A stretch of 64,000 nucleotides of DNA from Gemmatimonadales bacterium (GTDB taxonomy: Bacteria > Gemmatimonadota > Gemmatimonadetes > Gemmatimonadales > GWC2-71-9), in the NCBI GenBank assembly GCA_037189525.1, contig JBBCJC010000005.1:704001-768000 (forward strand), given 5' to 3'. The translations under genes were made by a program, and so were the position numbers. Of this stretch, positions 1-64,000 are shown one piece after another. The first letter of the stretch is position 1; every line of letters begins with the position of its first letter. Under the pieces are notes generated by a model that was not told the DNA's origin, searched no databases, and saw only the letters and a list, made by a program, of their open reading frames with translations.

Positions 1-2
1 GG

Positions 3-1253
3 GCCGCCACACGGTGGGTCCTGGGCGGCGCGGGTGGACCGAAGACGGTGCAGGTATCCGTGAGCGCCGGCGTGAGCGGCACGGTCACGGCCAGCGGGTA
101 CATCGAGTTCGCCACCATCTCGGGCGGCGGCCGCAGCACCTGCGCAATCGACGAGGGCGGGGTGCTCTACTGCTGGGGCTTCAACGGCGATGGCCAGCTG
201 GGCATCGGTACCGGACCTGCCGGCGCCGGACCCACGTACTCGGTGCCACAATCCGTGGCCCCGGTCACCAACCAGACCTTCATCTCGCTCAACGGCGGCC
301 GCTTCCACAACTGCGCCGTGACGTTCTCCCACATCGGCTATTGCTGGGGCGACAACGCCAACAGCCAGGCGGGCCTCCCGCCCACCCGATCGGTCTTCAC
401 GCCGACCCAGGTGAGCATCACCGTCCCCTTCGTCACGATCTCGGCCGGCCGCGTCCACAGCTGCGGCATCTCGATCGGCGGACGCGCCTACTGCTGGGGC
501 GATAACGAGCGGGGCCAGCTGGGCGGCAACGTCGCCATCGACACGACCAAAGGCAGCGTCACCTTCCTCTCGGCCAGCGGCCCCGTCGAGGTCGGTACCC
601 AGGACAACGGCGACTACTACCCCGGCTATCCAGGGCAAACGGCCCTCGACTTCAAGTCGATCGCCGCGGGCGGCGTCCACACCTGCGCGGTCAACCGCGG
701 CGGGATCGCCTACTGCTGGGGCTTGGGCCGCGAGGGCCAGTGGGGTAACGGCGGCAACGGCCTCAACCGCTATATCCCGGGGCCGGTGATCGCGAGCGCT
801 GAGTTCGATTCCATTACCGCCGGCTACGCACATACCTGCGCCCGGTCGACCTCCGGCGCCGTCCACTGCTGGGGCGATAACAGCGCCGGCCAGCTGGGCA
901 ACGGCGGCAACGCCAACAGCAGCCTGCCTGTGGTTGCCGGAGGAGGGCTGCAGTTCAGCGCCGTCAGCGCGGGCTATAGCCATACCTGCGCCCTCGCGGC
1001 CGGCGGCACTGCCTTCTGCTGGGGCAACAATAGTCGGGGCCAGCTGGGCAACGGCTCGACCGTCAGCCAGAATCTCCCCGTCGCAGTCGAAGGCGGCCTG
1101 TCGTTCGTCAATATCTCCGCGGGTGACTTCCATACCTGCGGCGTCACGGTCGAAGGCACCGCCTATTGCTGGGGAGATAACGAGTACGGCGCACTGGGCG
1201 ACGGAACACTGGCCCATCGCGCAGTACCCACGCGGGTTCGTTTCCAACGCTAG
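3..1253 (+). CDS. RCC1/BLIP-II repeat beta-propeller protein, 5'-truncated by the window edge
   Basis: About 7 repeats of (S/A)AGxxHxCx6-G-x-A-YCWGxNxxGQLG. The frame is open from position 3 (AATRWVLGGAGGPKTVQ...), so the true start lies upstream of the window. Confidence 0.9.
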   Translation, partial: AATRWVLGGAGGPKTVQVSVSAGVSGTVTASGYIEFATISGGGRSTCAIDEGGVLYCWGFNGDGQLGIGTGPAGAGPTYSVPQSVAPVTNQTFISLNGGRFHNCAVTFSHIGYCWGDNANSQAGLPPTRSVFTPTQVSITVPFVTISAGRVHSCGISIGGRAYCWGDNERGQLGGNVAIDTTKGSVTFLSASGPVEVGTQDNGDYYPGYPGQTALDFKSIAAGGVHTCAVNRGGIAYCWGLGREGQWGNGGNGLNRYIPGPVIASAEFDSITAGYAHTCARSTSGAVHCWGDNSAGQLGNGGNANSSLPVVAGGGLQFSAVSAGYSHTCALAAGGTAFCWGNNSRGQLGNGSTVSQNLPVAVEGGLSFVNISAGDFHTCGVTVEGTAYCWGDNEYGALGDGTLAHRAVPTRVRFQR

Positions 1254-1283
1254 AAGGCCAACGGAACTGACGCGAGGCCGGGA

Positions 1284-3716
<2,433 letters not shown>

Positions 3717-3810
3717 CGGCCGGCGGTGTGCAAGCCGCCGCCCCTGACGCATCTCCCCTTCCGTCCACGTCGGCATTAGCCTCTCTCCGATCAGGAGCCG
3801 CCCCGATCGC

Positions 3811-4311
3811 ATGACGGAATACGTCGCCGAACTCTACCTCCAATACCACGCCTCCCTGGTGCGGATGCTCCATCGCCGCACGGGAGACCGGGAACGCGCC
3901 GAAGAACTGGCGCAGGAGGTGTTCGCCCGGGCCGTTGCCGCGCCGCCCCGCAATCCGCGGCCGTGGCTCTTTGCGGTGGCGCTCAATCTGGTGCGGGAGG
4001 AAGGCCGCCGCGCCGTGCGCCAGGGGCGCCGCCTCGAGTTGTATCGCGATGAGCAACCAACCAGCGCGCCGATGCCGGACGAAGAGTTGCTCCGCGAGGA
4101 GAAGGTGAGCAAAGTCCGCGAGGCGCTTGCTACTCTATCCGAGCGCGATCGCGAAGCGCTGTTGCTGCAGGCCGAAGGATTCAGCTACGACGAAATCGCC
4201 GAGGCGACGGGATTGGCTCGCGGCGCGGTGGGTACGACGCTCTCGCGCGCCCGGCGCCGCCTGGTCGAGAGTTATCGGGAACGGGAAGGACGGCACGATG
4301 TCGCATCTTGA
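3811..4311 (+). CDS. ECF RNA polymerase sigma-70 factor
   Basis: AEELAQEVF and WLFAVALN (region 2); LSERDREALLL and GFSYDEIAE...GTTLSRARRRL (region 4); AGGAG upstream. Confidence 0.92.
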   Translation: MTEYVAELYLQYHASLVRMLHRRTGDRERAEELAQEVFARAVAAPPRNPRPWLFAVALNLVREEGRRAVRQGRRLELYRDEQPTSAPMPDEELLREEKVSKVREALATLSERDREALLLQAEGFSYDEIAEATGLARGAVGTTLSRARRRLVESYREREGRHDVAS

Positions 4312-5389
4312 TGAGGGAACCCTCCACGCCCTGCTCGACGGCGAGGTGCCCTCGGCCGACCTGTCCGCGGTCGAACGACACCTGGCCAATTGCCGCGAGT
4401 GTCAGGTGCGACTGGAAGAGGCGCGCGCCTTTCGGAATGAGGCCTTCGGGCTGATCGAGACCCTCGACGAAGCGGTGCACCGGGAACCGGTCGGCGCCTC
4501 GGCGAATCGTGACATGTTCTTCGAGTCTCCCGACCCCGCATCGTCGCTGCGGGAGACGGCTCCCGTGAGTCCCGCTCCGGCTCCGGCTGCGAAGCGAGCG
4601 GCCTCCGGGTCCGAGCAGACGGGTGGCCGGACCATCCCGCCGGTTCGCCCATGGGTGCGCTGGGGACGACCGCTCTCCTGGGCGGCGACGATCGTCGTAG
4701 CAGTGGGTTTGGGCTACACCTGGCGCGGTCGCAGTGGTCCGGACCAGACAAGTCCGGCGGCGGTCTCCGAGCGGGTAGCGGCAGACACTCGTTCATTCGC
4801 CGACTCGGCTCCACGGGACGCGGCCGGCGTCGCCAATCCGGTGGAGCCACAGGCGCAGCTTCGCGCTACGCCCTCTGAGCCGGCAGCGCCGCCACCCGCT
4901 CGGCCCGAAGCACGTGCGGTGCCGCGGCAGGAATCCGCCCAGCCGCCGGTAGCAACGTCGTCAGCTGCGGACCGGGACGTGGCCAAAGCAGCGGCTGCAC
5001 CTGCGCCGGCGCCTCGCGCTGCGGAATCGCCCGCCCTCAATCGGATGGCGGCGGCCCGCGCACGCACCGGTGATACGACCCGGTTGCTCCCGATCGAGCG
5101 GCCCATTGCCCTGTCGGAAGTGATCACCACCGGGGTTACCTCGCGGCCGCCCTCGATCTCGGCCGACTCGGCCATCCGCCTGCTGGGCGGGTCTCTCCGC
5201 CTGATCGAAGGATGGAACCCGGACCGGTATGAGTTGGTGGACTCGACCGTACGTGTCGTCTATCGGACGCCCTATGGAGAGGTTGCCCTGGAGCAGTGGC
5301 AGACCGACCGCGCCGTCGGCCATCAGCTGGTCACGCCGCCGTCGGCGCCGAGCGATTCGGTTGCTGCGTGGCGGAGCCGGATCAGATAA
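4298..5389 (+). CDS. Anti-sigma factor with zf-HC2 (ZAS) domain, one TM helix and a low-complexity Ala/Pro-rich region
   Basis: ATG 4298 overlaps the sigma 3' end. MSHL...LLDGE...HLANCREC is the Hx3Cx2C motif; TM segment WAATIVVAVGLGY. Confidence 0.85.
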   Translation: MSHLDEGTLHALLDGEVPSADLSAVERHLANCRECQVRLEEARAFRNEAFGLIETLDEAVHREPVGASANRDMFFESPDPASSLRETAPVSPAPAPAAKRAASGSEQTGGRTIPPVRPWVRWGRPLSWAATIVVAVGLGYTWRGRSGPDQTSPAAVSERVAADTRSFADSAPRDAAGVANPVEPQAQLRATPSEPAAPPPARPEARAVPRQESAQPPVATSSAADRDVAKAAAAPAPAPRAAESPALNRMAAARARTGDTTRLLPIERPIALSEVITTGVTSRPPSISADSAIRLLGGSLRLIEGWNPDRYELVDSTVRVVYRTPYGEVALEQWQTDRAVGHQLVTPPSAPSDSVAAWRSRIR

Positions 5390-5534
5390 TCGAGGGCATC
5401 GATTCCGGGGAAATCCCGGTAGCTGCGTGGCGAATCGCCCTAGATAGCCTGCCTCCCCGGCCCCGAGCGAGTCGGCCGCCGTCTGGCGGAATAGGATCGG
5501 GCAGCCCGAGCACACCCGGCTCCCCAAAAATCGA

Positions 5535-5576
5535 ACGGCCCGGGTTCCGAGCAAAGCGCTCCGGACCCCGGGCCGT
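5535..5576 (-). terminator. Probable intrinsic terminator of icd
   Basis: ACGGCCCGGG (5535-5544) and CCCGGGCCGT (5567-5576) form an inverted repeat, followed on the minus strand by TCGATTTTT. Confidence 0.65.
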
Positions 5577-5592
5577 CGACGTTACGAATGGC

Positions 5593-6810
5593 TCAGAGGT
5601 TGTCGACCATAGCCTGCGCAAACTCGCTGGTCTTGAGCAGCGTGGCGCCCTCCATCAGGCGATGGAAGTCATAGGTCACCCGCTTTTGCGCAATCGTCTT
5701 GTCGAGCGACGCGATGATGAGATCCGCGACCTCGGTCCAGCCCAGGTACCGGAACATCATTTCACCCGACAGGATCACCGAGCCGGGATTGACCTTGTCC
5801 TGGTTGGCGTACTTGGGCGCCGTGCCGTGGGTCGCCTCGAAAATGGCGTGCCCGGTCACGTAGTTGATGTTGGCGCCCGGAGCGATCCCGATGCCCCCGA
5901 CCTGCGCGGCAAGCGCATCGGAGATGTAATCGCCGTTCAGGTTCAACGTGGCGATCACGTCGTACTCCGCCGGCCGGGTCAGGATCTGCTGCAGGAAGGC
6001 GTCGGCAATCACGTCCTTGATCACGATGCCGCCGGGCAGTTCGAGCCACGGGCCGCCATCGATCTCCTTGCCGCCGTACTCCTGGCGGGCAAGTTCATAG
6101 CCCCAGTCCCGGAAGCCACCCTCGGTGAACTTCATGATGTTCCCCTTGTGCACCAGGGTCACACTCTTCCGGCCGTTGGCAATGGCGTAGTCGATCGCCG
6201 CGCGCACCAGGCGCTTGGTGCCCTCTTCTGACACCGGCTTGATGCCGAGCGAACTGGTTTCGGGAAAGCGGATACTCTTGACACCCAAGTCTTTGATCAG
6301 GAAATCCCGCAGCTTGGCCGCCTCGGGCGTCCCCGCCCGATACTCGATCCCGGCGTAGATGTCCTCCGTGTTCTCGCGGAAGATCACCATGTCGACATCC
6401 TGCGGCCGCTTGACCGGCGACGGTACCCCGTCGAACCAGCGCACCGGGCGAAGGCAGGCATAGAGGTCGAGTTGCTGGCGGAGTGCGACGTTGAGCGAAC
6501 GAATCCCGCCGCCCACCGGGGTCGTCAGCGGGCCCTTGATGGCCACCAGCCGCTCCCGAATGACTGAAAGCGTCTCATCCGGTAGCCAATTGTCGACCTG
6601 GTTCTTGGCCTTTTCGCCCGCGAGGACCTCGACCCAGGCAATCCGCCGCTTGGTGCCGTACGCCTTGCTCACCGCCTGATCGAACAGGTACTGCGAAGCT
6701 TTCCAGATATCGGGACCGGTTCCGTCGCCCTCGATGAACGGAATGATCGGATCGTTGGGAACGACGAGGCGGCCATCGGCCCCCATCGTGATCGAAGTAC
6801 CGGCGCTCAT
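5593..6810 (-). CDS. icd: NADP-dependent isocitrate dehydrogenase
   Basis: [62 protein letters not shown] 6810 overlaps the YceI stop (ATGA). Confidence 0.97.
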
Positions 6811-7400
6811 TGGCGCACCGCCGCAACGTTGATGGTGATCTCGACGTCGTCGCCCAGCACGTTGCTGCCTTCCGCCAGGCGATTCCAACGCACGCCGTAG
6901 TCCAGGCGATTGATCGTGGTCGAAACGGAGAAGCCGATCCGCTGCTTCTGGGGCTCGGCCGGGCCGGTGATTCCGTTGTAGCTACCCTTGAGCACGACGG
7001 GCTTGGTCACCCCCCGCATGGTCAGATCACCGGTAACGGTCAGATTCTCTCCGGAGACCTCGACCTTGGTGCTCTTGAACGTAATGGCCGGGAAGCTATC
7101 CGCAGCAAAGAAATCCGGCGACCGAAGGTGCTTGTCCCGGTTCTCGTTTTTGGTGTCGATGCTGGCCGTCTGGATCGTCACTTCGACCGACCCGCCCGAA
7201 AGCTGAGCAGGATCGACGGTCAGGCCGCCGTTCCAGGAGCCGAAAGTGCCCGAAACGCGGGAGAGAATGTGACGAACCCGAAAGGTGAGTTCCGAGTGGC
7301 TGACGTCGATCTTCCAACTGACCGCCGCAGGGCGCGCAGGCGCAGGAACCGGGGGCGCACCACTCGCCACCGCGGCGACCAACAGCGCTGACAACATCAT
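6807..7400 (-). CDS. YceI family lipid/polyisoprenoid-binding protein
   Basis: Signal peptide, [46 protein letters not shown]. Start placed at ATG 7400. Confidence 0.93.
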
Positions 7401-7422
7401 ACTTCGCTTCTCCGGGAAGGTT

Positions 7423-8310
7423 TTAAGGACGTTCGATCGGGACCCGCACCGAGTTACCCCACTCGGTCCAGGAGCCGTCATAGTTACGTACTACGGGGTA
7501 ACCCAGTAAGTAAGTCAGGACGAACCAAGTATGCGAGGACCGTTCACCGATCCGGCAGTAGACGATGATGTCGTCATCCGGTACAAAGCCATGCTCCCCT
7601 TCGTAGACGGCTCGGAGCGCCTCGGCCGACTTGAAGGTGAAGGTCTCGGCATCGACCGCGCGGGCCCACGGCACGTTGGCTGCTCCGGGAATGTGACCGC
7701 CCCGCAAGGCGCCCTCGTTCGGGTAGTCGGGCATGTGCATCCGCTCGCCCCGGAACTCTTCCGGGCTTCGCACGTCGATCAGGCGGCGGCCCGCCTGCAG
7801 GTGCACCAGCACGTCGTCGCGAAAGGCGCGAATCACCGGATCACGGCGGTCGCCGATCTGGATATCACCGGCGGGGCGGACCGGCCGAGCCGTGTCGAGC
7901 GGCCGTCCCTCGGCCACCCACAGCTGTCGTCCGCCATCCATGATCCGGACATTCTCGAGCCCGAACAGACGAAAGACCCAGAAGGTGTACGTCGCCCACC
8001 AGTTGTTGCGATCGCCGTAGACGACGATCGTGTCGTCGGCGCGAATCCCCTTCCCCTGCAACAGCTGCTGCAGCCCCACGGAATCGAGATAATCCCGCAT
8101 CACACTGTCGTTGAGCTCGCTGATCCAGTCGATCTTGACGGCCCCGGGAATGTGGCCGGTCTCATAGAGCAGCAGGTCTTCGTTCGACTCCAGCAGCACC
8201 ACACGGGGGTCATCGAGATGGTCGGCCACCCACTCGGTACTGACGAGTACCTCGGGATGAGCATAGCCCCGGCTCTGGATCGCAGATTTCGTTGCCATTC
8301 CTTCTCCCAT
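7423..8310 (-). CDS. Thiosulfate sulfurtransferase (two-domain rhodanese, CysA/SseA-like)
   Basis: LVSTEW, GHIPGA twice, active loop CRIGERS, C-terminal signature NYDGSWTEW. Alternative start 8298. Confidence 0.95.
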
Positions 8311-8371
8311 CGTCGCAGCGGAAATACGACTTTTTTTGTCGGAGTGTCAAGGGAGCCGACGCGTCGGTAGG

Positions 8372-8926
8372 TCAGCTCCCGCCAAGCAGGTCATCGAGTA
8401 CCCGGTCGACCACCTCCTTGGCTTTGCCCTCGACCACGGTCCGGAGCACGTCTGCCGCCTCCAGACCCAGATTATCCGGGTGCTGGCGATCTCGTTCGAA
8501 CCGGACGATCTGGCCGAGAAAGACCATGCCCTGGGCGCCGGAGACGCCCTCCAAGCCCTCGAATGCCTCGTCCTCGGGCTGGGGCTCGGATTCGGCCACG
8601 GCGTCCTCGAAACGGGGTACCGAGGCCGCCCATGGTTCAGCCGGTTCGGCCGCCTCCGTCTCGGGCACCGGAACCACCGCAAAGAGGCGGCATTGGAGGC
8701 CCGGCGACTCCTCCTTGGCTGCCAGAACCAAGGGCACCGGCTCGACCAGCAAAGCCTTCTCCTCGATGAAATCCGCCACCTCGGGCGGCACGGCACACCG
8801 GGCCACCATCCGATCGTTGAGGAACGTGCCGAGTCCAACCAGGCCCTCGGGAACGCGCTCGTCTTCGATACGCCGGACCGCAATCGGAATCGGCCGGTCG
8901 GTCGTCGCCAGTACCAGGTCGGTCAT
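8372..8926 (-). CDS. Hypothetical acidic protein
   Basis: ORF with host-like codon usage filling the gap, co-oriented with the downstream sulfurtransferase; no family recognised. Confidence 0.65.
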   Translation of the reverse strand: MTDLVLATTDRPIPIAVRRIEDERVPEGLVGLGTFLNDRMVARCAVPPEVADFIEEKALLVEPVPLVLAAKEESPGLQCRLFAVVPVPETEAAEPAEPWAASVPRFEDAVAESEPQPEDEAFEGLEGVSGAQGMVFLGQIVRFERDRQHPDNLGLEAADVLRTVVEGKAKEVVDRVLDDLLGGS

Positions 8927-8990
8927 ACTTGGCAATGTAAACAGGTCCTGAACAGGTTGACGCGCCTCCATCCTCGTCTACAATGGGGCC

Positions 8991-10604
8991 ATGCCACTCG
9001 GCTCAATCCAGGAATCCTTCCATCGTCCCGCCACCGGGGCGATCGAGCATCGTGTTGCCGCGACCGCGGTGGCGCTGGTGCTGGGGATCGGGACGATGGC
9101 GGCGGCCCTCGCCGTGGTGGCGTCTCCCCTGTTCGATCTGGACCGTTTCACCGTTCCCAAGGAAACCGCCCTGCTCGGATCGGCCCTGCTGGCAGGGTGC
9201 CTGATCCTCGCCCGGGTCTCGCACATTCGGCTCGGGGTCGTCGATCTGAGCCTGGCGGCAGTGGTCGCCACCAGTGCGGTCTCGGCGCTATTGGCGACCA
9301 ATCACTGGATCTCGGCTCGGAGTTTCGGGGTCATCGCCGCGGGCGCCACGGTCTTCTGGGCCAGCCGGTTCGTCGCGCAGCAGATCGGGCGGCGCTTTCT
9401 CCTGGGCCTGGTCGTCCTCGCCATCGTGGCCACCGCGTCGACCGGGCTGGCGCAGGCTTACGGCTGGTCCTCGCCGCTCTGGGCCGGTACCCGCGCACCG
9501 GGCGGCACCCTCGGTAACCGCAACTTCCTTGCGCACCTTGCGGTCATCGGGGTGCCGCTGGCCGGGTGGCTGCTGATCCGCGCGCGCCGCTGGCCCGGGG
9601 TGACCGTGGCAATGCTGGGCCTGGCCGTGTTGCCGGCCGTGATCGTGATGTCCCGCTCGCGGGCGGCCTGGGTAGGTTTGGCGGCCGTCGCTCTCTCCGC
9701 AGGCCTGACGCGCTTGATTGCCGGGCGCCAGGCGCCTGCCGTACCGCGCGGACGACGCAACCTGAGTCTGGCGGCGGTCGGGATCGGCGTCGTGGCCGCG
9801 CTGGTGCTGCCGAACCGGCTCGACTGGCGGAGCGAATCGCCCTATCGCGACTCGCTGCGGGGCGTGCTCAACTACCGGGAAGGGTCCGGCCGAGGCCGCC
9901 TGATCCAGTACCAGAACTCGCTTGGTCTGTTGCGGGCGGACCCGATACTGGGCGTAGGTCCCGGCAACTGGATGGTCGACTACCCGCTGGTCACGACCCC
10001 CGGCGACCCATCCTTTGCCGGCAACGACCCGATCCCGACCAACCCATGGCCCTCGAGCGACTGGATCGCTCTGCTCACCGAGCGCGGCATTCTTGGCGCG
10101 GTGGCCTGGCTGGCCTTCCTGGGGACGGCGCTGATCGTCCTGCTGCGGCGGGCTCGCGAAACCGATCAGACGACCGCGAGCGTGGCCGCGGTCGGTGTGA
10201 TGGCCGCTGCCGCCAGCCAGGGAGCCTTCGACGCGGTCCTCTTACTGGCCGTGCCCACCCTGGTGACCATGATCGCGCTTGGCGCGCTCACACCCTCCAC
10301 CCGCGACATCAAGATCGTGGCACTCGTCGGACGTCGTGCGCGGGTGCTGGTGGCGTTTCTGGTTGTGATGGGCGCGCTGACCGCCAAGAGTGTCGGCCAG
10401 ATCATGGCCATCGAAACCGCGGGTACAGGGTATCCGGTCTCGGTAATGCGCGACGCGCTCCGGTACGACCCCGGCAACTATCGGCTCCACCTGTTCGTCG
10501 CCGGCCGGACCCGCTGCGACATCGCGCTCCCGCATGCGCAGCGAGCCGCAGCACTCCTTCCCCACCACGCTCGCCCGAAGCAACTCCTCGGCCGCTGCGG
10601 ATAG
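8991..10604 (+). CDS. O-antigen ligase (Wzy_C)-like polytopic membrane protein
   Basis: Many TM segments; GTLGNRNFLA, SRSRAAW, PILGVGPGNW motifs. Confidence 0.8.
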   Translation: MPLGSIQESFHRPATGAIEHRVAATAVALVLGIGTMAAALAVVASPLFDLDRFTVPKETALLGSALLAGCLILARVSHIRLGVVDLSLAAVVATSAVSALLATNHWISARSFGVIAAGATVFWASRFVAQQIGRRFLLGLVVLAIVATASTGLAQAYGWSSPLWAGTRAPGGTLGNRNFLAHLAVIGVPLAGWLLIRARRWPGVTVAMLGLAVLPAVIVMSRSRAAWVGLAAVALSAGLTRLIAGRQAPAVPRGRRNLSLAAVGIGVVAALVLPNRLDWRSESPYRDSLRGVLNYREGSGRGRLIQYQNSLGLLRADPILGVGPGNWMVDYPLVTTPGDPSFAGNDPIPTNPWPSSDWIALLTERGILGAVAWLAFLGTALIVLLRRARETDQTTASVAAVGVMAAAASQGAFDAVLLLAVPTLVTMIALGALTPSTRDIKIVALVGRRARVLVAFLVVMGALTAKSVGQIMAIETAGTGYPVSVMRDALRYDPGNYRLHLFVAGRTRCDIALPHAQRAAALLPHHARPKQLLGRCG

Positions 10605-10612
10605 TCCGCGGC

Positions 10613-10840
10613 TCAGTGTCGTCGCTTGCCGGGCGACTCGCCGCCCCGCTCCGCCTGAGCCCGCTGACGCCGCCAGGCGCGCCGCTCGGTCGCCCCCTTG
10701 CCTTGCTCCGACGCCGGGCGCTCCGCTTCGAGTGCGCGGCTGTCGCCATCGGCTTGCGGTGACGGGCGCGGTTGCCGCGCTTCTCCACTCTGGGTACGAC
10801 GAACCTTGGCGGGCGTGCGGCGTGTCTGACGGCTCGGCAT
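10613..10840 (-). CDS. Small basic, Arg-rich hypothetical protein (75 aa)
   Basis: ATG 10840 preceded by AGGAGG (10846-10851); lies in an otherwise gene-free gap. Confidence 0.55.
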   Translation of the reverse strand: MPSRQTRRTPAKVRRTQSGEARQPRPSPQADGDSRALEAERPASEQGKGATERRAWRRQRAQAERGGESPGKRRH

Positions 10841-11023
10841 GATGTCCTCCTGGTACACGGGTTCGTAAAATGCAAAGCGGGCGACACCGCCACGATCCTA
10901 TCGTGACGCCATCGCCCGCATTCTCTGGCCGCGACTTCCGACCATCAACCGGACAATTTCAGCTTACCCCGTCGAGACGACCTCGCGCAAGCGCGAATAT
11001 CGACCATTCGAGCGGAGAGCTCG

Positions 11024-11884
11024 TCAGGCCGGTCCCGTTTCGATCGGGGTATCGCTCCGGCCGCCCCATTCGGTCCATGATCCGTCATAGACGGCATAGT
11101 CCCGATGTCCGGCAACCTCGAGCCCCAAGGCGAGCGCCGCCGCCGACACACCCGATCCGCAGGTCGCGATGACCGGCTTGGTGAGATCGATGCCGATCGC
11201 TTCGAAGCGGGCCTTGAGCTCGTCCGGCGGAAGGACCTTTCCGGACGCGTCCACCACCTGCGCAAAGGGAAAGTTCTTGGCGCCGGGAATGTGCCCGCCG
11301 GCCAGCCCGGCGCGAGGCTCGGGTTCGCGCCCTTCGAACCTGCCTGCGGACCTGGCGTCGACCAGACCGAGTGAGGTGTTTCCGACGGCGGAACGAACCT
11401 GATCGAGCGAACGCACCAGATCCGGCCGCAAGGTGGCCCGGAACGAGGCGGGCGCCCGCTCGACGTCACCGGACTCCTCTGCCCGTCCTTCGGCGCGCCA
11501 GCGAGCCATTCCGCCGTCGAGCACGGCGACCCGTTCATGACCGAGCACCCGGAAATGCCACCAGGCTCGGGGGGCGCTCAGATTGACCCCGGAGCCGTCG
11601 TAAACCACCACAGCGTCGGCATTGCTCACGCCGAGCGCGGCGATCCGTTCTCCCGCCTCCTCGGGCGCCGGAAGCATGTGCGGCAACGGCGATGACGTGT
11701 CGGACATCGCTTCGAGGTCCCAGAACAGTGCGCCCGGGATGTGACCGGCCCGGTACTCACGCAGCGGATCCCGGTTCATCTGTGGCAGGTACCACGAGGC
11801 ATCGAGCACGACCAGGCCCGGCCGGCCAAGGTGCTCAGCCAACCAGTCGGTGCCAACCAGGGGAACGGGAAGAATGATGGTCAT
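11024..11884 (-). CDS. sseA: 3-mercaptopyruvate sulfurtransferase
   Basis: LDASWYLP, HIPGA, LPHML, DARSAGRFEG, active loop [15 protein letters not shown]. Start ATG 11884. Confidence 0.92.
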   Translation of the reverse strand: MTIILPVPLVGTDWLAEHLGRPGLVVLDASWYLPQMNRDPLREYRAGHIPGALFWDLEAMSDTSSPLPHMLPAPEEAGERIAALGVSNADAVVVYDGSGVNLSAPRAWWHFRVLGHERVAVLDGGMARWRAEGRAEESGDVERAPASFRATLRPDLVRSLDQVRSAVGNTSLGLVDARSAGRFEGREPEPRAGLAGGHIPGAKNFPFAQVVDASGKVLPPDELKARFEAIGIDLTKPVIATCGSGVSAAALALGLEVAGHRDYAVYDGSWTEWGGRSDTPIETGPA

Positions 11885-11934
11885 CGAAGGCCTTCCGGAT
11901 AGATTGCGGGAATGACTGAATCTGCCGAACCGCC

Positions 11935-12348
11935 ATGCCGATCGACAAGCTGATCCGACGCTTTCAGGCCGCCGACCGCGACACCCGCCTCGAAGCGCTG
12001 CTCGACGCGTCGCGCAAATTGCCGCCGGTGCCGGACCACCTGAACGCGGCGGCCGACCGGGAGGCACATCGGGTCACCGAATGCCAGACGCCCGTGTTTC
12101 TCTGGCTCGAACGGGAGGGCGACACCCTTCAGATCCATGCCGACGTTCCTCGGGAATCGCCCACGGTCCGCGGCTTCGTTGCCCTGCTGCTCCGGGAGCT
12201 CCACGGCGCCCCTCTAGCCGACGCGCGCGACCTGCCGCCCGACCTGCTGCACCGGCTCGGGCTGGACGAAGCGCTGGGTATGCTGCGGAGCCAGGGACTC
12301 ACCGCCGTGGTGCAGCGGATCCGCCGGGGAGCCGCCCAGCTCGAGTAA
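11935..12348 (+). CDS. sufE: SufE family sulfur acceptor protein
   Basis: RVTECQTPVF with the acceptor Cys, ESPTVRGF, LGL...LGMLRSQGL. Confidence 0.85.
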   Translation: MPIDKLIRRFQAADRDTRLEALLDASRKLPPVPDHLNAAADREAHRVTECQTPVFLWLEREGDTLQIHADVPRESPTVRGFVALLLRELHGAPLADARDLPPDLLHRLGLDEALGMLRSQGLTAVVQRIRRGAAQLE

Positions 12349-12382
12349 CCCCGCGCGGCCGATCAAAGCGTCGCCAACCTGC

Positions 12383-13474
12383 CTAACGATTCTCCCGCTC
12401 GAACCGCTTCATGAAATCGACCAGGGCCACGACGCTCGCTCTCGGGCAGGCGTTATAAAGGCTGGCCCGCATTCCGCCGGCCAGACGGTGTCCCTTGAGC
12501 CCGATCAGGCCATTCCGTTCCGCTTCGGCACAGAACGCGGCCTCCTCCGCTTCGGTGCGAGCCCGGAAGCAGACGTTCATGGGCGACCGATCCGCAGCTG
12601 ACGCCGTGCCCCGGAAAATCACGCTCTGATCCAGAAAGTCGTAAAGCAAGCTCGCCTTTTCGAGATTCCGCTCCTGCATCGCCGCCAATCCGCCCGTTTC
12701 GCGAATCCAGGCGAGCACCTGCCCGACCAGGTAGATCGCCATGGTCGGCGGCGTGTTGTAGAGCGAGTTCGCTTTGACATAGGTCCGATACTGCAACATC
12801 GTCGGCAGCGTTTCCGGGGCCCACTCGGCCAGATCTTCCCGGATGATCACCATCACGATGCCGGACGGGCCTAGATTCTTCTGCGCACCGGCGTAGACCA
12901 GTCCATAGCTGCGCAGATCGATCGGCCGGCTGAACATGTCGCTCGACGTATCTGCCACCAGCACGGCGCCGGCGGGCACCGGCGGCTCCGACGCCCATTG
13001 GGTTCCGTAGATCGTGTTATTGGTCGTCAAATGCACATACACCGGGTCCGGTGAGTATCGGATACTGTTTACCGGCGGGATGGCGGCGTACCCGGTGGCC
13101 TCACCGGACGCCGCGACGTGCACTGCACCGAACTTGCGCGCCTCATCCAGCGCCTTGTCGGCCCAGACGCCGGTGACGAGAAAGTCGGCCGTCCGACCGG
13201 CGCGAAGCAGATTCATCGGCACCATCGCGAACTGCTGCGATGCGCCGCCCTGGATGAATAGGATCCGATAGTTATCCGGGATGCCCGCCAACCGGCGCGC
13301 TTGGGCGTCCGCATCGGCCAGGATCTTCTCGAACAGTTTGCCCCGGTGGCTGTGCTCCATGATCCCGACGCCGGAACCACCGATGTTCCAGAGATCCTGC
13401 TGTGCCTTGCGCAGCACGGGCTCGGGCAACACCCCGGGCCCGGCGTTGAAGTTGGGAATCCGATCCGACGGCAT
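12383..13474 (-). CDS. serC: Phosphoserine aminotransferase
   Basis: NFNAGP, MEHSHR, QGGASQQF, NNTIYGTQ, AGAQKNLGP (PLP Lys), NTPPT, KGHR...GGMRASLYNA. Confidence 0.97.
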   Translation of the reverse strand: MPSDRIPNFNAGPGVLPEPVLRKAQQDLWNIGGSGVGIMEHSHRGKLFEKILADADAQARRLAGIPDNYRILFIQGGASQQFAMVPMNLLRAGRTADFLVTGVWADKALDEARKFGAVHVAASGEATGYAAIPPVNSIRYSPDPVYVHLTTNNTIYGTQWASEPPVPAGAVLVADTSSDMFSRPIDLRSYGLVYAGAQKNLGPSGIVMVIIREDLAEWAPETLPTMLQYRTYVKANSLYNTPPTMAIYLVGQVLAWIRETGGLAAMQERNLEKASLLYDFLDQSVIFRGTASAADRSPMNVCFRARTEAEEAAFCAEAERNGLIGLKGHRLAGGMRASLYNACPRASVVALVDFMKRFERENR

Positions 13475-13485
13475 ACGGTGGGAAC

Positions 13486-14712
13486 TCAGTCGAGGCTGTG
13501 GATGAAGAGACCGCTCTTGAGCTTGGGTTCGAACCAGGTCGTCTTTGGCGGCATGATGCCGCCTCCGTCCGCGACGGTCATGACCTGGTCGATGCGCACC
13601 GGATGGAGCAGAAAGGCAATCGCGGCCCGTCCGCCGTCGACCAGGCGCTCGAGTTCGCGTGCTCCGCGAATCCCCCCGACGAATTCGATCCGCGGGTCGG
13701 CCCGGATGTCGCCGATGCCCAGGATCGGCGCCAGCACCCGATCATACAGCAGCTCGGCATCCAGCGATTTGATCGGATCACGCGCATTGATCGTCTCGGG
13801 ATCAATGGCCAGGCGATACCACTGTCCCGGCAGATAGACCCCGAACACGCCGGAACTCGTCTCCGGCGCCGCCGCGACCGCGTCGAACGAACCGAGTTGG
13901 GCCAGTTCGGCCCGGACGTCATCGACCGGCTTGCCGCCCAGATCGCGCACCGCCCGATTGTACGGCATGATCGACAGCTGCGCAGCCGGGAACAGCACGG
14001 CGAGAAACCAGTTGTACTCTTCGAGCCCGCTGTGACGGGGGTTGGCGGCCCGACGTTCCGTGCCGGCGCGCCAGGCCCCGGCTGACCGATGATGTCCATC
14101 GGCGACATAAGCCGCTGGAATACGGCGAAAGGCGTCGAGATACGGGTCGGCATTACGAATCGTCCAGACCCGGTGGCGCACTCCGTCGTCCGAGGTGAAG
14201 TCATAAGCCGGCAAGCCGCGCATCACGTCCGCGTTGAGCCGGTCGAGATAGGGCTGTCCCTCATAGGTCAGGAACACCGGCTCCGCATGGGTATTGGTCA
14301 CCAGCACGTGGCGGGTCCGGTCGTCTTCCTTGTCGCGCCGAGTCCGCTCGTGCTTCCTGATGACATCCTGCTCGTAGTCGTCGATGTGGACGCAGCCGAC
14401 CACGCCGACCTGGGAGCGGCCGTCCATCACCTGCTCATACACATAGAGCGACGGGTCCCGATCCTGGATCAGGGTCCCGTCGCTCATGAAGGCCTTGAGA
14501 TTGTCGCGCGCCTTGAGATAGACACGCTCATCGTACGACGACACCTCTGCCGGCACATCGATATCCGACCGGCAGATATGCAGAAAGCTGAACGGATTGC
14601 CTTTGGCTAACTGGGCCGCCTCCGCGCGATCGACGACATCGTACGGCGGAGCAGCGACCCGAGCGGCGATCGCGGGGTCAGGCCGCCACGCACGGAACGG
14701 TTTGAGACGAAT
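13486..14712 (-). CDS. DUF1015 family protein, probable ATT start
   Basis: The frame extends 52 codons upstream of the tracked GTG (14556) and reads IRLKPFRAWRP...PPYDV...NPFSFLHI. Also HERT, YVADGHHR, MPPKTTWFEPKLKSGL. Adjacent to serC. Confidence 0.9.
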   Translation of the reverse strand: MRLKPFRAWRPDPAIAARVAAPPYDVVDRAEAAQLAKGNPFSFLHICRSDIDVPAEVSSYDERVYLKARDNLKAFMSDGTLIQDRDPSLYVYEQVMDGRSQVGVVGCVHIDDYEQDVIRKHERTRRDKEDDRTRHVLVTNTHAEPVFLTYEGQPYLDRLNADVMRGLPAYDFTSDDGVRHRVWTIRNADPYLDAFRRIPAAYVADGHHRSAGAWRAGTERRAANPRHSGLEEYNWFLAVLFPAAQLSIMPYNRAVRDLGGKPVDDVRAELAQLGSFDAVAAAPETSSGVFGVYLPGQWYRLAIDPETINARDPIKSLDAELLYDRVLAPILGIGDIRADPRIEFVGGIRGARELERLVDGGRAAIAFLLHPVRIDQVMTVADGGGIMPPKTTWFEPKLKSGLFIHSLD

Positions 14713-14795
14713 CGGTCACTCCCGGACCCAAGGTCCCTGGATCAAGCGAAAACTGTCCTCGAACCGTGCATCCTAGCGGGCGGCCTTTTCCTCCG

Positions 14796-16448
14796 TCAAG
14801 GGCGAGCGCCGCGGGTAAATACGACGTTCCGAACCCGCCCGCCAGACACCCGAAATCCGGTCACTCGACCACCGGTCTTGAGAAACCGCATGGTGCCGGC
14901 GCGCTGCGCCTGGAAGGCGTCGGGATAGAGCGGCCGCATCGGGAAGGTGCCGTGTTTGAAGGTCTTGACGACCAGGCCGCTGTCGCCCTGTTCGATCCGA
15001 TAACTCACCCGAAGCTCATCGCTCCAGTAGTCACCGACGTACTGGGCCAGCGCCGCGCGATTCGGCTCGAAGGGCGGCATTTTGACCAGCGAGTCGGCCA
15101 GTTTGCCACCGTCCAGAACACGGATTGCGACAGGCGCGCCGCCGGACGGTCCGACCAGAACCCCTTCGGAACCGCCCATCCGGATCCGGGAATCGTCGAT
15201 CGCATCCACCGGAAAACCGGGGCCGAACGCACCACCCACGAGCTTGCCGTCGTTCACCCGGTAAATGGTGGCCAGGTCGGAGCGCGAGGAGCGATAGACA
15301 CCGGCAATCGCCTGGGCGCGCGCGCCGGTCAACGCGTTCGGCTTGCGATCCGGAACCGGGGTGAGCTTATCGCCCAGGACGATGTCCGCTACCCCGCGCG
15401 AGTAGTTACCCGGCGTGGCCGCCGCGAAGTTGCACGCCACCGCGACATCCAACCCGTGCTCCGGGAACCGCACCACATCGGCCCGGTAACCGGCATCGGC
15501 GCCACCATGCCCGAAGACCGGCGTGCCACGATAGGTCCCCACCGAAATACCATAGCCGTAGTTGATCGAACGGCCGTCGTTCAGCACACCCGACGTCTCA
15601 GCTTCACGCAGCAGCGGCTTACCGAACACGGTTCCGGTCTCGAAGTTGTGCTGCCACTTGAGCAGATCCTCGACCGTGGTAAAGAGGCTGGTAGCCCCGT
15701 GCGTATCGAACTGGGGAATGCTCGACTTCCACACTCCGTTGACCTCCTGGTACGCCGCAGTGCGCCCGGGAACGACGAAGGTATGGTCATCGTGGACGTG
15801 GGTCCGGGTCATGCCGAGCGGCTTGAAGATGCGCTCGTCGGAAAGCTCACGAAGCGACTTGCCCGAGATCCGCTGCGCAATCACGGCGAGCAGCGTGTAG
15901 CCGCCGTTGCTGTAGCTGTACTCGTCGCCCGGGTTGAAGTTGAGCGCCTTCTGACGGACCAGGATGTCCATCACGTCGTCGTTGGTAAAGAGATCGGAGG
16001 GATAGCGCCATCCGGCGTAGCCCAACAATTCCCAGTGATCGCGCACCCCGGCGGTGTGATACATCAGCTGGCGCACCGTGTAGCGCGGATGCTCAGCCGG
16101 CAGCTCCGGAATGTGCTTCCGGACGTCGTCGTCGAGCGAGAGCTTCCCCTCCTGCGCCAGCCCAGCTACCGCGAGCGCGGCAAACTGCTTCGAGACCGAC
16201 GCCACGTGGAAGATCGATTGTGGCGTAATCGGGGTGCCCTGCTGCAGGTCGGACATCCCGTAGCCGCGGAGGTAGACCGGCTTGCCGGCCAGGCCGACAC
16301 CGACCGCACACCCCGGCCGGTTGGTGCCGTCGAAACGGGCAAAGACGCTGTCGATCTGACGGATCTGCGTGGGCGTGAGCGATTGCGCCACCAGCGGGGC
16401 CGCGCCCAGCACCGCCGGAAGAAGGAACGACACGAGTCGTCTGGTCAT
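14796..16448 (-). CDS. Secreted serine hydrolase (class C beta-lactamase/D-aminopeptidase family)
   Basis: Signal peptide; ASVSKQF (SxxK), YSN, HGG. Confidence 0.9.
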   Translation of the reverse strand: MTRRLVSFLLPAVLGAAPLVAQSLTPTQIRQIDSVFARFDGTNRPGCAVGVGLAGKPVYLRGYGMSDLQQGTPITPQSIFHVASVSKQFAALAVAGLAQEGKLSLDDDVRKHIPELPAEHPRYTVRQLMYHTAGVRDHWELLGYAGWRYPSDLFTNDDVMDILVRQKALNFNPGDEYSYSNGGYTLLAVIAQRISGKSLRELSDERIFKPLGMTRTHVHDDHTFVVPGRTAAYQEVNGVWKSSIPQFDTHGATSLFTTVEDLLKWQHNFETGTVFGKPLLREAETSGVLNDGRSINYGYGISVGTYRGTPVFGHGGADAGYRADVVRFPEHGLDVAVACNFAAATPGNYSRGVADIVLGDKLTPVPDRKPNALTGARAQAIAGVYRSSRSDLATIYRVNDGKLVGGAFGPGFPVDAIDDSRIRMGGSEGVLVGPSGGAPVAIRVLDGGKLADSLVKMPPFEPNRAALAQYVGDYWSDELRVSYRIEQGDSGLVVKTFKHGTFPMRPLYPDAFQAQRAGTMRFLKTGGRVTGFRVSGGRVRNVVFTRGARP

Positions 16449-16464
16449 GAGATACCTGAGGTTG

Positions 16465-17769
16465 TTAACGGGAATCGTGGCGCAGGACCGCGCCGTGCTT
16501 CATCACGAATTGGACACCGCGGAGCGCCGAGACGTTGGTCAGGGGGTCGCCACCGACGGCGATCAAGTCCGCCAGCAGCCCCGGCCTGATTCGTCCTCGA
16601 TCCGCCAGATCGAGAATGTCCGCATTGCCACTGGTCGCCGCCTGTACGGCTGCCAGCGGCGACAAGCCATACTCCACCAGCATCTCCAGCTCACGGACGT
16701 TGTCGCCGTGCCGGAAGACACCCACATCACTGCCATTGCAGATCCGTACACCCGCATCGATCGCGGCGCGCACACTGGCCCGCTTCCGCGTAATGACCTC
16801 GGGCTCCGGATCGACACCCTTGCGCCATCCGCGGTATTGCTGGATCGCGTCACCCGCCGAGATCGTCGGGCACAGGGCGACCCCACGCTCGACCATCAGA
16901 CGGAACACCTCGGCCGTGCCGCCGTCGCCGTGCTCGATGGTTCGCGCGCCGGCGAGCGTGGCCCGGCGCATCCCTTCCGGGGTCGAGGTATGCACCACCA
17001 CATGACGGCCGCTGCTCGCCGCGGTTTCGACGATCCGGGTCAACTCCGCCAGCGAATAGGTCGGACGGGCTTCTCCGTTCGGGCCCCAGCGGTAGTCGCC
17101 ATAGACCTTGATCCAGTCGGCCCCGTTGCCGATCTGACGTCGGACCACCCGAGTCAGTTCCTCTTCGCCGTCCGCTTCCTCCGCACCTTGCGGCACCCGC
17201 CAGCGTGGATCGAAGCCCTTGGGAGCATAGCTCCCGGTGGCGATCAGAGCGCGCGTGGTCGCGAGGATACGCGGGCCGACGATGATCCCCTCGTCGACCG
17301 CCTGCCGAAGCCCGACATCCGCCTCATCTGCGCCCTCGGTGCCCAGGTCGCGCACCGTGGTCCAACCGGCCAGCACGGTGCTCCGCGCGTGATTGGTGGC
17401 CCGGGCCACCCGCAACGCCAGCGACTCTTTGAGCACCTGGTCGTTCCAGGGCGCTTCATCGTACGGATGAAGCAGCAGATGCGAATGCCCTTCGATCAAC
17501 CCCGGGAGCAACGTCAGACCCGGCAGCCTGATGACCGCGGCACCCGCCGGAATCTGACCGACCGGCCGAACCCAACTGATCCGAGCCCCCGTGACCCCGA
17601 CCGCATACCCGGTTCGTAGCGAGTCGCCGTCGAAGACCGCTCGCGGGGCGATGACCACGAGCGAGTCGCCGGGAGAACGCGACGGCTCGGCGGCGGCCGC
17701 CTGACCCGCCAGCAATACTGGCCACGCCGCTTTGACCAGTCCGCCCAACACGGCTGCCCACACGCGCAT
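16465..17769 (-). CDS. Metal-dependent amidohydrolase (Xaa-Pro dipeptidase-like)
   Basis: LLPGLIEGHSH, GWTTVRDLG, GADWIK, IEHG, GSDVG, GLLADLIAV. Confidence 0.9.
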   Translation of the reverse strand: MRVWAAVLGGLVKAAWPVLLAGQAAAAEPSRSPGDSLVVIAPRAVFDGDSLRTGYAVGVTGARISWVRPVGQIPAGAAVIRLPGLTLLPGLIEGHSHLLLHPYDEAPWNDQVLKESLALRVARATNHARSTVLAGWTTVRDLGTEGADEADVGLRQAVDEGIIVGPRILATTRALIATGSYAPKGFDPRWRVPQGAEEADGEEELTRVVRRQIGNGADWIKVYGDYRWGPNGEARPTYSLAELTRIVETAASSGRHVVVHTSTPEGMRRATLAGARTIEHGDGGTAEVFRLMVERGVALCPTISAGDAIQQYRGWRKGVDPEPEVITRKRASVRAAIDAGVRICNGSDVGVFRHGDNVRELEMLVEYGLSPLAAVQAATSGNADILDLADRGRIRPGLLADLIAVGGDPLTNVSALRGVQFVMKHGAVLRHDSR

Positions 17770-17842
17770 CGTTGCTCAAGTCTCGGGGAAGAGGTAACGT
17801 TAGCCCGGTTTGCCCTGCCACCCAAGACCACCGCGTTCATAT

Positions 17843-18118
17843 ATGTCAGATTCGCTCCGGGCCCTGGCCCGAACCCGCTGGCGTGTTGCAATCGGGCTCA
17901 CCCTGCTGATGATGCTGATCTACTTCGGCTTCATCCTGCTGGTGGCCTTCGATCCCTCGCTGATGGCCCGCCTGCTGGCGCCGGGACTGAGCCTGGGCAT
18001 CGCGATCGGCGCCTTCGTCATCGTCGCCGCCTGGATTCTGACTCTCGGGTACGTGCGGTGGGCCAACCGCCGCTATGACCCCGAGCTGGCTCGGCTCCGA
18101 AAGGACGCCAAGCCATGA
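17843..18118 (+). CDS. DUF485 (YjcH-like) small membrane protein
   Basis: Two TM helices and YVRWANRRYD; ATGA overlap with the following symporter, the usual yjcH-actP layout. Confidence 0.88.
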   Translation: MSDSLRALARTRWRVAIGLTLLMMLIYFGFILLVAFDPSLMARLLAPGLSLGIAIGAFVIVAAWILTLGYVRWANRRYDPELARLRKDAKP

Positions 18119-19671
18119 CCCAGGAACCCGTGACCACCGCCATCGGCAATACCAATCCGGTCGCCATCGGCTTCTTCCTGGCGTTCATCTCGCTCACGTT
18201 GGGCATTACGTATTGGGCCGCCCGTCGAACCAAGACAACCGAGGAGTTCTTCGCCGCCGGACGCTCGATCAGCGCGGGCCAGAACGGCTGGGCCCTGGCC
18301 GGCGACTACATGAGCGCCGCGTCGTTTCTCGGCATCGCCGGCCTGGTCGCGACCACCGGCTTCGACGGCCTGATCTATTCGACCGGCTGGCTGGTCGGCT
18401 GGCCGGTGGTGCTGTTTCTGATTGCCGAGCCGCTCAGAAACTTGGGCAAATACACCTTCACCGACGTGGTCGCCCTGCACCGTCGGTCCAAGCCGATTCG
18501 TGTCGCGGCTGCAATCGGGACGCTGGCGACCGTGACGCTCTATCTGATCGCGCAGATGGTCGGCGCCGGCGGTCTGATCCGCCTGATGTTCGGGATCAAC
18601 TACGAAGCGGCCATCGTGCTGGTCGGCGCGGTAATGATCCTCTACGTGCTTGCCGGCGGGATGATCGCGACGACCTGGGTCCAGATCGTCAAAGCGGTGC
18701 TGCTCATTTCGGGCGCCACCATCCTGGTCGGGCTCGTACTGTTCCGCTTCGGGATGAGCCCCACCGCGCTCTTTGCCGCGGCGGCCGACCGGTTCGGCCA
18801 GGGTGTCCTGGCTCCGGGCCGATTGGTCACCAATCCCTGGGATGCGGTCTCGCTCGGCATGGCGCTGATGTTCGGCACTGCCGGGCTGCCCCATATTCTG
18901 ATGCGATTCTTCACAGTGCCGGATGCGCAGGCAGCGCGGAAGTCGGTTTTCTATGCGACTGGACTGATCGGGGCGTTTTACCTGCTCACGTTCGTGATCG
19001 GTTTCGGCGCCATGGTGCTGGTCGGACCCGACACCATTCGCGGCGTGGACGCCGGCGGCAACATGGCCGCGCCCCTGTTAGCCGAGGCGCTCGGCGGTAC
19101 GGCGTTTCTCGGCTTCATTGCCGCGGTGGCGTTTGCGACTATTCTGGCGGTGGTGGCCGGATTGACGCTGTCGGGCGCGGCGGCCCTCTCGCACGATCTC
19201 TGGGTCAATGTGGTGCGAGACGGCCATGCCACCAATCGCGAACAACTGGGTGTGGCGCGGGTGGCGACCATCCTGCTGGGGATCGTCGCCGTCTTGCTGG
19301 GCATCGTGTTCAAGGGGCAGAACGTCGCCTTCATGGTTTCGCTGGCCTTTGCCATCGCAGCAAGCGGCAACTTCCCGGCGTTGTGCCTGGCCGTCTTCTG
19401 GCGCCGTGCGACCACGACCGGCCTGCTCGCCAGCATGATCATCGGGACGATCACGACGCTGGCGCTGATCTACCTCTCGCCCACGATCCAGGTCGACATT
19501 CTGGGCAACACGTCCGCGCCGTTTCCACTCAAGAACCCGGCTGTCATCACGATTCCGCTTTCGTTCCTGGTCGGCGTCCTGGCATCGCTTGCCACGCAGC
19601 AACGGAGCGCGGACGAGATCCTTCGGTTCGAGGAGCGGGAGCGCCAGATGCACTGGGGCGACGGCGCCTGA
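18115..19671 (+). CDS. actP: Cation/acetate symporter (SSS family)
   Basis: NGWALAGDYMSAASFLG, AEPLRNLGKYT, FGTAGLPHILMRFFTVP, GGNMAA, AVAFATILAVVAGL. Confidence 0.92.
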   Translation: MTQEPVTTAIGNTNPVAIGFFLAFISLTLGITYWAARRTKTTEEFFAAGRSISAGQNGWALAGDYMSAASFLGIAGLVATTGFDGLIYSTGWLVGWPVVLFLIAEPLRNLGKYTFTDVVALHRRSKPIRVAAAIGTLATVTLYLIAQMVGAGGLIRLMFGINYEAAIVLVGAVMILYVLAGGMIATTWVQIVKAVLLISGATILVGLVLFRFGMSPTALFAAAADRFGQGVLAPGRLVTNPWDAVSLGMALMFGTAGLPHILMRFFTVPDAQAARKSVFYATGLIGAFYLLTFVIGFGAMVLVGPDTIRGVDAGGNMAAPLLAEALGGTAFLGFIAAVAFATILAVVAGLTLSGAAALSHDLWVNVVRDGHATNREQLGVARVATILLGIVAVLLGIVFKGQNVAFMVSLAFAIAASGNFPALCLAVFWRRATTTGLLASMIIGTITTLALIYLSPTIQVDILGNTSAPFPLKNPAVITIPLSFLVGVLASLATQQRSADEILRFEERERQMHWGDGA

Positions 19672-19734
19672 GGTAGCGCTGGCACCACTCGTTCCATTCG
19701 GGCATCTTTGGAGACTCTTCTACCGGGATGCCCG

Positions 19735-21354
19735 ATGTCTCACCTCACCAAGGTCGCCGTGCTCGCGGCCGTGGCCACCGGGGCGGCAGCGCCCCTCGCT
19801 GCTCAGACCGCAGCCCTGCTCGATTCGACCTTTCGGGAATGGAACAGCACCACCGGACCGGGGTGCACCGTCGGCGTCGATTTCAACGGGCAGCGCACCA
19901 CCCGCGCGTATGGTATGGCCAATCTCGAGTACGGGATTGCGCTCCGGCCCAATTCCATCGTCGAGTCCGGATCGGTGGCCAAACAGTTCGCCACTGCGGC
20001 GGCCGCCCTGCTCCATATTCGCGGCCGGCTGAACCTCGACGACGATATCCGTAAGTACCTGCCGGAGCTCAAGGACTTTGGCACACCTATCACGATCCGG
20101 CAGCTCTTCAGCCACACCAGCGGGCTGCGCGACCAGTGGGCGCTGCTAGGCCTTCAGGGCATCGGACCGGGTCAGGCGGTCCACACCCTGCCCTGGATCC
20201 TCGATCTGGCATCACACCAGGAGGATCTCAACTTCACCCCTGGCAGCCATCACCTCTACAGCAACATGGGGTACGTCCTGGCCGCCATCATCATGGAGCG
20301 GGTCCTGGGCGAACCCTTTGCCCGGTTTTCCGAGCGGGAGTTCTTCGTGCCGCTCGGAATGACGCGGACCCAGTGGCGTGACGACTACCGAAGGATCGTT
20401 ACAGATCGGGCCACGGCCTACGCGCGCGAAGGGAACGCCTGGGTGCAGGACATGCCGTTCACCATGGTGCACGGCAATGGCGGCCTCCTCTCCACGGTGG
20501 ACGACATGCTTCGCTGGAACGAAGCGCTGACCAAGGGCACCATCCCCGGTGGCGCCGAGTTGGTTCGGCTGCTCGAAACGCCCCCGACCCTGACCGACGG
20601 TACCACGATTCGCTACGCGCTCGGCTTGAGCGTCGACGATTTCCGGGGCACCCGAATGGTGAGCCATGGCGGCGCCACCGCCGGCTATCGTACCTATCTG
20701 GCCCGCTGGCCGGATCGTCAGCTGTCGATTGCAGTCCTGTGTAATGCCGCTCAAGCCAATCCGACGGCATACACCACGCAGATCGCCAGCCGGCTCCTGA
20801 ACGTCCCTGCCGGGCGCGAGGCCCCGTCGGCGCCGGTTGCCATCAGCCGCGCCGAGTTGGAACCATTGGTGGGAGTCTATCGGGATTCGACCAATGATCA
20901 GATCGTCCGTGTGACGATGTCGGGCGATCAGCTGACGGCTGCTCCTGGCGGCCTGCTGGTGCATCTGGGCGATCGGCGCTTCTGGAACGCCAACGCGGGC
21001 GAGTTGCGGTTCATTGCCTCGGGGTCGACCTGGAAGCTCGAACGGCCGCAAGACGGGTGGGGCCACTTCTCGCGTGACGAGGCGCCGCCTACGGTCCGCT
21101 CCAGCGACTATGTGGGTCGGTACCGGAGCCCGGAGCTCGAGGTCACGTATGAGGTCGTCTCGGATTCAGCCGGGGGACTCACGCTCAAGGTCCGACGTGC
21201 GGGCAACCTACCGCTCCGTCCCGCCTACACGGATGGCTTTGCGGCGGGTGGAGGACGAACCATTCGTTTCACCCGGGATCGCCGCGGTACAGTCACCGGC
21301 TTCCGCGTATTTGCCGGCCGAGCACTCGGCGTTCAATTCGCCATCATCCAATAA
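19735..21354 (+). CDS. Secreted serine hydrolase (class C beta-lactamase family)
   Basis: Signal peptide from ATG 19735; GSVAKQF, YSN, SHGG; paralogous to 14796-16448. Confidence 0.9.
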   Translation: MSHLTKVAVLAAVATGAAAPLAAQTAALLDSTFREWNSTTGPGCTVGVDFNGQRTTRAYGMANLEYGIALRPNSIVESGSVAKQFATAAAALLHIRGRLNLDDDIRKYLPELKDFGTPITIRQLFSHTSGLRDQWALLGLQGIGPGQAVHTLPWILDLASHQEDLNFTPGSHHLYSNMGYVLAAIIMERVLGEPFARFSEREFFVPLGMTRTQWRDDYRRIVTDRATAYAREGNAWVQDMPFTMVHGNGGLLSTVDDMLRWNEALTKGTIPGGAELVRLLETPPTLTDGTTIRYALGLSVDDFRGTRMVSHGGATAGYRTYLARWPDRQLSIAVLCNAAQANPTAYTTQIASRLLNVPAGREAPSAPVAISRAELEPLVGVYRDSTNDQIVRVTMSGDQLTAAPGGLLVHLGDRRFWNANAGELRFIASGSTWKLERPQDGWGHFSRDEAPPTVRSSDYVGRYRSPELEVTYEVVSDSAGGLTLKVRRAGNLPLRPAYTDGFAAGGGRTIRFTRDRRGTVTGFRVFAGRALGVQFAIIQ

Positions 21355-21363
21355 AGAAACGTT

Positions 21364-21389
21364 AGGCCCCTCGGGAAAGCGAGGGGCCT
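21364..21389. terminator. Hairpin between convergent genes at the left island edge
   Basis: Perfect 10-bp stem AGGCCCCTCG-ggaaag-CGAGGGGCCT; no strong U-tail. Confidence 0.6.
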
Positions 21390-21427
21390 CATGAAAGGTT
21401 AGCTCCAGCAGCGGGAAAGGGACTCTG

Positions 21428-22111
21428 TCACCTGAGCAGACGCTCTACATGAGTGCCAAGAGGGTTCTCTAAAATGCGCCGAGCGAGTATCCCGGACATC
21501 CTAGCGGCCGCGAAACTTACACCACTATAGACCTGCTGACCTCCGCCCAAGGATCTAGCCAACAATTGGTGTCCTTTACACGACAACTCAATATCGTCTT
21601 CCGGTGAATAGACGAAATTTTCCGTTTGGCTTGGGCCTGCAAGACGGACCCCAAACACGTTGTCAAAATACGCGGGATAACACTCATTACCACCTCCCCC
21701 AGCGGCAGCGATCAATATTACCCCGGCACTCCTTGCCATTGAACACGCCCGGTACAAGTGACCAATAGCCACTTGCGACGTCGACCCAAGACTGAGATTA
21801 ATTATGTCTGCTCCATACCGTACCGCATAGTCGATTGCCTCAGCAACCACGACCATCGATGTTCTGAGTTTGCGGCCGAACACCTTAAGTGGAACAATCG
21901 TTGTATGGGGACACTCGCGGAGGATGATGTCAATACAGGCAGTTCCATGTCCATGGAAATCAGGCGCACCCAGTTGAACACGAGCCAGCCGTCTCCCATA
22001 CTCATCAACAAACGACGCACCAGGCAAGACACCGGGCTCACTGACGTAAGGATCCCAGCCGCTATCAACCACTGCGATCAACACTTTCCCCTGAGCGCCT
22101 GGGAAAGTCAT
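21428..22111 (-). CDS. Minimal S8 (subtilisin-like) peptidase, candidate LanP leader protease
   Basis: Triad motifs IAVVDSG, HGTAC, SGVSFAA, plus IINLSLG. No signal peptide or propeptide; ATG immediately follows the HlyD stop. Confidence 0.85.
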   Translation of the reverse strand: MTFPGAQGKVLIAVVDSGWDPYVSEPGVLPGASFVDEYGRRLARVQLGAPDFHGHGTACIDIILRECPHTTIVPLKVFGRKLRTSMVVVAEAIDYAVRYGADIINLSLGSTSQVAIGHLYRACSMARSAGVILIAAAGGGGNECYPAYFDNVFGVRLAGPSQTENFVYSPEDDIELSCKGHQLLARSLGGGQQVYSGVSFAAARMSGILARRILENPLGTHVERLLR

Positions 22112-23308
22112 TCAACCAGCCTTGTCCGCCGCGTCCAAGGACAGGGCTGGCCGAGCCACATACCTCCGGACGCGGCGTGCGATAATTGCTCCTATACGCC
22201 CTGACTCCGTAACAACATTCGCACGAACGGACAAGCCGTTCCGAAGCCAATCTAACGAATCTGCTACGCGGTCTACATCGACCTCAACACGAAACACCCC
22301 AGCCTCCGCGACCCGGTATTGAGCAGTTGTACGATCCGCTGGCTGAAATCCAACGTAGCGAACGTGCCCGTCCAACCTTAGATTCGCCCCTCCCCGATTA
22401 GGAAGAACATCGATACGAACACGAGCACCGAGTGGAATCTCCGCGATATCCCGCTCCTTGAAGAACGCGGTTACCGACCATTTCCCACTCTCGCCAATCT
22501 GCGCAATAGCTTCACCTTCAGCAACAACTCGGCCTACCGCGTGCCTAAGTCCGTCGGAAAGAATAACTCCGTCAACTGGCGCAACAACCAGACTCCTGCG
22601 GAGCGAGGACTCGACTAGACGTCTACGCGCACGAGCCGCATCAACCGCAGACAATCCGCGAGATATCCGAAGGCTATCTGCCCTTAACGCAACCAGCGAT
22701 GCCCTAGCTGCCGAAATAGCGGCCAATGCAGCACGTAAATCTGCAACTGCAATATCCAACGCAACATGCTGGCCCTCCGAATACGTTGCCAGAACCGAGT
22801 CGACATCAGCAACGACGTTATGGTCCGTTAGGACAGACCTTAACCGAGCACGATGGGCAACGGCTATTGCCTCCGCACGAGCGACTTCGAATTCCTGACG
22901 ACTGATCTCTTGGGGGATCGACAGTCGCACGCCATCTAGCGACAATCCCGCATCGCGCAAGTCTGCATCAGCAAGAGAGCCTTCGAGCAACAGCATTTCA
23001 CTATCTAGTGAGAACAATGAATCCCCGGCTTCCACTACCTCGCCGCCATCGGCATACACCGCCACGATACGCCCGCTTCTCTGAGCCCGAACATCAACCA
23101 CCTGATGGTGCTCGATAAAACCTGATCCTGCTGACACTAAGTCGATCGGCAACAAAAAAAGGCACGCCGCAATCGCCAAAAACGAAATCACAATCCAACG
23201 GCGAATTGCCCGTACGATTCGCTCCACCATACGGACGACAGGCCCATTGAGGGTGATTTCCTGACCTACCCCCCTCTCGCCATCTCGGATCAATCGGCCT
23301 GAAGACAT
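22112..23308 (-). CDS. HlyD family secretion adaptor (membrane fusion protein)
   Basis: N-terminal TM, lipoyl half-motifs (VRAQRSGRIVAVYADGGEVVEAGD; VVAPVDGVI...VAEGE) around an Ala-rich coiled coil, C-terminal LRNGLSVRA. Confidence 0.85.
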   Translation of the reverse strand: MSSGRLIRDGERGVGQEITLNGPVVRMVERIVRAIRRWIVISFLAIAACLFLLPIDLVSAGSGFIEHHQVVDVRAQRSGRIVAVYADGGEVVEAGDSLFSLDSEMLLLEGSLADADLRDAGLSLDGVRLSIPQEISRQEFEVARAEAIAVAHRARLRSVLTDHNVVADVDSVLATYSEGQHVALDIAVADLRAALAAISAARASLVALRADSLRISRGLSAVDAARARRRLVESSLRRSLVVAPVDGVILSDGLRHAVGRVVAEGEAIAQIGESGKWSVTAFFKERDIAEIPLGARVRIDVLPNRGGANLRLDGHVRYVGFQPADRTTAQYRVAEAGVFRVEVDVDRVADSLDWLRNGLSVRANVVTESGRIGAIIARRVRRYVARPALSLDAADKAG

Positions 23309-23310
23309 AA

Positions 23311-25023
23311 CTATGATCCGTTCTCGACCAGGTTCGCGGCAATCCTGCGACGCGGGTCGCGGGTCTCTGACGTCCCTTCAAACGTGTATACTCTGTCAGC
23401 AAACTGAGCTATTGGAATCCGATGGGTAACCATGACAACGGTGGTTCCACTCAACCAACTTCTCATTCGCGACAACACCTCAGCCTCTGTCTTTGTGTCA
23501 AGCTGCGACGTCGGCTCATCGAGAAGCACAAGAGGCGCTCGTCGCGCCAAGGTCCGGGCTAACGCAATACGCTGCCTTTCTCCACCAGACAATGCCACAC
23601 CTCCCTCTCCGACGCGCGTATTCAAACCGTTTGGAAGGCGTTGACAGAGGTCATGAAGCCCACAGACTTCAACAACGTCAGAAACAACATTTCTCGAGAT
23701 TGGAAAGGGCGCGAAAGTGATGTTGTCCACAATCGACCCCCGAATGAGCCCATACTCCTGCCACATAACAGCGATTGAATGGCGCCAATCTGTCAGATCC
23801 ATATCGTTAAGCGACATTCCATCCACATAGACGCCCCCTGACCCCGCCTCAGCAAACCTTGCAGCAAGCCGAATGAGCGTCGTCTTGCCTACTCCAGTCG
23901 TACCCATGACGACGGAAACAGTACCGGATGGAAACGCCAAATCAGGGAATACCAATACCGACTCCGGTGACTCCAATACCACTTCAACACCCGAAAAAGA
24001 TAGACTCGGAGCCGTTGAGCGCGCCGGACGACCTCGCTCAACTCGTCGAACGTCTTCAGGCACGCTGTCGATGTATTCAAATACCCGAGATGCAGCAACC
24101 GCCGTATGCTGAAGGTTCTGAACCAATCCGACCCACTGTCCGACAGGACCTACAAGAAGCCCGAGATATGCGGAGAACGACAGAAACTCCCCCAACGAGA
24201 TTACATCAGCAAGAATCATGTTCCATGCTACCCACGACAAGTACAGCATTGAGACAGCCCGAATAAGGCCATGAGCAAAGCCAAACCCGGCACCAAGTGC
24301 AGACGCACTTACGGAAGTCGATGCAGTAGCAGTATGTAACGCAATCGATTCCTTCACCAATGCCGCCTCAACACCGAGCGCCTTCGTAGTAGCTACTTGG
24401 GCAAGAACGCTTACCTGATGAGATGTCAACTCGGCCGAGGCTTCGATCGCTCGTCGATGCGCCGCGCGAAGTACCCGTGCAGACGCAATCGTCAAAGCAA
24501 CAGTGGCGACAACAGACACGAACGCGATTGACGCGAGGCGCCCGTCAATTGCGAAGAGCAATGGCGGAATAATGAGGAGAAACGGCGTTGTTCCAACGAT
24601 TGTATCTAACACGCCAACCAGGGAGCCGAGGGAAGCACGAACATCCCCGAACCGACTCGCAATCTGCCCTACTTGATTACCATCGTGAAATCGAATCGGC
24701 AGATCATGAACGTGAGCGAGGAGCCGTGCCCCAATCTCCGCGTTCAATCGCGCCATCAGCACGGCACTGAGATAAGATCGAACAAACGTCACTAGGGATG
24801 CAAACATTGTGACAACAAATGACGCCGCAAGCACAACAGCAAGCAGCCCAGTACTCCCAGCTGGGTACACGCTATCCACTAGAAGTTTTGTGAAGTAGGG
24901 TGCCGGCAGCGCCAAAAGCGATATCGATACGGTCAGACCAGCAACCCGTGCCATCGCACGCCAATGGCTCTTGGCCAACCGCGCAAGCCTAAACAATAGC
25001 CCGAGCGGAGAACTAGCATCCAT
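23311..25023 (-). CDS. ABC exporter (TMD+NBD), LanT-like, without C39 peptidase domain
   Basis: TM domain begins within about 25 aa of the start. Walker A GTTGVGKTT, signature LSGGERQR, Walker B LVLLDEPT, H-loop VTHR. Confidence 0.92.
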   Translation of the reverse strand: MDASSPLGLLFRLARLAKSHWRAMARVAGLTVSISLLALPAPYFTKLLVDSVYPAGSTGLLAVVLAASFVVTMFASLVTFVRSYLSAVLMARLNAEIGARLLAHVHDLPIRFHDGNQVGQIASRFGDVRASLGSLVGVLDTIVGTTPFLLIIPPLLFAIDGRLASIAFVSVVATVALTIASARVLRAAHRRAIEASAELTSHQVSVLAQVATTKALGVEAALVKESIALHTATASTSVSASALGAGFGFAHGLIRAVSMLYLSWVAWNMILADVISLGEFLSFSAYLGLLVGPVGQWVGLVQNLQHTAVAASRVFEYIDSVPEDVRRVERGRPARSTAPSLSFSGVEVVLESPESVLVFPDLAFPSGTVSVVMGTTGVGKTTLIRLAARFAEAGSGGVYVDGMSLNDMDLTDWRHSIAVMWQEYGLIRGSIVDNITFAPFPISRNVVSDVVEVCGLHDLCQRLPNGLNTRVGEGGVALSGGERQRIALARTLARRAPLVLLDEPTSQLDTKTEAEVLSRMRSWLSGTTVVMVTHRIPIAQFADRVYTFEGTSETRDPRRRIAANLVENGS

Positions 25024-25144
25024 GATGTATCATATGTGTACGTAGCGTATGCCAAGGCGATCGGCTAGGAAGAGTATCCCCAGGGGGGTGTAAGCCAGAC
25101 TCGATCCACAGCGGCAGGAGGTTAGTCACTAACCGCGGCATCGG

Positions 25145-26005
25145 CTAGGCATCCCGAAGACGAACGTCGGCTCCCACCTCGGACAACATAAAAGCACAGA
25201 AAGCCTCATCTGCAACTGTCAGCCCAATCCGATTGCTGGTCATATGAAGCAGCGACGCGGCCGTCCAATCACACACTTTCTCAGCTTGTACCCCTCCCAG
25301 TAGTTCTGTGAGCCCAAGCCGGTATTGCTCGCAGGAAGTTCTATAAGAATCGAGCGCGTCCGACATTGACTGATTCGCAATCAGGCAGTCTGTAGTCGCG
25401 CCAACGATCTCCTCTATCCGACCGCGCTGCTCTGGAAAGCTAGCTTCAAAACGACTGCGAAGTTGTGCAGCCCGCTCTGAAAGCGCACGCCCCCCGAGAC
25501 AACCCTCAAAGTATCGTTGAAAGAAAGCCTTACGCCCCTTCTGCAGTGCGTAAGCAATTACCAGCATTGCAAGCAACCCCTGACCAATCACGTTTGCTCT
25601 GGTTCGCTCGGGCCGTTCCAAGTATATGCAAGCGAACCGAGTCGATGCCACAAAATGCCGCTCAGCAAACTCCAGTGCCGCTACCCCCCCGTAACGCACC
25701 ACTTCAGGCTCATAAGCAACCCACGAAGGCTGCGGTGCAGCCGCGTTCGGTGCCACACTTGCGCGAACTCTGCCGACCTGCAACAATAGCTGCTCGATAT
25801 CCCGTCGGCTAGTTTCCTGTTCGACCATACAAAAACGATATCGAACATGGGGGCCAGTTTCATCGAAATATCTAACAAAAAACCAGTGCGCCGTCGCCAT
25901 GGTCGACAAGGCAAGTGCATTAGCTACGGCCGCGACTTGACCATCCACATCGGTCCCATATATGTCCCGTGAACAGGGCAAATGTATACTCAGCCATTGT
26001 TGCAT
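25145..26005 (-). CDS. Standalone LanB glutamate-elimination domain (Lant_dehydr_C / thiopeptide-type biosynthesis domain)
   Basis: WLSIHL, WFFVRY...GPHVRYRF, YEPEVVRYGG...AERHF, LHMTSNRIG...E. ATG 26005 lies 1 nt after the LanB-N stop (286 aa). Confidence 0.9.
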   Translation of the reverse strand: MQQWLSIHLPCSRDIYGTDVDGQVAAVANALALSTMATAHWFFVRYFDETGPHVRYRFCMVEQETSRRDIEQLLLQVGRVRASVAPNAAAPQPSWVAYEPEVVRYGGVAALEFAERHFVASTRFACIYLERPERTRANVIGQGLLAMLVIAYALQKGRKAFFQRYFEGCLGGRALSERAAQLRSRFEASFPEQRGRIEEIVGATTDCLIANQSMSDALDSYRTSCEQYRLGLTELLGGVQAEKVCDWTAASLLHMTSNRIGLTVADEAFCAFMLSEVGADVRLRDA

Positions 26006-26006
26006 C

Positions 26007-28775
26007 TTACCCCAACGTAGTTCGGACCGGCAGCGGAGACCCCGGAATAGTAAGGTGCACCACCAACTCAGTCGCCAAATGCCCTTCCGCACACTCAGCG
26101 GACTCCTCGCACCTTGGCCAACGCTCTTCAACGTGCAACACACTAATCCCTGCGGATGCAATCATCCGACAGAACAGACGGACAAACAGGGGATTCACAA
26201 AGTCAATGTACTGGGGTTTCCAGCGCTCGGCCCATGCTGCGGCCTGTCGACGTGCTTCATAATCGTCACCGCGACCAGGGGCTTCAGCCTCTTCTTTTGG
26301 CGTGGTAGCTTCGCCCTTGTCCACCTTCGGCATCGGCCTAATCCTAACAAAGCAGTCAAGCGGCAGACTTGAGTCCACTAGCCACCGATGAAATCGCTCA
26401 AAGAACTCCGCATTACCTTCGCCCGATCTCTGAGCTGGAACGATCGACGAGGAAAACATCCACACCTGTCTCGATAGAACAAGGGCACCATCAAACGTAA
26501 AACGCGGCCGATGCACGATGCCGTCAGGCACCGGAGCAGCGACCGAGACTTCGTTGGGGATTGGAACTGAAACCGTGGACGCTGGTACGAACCGCGCCAA
26601 CAGCTGGTAGAGCGGCGGCTGCCGCTGAATATTCAGAAACCCAAGATCCACCGGAACAACGCGACGACCAGTTGCCTTGTGGCGGAGTATTAAAGAGTTC
26701 TGATCTACTGGATGCCGCCACACCTCGAGGTCATGACACTGAACGCTTCCCTCCGAACACGAGGTCTCTGTCGAGGGATGGAGAATTTCGTAAGGCAAAA
26801 CCTTCTCCCGCAGATTGCCATTAAAGAAAGCCCCTCCCGATATCTCAGCATAGATGGTATCATCGTCATCGTCTTCGATAAAAGCATCACCGACGAGACG
26901 ACGACGGATCTTTTCCTCAAAAAGGTATAGAAAACGTGAGTAGTACTTTCCGAACCCGACAACAAGTCGTCCATCTTGTACGATCGCCTGAGCCGGAAGT
27001 CCTTCTGGCTGAACAAGCTGAACGAATGCTCCGAGAGACACCCTGTCTTGCGGTCTCTCCATAACTGCCCCGCCTTGGTTCAGCGCGGCGACTAACTCGT
27101 TCGTCGTTATGTCAGCCGCTTCGCACCCGTTCGCGCCGACCCACTTATCTACAAATAGCTTCCGGAGGTTATCCCTCGCAGCAGCTGTCGCCATCGTATA
27201 ATCACGCATCGAAGTAGTATGTGCATCGGGACGCTGTCGCTGAGGCCCCGATGCCTTATCACCACGAAGCCTCTCCAATCGTGGCTTCATTACCTCACGC
27301 GCATAGTCCTCGTAGTAAGTGAGCAAGGGTACAGGAGTAGCTCCTTGGTAGTAGAAATCATAGAACGACCTCATACTCGCCTGCTCATCACGTGGCCATC
27401 CTGTTGTAAGTAGCAGAGTAGCGAAACGCCTGAGTGTCCCCTGCCATGAGCGCTCGGGATCCTGATCTACCACGCGCGCACTGGCAGCGGCTGTAGCATC
27501 CTCGAAGAAAAGCTCCGGGAGCCCCTGGAGAGGTGCTTTTAGCGCTGCAAGGACGTCCGCCACTAGGCTGCGAACTCTACCGGCTAAAAGCTGACGGTCG
27601 GTGCCATTCGCCACCTCCATCGCCCGGTGTAGCTCCATCTGACTCCGAATAAACGTAGCAACAATACCTCCAGCCGGAGTTCCACTTGCCTCCGCCCAAC
27701 GAAGAGTTCGCACATCCCAATCAGACGACGTAGTGCGCGCAATCGGACGGAACCGAATCAACCCAACTCCGATCAGCTTTCTTACGTAGGCATCTGCCTC
27801 TTCGACTGACGCATCGATGGATTTACAATCTGATATATCGCGGACCACTTGATCGTAGGTCCTCTCAGCTGTTGCCGACAGCACTCTTAACACCTCGTCA
27901 AGAGCAGCATTCGGTGCCACTCGTTGGAAGACTTCGCGTCCGCCAATATCAGCCAAGAAGACTGGGCCGTTACCGGACATCTGAAGGGTTGGATTGAGCT
28001 CAACCGTAAGCCCACCAAAGATGGTGGGCGTTGTAGTCATCATTGACCACAGCACACCCAGCAAAGCCGCATTCGGACGAACCTGTGACTGCAATTCATG
28101 TGGCGTTCCGCACAATCGTAGGCGCATATCGCCGTCATCAGCAGCAGATAGAACTGATCCTGGTACTACGACACACAAGCGACCAAAGGGAGTCGCCTTC
28201 ATTCCCATGCGTGAGACATACTTCAGAAGCCCTTGCTCCGTCTTCTCATCACGGCGTTTTGGCCTGTCAGGCTCGTAACGAAGGATAGCTTCCATTAAAG
28301 ACTGACTTGTCAAGGCAACAGTCGCAAGCAGGTTCTTGTCCCGAGCAAGAACGCTGAGCTTAGCTCGGACTTCCTTCATAGAATCTGGAAATGACGACAC
28401 CATCTGCGCGTAAAGTCGGTCACGGTCTTTCAGTCGACCCAGATAGGTGTTGACCAGATCCCTTGTATCACTTGGCAACTCCCCAAGGATGAGCTGCAGG
28501 CCACCATCGGGTGGCTGAATACGCTTAAATAGCTGACGGCGTACGTTAATCATATTCCGACGAGCCGACGCGATCGAACTAGCCCCGACGGCTTTGTGGA
28601 TACCGTCTGAAACCGCCTGAGCAGTACCCTTCAACTGTAGCTCGATCGCGCGAATGCCTTCCAAGGTACTGACGAGCGACGAGGCTCGTAGTCGCTCAAC
28701 AGCCTCAATCGTCAGCGCACCGGCCCGGCATATGTAGGTAGAGGAGATCATATCGAAATTCTCAAACATAGACAT
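26007..28775 (-). CDS. lanB: Lanthipeptide dehydratase, glutamylation domain (split LanB, N-terminal part)
   Basis: 922 aa; KYVSRMGMKATPFG, GKYYSRFL, FNGNLR, PRFTFDGALVLSRQVW, KPQYIDF...VEERWP...ELVV. Confidence 0.9.
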   Translation of the reverse strand: MSMFENFDMISSTYICRAGALTIEAVERLRASSLVSTLEGIRAIELQLKGTAQAVSDGIHKAVGASSIASARRNMINVRRQLFKRIQPPDGGLQLILGELPSDTRDLVNTYLGRLKDRDRLYAQMVSSFPDSMKEVRAKLSVLARDKNLLATVALTSQSLMEAILRYEPDRPKRRDEKTEQGLLKYVSRMGMKATPFGRLCVVVPGSVLSAADDGDMRLRLCGTPHELQSQVRPNAALLGVLWSMMTTTPTIFGGLTVELNPTLQMSGNGPVFLADIGGREVFQRVAPNAALDEVLRVLSATAERTYDQVVRDISDCKSIDASVEEADAYVRKLIGVGLIRFRPIARTTSSDWDVRTLRWAEASGTPAGGIVATFIRSQMELHRAMEVANGTDRQLLAGRVRSLVADVLAALKAPLQGLPELFFEDATAAASARVVDQDPERSWQGTLRRFATLLLTTGWPRDEQASMRSFYDFYYQGATPVPLLTYYEDYAREVMKPRLERLRGDKASGPQRQRPDAHTTSMRDYTMATAAARDNLRKLFVDKWVGANGCEAADITTNELVAALNQGGAVMERPQDRVSLGAFVQLVQPEGLPAQAIVQDGRLVVGFGKYYSRFLYLFEEKIRRRLVGDAFIEDDDDDTIYAEISGGAFFNGNLREKVLPYEILHPSTETSCSEGSVQCHDLEVWRHPVDQNSLILRHKATGRRVVPVDLGFLNIQRQPPLYQLLARFVPASTVSVPIPNEVSVAAPVPDGIVHRPRFTFDGALVLSRQVWMFSSSIVPAQRSGEGNAEFFERFHRWLVDSSLPLDCFVRIRPMPKVDKGEATTPKEEAEAPGRGDDYEARRQAAAWAERWKPQYIDFVNPLFVRLFCRMIASAGISVLHVEERWPRCEESAECAEGHLATELVVHLTIPGSPLPVRTTLG

Positions 28776-29270
28776 TTCACGAAGTCGACCGAGCCTTGTA
28801 ACGAGCGTAGCTGTAGGAGCACTGAACTCGCCTAGTCTACCTGAACGTGCCCGATCTACAACGAATCGACAGACTCATGGGAATCAATGCCATCACCTGA
28901 AGCACCATTCGCGGTTTCACCTTGATGGACGGTTCAAGTTACTGGGCCCAATACAGCACATACAGAGCGGCCTGCAATATCTCTATGATTTGCATCACCG
29001 CCCACCTCACGCCACCGGCTGCATAAAACCACCCTTCGATCCCACCAGCGGTGGGCGTCACCACTCCTTTACCGGTGGCAACCTTGGATCGCAATGGCTT
29101 TGCCGAATTTTAGGTAGCTCGCCTCGCGGAAACATTAGATCAAGAACGATGTCGCAGTCCATTGCCGACAAGTATCGCGAGAGGTCGCTACGACCATAAG
29201 AACACCACGCATCAAGACCTGCTGAAGCCAGGCGAGGCGCAGCAGACAATCCGCCTATGAGGCTAAGGAA

Positions 29271-29612
29271 CTAGCACGGGGATATGTCGCTACAACCGCA
29301 ACTACATTGCGTAAACTCGCCTGCACCGACGGTGGTTTGGCACCCACAAGCCGTAGTACACGATATTTCCGTACAAAAGTGCCCTTGACTACACCGCCAA
29401 TCCATACTCTCGGTGCCCGTCCCAGTACACGGATTGCACGTATTCATTCCACAGCTGTTCGTTCCGCAGGTGTCGCCACATGTACCGCAGGTCTGAAGAC
29501 AGGTGCTGCCGACGTGCGACGCACCGCTGTAACCCTCTACCGTTAAATCAGCAGGCGACGTATCGAATGACTCGACTTCGAGGTCATCCAGGTTCAGCTT
29601 GAGCTTTGCCAT
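29271..29612 (-). CDS. lanA: Lanthipeptide precursor (LanA) with pinensin-type leader and long Cys/Thr/Ser-rich core
   Basis: Leader MAKLKLNLDDLEVESFDT...TVEG, then 86 aa with 16 Cys, 15 Thr and 10 Ser. GAGGG RBS (29620-29624) 7 nt before the ATG; located between lanB and lanC. Confidence 0.9.
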   Translation of the reverse strand: MAKLKLNLDDLEVESFDTSPADLTVEGYSGASHVGSTCLQTCGTCGDTCGTNSCGMNTCNPCTGTGTESMDWRCSQGHFCTEISCTTACGCQTTVGAGEFTQCSCGCSDISPC

Positions 29613-29910
29613 TGCTCTACCCTCAAGTTATAAGATTATTAGACTGTGTATTGCTGACCTCGCCTGACAATCCAGTGAACCCGACGACCCTTTCGTACCG
29701 CCAGTCGCCATCATGTGTATGTTTAGCGTACCGAAGCGTACCAATTAGGAGAGGACGCTTACACGGCTAGCGCCAACCAAGACACCGAACACAGTACCCC
29801 CTAATCGGACACCGCTGAGCCTACTGCGATCCGTCGTACGTACTTGCGTACCTTAAGAAGTAATCTTAGAATTGCGAAATCGACTAACCTGAGAATGGAA
29901 CTTACCCGCC

Positions 29911-31881
29911 ATGTTAGTGCTGTCAAGTAGTGAGGCAACCTGGGCATTGCCAGCCGCGCTAGACATTGCGCACCGTATTGGTTCGCAGGCGATTTGGGAC
30001 TCTACCTCAAAATCATGTACGTGGAATATTCGTTCGGTTGATTGGAAGCGGCCGTCATCAAGAGTCAGCGTAGTCTCGCCCGCAGGCATCGACTTATACC
30101 AGGGCGTATCTGGAATAGTCGTATTCCTCGCCGCTGCCTACCCCTACGCCCCTTCTGCACATATGCTCCGAGTAATTCGTGGTGCATGCAGATTTCTCTC
30201 GACAGGGGCCCAATCTCTTCCACCGGGCGCGTGCAGCTTTTTCGTTGGGAGAGTAGGAGTTGCTTGGGCACTCCTGTCGGCTGGTAGGTCACTCGGCGAT
30301 GAGAGGTGGAACGCGCCTGCGAAGAAAATTCTAGAGTCATTGGCCGGCCACGAGAAAAGTGACACAGCACTTGATGTTGTTGGGGGCGCTGCCGGCGCTA
30401 TTCCGCCACTGATTCGCATGGGACAAGATCTCCGAAGCGACCGCCTACAGGATACAGCATTACGCTATGCCGACCGGTTAATATCCACAGCAAGACGGGG
30501 ACCTTCTGGATGGTCAATCCCTTCAACGAGAATCTCGCACGTTCGTGACCTTACTGGACTTGCCCACGGCGCCGCCGGAATGACACGTGCTCTCCTTGAA
30601 GCCTATCTCCTGTCAGGACGCACCAAGTACCTTTACGGATCCGAGGAGAGCGCTGCGTTCGAGAATAGCTACTATAGTGACCACGAACAGAATTGGTTCG
30701 ATTTCCGCCATGACTCTCTCGGAGAGCTCGAAGCCGAAGGGCGCCTCAGCCAGCTCCGAACGAATCCTTCTCTTCGGAGTGCCATTCAGCCATACAGAGG
30801 GCGTTTCATGGCCGCATGGTGTCACGGAGCGCCTGGAATCTTGATGGTTCGCCTTCGTACGGCACAAGTTCAGAATACGTCAACGGCTATTGCTGCCGCT
30901 TGGAGGGCAGTCCCTGCAACTCTCAGATCCGTTGAACGGATTACCTCGGGATTCAGTCTCTGTCACGGGGTTTGTGGAAATGCTGACGCCCTAATTTTTT
31001 CGGCCGAAGTCCTTTCAGCGCCTGAAGTCCGTCAAAAGGCAATGAACGCACTCCTCCACGGCGTCAAGGAGTACGTTGGTACCGGACGGTCATGGCCCTG
31101 CGGCACGGTTGACGGATTGGTTGACCCGAGCCTAATGCTAGGTGAGGCGGGAATAGGGCTTTCTCTGCTACGAGCCGTGGACCGTAACCTCGAATCGCCG
31201 CTTTTGCCATCAGGGGTTAATGTCGTCAAACCCCATTCATCCATGGCAGTCGATGACGACCTATTAGCCGAAGATCGGAGCCTTTTCTTTAGTCAAAGCC
31301 TGATGCAATCACCTGACCTGATTGCAACGGCCAATCGGTTGCGAGACCCGGCGTCGGGCATTAGCGCTGCCCGCTCGTTACTCTTGGCAGTACACGAAAG
31401 TGTACCGCCGACTGATGCACATGTAGCTTACGTTCGGTCGACAGAAATTGCGCGGTATGAAGTTGCACGAGACCATAGCCGTGTTGCTATTTTTCTCAGC
31501 TCGGTTGATCAACCTCCCGATATCGATTGGCTCTCGGCTCGTATCGTTTTCGCAGAAACGACTAAAGTTATTCCCTCCCCTGAGTCTGATAGTCATCAAG
31601 CCCCACCAGAGGATGGAACGCTAATCTTTGCCGACCTAAACCAGATATATGTACGCCCGATCGGTCGCTTTCCCCTGCTTGTACTTCAGGCTATTGAGGG
31701 ACACGATGGACTAGCAGATATCTGTTCATTCGTGGCGTCAAATCTTCCGAACGGGGATCCGAGCGACCCACGCCTTGTACAGAAAGTCATAGATCAGTTG
31801 ATGTCTTTTCATAGGGCGGCGATTGTTTCGTGCGCTCCACTTATGACTCGACTTGATCGCAGCAACGCGCAGTTCCCTTGA
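29911..31881 (+). CDS. lanC: LanC-like lanthionine cyclase with C-terminal extension
   Basis: GxxG loops LYQGVSG, FFVGRVG, DVVGGAAG, GLAHGAAG, SLMLGEAG; zinc ligands AWCHGAPG and SLCHGVCG; about 223 extra residues after PLLP. Confidence 0.9.
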   Translation: MLVLSSSEATWALPAALDIAHRIGSQAIWDSTSKSCTWNIRSVDWKRPSSRVSVVSPAGIDLYQGVSGIVVFLAAAYPYAPSAHMLRVIRGACRFLSTGAQSLPPGACSFFVGRVGVAWALLSAGRSLGDERWNAPAKKILESLAGHEKSDTALDVVGGAAGAIPPLIRMGQDLRSDRLQDTALRYADRLISTARRGPSGWSIPSTRISHVRDLTGLAHGAAGMTRALLEAYLLSGRTKYLYGSEESAAFENSYYSDHEQNWFDFRHDSLGELEAEGRLSQLRTNPSLRSAIQPYRGRFMAAWCHGAPGILMVRLRTAQVQNTSTAIAAAWRAVPATLRSVERITSGFSLCHGVCGNADALIFSAEVLSAPEVRQKAMNALLHGVKEYVGTGRSWPCGTVDGLVDPSLMLGEAGIGLSLLRAVDRNLESPLLPSGVNVVKPHSSMAVDDDLLAEDRSLFFSQSLMQSPDLIATANRLRDPASGISAARSLLLAVHESVPPTDAHVAYVRSTEIARYEVARDHSRVAIFLSSVDQPPDIDWLSARIVFAETTKVIPSPESDSHQAPPEDGTLIFADLNQIYVRPIGRFPLLVLQAIEGHDGLADICSFVASNLPNGDPSDPRLVQKVIDQLMSFHRAAIVSCAPLMTRLDRSNAQFP

Positions 31882-32364
31882 GGAATGACGCAGCCTGATC
31901 CACGTTTGCGGTGTTCCGTCACCTTAAGGGGCTAAGATTATCCAATGACGTCGGCCACAGTCGATCCGTGTTCCGACGCGGGCGCGGAAGGATGCCTAGC
32001 CTACGATCGCCTGGAAACGCTTTATCACTCCCCGTTTCTCACAATGCGGTCCGGCCGCAACACATCAGTCATCACGATTGCGTGCCTACCCCCTGGTGAA
32101 AACTCGGACTGACTCCCCCAGTACCAATCTAGGAGCTGCCTCTCCCGTTCAGATCAATCCCATGCCAGGAAAATCGCCGTGATCGCGGTATGCTAGTTCA
32201 ATCCGACAAAGCGCCTCATCCAGGCCTCTCGGCAAACAAGACTAAACCATCCTCTACCTTCAAGGCAAACTACCTCTAGCAAAAATGACCCGCCACCCTA
32301 CGGAGCTAATAGAACAGAGAATGCTGCCTGTTGAAACCTGAATCCCTGGGTGGTGCTCCCAATA

Positions 32365-32405
32365 ATGAAGGGTGGTGCAGTAGAACTTACTGCACCACCC
32401 TTCAT
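32365..32405 (-). terminator. Intrinsic terminator of the susC-susD operon
   Basis: Perfect 18-bp stem ATGAAGGGTGGTGCAGTA-gaact-TACTGCACCACCCTTCAT, 17 nt after the susD stop, followed by TATT on the minus strand. Confidence 0.8.
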
Positions 32406-32422
32406 CTCAGCTAACCGTCGTA

Positions 32423-33772
32423 CTAGAAGTTCGGATTGTTGTTCCGCTCGACGTCCGGCAGCGGCAAGCAACGGACGGAGCCGTATACGCCACCCTTCGG
32501 ACGATTGGCCGTGCCACCGGTGACCCGCTCCTGCGGAATCTGGAACGACACACCAGCCGCCGGATCGAAAGGCACATTGAACCGGATGTAGTCGTATCCA
32601 CGCTGACTCTCGAGGAACAGCTCACGCGACCGCTCCTCGATGATCTGATTCATGATGGCCGTTGCATCGCTGCTGGCGAAGGCCGGCAGGCTGACTGCCG
32701 AATGCAGCTCGTTGATATACGACACGGCGGCATCCGGGTTCACCAGATGATAGTCGGCCTCGGCCATGATCAGACGGGCTTCCCCGTACCTCGCGAGAGG
32801 AATAGCCGCCGCCTGCGAGTTGTACTTCCGCGCAATGTACAGGTTCGGAGTCAGGTTGTCCTGGCCGGTCGGCCCGACAGCGACGACGACCCGAGGATCG
32901 GGAACGCCGTTAAACGTCATCGCCTGATACCGCGGCGCAACCCCGATCGTCCGGCCTTCCTGGTTCCGCGTAAACACATGATTGCGGGAGTAGGACGCGT
33001 TGGTCGCGTACGGCATGTTATAGACGAAACCGGCCGGAATGGCGGCCGCATCCGCCCGGGCTTCGGTGAGCTTCGCATTCACGACCGCCTGCCCCGGCAA
33101 CTTCGCCAGATTGAGACGGGTACGGGCACGACCGACGCGAGCCGCATTGGCGATCGCGGTATTGTTCGCGGCGCCGGCATGCGTGATGGCCTCGGTGAAC
33201 TTTCCTTCCGCCACCGCAAATACCTGCGCGGGCGTCATCTCCGGCCCGCCATCCAGCGCCATCGAGCAGAAACCTTCGCCCAACAGCAGCGTGGAGTACC
33301 CGGCAAGGAGGGCGGCACGAGCCATCAATGCCGTCCGGCCCGACACCTGGGCATCGGAATACTGAGCCAGGTTCGTCAGCGCCAAGTTGGCCGTGTAACG
33401 GGCAGTCTGCATCGGCGCGTAGACGCCAAACTGCTGGCCTCCGTCGCACGCTGCGGTGGCGTAGTTACCGCCCGCCTGCAACATCGAGCGACGATCCCAG
33501 TCCCAACCTGCCGCAGCGAGCTGGGTGTCTTCGAGTTCGTCGGTGATCAGCCCGAATCCCGTGATGTACGCCTGGAAGGCACAGCCAAATGCCGCCTGCG
33601 CTCCATCCACCATCAATGACGCCGCCGCGGGACCTTCAAGCGTGCTTTCGAGGATACGCGACGGCGCGGCCTGGTCGAGCAGGTCGCTACAACCAGCGGC
33701 CCCCAGGAGGAGGGCCACGGGCGCAACCGCCCTGGCCCCCCGATACATCAGTTTAGAAACCATAGTCTGCAT
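32423..33772 (-). CDS. RagB/SusD family nutrient-uptake lipoprotein
   Basis: Lipobox AAGC, EARLIMAEA, IIEERSRELFLESQR, CLPLPDVE...NPN; follows a SusC gene. Confidence 0.88.
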   Translation of the reverse strand: MQTMVSKLMYRGARAVAPVALLLGAAGCSDLLDQAAPSRILESTLEGPAAASLMVDGAQAAFGCAFQAYITGFGLITDELEDTQLAAAGWDWDRRSMLQAGGNYATAACDGGQQFGVYAPMQTARYTANLALTNLAQYSDAQVSGRTALMARAALLAGYSTLLLGEGFCSMALDGGPEMTPAQVFAVAEGKFTEAITHAGAANNTAIANAARVGRARTRLNLAKLPGQAVVNAKLTEARADAAAIPAGFVYNMPYATNASYSRNHVFTRNQEGRTIGVAPRYQAMTFNGVPDPRVVVAVGPTGQDNLTPNLYIARKYNSQAAAIPLARYGEARLIMAEADYHLVNPDAAVSYINELHSAVSLPAFASSDATAIMNQIIEERSRELFLESQRGYDYIRFNVPFDPAAGVSFQIPQERVTGGTANRPKGGVYGSVRCLPLPDVERNNNPNF

Positions 33773-33802
33773 GAGAATTCAGTTCCTCGTCTCAGGCCCA
33801 GG

Positions 33803-36775
33803 TCAGAAAGTCAGGTTGATCGAGAGGTTCAACGACGCAAGCTGAGGCGTCTGATCCTGCTCGGTGCGCTGGCGTGACTCCGTCACGAAGTACGCCTCAG
33901 GATCCAGGCCGCTGTAACCAGTCCAGGTGTGGAGGTTACGAGCCGAGAGAGAGAGGGTGCCGTCCGTGGCGCGGAACCAGCGGGAAACCGACCGCGGCAT
34001 CGAGTACGAGACCGAAATTTCCCGAAGCTTGATGAAGCTTGCGTCGCTGGCGACGAACGAGGTGGCGGTACCACCCGTCTGGATCTCGGCAACGATCCGC
34101 GGATCGTAATCGTGCGGCCGGATGTTCTCGACGCAACGGAGGAAGATCTGGCACAGTGCCCGGCGGTTGTTATCCAGGTGCTTGTTCCCCTGCTTGAAAT
34201 CGGCAAGCCCGTACACCCGGAGCCGGTTCCACAACGTGGCCGTGGCACTGAACGCGCCCTCGAGCTTGGGATCGAATCGACCCTGGAGGACAGACGGAGC
34301 CGAAGTACAAACAACACCACCACCATTGCCATCGTCGCAGAGCACGTTGATGGCCTGCCCCGCCGCGTTCAACTCAGCCGAGATGACCTGGCGCGCATAG
34401 TACGCGTCGACCGGATGACCGACGGTCGGGCTCGCGTTGCCGAGTGACTGGATCGGCGAGCCGTCCGGGTTCGTACCGAGATCCAGAATCTTGTTGTCAT
34501 TCGTGGCAACCGAGAACCGCAGATCGAGCGCGAAGTTCTGCTTCTGGATCGGCGTACCGTACACCTCGACCTCGATGCCCTGGTTCTTGATGGCACCGAC
34601 GTTGATGAACTGCGCACCCGTGTAGCCCAGCGACGGCGCCTGGGCCTTCTGCAGGATCGCGTCACGGGTCTTCTTATAGAAGCCGGTGACCGAGAAACCG
34701 AGACGATCATTCAGCAAACCGGCGTCCGCACCGACTTCGAACTCTTCCGCGCGTTCCGGCTTGAGGTCCGGATTGCCGACGAACTCCGGAATGGCTGCCG
34801 CCGAACCGTTGCCGCCGACGACTGCCCTCCAACTCCGCACGGCGGAGAAGGCGGCAGGCTGCTGACCCGCCTGGCCGTAGGCACCGCGCAGCTTGAGGGT
34901 GTTGGCGAAGCCCTCGCCACCTTCACGCGCGATGTACGAAAGGCTGACCTTCGGATAGGCGATCAGGGTGAAGTTGTCGCCGAAGGCGCTATTGTTATCG
35001 ATCCGGACGGCGCCCGTCAGGTACAGACGATCGCTGAAGCCGAACTGCTGCTGGAAGTAGCTTCCCAAGGTCGAGTTTTCGATGAACGTCTCGCCAGCCG
35101 AGAAGATCGACGCCGCTTCGATCGCTTCCAGTCCGGGAGCCGGGAACTGCTGGCCCTGCGCAGTCAGGATGTCATTCCGCTGACGATAGTACTGGGCGCC
35201 AACCGACGTCGTGGACGAAATCTTGTCCGAGATCGACATGCGCGCGGTGGCGCTGTAGTCGAACGTCGTGAAGTTGCTGGTCCGGCGCTGCTTCCACTTG
35301 GAGCCAAGGCGACCGACGCCCTGGTTGAACACGATCCACTGCGGCGGCAGGTACCGATTGTAATCTTCGGCGGCCTGGTCGGTCTGATCGAGGCCGACGG
35401 TCAGCTTGTGGCTCAACCACGAAAGCGGCCGGTGGTTCAGCGTCACGCTACCCGTAAAGCGGTTGATCGACATGACCGCCTGACGCGCGCCCCACTGGTA
35501 TTCCTGCGGACCACCGTTGAAACCGCGGTACGGGGTGTTGACCGTGTTCGGATCCCCGAAGATGGTCGAGAACCAGATACCACCGGAGCCGGCCTCATAG
35601 GCCTGATTGACCTTGCTCTTGACGTAGCCAAAGCTGGTCTGGACATCGAACTTCTCACCGCCGCTGATGGTGAGGTTCAGATTGGTCGTCAGACGACGCA
35701 TGTTGTTCGTCTGTTCGATACCGTTGTCGGCGTCGAGCGTCGTACCAGCGTAGTACCGAATCGCTTCGGTTCCACCGCTGATGTTCGCCCCGTAGCCCAT
35801 CAGGTATCCGTTCTTGAAGAGCAGCGACGAGACGGAGTCCGGATGCGGATTGGCCGAGAGCCGCTTATGCCGCTCCCGTTCCTGCGCCACCGGGTTCCAG
35901 TAGGTCTCGACCCCGTTGATCATCGCCACCGGCTGCACGATCCGGCCTTCCGGATTCATGAACCAGTTGGTGCCCTGACGGGTCTGGAGCCCGATCACCG
36001 GCTTGGCGCCCTGCTTGCCGCGCTTGGTGATGATCTGGATCACACCGTTGGTCGCCTCGGTGCCGTACAGCGTGGCAGCCGCGGGGCCTTTGATGATTTC
36101 GATGCTCTCGATCTGGTCCGGATCGATATCGTTGAGCCGGCTCGAAATACCGGAGCCGAAGCCCTGCACCGAGACACCCTGCGCGGTCGAGTTGTTGACC
36201 CGGGCGCCGTCGATGTAGATCAGCGGGTTGCCGTTCAAGCTGAAGCTGTTGACACCCCGAATCCGGATCTGCGGACCTGAACCGACCTGGCCCGTGCCCG
36301 GGATGACCATGACACCGGGAGCCCGGCTGTTGATCAGGTTCGAGATGTCCGGCACCGGCGCGAACGACTGCTGGTCGGCCGCATGCACGGTCGCCGTCGC
36401 ATTACCGAGGGTCCGGCGCTCCACCGCTTCCGGCGTACCGGTTACGACGAGTTCGCCGAGGTTGATCGCCTGCTCGACCAGATTGATGCGCACGTCATTG
36501 GAGCCGACACGCGCCACCTGAGTCCGCGGGCTGTAGCCGATCATGGTAACGCGAAGCGTCACTTCCGACCCCGAGAGCCCGGTCAGGGTAAACCGACCGG
36601 CGTTGCTGCTGCGCACTTCTTTACCCGCTACGCCCTCGACGGCAATACGCGCGCCCTCGAGTGCTCGGCCGGAACGGCTATCGACGACGACGCCGCTCAC
36701 GTCCTGTGCTGCCAACCCACCGGCCGTGAGCGCCATACACGCCACGACGGCTCCGAGGAGTTTCCTCAACCTCAT
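33803..36775 (-). CDS. SusC/RagA family TonB-dependent outer-membrane receptor
   Basis: Signal peptide, carboxypeptidase-regulatory-like N-domain, LVVTGT TonB box, IRIRG...PLIYIDG, DIDPDQIESIEIIKGPAAATLYG...GVIQIITK, terminal Phe. Confidence 0.95.
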   Translation of the reverse strand: MRLRKLLGAVVACMALTAGGLAAQDVSGVVVDSRSGRALEGARIAVEGVAGKEVRSSNAGRFTLTGLSGSEVTLRVTMIGYSPRTQVARVGSNDVRINLVEQAINLGELVVTGTPEAVERRTLGNATATVHAADQQSFAPVPDISNLINSRAPGVMVIPGTGQVGSGPQIRIRGVNSFSLNGNPLIYIDGARVNNSTAQGVSVQGFGSGISSRLNDIDPDQIESIEIIKGPAAATLYGTEATNGVIQIITKRGKQGAKPVIGLQTRQGTNWFMNPEGRIVQPVAMINGVETYWNPVAQERERHKRLSANPHPDSVSSLLFKNGYLMGYGANISGGTEAIRYYAGTTLDADNGIEQTNNMRRLTTNLNLTISGGEKFDVQTSFGYVKSKVNQAYEAGSGGIWFSTIFGDPNTVNTPYRGFNGGPQEYQWGARQAVMSINRFTGSVTLNHRPLSWLSHKLTVGLDQTDQAAEDYNRYLPPQWIVFNQGVGRLGSKWKQRRTSNFTTFDYSATARMSISDKISSTTSVGAQYYRQRNDILTAQGQQFPAPGLEAIEAASIFSAGETFIENSTLGSYFQQQFGFSDRLYLTGAVRIDNNSAFGDNFTLIAYPKVSLSYIAREGGEGFANTLKLRGAYGQAGQQPAAFSAVRSWRAVVGGNGSAAAIPEFVGNPDLKPERAEEFEVGADAGLLNDRLGFSVTGFYKKTRDAILQKAQAPSLGYTGAQFINVGAIKNQGIEVEVYGTPIQKQNFALDLRFSVATNDNKILDLGTNPDGSPIQSLGNASPTVGHPVDAYYARQVISAELNAAGQAINVLCDDGNGGGVVCTSAPSVLQGRFDPKLEGAFSATATLWNRLRVYGLADFKQGNKHLDNNRRALCQIFLRCVENIRPHDYDPRIVAEIQTGGTATSFVASDASFIKLREISVSYSMPRSVSRWFRATDGTLSLSARNLHTWTGYSGLDPEAYFVTESRQRTEQDQTPQLASLNLSINLTF

Positions 36776-36889
36776 ACGCTTCTCCGGGTCTGGGGGCTAA
36801 GACACGATCGCACGCACCGCGAGCCCACGCGGCGCGGGACTAAAATCTGGATTCCTGCGAACGAACGGTGACCAGTTCGGTACTCGGCT

Positions 36890-36909
36890 TTGTATACATT
36901 GTTGTCGGA
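36890..36909 (+). promoter_or_regulatory. Candidate GntR/FadR-type operator upstream of susC
   Basis: TTGTATAC-ATTG-TTGTCGGA containing the palindrome TGTATACA; related motifs at 49891 and 59920. Confidence 0.5.
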
Positions 36910-37002
36910 CGAGCAGTCATCATACGCACCGCGAGACCGAAATGCAAGATGGAACACCTGGTTCGCCCCCTACGAAACCCCTCGTACAGGAGTTTCCTGG
37001 AG

Positions 37003-37713
37003 CTACCAATTCCCGGCTTCGCCCTGCGCTCCGATAACGGCTTGCAAACGCACCGCGGCGTTCCGCCAATTGGTTCGGACGGCCGCCTGGGCGTGCTGCC
37101 CTCTCCCGGCAGAAATCTCCGCGATGATCTGGGTATGTTCGACGATGGACGTCTGAATGGCGTCGTGCAATACGGTCTGATAAATCCGGATGTACCGCTC
37201 GATCTGGGGCTTGATCGCGTCGTGAAGCGACCGGAGACGCGGCCCGGCAGCCGCCTCCACGTACGCCCGATGGAACCGGGTGTCGAGCTCGAAAAGCTCG
37301 TCGCTATCCCCACCCACCGCGCTGGCGACCCGCTGGTACTCTTCGTTGAGTTCGTTCAGAGTGTAGACCAATGCGTTCCGTGGTCTAGTCGGGAGGCCCG
37401 CCGCCCGCTCGGCCGCCAACCCCTCGATCTCCGCCACCATCCCGAAGAGCTCACGGGCATCGTCCTGGGTCAACGGGGCAACCGTCAGGCGACTCCGCCG
37501 GCCCTCCCGCGCGGCCGTGATGTACCCTTCCTGCTGAAGGCGCTGCAGTGCCGCCCGCACCGAGGTGCGGCTGACCCCGAACCGGGAAGTCAGGTCAGCC
37601 TCGGTAAGCCGAAATCCTGGCGCGACTTTGCCCCGCACGATCAGGTCTCGGACCTGTTGATAGACCTCCCAGACCCGATCCTGTCGGACCGGGACCAACG
37701 TCGAAAACGACAT
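37003..37713 (-). CDS. GntR family (FadR/FCD subfamily) transcriptional regulator
   Basis: wHTH PGFRLTEADL...FGVSRTSVRAALQRLQQEG; FCD motifs DTRFH and EHTQII. Alternative start GTG 37722. Confidence 0.93.
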   Translation of the reverse strand: MSFSTLVPVRQDRVWEVYQQVRDLIVRGKVAPGFRLTEADLTSRFGVSRTSVRAALQRLQQEGYITAAREGRRSRLTVAPLTQDDARELFGMVAEIEGLAAERAAGLPTRPRNALVYTLNELNEEYQRVASAVGGDSDELFELDTRFHRAYVEAAAGPRLRSLHDAIKPQIERYIRIYQTVLHDAIQTSIVEHTQIIAEISAGRGQHAQAAVRTNWRNAAVRLQAVIGAQGEAGNW

Positions 37714-37822
37714 CAGCAACACCCGTGGTCATAGCGATTGGTCATCCCACCCGGGGGATCGGGAACTCGGCCGCCAATCTATTGGTCAAACAACCAACGC
37801 GATAGACCAGGCGCGCTTCCGG

Positions 37823-39391
37823 TCAATCCCGCCGGAAGGTCCCCATCCCGTCAATCGTTACCGACGCCACGGCGCCGTCCCGGCCAATCGCAAAGGTGGC
37901 AAACTGTCCGCCCGCCCAGGTCCCCGACAGCCGAAGCCGGAAGACGTCGTAATGCCAGGGCTGGAGCAATCCATCGCCACCCTCCCGGATCCTGAATTCG
38001 AGTCCCCCAGGCCCGGCAACGACACTGACCTCACCCATGAGGTCGTTCCGGTATCGTCCCGCATAAGCGGTCATCGGCCGACTCGGCGGCGCTCCCTCGA
38101 CCCGCTGGGCCTGGAGCGCGCGCTCCGCCTCACGGCTCCGGGCCCGGTCGAGAGCGTTGAGCGCGAGCAGTTCACGACTCCAGTCCCGCACCGGCGCGCC
38201 CAGATGGAGGTCGATGATCCGATACGCGAGCGCCTGGGGCAGCCAGGCATACCCCATGTCACCGTTCGAGAGCACCGCAATCCCAAGGTTCTCTTCCGGT
38301 ACGAAGCCGACATAGGCCAGGAACCCGATGATCCCGCCGGTGTGCCAGACCACCTTCCGGCTCCGGTAGTCGTTGAGCCGCCAGCCCAGACCATAGGACC
38401 AGAAATGGGTGCTGGGACTGACCGAGTCGACCAGTTGAATCCAGCCCGCGGGATACAGCACCGATTGCGGCGTCAGCATGGCATCGAAGGTCGCGGAGCG
38501 CAGCAACCGCTTCCCGTCATGGACGCCACCGGACGTCAGAAAGCGAAGCCACTGCGCCATGTCGGCAGCATTCGAGATGACCGAGCCCGCCGAAACCGCG
38601 TTGTCATAGCTCTGCCAGGCAATGGGACGGACCGAGTCGGCGACCATCTGATGGGGCAACGCCGCATCATGCCCGTTCCGGACATCGTCCAGTGTGACCG
38701 GACGATCCGGCAGCGCACAGTAGAAGCACTTGGCAAAGCGGGTCGAGTCGAAAAACCGGCTGATATCCGTAGTCGTCTGCCCCATTCCGAGCGGGCTCAA
38801 GATCCGTTCAGCCAGGAGACGCTCCCACGGCTTGCCGGCCGCCGCCGCAACCGCCTCACCCGCGGCCGAATACATCATGTTGCTGTACTCGTAGCGGCTC
38901 CGAAACGGCACCGCCGGCGTGAGATAGCGCAGCTGGCGCAGCACCTTCTCGCGGGTCCAGGTCACCACGCCGTTGTAAGCACCCAGGATCCCGGTCCGGT
39001 GCGAAAAGGCATCCCGCAGGGTGACGTTCTGAGTCAGATACGGATCGGCCAACTCGAACCACGGCAGATGGCGGCGAATCGGATCATCCCAACCGATCAC
39101 GCCATCATCCACCAGCATGGCCGCCAGCGCAGACGAGAACGCCTTACTGGTCGACCCGATCTCGAACAGCGTCTGGGCAGTGACCGGATCCGGGCGGCCC
39201 AGCTGTTTGACACCGTACCCCTTGGCGAGAATGACCGAGTCGTTCCGAACGATCGCAATTGCCACGCCGGGGACGCGCCACTCCGCCAGCGCCTTGGCTA
39301 CGTAGTCGTCAAACCCGGCGAGAGCACGCTCCTGCGCGGCCAACGGAGCCGTGACTCCGAACAGCGCCGCTATCAACCACATCGCTTTCAT
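37823..39391 (-). CDS. Secreted serine hydrolase with C-terminal DUF3471-like domain
   Basis: GSTSKAF, YSN, HTGG, YAGRY...G...WHYDVF tail; start overlaps the cytochrome c stop. Confidence 0.9.
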   Translation of the reverse strand: MKAMWLIAALFGVTAPLAAQERALAGFDDYVAKALAEWRVPGVAIAIVRNDSVILAKGYGVKQLGRPDPVTAQTLFEIGSTSKAFSSALAAMLVDDGVIGWDDPIRRHLPWFELADPYLTQNVTLRDAFSHRTGILGAYNGVVTWTREKVLRQLRYLTPAVPFRSRYEYSNMMYSAAGEAVAAAAGKPWERLLAERILSPLGMGQTTTDISRFFDSTRFAKCFYCALPDRPVTLDDVRNGHDAALPHQMVADSVRPIAWQSYDNAVSAGSVISNAADMAQWLRFLTSGGVHDGKRLLRSATFDAMLTPQSVLYPAGWIQLVDSVSPSTHFWSYGLGWRLNDYRSRKVVWHTGGIIGFLAYVGFVPEENLGIAVLSNGDMGYAWLPQALAYRIIDLHLGAPVRDWSRELLALNALDRARSREAERALQAQRVEGAPPSRPMTAYAGRYRNDLMGEVSVVAGPGGLEFRIREGGDGLLQPWHYDVFRLRLSGTWAGGQFATFAIGRDGAVASVTIDGMGTFRRD

Positions 39392-39819
39392 CGTCTCCGC
39401 CCCTCTTGCGGCGGAAGCGCGACGGACCGGGAGAGGGTCCAAACGTACGCAGCCACCGCCCGCAGTTCGTCGTCGCCCAGCCCGGTCCCCGCCCGCGGCA
39501 GCATCGGGATACCGGTCTTGGCTTCCGACTCGGAAATACCGCGAATCAACTGCACTGTCATCGAGTCGACCGAACCGTCCGGATGGAGCACGACCTGATC
39601 CGTCAGATCGGGACCGGTCCCGCCCTTGCCGTCCATACCGTGGCAGGCCATGCAGAGTCCGGTACTTTCATAGAGCTCTTTGCCCTGCGCCACCATGGCA
39701 GCCGTGACACCCTTGGGCAACGGCACCGGCGCAGCTTGCGCCTCCAGATTCACTCGCCATCCCGCGCAAGCCAGGACGACGAGCAGCCCACCACCCCAGC
39801 AATCGAATCGTCGTCTCAT
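39388..39819 (-). CDS. Monoheme c-type cytochrome
   Basis: Signal-like N-terminus, CMACHG heme motif, GPDLTD, distal Met in PMLPR, AVAAYV. Confidence 0.88.
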   Translation of the reverse strand: MRRRFDCWGGGLLVVLACAGWRVNLEAQAAPVPLPKGVTAAMVAQGKELYESTGLCMACHGMDGKGGTGPDLTDQVVLHPDGSVDSMTVQLIRGISESEAKTGIPMLPRAGTGLGDDELRAVAAYVWTLSRSVALPPQEGRRR

Positions 39820-40157
39820 TCCCAGGTTTTCCATGTGGTTTCCGACGGACCGATAGTCAGCTGCTGGCGATAGCGCACCAAGGGCTGCCGAATCACGCCA
39901 GGTTCGATGGTGAGTTTCTCCAACCACTGGTCGTCACTGTAACGAGCCGCCGCCCAGCCAAGCTCGGCAAAGCGCTTCGAAGTGCGGTCGATCAGGTTGG
40001 CGAGCCCGAACTTCTGAGCGAAGCGCAACAACTCGCCGCGCGCCGGAGCCCGCACCGTAAAGTCGACGAAGTGGGTCTTGATCCGCCGCTCTGCAAAGAA
40101 ACGGAGCGCCGCCCGGGTATCGGCGTTCTTCCGGGTGCCGAACACTTGCACTTCCAT
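39816..40157 (-). CDS. ArsC/Spx family protein
   Basis: VQVFGT...DTRAALRFFAERRI, GELLRF, IRQPLVR, TIG; no cysteine. Confidence 0.8.
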   Translation of the reverse strand: MEVQVFGTRKNADTRAALRFFAERRIKTHFVDFTVRAPARGELLRFAQKFGLANLIDRTSKRFAELGWAAARYSDDQWLEKLTIEPGVIRQPLVRYRQQLTIGPSETTWKTWE

Positions 40158-40331
40158 CACCGGAATCTAGTGCGCCGGCACCGGACTCGCAGTAGATTCA
40201 CGCCGTTCGTTTTCTTTCGACCGCGCCGAATCTCCCTTACCGGAGCCGCCCGCCCACACCGAATCACCAGGCGCTGCTCTGACCGATCGCGGCCGCTTCC
40301 GTCCCACGACAGCATTACCGAGGCCGATACC

Positions 40332-42698
40332 GTGAAATCGAGGCTTCCGTTCATTCTGTTGCTCGCCGCCGCCTGCGGCGCGCCCGCCGCCGATCCCGAT
40401 ACGATCGTGCCGGCGCCCACCCATGCCGACATCGCCGCGCGTCTGACCGCGCTGATCGAGCACGAAATGCGCGATAAGGCGATCCCCGCATTGTCGGTGG
40501 CACTCGTCGACGGCAACGAAACGGTGTGGGCCCGCGGCTTTGGCACCGCCGACGCCCCGAACAGCACCGCCGCCACGGCCAATACGGTCTACCGGATCGG
40601 TTCCGTCTCCAAGCTCTTCACCGACATCGGCGTAATGCGGCTGGTCGAACGCGGCGCGGTCGATCTCGACGCGCCGGTCGAGACCTACCTCCCCTCCTTC
40701 GAGCCGAAGAACCCGTTCGGAGGCGAGATCACCCTGCGCCACCTGATGTCCCATCGCGCTGGTCTGACGCGCGAGCCGCCGCGCGGCAACTACTTCGATC
40801 CGTCCGACAGCGTGCTGGCGAGCACGGTCGCGAGCCTCAACGCCACCACGCTGTTCTATCCGCCGGGCGCCCGGTCGAAATACTCGAACGCCGGCATCGC
40901 CGTCGTCGGCGCTGTGCTGGAGCAGGTCGAGCGGGAGCCGTTCGCCCGGTACCTCAAGCGCACGCTGCTCGTGCCCATGGGGCTCCGCTCGAGCGCGTTC
41001 GAGCCGGAGCCGGCGCTCCTGCCCCACCTCGCCACCGCCTGGATGTGGACGTACGACGAGCGCACCTTCCCGGCGCCGACCTTCCAGCTCGGTATGGCGC
41101 CGGCCGGCAGCATGTACTCCACCGTCCACGACCTCGCTCGCTTCGCACAGTTCCTCTTCGACCGGGGGCGGGGTCCCCGCGAGACGATCCTCGCACCTGC
41201 GACGCTCGAGAGCATGTGGGTACCGCAGTTCGTCCCCGCGGGCACCGCCGATGGATACGGTCTCGGCTTCGGTGTCGGACACCTGGATTCGGCTCTGGTC
41301 GTCTCGCATGGTGGCGCCATCTACGGGTTCGCGACGGAGTTCGCCGCGATGCCCGAGGAGCGTCTGGCCGTCGTGCTGATCGCCACTAAGGACGCGGTCA
41401 ACGCCGTGCTCACCCGAATCCGCGCCGCCGCGCTGGGCATGCTGCTCGACCGGAAACGACAGCAGCCGCTTCGCGGCATCGACACGACCCAGGTGCTCAC
41501 CAGGCAGGAGGCGCAGCGCTACACGGGTCGGTGGACCGGGCGCGACACCTGGTACGATCTCGCCTGGGAAGGCACCAAGCTCAACGCCCGCCGGAAGGAC
41601 GGCGAGATGCGGATGACGCTCAAGGCCCGGGGGCCCGATCAGCTGATCGTCGACGACGAGTTCGCCTTCGGTCCGACGGTGACGCTCGCCGGCACCCGTC
41701 TGGTCTTCGGCACCGACACGCTGACTCGCGCCCCGGACCCCGCGCTCCCGCCCGCGCCGCCTGCCGAGTGGACGGGGCTGATCGGCGAGTACGGCTGGGA
41801 CCACAACGTGCTCTTCATCGCCGAGCGCGCCGGCTCGCTCACCGCGCTGATCGAGTGGTTCACCGAATATCCGCTCACCCGAGTCGACGATTCGACCTGG
41901 CGATTCCCCGAATACGGCCTCTATCCGGGCGAGGATCTGGTCTTCCGGCGCGATGCGAACGGCCGCGCCCGTGAGGTGCGCGCCGCCAACGTCGTCTTCC
42001 AACGCCGTTCGGTTGGTCCGGAAGACGGCAGCGCTTTCAAGGTTGCCCTGACGAAGCCGATCGAGGAACTCAAGCGGGCGGCCCTCGCGGCAACCCCGCC
42101 CGCCGAGACCGGCACCTTCCGCGAGACGGACCTGGTCGAGGTGACGACCCTCGATCCAACCATCCGGCTCGACGTGCGCTACGCGGATACCACCAATTTC
42201 GTGTCCACCCGCTTCTACGACCGGCCGCAGGTCTTTCTCCAGCGCCCGGCCGCCGAAGCCGTGGTCCGCGCACACCGCAAGCTGCAAAGGCTCGGCTACG
42301 GCCTGCTGTTGCACGACGGCTATCGGCCGTGGTGGGTCACCAAGATCTTCTGGGACGGAACGGCCGACGAGCACCACACCTTCGTGGCCGATCCGTCGCA
42401 AGGCTCCCGTCACAACCGCGGCGCCGCGATCGATCTCTCGATGGTCGAACTCGCCACCGGGAAGCCCATCGTCACGACGGGCTCCTACGACGAGTTCTCG
42501 ACGCGGTCCTATCCATATTATCCGGGCGGCACGTCACGGCAGCGCTGGTATCGCGATCTGCTCCGACATGTGATGGAGTCCGAGCGGTTCACCGTCTACG
42601 AGGCCGAGTGGTGGCACTTCGATTTCGACGACTGGCGGGAATATCGGATCGGCAACGCGACGTTCGAGGAGCTCACGGCGGCGTCGACGCGCCGGTAA
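40332..42698 (+). CDS. Lipoprotein: serine hydrolase fused to VanX-like (M15D) D-Ala-D-Ala dipeptidase
   Basis: GTG 40332, lipobox LAAAC; GSVSKLF, YSN, HGG; C-terminal LDVRYA...NF, DGYRP, SRHNRGAAID, EWWHF. Confidence 0.9.
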   Translation: MKSRLPFILLLAAACGAPAADPDTIVPAPTHADIAARLTALIEHEMRDKAIPALSVALVDGNETVWARGFGTADAPNSTAATANTVYRIGSVSKLFTDIGVMRLVERGAVDLDAPVETYLPSFEPKNPFGGEITLRHLMSHRAGLTREPPRGNYFDPSDSVLASTVASLNATTLFYPPGARSKYSNAGIAVVGAVLEQVEREPFARYLKRTLLVPMGLRSSAFEPEPALLPHLATAWMWTYDERTFPAPTFQLGMAPAGSMYSTVHDLARFAQFLFDRGRGPRETILAPATLESMWVPQFVPAGTADGYGLGFGVGHLDSALVVSHGGAIYGFATEFAAMPEERLAVVLIATKDAVNAVLTRIRAAALGMLLDRKRQQPLRGIDTTQVLTRQEAQRYTGRWTGRDTWYDLAWEGTKLNARRKDGEMRMTLKARGPDQLIVDDEFAFGPTVTLAGTRLVFGTDTLTRAPDPALPPAPPAEWTGLIGEYGWDHNVLFIAERAGSLTALIEWFTEYPLTRVDDSTWRFPEYGLYPGEDLVFRRDANGRAREVRAANVVFQRRSVGPEDGSAFKVALTKPIEELKRAALAATPPAETGTFRETDLVEVTTLDPTIRLDVRYADTTNFVSTRFYDRPQVFLQRPAAEAVVRAHRKLQRLGYGLLLHDGYRPWWVTKIFWDGTADEHHTFVADPSQGSRHNRGAAIDLSMVELATGKPIVTTGSYDEFSTRSYPYYPGGTSRQRWYRDLLRHVMESERFTVYEAEWWHFDFDDWREYRIGNATFEELTAASTRR

Positions 42699-44628
42699 GG
42701 CGCTCGACTTCAAGCGACGCCCGCTCCCACTCGGCCATGCCCTCCGCCAGCGTTCGCTTGGCCTGCTCGAGCGCGCGCGACAGCTCGCCGGCGCGCCGGG
42801 CGCCGTCGCCCGACTGATAGAGCGACCCATCATCGAGTGCCGCGCTCAAGGACGCCACCTCCTGCTCGGCACGCTGCACCGCAGACTCCGCCGCCTCCAG
42901 CGCACGGCGGGCGGCGGTTAACGGCTTGGGGCCGCCGGTCGAGGTGTCCTTGGCCTTGGTCCGGACCTGCTTCGCATCCCGCTCGGCGGCCGCGCGGGCC
43001 GCATCCGCTTGCGCAGCTGCCGTACGGTCGGCCTGCCAGTCCTCCCATTCGCCATACGAGCCCGGATAGTCATCGATCCGGCCGTCCGCCAGCGCCCAGG
43101 TCCGCGTCGTCAGGCTCCGCAGCAAAGCGCGGTCGTGGCTGACCAGCAGGATGGTGCCCTCGAACGCCGAGATGGCGTCCTCCAGAGATTCGATGGTTTC
43201 AACGTCGAGGTGGTTGGTGGGCTCGTCGAAGATCAGGAAGTTCGCCCCGGACAGCATCAGCCGGCCGAGCGAAAGCCGCGCGGTCTCCCCTCCTGACAAA
43301 CTCTCGGCCCGGCGCCGGCCGGTGTCGCCGGTAAAGCCGATCCGGCCCAGGTGGTCGTGTACCTGTCCCCGCGTCCACTTGGGCCGCAAATCGTGGACGA
43401 TGTCGAAGAGCGTTTTACCGGGCGGTACGTCGCCCAGATCCTGGCGATAGTATTCGACCTCGATCGAGTCGCCGATGCGCGCCGAGCCGTGGGCCGCCTC
43501 CCGCTCACCAAGCATGGTCCTGAGCAGCGTGGTCTTGCCGGCGCCGTTCGGACCAACCAGGCCAACTACGTCACCGCGCCGGATGGTCCCGCTGAAATCC
43601 TCGAGCAGGGTTCGCCCGGCCAGCTCGATGCCGAGGCTGTCGACCACCAGCACCTGATCGCCGCCGCGACTGCGCGCGTCGAAGCGGATGGCCATCGTGG
43701 CCAGATCGGCCGGCGGCGCCGACAACCGCGGCAATCGATCGAGCCGCCGCCGCCGCCCGACGGCCTGCGAAGAATTCTGCCCGGCCAGATTCCGCCGGAT
43801 GTAGTCCTCTTCCCGCGCAATGGCTTTGGACTGTTTGTCGAACGCCCGCTGTTGCGACAGCCGCCGGAACGCCCGCTGCTCACCGAACTCGGTGTAGCCG
43901 CAGTTATAGACGACGCCGGTGCGATCTTCGAGATGGAGGATGTGATCGGTCACCGCCGCCAGAAAGGCGCGATCGTGGCTGATCACCAGCGCACTGGCAT
44001 CCGACTCGCGCAAGTGGCCTTCGAGCCACTTGATGCCGGCAATGTCGAGATGGTTGGTCGGTTCGTCGAGCAGGAGGAGATCAGCGTCAGCTGCCAGCTG
44101 CGCAGCGAGACCGATCCGGCCGCGTTCCCCGCCGGAGAGCGTGGCCACCAGTTGGGTCCGCGCCCGAACGTGGTCGAAGCCCAGACCGTCGAGGATGGCG
44201 TCGACCCGAGCCGTGACGGTATAACCGCCTTCGTGCTCGAACCGTTCCAGGTTCCGGGCATAGCGCGCCATCAGGCGCTCGGCCTCGTCACCCGTCGCCG
44301 TGGCTAGCGCTTCGGCGTCGTCGGCAATGGTCGTCTCGAGCCGCCGCAATTCCCGGTAGGCACCGGCGGCGGCTTCCCAGACCGTTTCGCCCTCTTCGAA
44401 GGTTCGATGCTGATCGAGCACCGCCACCTTGAGGCCCGATGCGCGCGCGACCGAACCGGCCGCGGGCACCAGTTCACCGGTGATCACTTCGAAGAGCGAC
44501 GTCTTTCCGATTCCGTTCCGGCCGATTACGCCCCAGCACTCGCCGCGACCGACCATGAACGTGACATCTTCGAGGATCGTGGTGTCGGCGAACCGAACCG
44601 CGATCCCCCCCAGCGACAACAAGGTCAC
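42673..44628 (-). CDS. ABC-F family ATPase (Uup-like)
   Basis: Two NBDs (GRNGIGKT / GPNGAGKTT; LSGGE twice; DEPTNHLD twice), no TM domain, C-terminal coiled coil. Confidence 0.93.
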   Translation of the reverse strand: MTLLSLGGIAVRFADTTILEDVTFMVGRGECWGVIGRNGIGKTSLFEVITGELVPAAGSVARASGLKVAVLDQHRTFEEGETVWEAAAGAYRELRRLETTIADDAEALATATGDEAERLMARYARNLERFEHEGGYTVTARVDAILDGLGFDHVRARTQLVATLSGGERGRIGLAAQLAADADLLLLDEPTNHLDIAGIKWLEGHLRESDASALVISHDRAFLAAVTDHILHLEDRTGVVYNCGYTEFGEQRAFRRLSQQRAFDKQSKAIAREEDYIRRNLAGQNSSQAVGRRRRLDRLPRLSAPPADLATMAIRFDARSRGGDQVLVVDSLGIELAGRTLLEDFSGTIRRGDVVGLVGPNGAGKTTLLRTMLGEREAAHGSARIGDSIEVEYYRQDLGDVPPGKTLFDIVHDLRPKWTRGQVHDHLGRIGFTGDTGRRRAESLSGGETARLSLGRLMLSGANFLIFDEPTNHLDVETIESLEDAISAFEGTILLVSHDRALLRSLTTRTWALADGRIDDYPGSYGEWEDWQADRTAAAQADAARAAAERDAKQVRTKAKDTSTGGPKPLTAARRALEAAESAVQRAEQEVASLSAALDDGSLYQSGDGARRAGELSRALEQAKRTLAEGMAEWERASLEVERLTGASTPP

Positions 44629-45722
44629 ACGGCCGCCAGTCGTCCTCGGGCCGCAATGGGCCAGACCGTCTCGACCGTGTCACCCCGGACACCGTGAATC
44701 ACATCGTTCAAATGAGTCACGATGCAGACATGGTTCGGGATGATCCGGACCTGGTCGCCGACTTTGGGACGCCAGGTGGAGTTGCTGAGGTCGAGGATGC
44801 CATGTTCCTCTGACATCCCCTTGACCGTCACTTCCGGATGCCCGACCACTTCACCGAACCCGGTGGCGGTCCCGATCCGGAGCGGCTCCCGGCCTAACGC
44901 TTTGGTGCCCGCGTCAACCACGGCCTGTCCCGGCACGGCCGTGCTGACTACGGTGGCCAGCACCGTGAGCGCGCAGTCGGCCGGGGTAGCGAGGCCAATC
45001 CCCATGATCTCACGATCGTTATAGACGTAGGTGCCGGGACGGATCTCGGTCAGGCCCGGAATCTCGTGACCCCGGAAGGCCGTCGGCGTAGACCCGCCGC
45101 TCACGATCCCGGGTACGATGCCCGCAGCCTTGAACGCGTCGAGCCACGTCGTGATGTCCACTTTGAGCTGGTCGATCAACGCCTGCTGCGCATCGACTTC
45201 CTGCCGGATGTGACCGGGATAGAAGTTGACGCCGGCAAACTCGAGCGGCGGCAGGCTCTGCACCAGCTTGGCGAGCCGGATCGCTTCCTCGACAGTCTGC
45301 ACCCCGACCCGGTGCATCCCGAGATCGCACTCGATCAGCACCCGGACCGGCCGGCCGGCCGCCTTGGCCGCCGCGCCCAGAGCCTCGATGGCCTCGGCCG
45401 AGTCGAGCGCCACCATCAGACGGACATGCGAGGGCAAGGCCAGGAGGCGGGCCAACCGGGCCGCCCCGACCGGCGGATAGGCCACCAGAATGTCGTCCGA
45501 CACCTCGGCCATGACCTCGGCTTCCTTGGTGGTGGCGCATGTCAGACCGAGCGCGCCCCGGGAGACCTGGCCGCGCGCGACGGAGACGGACTTGTGCGTC
45601 TTGACGTGCGGCCGGAGCCCCAGGTCGTGCTGCTTCACATAATCGGCAACCCGATCGAGGTTGCGCTCGAGGACGTCGAGGTCCACGATCGGGGCGGGCG
45701 TTTCGATATCGGCGATCTTCAT
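44625..45722 (-). CDS. PLP-dependent D-threonine aldolase / D-serine dehydratase (DSD1) family enzyme
   Basis: TPAPIVD, RPHVKTHK, GGSTPT, EIRPGTYVYND, DAGTKAL, SEEHG, PNHVC. Confidence 0.9.
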   Translation of the reverse strand: MKIADIETPAPIVDLDVLERNLDRVADYVKQHDLGLRPHVKTHKSVSVARGQVSRGALGLTCATTKEAEVMAEVSDDILVAYPPVGAARLARLLALPSHVRLMVALDSAEAIEALGAAAKAAGRPVRVLIECDLGMHRVGVQTVEEAIRLAKLVQSLPPLEFAGVNFYPGHIRQEVDAQQALIDQLKVDITTWLDAFKAAGIVPGIVSGGSTPTAFRGHEIPGLTEIRPGTYVYNDREIMGIGLATPADCALTVLATVVSTAVPGQAVVDAGTKALGREPLRIGTATGFGEVVGHPEVTVKGMSEEHGILDLSNSTWRPKVGDQVRIIPNHVCIVTHLNDVIHGVRGDTVETVWPIAARGRLAAV

Positions 45723-45812
45723 GGTATCTCGGATGAGTTTTCGGACTGCCTGAACGGTTTCATATCACGCGATCGGGCGGTAATCTACAGCGATTTCTCC
45801 GGCCAGGCATTC

Positions 45813-47495
45813 GTGACGCATTTCGGTATCGCGCTCTTCGCCGTTCTCCAGACGGCCACCCCTGCACCAATCGTGATGCAGTACGACGTCCGTGTCCCGA
45901 TGCGGGACGGCGTGACCCTCTCTGCCGACGTCTACCGCCCCAATACGACCGAGAGGGTGCCCATCATTCTCCTCCGCACCCCGTACGACAACGGCGTCGC
46001 CAGCCACGTGGCCGCCGGGAAGCTGTGGGCTTCCCGCGGGTACGCCTACGTGGTCCAGGACGTCCGCGGCCGGGGCGACTCGGACGGCACTTTCTACCCG
46101 ATGGTGACCGAGGCCGCCGACGGCTACGACACCATCGAGTGGCTGGCACGGCAACCGTGGGCCAACGGCAAGGTGGGGATGATGGGCGGGTCGTACCTGG
46201 GCTGGGTCCAGTTGTACGCGGCGGCCCTCAAGCCGCCATCACTCAAAGCGCTGATCCCGAGCGTCACGCCCCCGGACCCCGACCGCAACTTCCCGAATCA
46301 GTTCGGGACCATCGGACCGATGACACTCTCCTGGCTGGCCGCCCTCTCAGGCCGGACCATGCAGGACATCTCGCGTCACGATCTCCGCGGCGCCTACTCG
46401 CACCTGCCGCTCTACCAGGCCGATCAGGCGCTGGGCCGCACCATCCCGGCCTGGCGTGAATGGTTCGACCAGTCGGTACGCAACGACTACTGGGAGCAGC
46501 AGGCCTACCAGCAGGCGCTGGTCGGCACTACGATCCCGATGCTGCATATCAGCGGCTGGTACGACGACGTCCTGGTCGGCACGACCGAGAATTTCGTCAA
46601 TCTCCGCAACAGCCCTCATCAGTTCCTGATGCTCGGTCCCTGGGGCCACCGGATCAATCAGGGCCGCAAGCTGGGCGAGATCGACTTCGGCCCCGATGCC
46701 GTGATCAACCTGGACAGCCTCAACCTTCGCTGGTTCGACTACTGGCTCAAGGGAACGGCAAACGGAGCAGAGCGCGACCCCGCGGTCCGGATCTTCGTGA
46801 TGGGAGAAAATCGCTGGCGGACCGAGCGCGAATGGCCGCTCGCGCGCACCCACTACCTGCGCTTCTATCTCCACAGCAACGGCAAAGCCAATTCGCGATT
46901 CGGCGACGGGGTTCTCGATACGCTGCCGCCGGGCAACCAGCCGCCCGATCGCTACCGCGCCGATCCGATGGACGCCGTACCGTTCCTCACCGATGACGCC
47001 TTTTCTCAGGTGGGCGGCCCGGACGACTACCGGACCGTCGAGGAGCGGAAGGACCTGCTCGTCTATACGTCGGCCCCGCTCACCGCGCCGATGGAGGTAT
47101 GCGGACCGCTCCAGGTCAAACTGTTCGCGGCCAGCTCGGCCAAAGACACCGATTGGATGACCAAGGTGGTTGCCGTGCGACCCGATGGATTCGCCCTGCG
47201 GCTCAACGACGGGGTGGTGCGCGCTCGCTATCGGTTCGGCTTCGATCGTTCGGTGCTGCTGGAGCCCGGAAAGGTCGAGGAGTACACCGTCGACAACTGG
47301 TCGACCTGCATTCGGCTCGAGACCGGTTGGCGGCTCCGCCTCGAGGTCGCGTCACATGCGTTTCCGAAGTTCGATCGGAACATGCAGACCGGCGGCCCGA
47401 TCGGCAAAGACAGCAGCGGCGTAGTGGCCGACCAGACGGTCTATCACGACCGCGGCCGGCCATCGCATCTCATTCTTCCCGTCATCCCACGGTGA
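45813..47495 (+). CDS. CocE/NonD family hydrolase (S15)
   Basis: VPMRDGVTLSADVYRP, RTPY, QDVRGRGDSDG, GGSYLG nucleophile, GWYD, GPWGH. Start estimated at GTG 45813. Confidence 0.92.
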   Translation: MTHFGIALFAVLQTATPAPIVMQYDVRVPMRDGVTLSADVYRPNTTERVPIILLRTPYDNGVASHVAAGKLWASRGYAYVVQDVRGRGDSDGTFYPMVTEAADGYDTIEWLARQPWANGKVGMMGGSYLGWVQLYAAALKPPSLKALIPSVTPPDPDRNFPNQFGTIGPMTLSWLAALSGRTMQDISRHDLRGAYSHLPLYQADQALGRTIPAWREWFDQSVRNDYWEQQAYQQALVGTTIPMLHISGWYDDVLVGTTENFVNLRNSPHQFLMLGPWGHRINQGRKLGEIDFGPDAVINLDSLNLRWFDYWLKGTANGAERDPAVRIFVMGENRWRTEREWPLARTHYLRFYLHSNGKANSRFGDGVLDTLPPGNQPPDRYRADPMDAVPFLTDDAFSQVGGPDDYRTVEERKDLLVYTSAPLTAPMEVCGPLQVKLFAASSAKDTDWMTKVVAVRPDGFALRLNDGVVRARYRFGFDRSVLLEPGKVEEYTVDNWSTCIRLETGWRLRLEVASHAFPKFDRNMQTGGPIGKDSSGVVADQTVYHDRGRPSHLILPVIPR

Positions 47496-47507
47496 TGACG
47501 GGCCGGC

Positions 47508-49847
47508 CTAAAAGGGATACTCGGGCTTGGTAGTGATTTCGTAACCCGCCGGCGGCGTTGCGCCCATCAGGTGCTGGACGAAATAGTCCCAGCGCCGCCG
47601 CCGGAAGTACGGGTTGACCGACATGGCATGCGACCCGTTCGGCACGATGAGCAGATCGTAATCCTTGTTGGCTTTGGTCAGCGCGTCGATCACCTGCACG
47701 GTGAGCGCCGGCGAGACGTTATCGTCCATATCCGCAAACGCCAGCATCAATTTGCCCTTCAGATTCCTGGCAATCGAGGGATTGGCCTGCGCCGCGTAGT
47801 TGTCGCCGTTAGGCATGCCCTGATAGGTCTCTCCCCAGAGCGAGAGATAGCCGCGCTGATCGTGATTCCCCGCCGACGACACGGCCACCTTGTAGAAATC
47901 GGGATAGAGGAACATCGCGCGCGCCGAGGCAAACCCGCCGCCCGAGTGTCCGTAGATACCGACGCGATCGAGATCGAGATACCGGCGGGTCCGGCCGATC
48001 TGCCGGAACGCCTCGATGTGATCTTCGAGCGACCCCGCCGTCTCGAAGCGCCCATACGAGACATCGTGAAATGCTTTGGAGCGAAACGGCGTTCCGCGCC
48101 CATCGACGATCACGCCCACGAAGCCGAGGGTCACGATGGCCCGCAGATCGCCACCCGCCGTGAACGCACGAGGCACCAGCGTGATCTGCGGTCCCGGATA
48201 ATTCTCCTCCAGCACCGGATACCGGCGGGTCGAGTCGAATCCTGGGGGCGTGATGATGATGCCATACAGGTCGGTGACCCCATCGGCCGCTTTCACCGTG
48301 AACCGCTCCGGATAGCGCCACCCGGTCGCCAGCAGCGCCGAGATGTCGGCGGTTTCGAGCGGCATCACAACCTTGCCGTCCATCGATCGAAGTACGGTCC
48401 GGGGCCCGAGATCCACGCGGCTCACCCGATCCACCGCCCACTGTCCATTCGGACTCACCGTAATCTCGTGCTCGGCGTCTTCCGGCGTGAGCAGAGTGAG
48501 ACCCGTTCCATCGAGTCCCACCGAATACAGGTGACGATAGTACGGATCGCGTCCGGGCTCCTTCCCACCGGCCGTAAACCAGATTCGCCGCGCCTTCTCG
48601 TCGAGATGCACGATGTCCCGAACTACATACTGCCCGTCGGTGATCCGATTCTTCACCTGGCCGGTGACGCCGTCCAACAGATACAGTTGCGCCCATCCGT
48701 CGCGCTGGGAAAACCATACCAACTCCCGGCCGCCCGCCAGGACCCGGATGTTCGGACCGGTACCGAGCATCAGCGTCGCCTCGACCATGGTCGAGCCACG
48801 CTCTTCCGCCATCGACCTGACCTGTCCGGATCGCGCGTCCGCCTGCATCAGCCGAAACGACTTCGCAGCCCGCTCGCGGTTCAGGTAGTAGGCCGTAACC
48901 GAGTCGCCCCACCATGCCTCCCGGAATGCGATGGGCGAATTGAACGCCATGCCGAACTGCCCACCGAGCGGTGTGGTTTGACCGGAGGCTGCGTCGATCA
49001 CCAGCCACTGCGCTTGCGAGAGCGAATCACCGGGAAAGGGAAAGACGAACGACCAGAGTTTGGGCCTGAGTCCCTCCGCAGGTACCGACTGGATCAGATG
49101 GGACTCCGCCATTCCGCGCTCATCCAGCCGGTGAGTCAGGATTCGGCGTGAATCGGGAGACCACAACGCCATCGGAGGCCGGGGGAGCCCGCCGCGCTGG
49201 GCCGTCGCCCAACTCGTGTTCGACTCCGGATGCTGGGCATACTCGTGACGATGGACCCCGTCGCGGGTCAGCTGGCGTTCGGCCCCGTTGGCCGTTTCAC
49301 GCAGCCAGAGATTGTAGTCTCGGCGGAAGAGCCCCCACTTGCCATCCGGTGAGAGCAGTTCATTCGGCAGCCGCGGCGCCGGCGACTCCTCCGGGTCGCA
49401 CTGATAACGGTCGAGCCCGCAGCGATAAGTTTTCTGGCCGACGGTAATGACGATCGAGCGCGTCTTGCCCTTCCCCTCCCACGTCAATGTCTCGAACGGG
49501 AGCGAGTCCGCCGTCACCGATCGCGCTAGAACCCGGGTGAGTTCGGCGGCGAGGCGGACATGATCGAACGCGGGACGCCGGGTCCGCCGGGCGGGATCGA
49601 CCAGAATGAACTCGGCGCCGGCCGGGGTCCGAACCCGATACCAGAGCTGAGCGCCCTCATCGATCCACTGCGGTACGATCTTGTCACGGAAAACCAGTTT
49701 GTCGGCGTTGACGGACAGCATCCGCTCGGCGGCGGCATACTGTGCCGCGGTAATCTGCGGTGGCGCGCCCTGGGCGATCCCGGCGCCAGCGCGACCTGCC
49801 ACCCCGAGTCCTGCCAGCACCAGCCACGTCAACGTTCGCCTGGCCAC
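47508..49847 (-). CDS. S9B dipeptidyl-peptidase IV family protein
   Basis: GTG 49847 with AAGGAGG RBS and signal peptide; YPGPQ, DGRGT, GIYGHSGGG, DDNV, H in NGSHA. Confidence 0.92.
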   Translation of the reverse strand: MARRTLTWLVLAGLGVAGRAGAGIAQGAPPQITAAQYAAAERMLSVNADKLVFRDKIVPQWIDEGAQLWYRVRTPAGAEFILVDPARRTRRPAFDHVRLAAELTRVLARSVTADSLPFETLTWEGKGKTRSIVITVGQKTYRCGLDRYQCDPEESPAPRLPNELLSPDGKWGLFRRDYNLWLRETANGAERQLTRDGVHRHEYAQHPESNTSWATAQRGGLPRPPMALWSPDSRRILTHRLDERGMAESHLIQSVPAEGLRPKLWSFVFPFPGDSLSQAQWLVIDAASGQTTPLGGQFGMAFNSPIAFREAWWGDSVTAYYLNRERAAKSFRLMQADARSGQVRSMAEERGSTMVEATLMLGTGPNIRVLAGGRELVWFSQRDGWAQLYLLDGVTGQVKNRITDGQYVVRDIVHLDEKARRIWFTAGGKEPGRDPYYRHLYSVGLDGTGLTLLTPEDAEHEITVSPNGQWAVDRVSRVDLGPRTVLRSMDGKVVMPLETADISALLATGWRYPERFTVKAADGVTDLYGIIITPPGFDSTRRYPVLEENYPGPQITLVPRAFTAGGDLRAIVTLGFVGVIVDGRGTPFRSKAFHDVSYGRFETAGSLEDHIEAFRQIGRTRRYLDLDRVGIYGHSGGGFASARAMFLYPDFYKVAVSSAGNHDQRGYLSLWGETYQGMPNGDNYAAQANPSIARNLKGKLMLAFADMDDNVSPALTVQVIDALTKANKDYDLLIVPNGSHAMSVNPYFRRRRWDYFVQHLMGATPPAGYEITTKPEYPF

Positions 49848-49890
49848 ACCCGCCTCCTTGGTCGAGATCCACTCGCGGCAACCTTGCACC

Positions 49891-49910
49891 GCATACAATA
49901 ACGGATACAA
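49891..49910 (-). promoter_or_regulatory. Candidate operator in the divergent S9 peptidase / class A beta-lactamase promoter
   Basis: Minus strand TTGTATCC-GTTA-TTGTATGC, same 12-bp-period layout as 59920 and 36890. Confidence 0.45.
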
Positions 49911-49976
49911 TTTGAGCCTGCACCGGGCGCTCTGATCGGCGACCGACCACCTTCCCACTCTCTCCCGGGGCCTTCC

Positions 49977-50969
49977 ATGTTGAGCCGTTTCGTGACACCG
50001 GCGTTTGCCGTCCTTATTCTCGCCGGTGCGGCAGGCGCCCAGACACCGAGCCAGAACCTCGCCAATGAGATTGCCCGGATCGAGCCGTCGTCGGGCGGCA
50101 CCGTCGGCGTCGCCGCTCTGCACATCGAGTCGGGCCGCACCTTCTTCCACAAGGCCGACGAGCAGTATCCGCTCGCCAGCACCTATAAAGTGCCGATGGC
50201 CATCCTCGGCATGAAGCTCGCCCAGGAGGGCAAGCTCGATCTCAACACGATGATCCAGTGGGACACCACCGATCTCCATATCGGGAGCGAGGCCCATCTG
50301 CTCTTCCGGAAGCCCGGCTTTGCCACGTCGCTCCGGAATATCATCGAGACGACCATCATCCTGTCTGAGAACAACTCCACCGACATCCTGCTTCGCACCA
50401 TCGGCGGCGGCGCCGCCGTCACCCAGTACCTCCGCAGCCTCGGCATCAACGACATGCGGATCGACCGGCCCACAGCGGAGATCATCGCGCATCCGTACGG
50501 GATCACCGACATCTGGACCGCCGACGGTAAGTTCTCGCGCACCAAGTGGGAAACCCAGTCCCGTGCCCTGAGCCCGGCGCGGCGCGACTCGATTGCCCAC
50601 TACTACGCCAAGGATCCTCGCGATCACGGCAGCCCGCGCGCCATGCTGACCCTGCTCACCAAGCTCTGGAAAGGTGAGTTGATCGACAAGGCGCACACGG
50701 CTGAGCTGATCGACATCATGTACCGGACCGAGACGGGCGCGGGCCGGCTCAAGGGAATGCTGCCGGCCGGCACCCGGGTGGCCCACAAGACCGGCACCTT
50801 CGCGGGTACGGCCAACGACGTCGGTATCATCGACTTGCCGGACGGCACTCACGTGGCGATTGCGGTGTACGTGAAGGGCTCGCGCCGAGTGCAGGGCCCG
50901 CCCCTCGAAAACGCGATCGCGCAGTCGGCACGGGCGGTGTACGACTACTTCCTCTACAGCAGCAAATAA
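49977..50969 (+). CDS. Class A beta-lactamase-like protein with atypical omega loop
   Basis: Signal peptide; YPLASTYK (SxxK), SEN (SDN variant), DPRD, AHKTGT, NDVGII; DRPTAEII where DRxExxLN is expected. Confidence 0.88.
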   Translation: MLSRFVTPAFAVLILAGAAGAQTPSQNLANEIARIEPSSGGTVGVAALHIESGRTFFHKADEQYPLASTYKVPMAILGMKLAQEGKLDLNTMIQWDTTDLHIGSEAHLLFRKPGFATSLRNIIETTIILSENNSTDILLRTIGGGAAVTQYLRSLGINDMRIDRPTAEIIAHPYGITDIWTADGKFSRTKWETQSRALSPARRDSIAHYYAKDPRDHGSPRAMLTLLTKLWKGELIDKAHTAELIDIMYRTETGAGRLKGMLPAGTRVAHKTGTFAGTANDVGIIDLPDGTHVAIAVYVKGSRRVQGPPLENAIAQSARAVYDYFLYSSK

Positions 50970-50986
50970 CGCACAGGGTTCGACGT

Positions 50987-51026
50987 ACGAAGGGGGCGGT
51001 GGCCGTTTGGCCGCCGCCCCCTTCGT
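50987..51026. terminator. Terminator hairpin between the convergent beta-lactamase-like gene and aceA
   Basis: 18-bp stem ACGAAGGGGGCGGTGGCC-gttt-GGCCGCCGCCCCCTTCGT with one G-U pair. Confidence 0.75.
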
Positions 51027-51040
51027 GCTTTACGTCAGAC

Positions 51041-52327
<1,287 letters not shown>

Positions 52328-52342
52328 GGTTGCTCCCTCGAT

Positions 52343-53899
52343 TCAGATCGGATCGTGCCGGTCGGTCACGATCATGGCTTCACTCTGATAGCGCGCCTGT
52401 CGAAGGCGGTCACGCTCGCCGGCGTCATCGACGCCTTCGAGCAGCAGCGCCAGTTCGGCGTCATACAGGGCTGTGAGGAACTCCGGCGTGTGTGGCGCCG
52501 GCCGTCCCGCGTCATCGAGAACGGGTACGACGTCCCGATGGCGAACCCGCTGCGCCAGCATCAACCGATAAATCCGGTCGGTAGCCAGATCTTCCATATA
52601 CCCTTCGATCAGACTGGCCCCGCGCCCGGCCAGCACGCCGGCGCGGTAGCGAATCGTCACACGCGCAGCCGCGCGCGATCCGGCCACCGTATGCACACCT
52701 ACCCCGGCAGGCGCGGGACGGAGGTCGGGATAACGATCGATATCCGCCGGACGGCGGAAGCCCTGGTTGGGCACGGGAAACTGCGCCACGGCAATGGCGT
52801 TCTGATCGGGATGACCGGTCCAGGCGCCGTCCATGAGCGCCGAGGCCTCGTTCTGCTTGTCCCGCTCGAGGGCGGCCAGGGCGCGGGCATTCAGGTCGGG
52901 ATCAGTCCGACTGGGGAACAACGCCGTCATTCCACCGATCGCCAGCGCGCCGCGTTTGTGGCAGATCTCGGGCAGGAGCACCCGAAGCCGCTGGAAGAAC
53001 GGCACGTCGTGCGGAATGGTGTTGCGATCGGGCAGAACCCAGGTCGGATCAGCCAGGTTGAAATGGATCAGACTGGCCATGTAGTCCCAGCGCCCCAAAT
53101 TGAGACCCAGGATGTGATCGCGCAGATGGTAGAGGAACTCTTCCATCTGATAGGCGAGCGGATGCGACTCGACCAGCGCCATGCACTTGATGGCGTCGCG
53201 CGGCAAACCTTTGAGCTCCGCAAGCCGCGCAAACAGATCCCGCCACCAGATCGCCTCTTCGCCCGACTCGCTCTTCGGGATGTAGATGGCAATCGGATGG
53301 CGGAGCCTGGCCGGGTCCAACCGGTGAACCAGCAACGCCACATCGAAGAGCGAAGCCGAGACGAGTTCCCCCGGCACGATGCCGGCCTGATGGAGATGCA
53401 GGCCGCGCACCCGAACCCAGGTCACCGTCCCGGACGGCGCAATCGCCACTCGCGTGTTCCGCTTGGCGTCGTGGTAGGTCAGCGTTCCGTGCAGCGCCTC
53501 GACGGCATTGGCGTGCCCGCGAAGGAGCGTCGCCCAATCGTTGGCCATCGAGTCTTCGAGATCGATCATGACCCCGGGCGCACCCGAGTTGAGCATCTTG
53601 ACGACGAGTTCTCCGTCGTCGGCCGGCCCGGTCATCTGATTCCGCTGATCGGCGCACCAGTCCGGCAGGGCAATCCGCCAGTCGCCGGTCGTGGCGTCGG
53701 ATGGCGGACGATGCTCCGGCAGCCGTCCGAGCTGCGCACCAGCCAACGCCTCGGCCCGGCGATCGGCCAAACTGCGCTGCCGCGGCGAGAACTCGTGATG
53801 CAACGGGAGGAGCTGCTCATAGAAACCCGCCGGGAGATCCCGAACGGGGTCGAAGTCGTCGGGGGCCGTGTTGCATCGCTGCTCGAAGTCGACCGTCAT
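52343..53899 (-). CDS. aceB: Malate synthase
   Basis: MTGP, DLEDS, RVRGLHL, YIPK, LNLGRWDY, CHKRGALAIGGM, DGAWTGHP, MEDLAT; directly upstream of aceA. Confidence 0.9.
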   Translation of the reverse strand: MTVDFEQRCNTAPDDFDPVRDLPAGFYEQLLPLHHEFSPRQRSLADRRAEALAGAQLGRLPEHRPPSDATTGDWRIALPDWCADQRNQMTGPADDGELVVKMLNSGAPGVMIDLEDSMANDWATLLRGHANAVEALHGTLTYHDAKRNTRVAIAPSGTVTWVRVRGLHLHQAGIVPGELVSASLFDVALLVHRLDPARLRHPIAIYIPKSESGEEAIWWRDLFARLAELKGLPRDAIKCMALVESHPLAYQMEEFLYHLRDHILGLNLGRWDYMASLIHFNLADPTWVLPDRNTIPHDVPFFQRLRVLLPEICHKRGALAIGGMTALFPSRTDPDLNARALAALERDKQNEASALMDGAWTGHPDQNAIAVAQFPVPNQGFRRPADIDRYPDLRPAPAGVGVHTVAGSRAAARVTIRYRAGVLAGRGASLIEGYMEDLATDRIYRLMLAQRVRHRDVVPVLDDAGRPAPHTPEFLTALYDAELALLLEGVDDAGERDRLRQARYQSEAMIVTDRHDPI

Positions 53900-54098
53900 G
53901 TCCAGAACCTCGCTCGAGGATTCAATGGCGCCCGATCCGGCTTCCCTGCGCGCCAACCGACTGGGCTTCCTTCCCCAAGCTAGGATCAAAGCCCGAATCC
54001 GTCAAGCGAATTTTCGCCAATGGCTTGCTTTTCGCTGAGCGCGAAGATAGGTTGGCCAATGCCCTTTCGCTGACAGCGTCACCGCTCGGAGCGACTTC

Positions 54099-55592
54099 AT
54101 GACCAATACCGCACACCTGCGCACCATGTTCGGGATCAAGCTCTCCCGGCTTCGGAGTGCGCGACGGCTAACCCTGAGCGCGCTCGCCAGCCGGGCCGGC
54201 GTCTCTGTCTCATATCTGGCCGAGATCGAAGCCGGGAAAAAGTTCCCCCGGGCCGAGAAGCTGCTGGGCCTCGCCGATGCCCTGAGCCTGAGCCTGGAGG
54301 ATCTGATCTCCTCGAAGGTGGACGCCGAGTTCGCACCGCTGCAGGGTTTCCTCGATTCACCCGGTCTGGCGAACTTTCCGTTCGAACGCTTCGGGTTGCC
54401 GCGTGAAGAGTTGGTCCAGCTGCTGAGCCGATCGCCCAACGAAGTCGCCGCGCTACTCCGCACCTTGAATGACATTGCCCGCCAGTACGACATCGGGGTC
54501 GAGCACTTCCTGCACGCCGCCCTGCGGTCTTATCAGGAACTCACGGGCAACTACTACCCCGACCTGGAAGCCGCCGCCGAAGCTTTTGCCGACGAGCTGG
54601 CGGAGGCGTATCCCGACTGCTCACAAATGGAACAGTTGGAGCGGTGGGTGGCTGCGGAACTTGAGCTCACCATCGACGACCGCTCGCTGGGCAATGCTCC
54701 GCCCCTCAAGACGGTTCGGGCCGTCCGGTTCGATGGCGAACATCGCCTGCTGATCAGTCCGGCCCTCACGGCTTCGCAGCGCGCCTATATCCTGGCCCGC
54801 GAGGCCGCCTATCATCGGCTGCGGCTCAAGACGCGCTCATGGGTATCGCCGCCGGATTCGGACGGTTCATTCGACCAGGTCATCAACGACTTCCGCGCTT
54901 CGTACTTTGCGGGGGCCGTGCTGCTGCCTCGGCGAGTCATCAATGCGGAGCTCAAGAAGTGGTTCCGTCAGACGAAGTGGCAGCCGAGCGTCCTGCTCGA
55001 CATGATGGATCGCTATCAGGTCACGGCGGAAACCCTGATGTACCGGATGAGCCAGGTGATTCCGGGCGAGTTCGGACTCAAGGTGCACTTCCTCAAGTTT
55101 CGCACCGAAGGCACCACCTATCGTCTGGTCAAGCAGCTCAACCTGTCCAACCTCCCGGTTCCGGAAGGCCACGGCGGGAGCGAGCACTACTGTCGCCGCT
55201 GGCTCACGACGCGGTTACTCACCGAATTGAATCAGCGCCAGCATCGGCACCCGCGGCGGCAGCCCGACCCGGCCATCGGCGTTCAATCGTCACGCTTTCA
55301 CGACCGGACCGACGAGTACTTCTGCCTGGGCCTCGCAGCGCCCGCGGCGCTCGATCCGACCATCAACACCAGTCTGACGATCGGTTTCAAGATGGACGAG
55401 GCCTTTTTCCGGGCCGTCCGATTTGCCAAAGATCGATCGATCCAGCGCGCCCTGATCAGCTCCACCTGCGAGCGGTGTCCGTTCGATTCGACCACCTGTC
55501 GCGATCGCGTCGCGCCGCCGAGCCGAGTGCGCCGGGAACGGGCCTATCAGGCTCAGCAGCGCGCGCTATCCGCACTACGATCCGCCTCCTGA
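54099..55592 (+). CDS. XRE family regulator (RamB/ScfR-like) of the glyoxylate shunt
   Basis: N-terminal HTH (GVSVSYLAEIEAGKK), ASYFAGAVLLP, HYCRRW, C-terminal TCERC...CRDR Cys cluster; divergent from aceBA. Confidence 0.85.
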   Translation: MTNTAHLRTMFGIKLSRLRSARRLTLSALASRAGVSVSYLAEIEAGKKFPRAEKLLGLADALSLSLEDLISSKVDAEFAPLQGFLDSPGLANFPFERFGLPREELVQLLSRSPNEVAALLRTLNDIARQYDIGVEHFLHAALRSYQELTGNYYPDLEAAAEAFADELAEAYPDCSQMEQLERWVAAELELTIDDRSLGNAPPLKTVRAVRFDGEHRLLISPALTASQRAYILAREAAYHRLRLKTRSWVSPPDSDGSFDQVINDFRASYFAGAVLLPRRVINAELKKWFRQTKWQPSVLLDMMDRYQVTAETLMYRMSQVIPGEFGLKVHFLKFRTEGTTYRLVKQLNLSNLPVPEGHGGSEHYCRRWLTTRLLTELNQRQHRHPRRQPDPAIGVQSSRFHDRTDEYFCLGLAAPAALDPTINTSLTIGFKMDEAFFRAVRFAKDRSIQRALISSTCERCPFDSTTCRDRVAPPSRVRRERAYQAQQRALSALRSAS

Positions 55593-55679
55593 GCCTGATC
55601 TGCTGAAAAGGAAGGCGCCGCGAATCCGTTATGGACTCGCGGCGCTTTGCTTTCCCGACTGAGAACTGCCGTCGGCTCG

Positions 55680-57164
55680 CTAGTCGCTCTTCTTAGGCCG
55701 GAACGTGGCGAGCCCCGAGACCTCGAGCTCCGATACCTTCGCATTCGCGTCGAGCTGGAAGGTGAACGACCGCGCCCCCTCCCTGAACGTGTTGAAATGC
55801 CAGTGCTCGGCGGACGCATCGACACTCTGCCAGCGAAAGACGAGGCGGTCTCCCTGCACCGCGACCGAGAGGTCACCGTAGAGCGGATCGGTGTAGGTCC
55901 CGGCATACCGCTCGAGCGGCAGCGACGGCCGCGTGCCCATGACACGCGAGTCGGTCATCCGCTTTGCCTGTTCAGCCTGGCGTGCCATCGCGGCCCGGTT
56001 CTGTTCCAACTCTTCCGCGAGGTGATCCTTCGACGGCGCACCAAGCAGGAAGCGATCGACGATGTTCATGACGATTGCGGGCCCGGCCGAGTGAGGCGCC
56101 CCGTTGGTCAGCACAATGATACCGACCTGCGCGTCCGGCAGCGTCCACATCTCCGACAGCATGCCGTCAATGCCTCCGTTGTGCCATGCAATCCGCGCAC
56201 CGCGGTAGCTCGTGACCACCCAACCCAAGCCATAGCCCGTCGTGCCGCTCAGACTGTCGCCGGCCCCGCCGGAGTTGATGTGCGGCGTCTTGGTGACCGC
56301 CAGATTGGCCGCGCTCACCAGGCGGGTTCCGCCGTAGACGCCGTTGGCCAGGTGCATCCGTACGTACCGGGACATCTCGACGATACTCGAGTTGATGGAC
56401 CCCGCGGGCGCGGCATTGTCGAGGTTGCGCCACGGAATCGGCTTGGCCGCACCGTCGGCGATGGCGTGCGGAGTCGAGACGTCCGATTGCTGCGCCAGTC
56501 CGTTGGTACTGAGACTGCTCCGCTCCATGCCGAGCGGCGTGAAGATCCGGCGACGGACCACGTCGTCGTAACTCATCCCGGCGGCCCGTCCGACCATCTC
56601 ACCCGCCGCCAGAAACATGATGTTCTGATATCCCAGCTCGGTGCGGAAGGGAGCGTTTGGCGTCAGATGGCGGACCCGGTCCAGGATCTCGTCGCGCGAA
56701 TACGAGGTGCCGTACCAGAGCGGATCTCCTCGGCGGCCGAGTCCGGATCGGTGGGACAGGACATCGCGCAGGGTGAGTTCACGGGTGACGTAGGGGTCAT
56801 AGAGCTGGAACCCCGGCAGCCACCGGGTGACCCGATCGTTCCACGACATCACCTTGTCGTCGACCAGCATGGCCGCCGCCGTCGAGGTGAACGACTTGGT
56901 ATTGGACCCGATGGCAAAGATCGTCGTCGGCAGGACCGGATCAGGCTTACCGATTTCTTTGACGCCGAATCCCTTGGCGTAGATGAGCGAATCGCGGTGC
57001 ACGATACCGACGGCCACCCCGGGCAGGTGCCACGCCTGGCGCACCCGCTCGACATACTGGTCGAGCCCGGCCAGCGGATCCGCCTTACGCTGCGCAGCAA
57101 GGCCGCCGCTCGATGCCGCCAGCAGCATTGTCAGGATACTCACGATCCGAACACGTCGCTTCAT
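55680..57164 (-). CDS. Secreted serine hydrolase with DUF3471-like tail
   Basis: ATG 57164 with GGAGGG; GSNTKSF, YQN, HNGG, YAGTY...HWHFNTF. Confidence 0.9.
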   Translation of the reverse strand: MKRRVRIVSILTMLLAASSGGLAAQRKADPLAGLDQYVERVRQAWHLPGVAVGIVHRDSLIYAKGFGVKEIGKPDPVLPTTIFAIGSNTKSFTSTAAAMLVDDKVMSWNDRVTRWLPGFQLYDPYVTRELTLRDVLSHRSGLGRRGDPLWYGTSYSRDEILDRVRHLTPNAPFRTELGYQNIMFLAAGEMVGRAAGMSYDDVVRRRIFTPLGMERSSLSTNGLAQQSDVSTPHAIADGAAKPIPWRNLDNAAPAGSINSSIVEMSRYVRMHLANGVYGGTRLVSAANLAVTKTPHINSGGAGDSLSGTTGYGLGWVVTSYRGARIAWHNGGIDGMLSEMWTLPDAQVGIIVLTNGAPHSAGPAIVMNIVDRFLLGAPSKDHLAEELEQNRAAMARQAEQAKRMTDSRVMGTRPSLPLERYAGTYTDPLYGDLSVAVQGDRLVFRWQSVDASAEHWHFNTFREGARSFTFQLDANAKVSELEVSGLATFRPKKSD

Positions 57165-57229
57165 GACCACCCTCCCGGGGAGACACCGCAAGTGCGGCAC
57201 CCGACGACTGCCGGGTGCCGCGACGCACC

Positions 57230-58372
57230 TCACACCCAGATCTGGCCCAGCACCCGCTTGAAGTTGCCTCCCAGCACGCCGAGAATCTCCGCGTCGGAAT
57301 ACTTCCGGCGGATCAATCCGTCGGTGATGTCGTACATCCGCTTCGGGTGGGCGATCTCATCAATGTCGATCTTGTCACGGAAGGCGTAGCTGTCCTTGTA
57401 GCCCGCCTTGAGCCGCTTGTAATCCTCGGGCGGCATGTCATCGTAACCGTCCAGATCGATATCACTGCCGATCCCGACATGCTCGCGACCACCGGTGACC
57501 TTGGCCACATGGTCCATGTGGTTGAGATAGTCCTCGATCGTCGTCGGCTCCTCGTTCTTGACGAAGTTGCGGACGCCGGTAATCCCCATCACGCTCCCTG
57601 CCTGTCCGACTTTCTTGATCACTTCATCCGGCTTGCAACGCGGATGCCCGGGAGCGAGCGCCCGGGCATTCGAGTGCGTGATGAGGACCGGCTTCTTCGA
57701 GGCTTCGAAGGCATCGAGCGACGTCTTGTCGCCGCAGTGGGAGACGTCGATGGCCATCCCGACTTCATTCATCCGCGCCACGATGCGGAGACCGAAATCG
57801 CTGAGGCCTTCGTCCTGTCGCTCGGTCGACCCGTTGCCGATCCAGTTCCGGCTGTTGTAGGTCAACTGGGAGACACGCTGACCATACCCGTAAAATTCGG
57901 CGACATGGTTGGGGTTCTGGAAATGGTCGGCGTTCTGAACGCCCAGCAGAATCCCCAGCTTGCCCGACGTCCGCACCCGGTCGAGATCCGCGGCGGAGTC
58001 GATCCGCATGAGGTAGTCGTCGCGGCCGGCAATCAGCCCGTTGAGGCCGAGAAAATATTTGAGCGCCGCCTCATAGGCGTTAGGCCCGCCGAATCCGACG
58101 GCGTGGTGCGCCACATGAATTCCGGAGGTCTTGTAGCGCTCGAAATCGGCCGCGGTAAAGGTCTCCGGATTCGTGTTCCAGCGACGCTGCTTGCCGAAAT
58201 CGAGGGTCAGCGGAAAGAGCATATCGATCACGGTCGCCTGCTTCATGAGGCCGATACAGCGCGCCGTGTATTCGGTGGTGCTCCAAGGGAACAGCTGGTA
58301 TCGCCCTCGGAGAAACGCGGGCGCCCCGATGGCCGCCACGGTGGTCGTGAGGAACTGCCGGCGAGAAGTCAT
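57230..58372 (-). CDS. Membrane dipeptidase (M19) family protein, Tat-exported
   Basis: MTSRRQFL Tat motif; QLTYN, GLSDFG, IDVSHCG, THSN, HVGIGSD, LGGNFKR. Confidence 0.9.
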   Translation of the reverse strand: MTSRRQFLTTTVAAIGAPAFLRGRYQLFPWSTTEYTARCIGLMKQATVIDMLFPLTLDFGKQRRWNTNPETFTAADFERYKTSGIHVAHHAVGFGGPNAYEAALKYFLGLNGLIAGRDDYLMRIDSAADLDRVRTSGKLGILLGVQNADHFQNPNHVAEFYGYGQRVSQLTYNSRNWIGNGSTERQDEGLSDFGLRIVARMNEVGMAIDVSHCGDKTSLDAFEASKKPVLITHSNARALAPGHPRCKPDEVIKKVGQAGSVMGITGVRNFVKNEEPTTIEDYLNHMDHVAKVTGGREHVGIGSDIDLDGYDDMPPEDYKRLKAGYKDSYAFRDKIDIDEIAHPKRMYDITDGLIRRKYSDAEILGVLGGNFKRVLGQIWV

Positions 58373-58409
58373 GGAAGCCTCAGGGTGCGAGTATGGGGAC
58401 CGGGCGCGA

Positions 58410-59894
58410 TCATCGCTTGCGTCCAAACGTCCCGAGGTTGGGATAGACGAGAGAACGAATCCGACCCGACGCATCGAGTTGGAAGGTGACCCGGGTCGGG
58501 CCGAACACCGGGTTGCGCCAGACGATGGCAAAGGTGTCGTAGTGCCAGTGCCGGAGGTCGCCGGTATAGTGAGGCCCGAACCGGGCAACCAGGCCACCGT
58601 TTTCCTCGGTGATGCTGATGTCGCCGTACATGCTGTCGGCGTACACACCGGCGTACTGCGCCAGTGCCAGTGAGGGCGACGTGCCGGTGACCCGGGCCGC
58701 CTCGACTTTGCGCCGCTCTTCATCGGCGCGCTGCGCAGCGGTCTTGGCGTCGGCGAGGTAGAGCGCGCTCCAGTCCTTGTCGGCGCCACCGGTGTAGCGA
58801 TCGAGCAGCCAGTACATCATGGCCGACGGGAGGCTCGACTCGGACACATTGGTCAGCACGACGATGCCGAGTTTCTTACCCGGCACCAGAGCCACCTGAG
58901 CCCGCATGCCGCGAATGGCGCCGCCATGCGAGACCAGCTTCATACCCCGATAGTCGCGCAGCGACCAGGCCAGACCATAGGCAGTCAGGTTGGTCTCCGG
59001 AAAGTGGCGCTCGTCCATCGTGCTCCGCTCCGTATGCATGTGCGGCGCGTGCATTTCCTTGATCGTTTCGGCCTTGATCAGCCGCCGGCCGCCATAGACG
59101 CCCTCGCCCAGCTGGAGCCGGATCCACTGCGCCATGTCCGCGACGCTCGAGTTGATCGAGCCCGCCGGTCCGATGTTGTCGATGTTGGCCCACTCCACGG
59201 CGGTCGGCACGCCGCCGATCTTCTCGTGCGGCGAGGCGACGTCCGTCATCTGCGCCAGCGGAATCGTGCTGGTCACCGTGCGCTTCATGCCGAGCGGCTC
59301 GAAAAACCGTTGCGTCACGAAATCGTCCCAGACCGTCCCGGTCACCTTGTCCACCACCGTACCCGCCGCGAGATACATGATGTTCTGATAACCGTACTGC
59401 GACCGGAAACTCCAGGTCGGCTCCAGGAAGCGAACCCGGCGGAGTACCTCGGCACGCGACATCCCGGAGTTGGACCAGAGTCGGTCGCCGCGCACCAGAC
59501 CGCTCCGGTGCGTCAGCAGATCGCGAATGGTCAGTTCCCGCGTCACGTAGGGATCGAAGAGTTCGAAGTCGGGCAGATAGGCCGTGACCCGATCGTCCCA
59601 GTCGATCTTCCCCTCGTCGACCAGCAGGCCGAGCGCGGCGGACGTGAACGCTTTGGTAGTGGAACCGATGGCAAAGATGGTATTGGGCGTGACGGCGTCT
59701 GACGTGCCCAGCTGGCGAACACCGTAGCCGCGCATCAGCACCACCGAGTCGTTTCGGACGACGGCAAATGCAATCCCCGGAGCCTGCCAGTCCGCGAGGG
59801 CTTTGGTGAAGTAGCGATCGATCGCCTGCGCGTTCTGGGCGGTTGCGATGCCCGGAACGGCAATCGATACGACGAGCCAGAGCCAACGAATCAT
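58410..59894 (-). CDS. Secreted serine hydrolase with DUF3471-like tail
   Basis: GSTTKAF, YQN, HGG, YAGVY...HWHYDTF; paralog of 55680 and 37823. Confidence 0.9.
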   Translation of the reverse strand: MIRWLWLVVSIAVPGIATAQNAQAIDRYFTKALADWQAPGIAFAVVRNDSVVLMRGYGVRQLGTSDAVTPNTIFAIGSTTKAFTSAALGLLVDEGKIDWDDRVTAYLPDFELFDPYVTRELTIRDLLTHRSGLVRGDRLWSNSGMSRAEVLRRVRFLEPTWSFRSQYGYQNIMYLAAGTVVDKVTGTVWDDFVTQRFFEPLGMKRTVTSTIPLAQMTDVASPHEKIGGVPTAVEWANIDNIGPAGSINSSVADMAQWIRLQLGEGVYGGRRLIKAETIKEMHAPHMHTERSTMDERHFPETNLTAYGLAWSLRDYRGMKLVSHGGAIRGMRAQVALVPGKKLGIVVLTNVSESSLPSAMMYWLLDRYTGGADKDWSALYLADAKTAAQRADEERRKVEAARVTGTSPSLALAQYAGVYADSMYGDISITEENGGLVARFGPHYTGDLRHWHYDTFAIVWRNPVFGPTRVTFQLDASGRIRSLVYPNLGTFGRKR

Positions 59895-59919
59895 GAGCGC
59901 ACTCTCCGAGTCCTAAGAT

Positions 59920-59939
59920 GCGTACAAACTTGTATACAA
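59920..59939 (-). promoter_or_regulatory. Candidate GntR/FadR-type operator upstream of the hydrolase-dipeptidase-hydrolase run
   Basis: Perfect palindrome TTGTATACAA (59930-59939) within TTGTATAC-AAGT-TTGTACGC, 25 nt upstream of the ATG. Confidence 0.55.
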
Positions 59940-59989
59940 TAATCCGGCCCCTGCGACCCTTCGGCAAGGACCCTACTCCGCAGCCCGTC

Positions 59990-61369
59990 TCAGCGCCGTG
60001 GTGTCAGCGGACGCGGCTGATGCCGAGGATAGACTACCTGGCCCGCCTGGACCTGCAGACGCCCGTCGCGAATCACGAGGTCGACGTTGCCCAGATCTTC
60101 GATCCGCTCGTCGGGACGGCCGGCCACGACCAGGACATCCGCCAGCTTTCCCGTCTCGAGGGTACCCAGCAAACTCCCCATGTCGAGCAACTCGGCATTG
60201 ATGCGCGTGGCGATCTCGAGCACCTGCGGCACCGTGTAGCCGATCGAGACCAGCTGACGCATTTCCTCGTGATAGGGCCAGGGCAGGTAGAGGTACCAGT
60301 CGGTCACCAGATCCGTCCCGATGCCGATCTTGACCCCGGCATCCTTCATCGCGCGCACGACCGCCAGATTGGCGTCCTGCGAGAAGGTGAATCGCCGGCT
60401 GGTCGACCCGTAGTACCCGCCCTGCAACGCGAAGATGATCGTGTACGGCACCAGGGTCGGATTGGACGCCACGCCCTTCTCCGCCATGAGGCGGATCGTC
60501 TCCGCCGATCGCGGGAGCGGGTGCTCGATCATGTCCACACCGGCCCGCACCGCGCGTTCGATGTAGAACGTCTCCGCATCGACGGTGACCATGAGCCCCA
60601 GGTCGTGCGCTTCCTCGACGGCCGCCTTGATCTCCGCTTCGGAGTAGTGGCTCGACACTTTGATCAGATCGGCGCCCTTCCGAAACTGCTCGCGCACGGC
60701 CTCGCGCCAGTCGTCGGGTCCCGAGGCCTCGCGAATGCTGGCCAGCGGTCGCGCCCCCTCGATATCGACCTCGGCGCCATGGCCGCCTTTTCCGGTGATC
60801 AGACTTCCGGCTGCCAGCACCCGAGGCCCCACCACCCGTCCTTCGGCAACCCACTGCTTGAGCAGGAAGGGCGTATCGCCGTTCGACGCGACATCCCGCA
60901 CCGTGGTGATGCCGCTCTCGACGTAGTACCGAAGCCGCTCGACTCCGCGAAGCGCGCCATCGGCCACACTCCACGCACGCGCGTCGGAGTTGCCCGGCAA
61001 GCGGTAGTCGAGATGGGTATGCAGGTCGATCAGACCGGGCAGCACCGTCTTGCCCGTGACGTCGAGCACCTTGGCATCCCGCGGCCAGGCCGTCGACTCG
61101 GGCGCCAGGACGCCGACGATCCGATTACCCGTGATGACGACCGTGCCGGGACGCGCGGCCCGTCCCGTGCCGTCCCAGACCCGCCCTCCACGCAATACGA
61201 TCGAACCTTTGGGAACGTTGACCCCGGCCGGCATCGGGATACGACGGGGATCATGGGTGACGGAGGTACTGGAGTCGATCCAGCGCTGACGTTCGGTTCT
61301 CGGCACCTGGGCCGACAGCGGCAGGATGTGACACAGGCCAAGACCGGCAAGCAGAAGAGCATGGCGCAT
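59990..61369 (-). CDS. Metal-dependent amidohydrolase, secreted
   Basis: VLPGLIDLHTH, GITTVRD, GADLIK, IEHP, GTD, GKLADVLVV. Confidence 0.9.
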   Translation of the reverse strand: MRHALLLAGLGLCHILPLSAQVPRTERQRWIDSSTSVTHDPRRIPMPAGVNVPKGSIVLRGGRVWDGTGRAARPGTVVITGNRIVGVLAPESTAWPRDAKVLDVTGKTVLPGLIDLHTHLDYRLPGNSDARAWSVADGALRGVERLRYYVESGITTVRDVASNGDTPFLLKQWVAEGRVVGPRVLAAGSLITGKGGHGAEVDIEGARPLASIREASGPDDWREAVREQFRKGADLIKVSSHYSEAEIKAAVEEAHDLGLMVTVDAETFYIERAVRAGVDMIEHPLPRSAETIRLMAEKGVASNPTLVPYTIIFALQGGYYGSTSRRFTFSQDANLAVVRAMKDAGVKIGIGTDLVTDWYLYLPWPYHEEMRQLVSIGYTVPQVLEIATRINAELLDMGSLLGTLETGKLADVLVVAGRPDERIEDLGNVDLVIRDGRLQVQAGQVVYPRHQPRPLTPRR

Positions 61370-61525
61370 TGGGAGATGCCCCGAGGGAACCGTGAGACTC
61401 GATGGAGGGAACCCTGAAAATCTAGCCGAGCCGGGCGACCGATCGGAAGGTTATGACACGTCGGAGAATGGTGCGGAGGCGTGGGCCGGACATCGACTAC
61501 CGATGCCCGACCCGGGTGTGGCTGG

Positions 61526-62767
61526 TCAGTTCGGCGCGTGCGCGTGCCCGACTCCGTAGTCGCGGCTCGACCCGATACTCGGCCCGGAGAGGTCGAGACC
61601 AGTGTTGTTGATCCGCGCGATATACTGGCGGATGGCTCCGGGAAACGGCTCGGTCTTGGCGCCGCGCCCGAACGGGTCCGTGTACCAGCTGGTCGGCCCG
61701 TCGGCGTTGTTGATGTCGAGCGAGTTGAGGTCGACGAAGCGACGTACCCCATTGAACGGCGACCGGGGGTCGTCAAACGTGATCCCGGTAACCGCGCCGT
61801 TCTGCGTCGCGGATGCGCAGGGAGCGCCACGCGCCCGGCGGCCATCGCTCAACGTCAGGTAGCACAGATCGATGGGACGGCCGGTAAAATTCGGCGCGTC
61901 GGGATCATAGAATCGGCTCGGCGAGGTGACCTGGAAGTACGGGTCCATGTGCGCGAGCGTCTTTCCTTCCGGCGTCTTGATGGTCAGTGACTGCTCCCAG
62001 CTTTCATGCATGGCATCCTTGAGACGAGACTGGGCGCCATCGCCGACCAGGAGATGCCGCTCCGCGCAGGTCCGATCCGGCAGAATCCGCTGTCCGCCTC
62101 CGCTCGGCGAGTTGGCGGGCGTTGCCGTGCCGACCTGGATCCGGGCGCGATCGCAGTTGCGGATGAACTCGCCTGGCCGCCCGATCGCCGCCATCATGGT
62201 GACGCGAAGTTCGGTCCCGTCGTTGCATTTGGCGTAGTAGATCACCTCATGCAGGTTGTTGGTGAACGCGTCGCGCGAATGGGTTCCCTGGTGCAGTTTG
62301 TAGAGGATGTCGCAGCGCACGGAAATGACACTGCCGCTCGCGTTGGCCACCCGCATCTGCACGTCATTCTCCCATTCGACCTTGTGGCCGACATGGTCTT
62401 CATGCCGTTTACCGCTCGGATCCCAGATGTCCAATTGCTCATTGGCATAGCCGAACGCCAGCGGACCATTCGCTTGCGCGAGGCGAGAGCCCGCCGGGTC
62501 CCGCCCATGCTCGTGGCCGAAGCTGCAGCCCGTGGCCGGATCGACCGGCGGATGCCAGGTGGGATACGATTTCCCATCCGGACCAACCGTCGAGTACTGC
62601 TGATGGACCGAGACTGGACAGGTATCCGTCGGCCCGGGACGCCACGCACCGAATGCCACACTCGGCGGCGCCGACGCCGGATCGAGACCGGCAAGCGAAT
62701 CACCACCACAGCCGGCAACGGCAACGAGGCCGGCAACCGCCACGATCTGCCCGAACCGATTCGTCAT
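61526..62767 (-). CDS. Hypothetical His-rich lipoprotein
   Basis: Lipobox VAGC; motifs WHPP, GHEHG, HEDHVGHK, HQGTH, NLHE. Alternative TTG start 62788 overlapping the upstream stop. Confidence 0.75.
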   Translation of the reverse strand: MTNRFGQIVAVAGLVAVAGCGGDSLAGLDPASAPPSVAFGAWRPGPTDTCPVSVHQQYSTVGPDGKSYPTWHPPVDPATGCSFGHEHGRDPAGSRLAQANGPLAFGYANEQLDIWDPSGKRHEDHVGHKVEWENDVQMRVANASGSVISVRCDILYKLHQGTHSRDAFTNNLHEVIYYAKCNDGTELRVTMMAAIGRPGEFIRNCDRARIQVGTATPANSPSGGGQRILPDRTCAERHLLVGDGAQSRLKDAMHESWEQSLTIKTPEGKTLAHMDPYFQVTSPSRFYDPDAPNFTGRPIDLCYLTLSDGRRARGAPCASATQNGAVTGITFDDPRSPFNGVRRFVDLNSLDINNADGPTSWYTDPFGRGAKTEPFPGAIRQYIARINNTGLDLSGPSIGSSRDYGVGHAHAPN

Positions 62768-62784
62768 ATCCGCTACTTTCGCAA

Positions 62785-63429
62785 TCAATGCCAGGTCAGG
62801 CCGATGCCGGCCTGCGCCAGAAGGACGTTGGCCCCGTTGGCCAGCTTGTTTCGCTGATACTGTGTCCCGTTGTCACGCGTGGTGGAGAGCGTGCCCTGAG
62901 ACGATGCCATCAGATTGAGGAACGGCACGATGGACATGGTCGGATTGACCCGCACTTCGTACCCGCCGCCCAGGTGCGCCGACAGACCACCGCCCAAAAG
63001 ACCGATCTGCACGGTTGAGGAACTGTTCTCGAGAGCCCAGCGCCGATAGCGCGTGAATCCCAGTCCCGCTTTGAGGAAGTAGCCGTGCTCAGGACTGGGG
63101 TACCAATAGCCGTTGGCGGCAAGCGACCAGACGCGCTGGCTGCCGCTTTCGTCGCTCCGGGTCCATGCATTCGCTTCCGCACCGACCAGCAGCTTCGGAT
63201 TCAGGGTGATACCACCACGAACGTATCCCGAGATGCCGCGGCTTCCCTGCTCGCCCTCGCAGATCCGGCAATGGAGGGTTGAGGCGCCCCCTCCAACCCC
63301 GACGCCAAGCCAGGTGCCCTGCCGTGACGACGCCGGCCCCGCCCCTGACGACCCCCCAACCTGCGCAACGAGCGTCGACGTCACGAGCCCGAGCCAGGCC
63401 GTTACGAGTACGACTCTTCCGAGTAGCAT
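62785..63429 (-). CDS. Small outer-membrane beta-barrel protein
   Basis: Signal peptide, alternating Gly/hydrophobic strands, C-terminal AGIGLTWH; GGGGAG RBS before ATG 63429. Confidence 0.75.
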   Translation of the reverse strand: MLLGRVVLVTAWLGLVTSTLVAQVGGSSGAGPASSRQGTWLGVGVGGGASTLHCRICEGEQGSRGISGYVRGGITLNPKLLVGAEANAWTRSDESGSQRVWSLAANGYWYPSPEHGYFLKAGLGFTRYRRWALENSSSTVQIGLLGGGLSAHLGGGYEVRVNPTMSIVPFLNLMASSQGTLSTTRDNGTQYQRNKLANGANVLLAQAGIGLTWH

Positions 63430-63692
63430 ACCGTCTCCCCGATCAGTGAAGGCGGCTTCCCCCCGCCGGAGCCCGGCGCTCGCCGTGTCCCAATCACTGA
63501 TGCAGGCAGCTAACATGCCGCCTCAGATCATCGTCGTTCGCACGAGAATGACCGACTCTCGTTCCCTCGAGGTGCAACGGCTGGCATGAGAAGCCCGATT
63601 CAGCGGCGGGGAAACACCGATCCGGTAGGAGGAATGAAAGAGTTGGCATTGCGCTTCGCGGCAACCGGTCCGAGCACCATACGCCGAAACGA

Positions 63693-63725
63693 AACGGCCT
63701 CCCCGGAGAGTCCGGAGAGGCCGTT
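63693..63725 (-). terminator. Probable terminator of the MFS gene
   Basis: 15-bp stem (one wobble) AACGGCCTCCCCGGA-gag-TCCGGAGAGGCCGTT, followed by TCGTTTC on the minus strand. Confidence 0.7.
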
Positions 63726-63747
63726 CAGCTGCGAATCCGAGGGTCGA

Positions 63748-64000
63748 TCAGACGTCTTCGATGAAATCGAGATCCTTACCGAAGGTTTCCTGCAGCCCGG
63801 CCAACGCCACGAAAGCCATGATCAGCACGACAACGCCCACCGCAATGCCGCCTCCGACGACCCCGAGCCCCGCGCCGTCGCGGAAGAGCATGAAGGTCCA
63901 GGTCATCGGCACCACGGCGCCGCGAACGAAGTTGGGCGCGCTGGTCGTGGCGGTCGCCCGAAGGTTGGTGCCGAACTGCTCGGCCGCCATGGTGATGAAG
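63748..64000 (-). CDS. MFS transporter, C-terminal fragment (runs off the window edge)
   Basis: AEQFGTNLRATA...NFVRG, TM helices, ETFGKDLDFIE tail. Confidence 0.85.
   Translation of the reverse strand, partial: FITMAAEQFGTNLRATATTSAPNFVRGAVVPMTWTFMLFRDGAGLGVVGGGIAVGVVVLIMAFVALAGLQETFGKDLDFIEDV

Follow-up and report, generated by a model that had tools for sequence, protein, structure and literature searches.

The locus described here raises the question of whether an island of low GC content in a Gemmatimonadales genome encodes a class I lanthipeptide pathway and, if so, how its precursor would be recognized and what the product would be. In the window, meaning the whole stretch of 64,000 nucleotides that was analyzed, an ORF check identified seven intact genes for LanA, a split LanB, LanC, a peptidase-less ABC exporter, HlyD and a minimal S8 protease (Table 1). 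The gene set and coordinates of the original prediction were borne out, with every ORF lying where it had been placed. Pfam matches of the six proteins other than LanA were above the curated cut-offs (Lant_dehydr_N, Lant_dehydr_C, LANC_like and Peptidase_S8 among them), and these matches, the motifs and the related loci also uphold the predicted assignment to class I lanthipeptides with a split LanB. Our main reading, to which we give a probability of about 0.8, is that the island encodes a class I lanthipeptide pathway gained by horizontal transfer, with the scheme, product and exporter proposed below.

Table 1. Position, strand and supporting evidence of the features of the island (positions are those of the window).
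Feature	Position	Strand	Evidence
Low-GC insertion, approximate extent	21356..32357		GC 54.3% vs 65.5%; congener G005
Intrinsic terminator-like hairpin, end of minus-strand operon, between host serine hydrolase and S8	21364..21389	-	10-pair stem, 8 G-C, T-rich tail
QhpE-like minimal S8 protease, 227 aa	21428..22111	-	Peptidase_S8 PF00082, 47.3 bits
HlyD-family periplasmic adaptor, 398 aa	22112..23308	-	PF13437 (HlyD_3) 64.6 bits, PF16576
ABC exporter, 570 aa	23311..25023	-	ABC_membrane 81.4 bits (from residue 35), ABC_tran 80.7
Standalone glutamate elimination domain, 286 aa	25145..26005	-	PF14028 (Lant_dehydr_C) 112.6 bits
LanB glutamylation domain (LanB-N), 922 aa	26007..28775	-	PF04738 (Lant_dehydr_N) 100.1 bits, cut-off 28
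LanA precursor, 113 aa	29271..29612	-	ORF; leader HMM; composition
LanC cyclase domain, residues 1–437	29911..31221	+	PF05147; LanC fold
LanC C-terminal tail, helical domain and RRE	31222..31881	+	Fold match NGO1945/TglI

Setting of the island and related loci

Host RecA, for which a match was found in nine of ten genomes, was 87% identical (241 aa) to that of a Gemmatimonadales MAG, 79% to Gemmatimonadaceae, 74% to Longimicrobium and 71% to another Gemmatimonadales, versus at most 69% in the five genomes of other phyla with a match, in agreement with the Gemmatimonadota host that had been predicted. The host is a soil bacterium. The insertion measures ~11 kb in this Gemmatimonadales genome of 65.5% GC, and GC3 is 0.50–0.59 in the island versus 0.76–0.81 in the host. 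In the congener G005 the site is empty, with the flanks 130 nt apart. The pathway was most likely gained horizontally; neither long terminal repeats nor an integrase or transposase were found within the island. A public short-read contig, which may be the source of the present DNA, is identical over positions 20500–33000. The SusC/SusD pair adjoining the island belongs to the host backbone, and an importer and a thiol oxidoreductase are absent from the island genes. Gene coupling is tight, with gaps of 0–2 nt at three junctions. The hairpin in Table 1 is to be read against terminator-like sites being no more common than in shuffled sequences (10 vs 10.7), and scanning for promoters gave no more than chance would (4 vs 6.5).

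The island proteins share only 27–41% identity with their nearest relatives. All seven genes nevertheless recur in four Gemmatimonadota loci (L007, L106, L108 and L109, the ABC gene of the last being cut by a contig end), and six of the seven are present in L010; judged by gene content, the architecture is a recurring family and not a one-off. The precursors of these four loci likewise have acidic, Cys-rich cores. No precursor was detected in L010 and L110, and L008 and L012 contain a tailed LanC without a LanB of the island type. A small S8 was present in 8 of 13 tail-bearing loci outside Bacteroidota/Omnitrophota, in one case fused to LanC, and in none of seven Bacteroidota/Omnitrophota loci. 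Conversely, a C39 domain was found in all three tested ABC transporters from Bacteroidota/Omnitrophota and in none of three tested from S8 loci. The family is best explained as a sister clade, in Gemmatimonadota and Acidobacteriota, to the pinensin type.

Precursor, split LanB, protease and exporter

The LanA leader is pinensin-like (LxLxLDDLxVESF, without a GG end) and aligns clearly with pinensin-family leaders, although its match to the pinensin leader model NF038180 (21.3 bits, cut-off 24) covers only profile positions 1–13 of 28. LanA was the sole match when the leader HMM was run against the whole genome. A search of 5.8 billion proteins, using a word filter insensitive for such peptides, gave no candidate LanA homologue, and relatives were detected through the leader HMM instead. 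When pinensin leaders were sought around a MAG with the label Chitinophaga pinensis, one genome of 61 and one of 301 had a match. The core of ~85 aa contains 16 Cys, 10 Ser, 15 Thr and two His and has a net charge of −5; a net negative charge was found in all nine cores (LanA and relatives). Eight of the Cys occur in [ST]C pairs (shuffle p 0.05), an enrichment with p below 0.05 in seven of eight related cores. The other eight have no Ser or Thr immediately before them, and QCSCGC and ACGC motifs are present.

The only solved relative of LanB-N is TbtB of thiomuracin biosynthesis (6EC7, E 7e-18), which is likewise a standalone glutamylation enzyme and shares the YxxRxxxKTxPF motif, but has azole and pyridine enzymes as partners where LanB-N has LanC. 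The motif YxxRxxxKxTPF and the invariant residues are kept across 13 LanBs. The eliminase ATG lies one base past the LanB-N stop, and since related loci also place a standalone eliminase beside LanB-N, the split of LanB is real. The eliminase contains the motifs HVRYR, EVVRYGG and HMTSNR (R55/R57, R104 and H254) and aligns to MibB, LLHMT.NR included; by these residues it is of the canonical His/Arg (anti) type. SapT biosynthesis (SptBa/SptBb/SptC) also combines a split LanB with LanC, but SptBb is a syn-eliminase without the His and Arg that the island eliminase keeps (PMC9011353). LanB-N further contains an RRE-like segment at residues ~255–345, conserved to the same degree as the rest of LanB (mean column agreement 0.47–0.48) and with a strand, EVFQR/EAFQR, that looks invariant. 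Vestigial RREs occur elsewhere (PMC7470986 and PMC11962472); a vestigial LanB RRE, considered by analogy with TbtB, was unsupported by the conservation comparison.

The S8 protease has a D16/H55/S199 triad, is too short for a signal or pro sequence, and lacks the subtilisin oxyanion Asn (AAAGGGG vs AAAGNSG). Its best NCBIfam match was QhpE (NF049966), at 129.6 bits below the cut-off of 165, and relatives scored 117.8 and 120.7 bits. QhpE, an S8 protease of ~220 aa that likewise has neither signal nor pro region, reportedly removes a leader during quinohemoprotein amine dehydrogenase maturation, near single turnover. Its substrate is a thioether-crosslinked peptide (PMC8172795). The island S8 differs in falling below the equivalog cut-off, in having no qhp genes nearby and in its lanthipeptide context, and we propose that it serves as a cytoplasmic leader peptidase, replacing the peptidase of a C39 transporter. 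The ABC exporter contains Walker A, LSGGE, LLDEP and VTH motifs, and a profile search gave no match to a C39 peptidase domain. Of thirteen TolC-like matches in the genome, not one exceeded the TIGR01844 cut-off.

The LanC cyclase and its tail

The complete LanC (656 aa, positions 29911–31881 on the plus strand) matched LANC_like (PF05147) with 169.2 bits and was modelled with a pLDDT of 92.6. Its motifs GLAHG (H219), WCHG (C304) and LCHG/CHG (C351, H352) comprise the catalytic His and the zinc ligands, predicted from the outset to be intact. In a quick IQ-TREE tree the protein forms a long branch (1.29) within its clade. Because Foldseek with the whole LanC gave LanC folds only, the tail (residues 438–656) was folded alone (pLDDT 83.9). 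The resulting model aligned with NGO1945 (3DEE; Z 10.8, rmsd 4.8, 183 aligned), TglHI (8HCI_C; Z 10.8, rmsd 5.3, 182 aligned) and the TbiB1 RRE (Z 10.5, rmsd 2.0, 84 aligned). The top Foldseek match was 3DEE with E 3.2e-3, not under 1e-3, the DUF2063 profile gave no match to the tail, and the ESM Atlas returned leads under 0.9 only (NGO1945_C, HvfC and PqqD clusters). Among 69 relatives, NGO1945_C was matched in only 15 and PqqD in only 10.

The tail is, on its predicted fold, an NGO1945/TglI-like helical and RRE module, an identification that is new here. The MNIO partners NGO1945 (3DEE), TglI (8HI7/8HCI) and PME types 1 and 2 have the same order of a helical domain followed by an RRE (PMC12452194), but in the island the module is fused to the LanC C terminus and there is no MNIO gene; no linked MNIO (DUF692) enzyme was found in the island or among 74 scanned neighbour ORFs of related loci. 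Since the tail folds like these partners, LanC probably grips the leader through it. A predicted complex of tail and leader scored 0.57 versus 0.01 for the best control (runs sharing 65% or more of their contacts, with a partner pLDDT of 50 or higher), and only 18 of 157 solved complexes but both of the two passing mismatches scored 0.60 or below; likeness to solved RRE-leader complexes may lie behind this score, and the prediction weakly favours leader binding. Tail homologues form 776 clusters at 50% identity across phyla. In the best 150 of these, all 103 full-length matches were LanCs, and 96 of the 103 carry WCHG and two CHG.

The original prediction saw an extended LanC, a long core, a minimal S8 and HlyD-type export as differences from pinensin, and only the core and the S8 stood. 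The pinensin cluster of Chitinophaga pinensis (MIBiG BGC0001392; pinA, pinB1/B2, pinC and pinT) shares the split LanB, a related leader and the LanM-like LanC branch (PMC7268733). P0284 (612 aa), which we equate with PinC on the strength of its name, its homology to a locus of the pinensin family and a YR627 homologue and not by accession, carries a homologous tail, as does its family (hhalign 98.9%, E 2e-17), and HlyD-type export also occurs in the Bacteroidota clusters L062 and L120 of this clade. The 22-aa core of pinensin (PMC10112250) contrasts with 85 aa, 16 Cys and 25 Ser/Thr here, and its GG leader and C39 transporter (L119, a locus of the pinensin family, has a C39 ABC, as do L062 and L120) with a non-GG leader and an S8 protease. 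The island also lacks import genes. Three features had escaped the prediction: the helical and RRE nature of the tail, the replacement of C39 by a QhpE-like S8, and the missing zinc ligands of PinC-type cyclases. PinC-like proteins, reached through protein search, have WAHG/LCSG at the zinc site that is intact in the island LanC, WCHG occurring in 0 of 68, and the pinensin LanC is 26% identical to the island LanC. As predicted, the product appears uncharacterized, no close characterized cluster having been found. Full-text searches and the available portions of PMC12710340, PMC7470986 and PMC12452194 described no RRE- or DUF2063-fused LanC, which supplementary tables of RRE surveys may list, no QhpE-like lanthipeptide protease and no characterized Gemmatimonadota lanthipeptide.

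Proposed pathway and competing explanations

Glutamylation followed by elimination is established class I chemistry. In the proposed pathway, LanA would be held by its LxLxLDDLxVESF leader, with the RRE of the LanC tail as one site and the LanB RRE probably as another. The TbtB-like LanB-N would glutamylate Ser and Thr from Glu-tRNA, the separate eliminase would then form Dha and (Z)-Dhb, and the zinc-dependent LanC would add Cys thiols to give many Lan/MeLan rings, perhaps up to 16, which probably overlap because Cys often directly follows Thr or Ser. The QhpE-like S8 would cut the leader in the cytoplasm near TVEG|Y, and the ABC exporter, HlyD and a chromosomal TolC would export the product, presumably released and not recaptured since the island is without an importer. 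The product is best explained as an acidic, rigid mini-protein and not as a lipid II or membrane-active lantibiotic. By analogy with the zinc-binding pinensins and from core composition only, it may act as a secreted metal-ion-binding competitive agent, a role we consider a little short of an even chance. The pathway would represent a widespread, uncharacterized class I lanthipeptide branch in poorly cultured soil phyla (the 776 clusters with a tail). If a cyclase can close 10–16 rings within a substrate of 85 residues, it would be of value for engineering, and as the cluster is compact and complete, a co-expression test is routine.

In textbooks the RRE is borne by LanB; its presence on LanC deviates from that view and, by way of a common partner module, links lanthipeptide and MNIO pathways. 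We tentatively suggest, while holding it rather unlikely, that leader recognition has moved from dehydratase to cyclase, LanC with its fused MNIO-partner-type RRE module serving as a hub that holds the leader and recruits the TbtB-like split LanB and the QhpE-like protease. With such a hub the pathway could staple cores the size of a mini-protein, the product here having up to 16 thioether rings, and the module would explain why a zinc-less PinC is retained in the pinensin cluster, whose biosynthetic enzymes have been called unconfirmed (PMC9680876) and on which the tail gives a testable handle. However, the LanB RRE is conserved like the rest of LanB, and the leader may therefore bind mainly at a site other than the LanC RRE. 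Under ordinary class I logic, which is possible though somewhat doubtful, the LanB RRE with its near-invariant strand would bind the leader and the tail would be vestigial or a scaffold docking LanC to LanB or the S8. In line with this, LanC and S8 are fused in L107, NGO1945/TglI-type proteins are enzyme partners besides peptide binders (PMC12452194), and the tail is only 9–21% identical to its closest aligned relatives. The retention of the RRE half in 776 clusters across phyla, even in PinC without a zinc site, and to a small degree the tail-leader prediction, argue instead for leader binding.

Cyclization might also be partial, with leftover Cys (such as the C-terminal CxCxC and CGC) staying as thiols or disulfides and forming a metal site in a lanthionine-braced, metallothionein-like peptide. 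The eight Cys without a preceding Ser or Thr, the QCSCGC and ACGC motifs, the acidic core with its two His and the binding of Zn(II) by pinensins with low nanomolar KD (PMC13532221) are consistent with this. It is on balance unlikely, as the 25 Ser/Thr outnumber the 16 Cys, the island has neither thiol oxidoreductase nor importer, and SusC/SusD are host genes. A silent island, or one in decay and merely carried along, would fit its recent insertion, the lack of a regulator and the distance to its nearest relatives, yet the seven frames being full-length with every catalytic motif in place, the narrow gene junctions and the confident LanC model make this quite improbable. Least probable by far is a thiopeptide-like or SapT-like (syn-eliminase) pathway, both of which use split LanBs; TbtB is the closest solved structure to LanB-N and TIGR03891 ('thiopeptide-type') was matched, but the island genes include neither a YcaO nor an azoline oxidase or a pyridine synthase, the TbtD model scored 13.5 bits versus 325, and the eliminase has both residues that SptBb lacks.

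Gene content and insertion of the cluster

All seven genes of the cluster were located where the original prediction had placed them, and in the HMM check that it had named every enzyme scored above its Pfam cut-off. The LanC zinc ligands were intact, as claimed (WCHG and CHG), with GLAHG also kept, and a single base separates the LanB stop from the eliminase ATG. The catalytic motifs of LanB (YVSRMGMKATPFG), the eliminase (HVRYR, EVVRYGG, and HMTSNR), and the S8 protease (DSG, HGT, and GVSFAA) are kept, as are the Walker and signature motifs of the ABC exporter; the ABC-HlyD and HlyD-S8 junctions have gaps of 2 and 0 bases, respectively. Related LanB-N proteins share the TE(L/F)VV end of the window LanB-N, each with an adjoining standalone eliminase, which bears out the proposed split of LanB and marks it as a family trait. 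A public contig identical across the cluster stretch is possibly this DNA's own source. Two non-coding stretches within the island gave no second precursor by leader HMM.

The suspected Gemmatimonadota host was narrowed to Gemmatimonadales by RecA, which shares 87% identity over 241 aa with one Gemmatimonadales MAG, 71-79% with three other Gemmatimonadota, and at most 69% with five genomes of other phyla (one further genome gave no match). The GC content is 54.3% in the cluster versus 65.5% in the genome, and GC3 is 0.50-0.59 versus 0.76-0.81 in flanking genes. Because the same two flanks, 80-85% identical, lie only 130 nt apart in the congener G005, the cluster is an insertion of ~11 kb. The 7-mer CCAATAA, present at both insertion ends and once at the G005 empty site, could reflect a target duplication or have arisen by chance, and the empty site also has a hairpin similar to that 3' of susD. 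The adjoining SusC/SusD pair is host backbone; three serine hydrolases near this pair are backbone as well, possibly with a role in peptide uptake. The genome's two tRNA-Glu genes, like its best TolC-like match, map ~23-25 kb away from the cluster, which is probably a coincidence.

Coordinates of features in the window, its genome (G000), and related loci from other genomes (L-numbers)
Feature	Location	Strand
Natural LanC-tail-S8 fusion, 906 aa	L107:9116-11836	-
Short second precursor	L009:8192-8329; L106:9036-9191; L014:about 1865-2009	
Tailed LanC with two Cys-rich precursors, no LanB nearby	L012:9606-13542	
Tailed LanC beside integrases and a different LanB	L008:9599-11971	
CCAATAA at the insertion ends	window 21348-21354, 32359-32365	
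Perfect 18-bp hairpin 3' of susD	window 32365-32405	
Serine hydrolases, beta-lactamase/D-aminopeptidase fold	window 14796-16448, 19708-21354, 37823-39442	
Non-coding stretches of ~500 nt	window 28776-29270, 31882-32357	
Both tRNA-Glu genes and best TolC-like match, just left of window	G000:C5:700083-702568	

The LanC tail

The tail of the window LanC (residues 438-656) matched nothing in Pfam; the tails of 69 relatives gave NGO1945_C in 15 and PqqD in 10, and the tail profile matched PqqD (3G2B) at E 0.01. In the AlphaFold2 model, the tail starts with a helical domain, after which come three strands and three helices. In VIA-align, the model superposed at Z 10.8 on both NGO1945 (rmsd 4.8 over 183 aligned) and the 268-residue TglHI chain (rmsd 5.3 over 182 aligned), and on the RREs of TbiB1 (Z 10.5), a lasso B1 (Z 9.6), and PqqD (Z 8.8); an unrelated methyltransferase tied with the top matches (Z 10.9), but its alignment was confined to the 90-residue winged part. 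Foldseek again ranked NGO1945 and the TglHI chain first, neither under E 1e-3. NGO1945 and TglI are described as DUF2063+RRE partners of MNIO enzymes (PMC12452194). Among the best 150 of 776 clusters from the tail profile search, all 103 full-length proteins were LanCs, while 27 of the 47 shorter ones still contain part of a LanC; the remaining 20, seen by protein only, resemble fragments. A model of the tail bound to the leader scored 0.57 versus 0.01 for the best control; in calibration, 18 of 157 solved complexes and both passing mismatches fell at or below 0.60. This model weakly suggests that the tail binds the leader. LanB, too, keeps a conserved RRE-like segment, so leader binding may fall to either protein or to both.

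Relatives and comparison with pinensin

Split-LanB class I clusters are already known (PMC7268733, PMC9011353), and lanthipeptide clusters of Longimicrobium terrae have been mentioned but not studied further (PMC7291104). The literature searched, mostly non-subscription, gave no account of the LanC-RRE fusion, its pairing with a QhpE-like protease, or the product of this clade. Among 8000 scored candidates, the closest LanC relatives were at most 36% identical over full length, and therefore no near-identical cluster is on record among them. The window LanC had matches in three of 60 relatives, none full length, and in nine of 400 genomes of the phylum (three candidates scored per genome), five reaching past the first 260 profile positions. 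In a quick ML tree it grouped with Gemmatimonadota and Thermoanaerobaculaceae LanCs (SH-aLRT 98), apart from the Bacteroidota tailed LanCs (SH-aLRT 100).

Among 80 loci retained from the GTDB genomes, 12 had a tailed LanC, and eight further loci were fetched; the tail-bearing loci compared comprised 13 from Gemmatimonadota and Acidobacteriota and seven from Bacteroidota/Omnitrophota. Within the 13, all seven genes occur in L007, L106, L108, and L109, and six in L010. In L107, LanA and the two LanB halves accompany a LanC-S8 fusion, with the unfused L108 ~25 kb away in the same genome. Contig ends interrupt L009, L014, L026, L110, and L111, whereas this LanB is missing from L008 and L012, which have a tailed LanC. 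Longimicrobium-type clusters carry a short second precursor type (45-51 aa, CS..D.CP.RLC-like end) between LanC and ABC; none was found in this window. About 33 loci (L011, L013, L015, L017, and L020-L025 among them) hold a standalone LanC of 405-500 aa from the LanM-like branch; no TbtB-like LanB was detected close to these genes.

Starting from a Chitinophagaceae locus that combines a split LanB, a C39 transporter, and a precursor of the pinensin family (39.7 bits), we reached 68 PinC-like LanCs. One comes from strain YR627, which has the pinensin core (PMC9248904). Another, P0284 (612 aa), is named Chitinophaga pinensis and on these grounds was taken as PinC; that genome is reported to encode further LanCs (PMC9680876). 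The tails of the P0284 and window families aligned at 98.9% probability, so the extension is common to both, and the view that an extended LanC sets the cluster apart from pinensin has to be given up. The zinc site does differ: both WCHG and LCHG are kept in the window LanC and in 17 of 18 loci compared, whereas neither is kept in any of the 68 PinC-like LanCs (P0284 and 67 relatives), where WAHG and LCSG replace the ligands and the catalytic His and tail are retained.

Leader removal, core, and proposed product

A small S8 protease was present in 8/13 Gemmatimonadota/Acidobacteriota tail-bearing loci versus 0/7 from Bacteroidota/Omnitrophota. In the Bacteroidota/Omnitrophota loci, the ABC transporters carried C39 (3/3 tested) and most leaders were of the GG type; in the other group, the ABCs had no peptidase (3/3 tested). 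This pattern reads as an exchange of the leader-removal module between groups. The window S8 has no signal or pro region and lacks the oxyanion Asn; S8 LanPs acting in the cytoplasm, such as ElxP, are on record (PMC10885120).

Established class I chemistry consists of Glu-tRNA-dependent glutamylation, elimination, and zinc-dependent thioether formation. The genes, motifs, co-occurrence, and insertion were observed, and the folds predicted. We propose that the LanC RRE would capture the leader, that Ser/Thr would be glutamylated from Glu-tRNA and eliminated, and that the zinc-dependent LanC would then close the thioethers. The S8 protease would remove the leader in the cytoplasm, and ABC-HlyD-TolC would export the product. 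With its His and Arg, the eliminase is expected to give (Z)-Dhb and not to follow the SapT route described in PMC9011353.

Cores in this LanC-tail family are as a rule long and rich in Cys (36-97 residues, 6-16 Cys), and the window core has the most Cys among those seen. No described lanthipeptide is known to come anywhere near 16 rings. Net charge was negative in all nine cores tested, and Cys after Ser/Thr was commoner than in shuffles in seven of eight relatives, the window being borderline. A membrane-active lantibiotic is unlikely, since the window core lacks Lys, contains a single Arg, and shows neither of the two lipid II motifs listed in PMC7268733. By analogy with pinensin, reported to bind zinc (PMC13532221), and from core composition, metal sequestration is our best guess for the role of the product.
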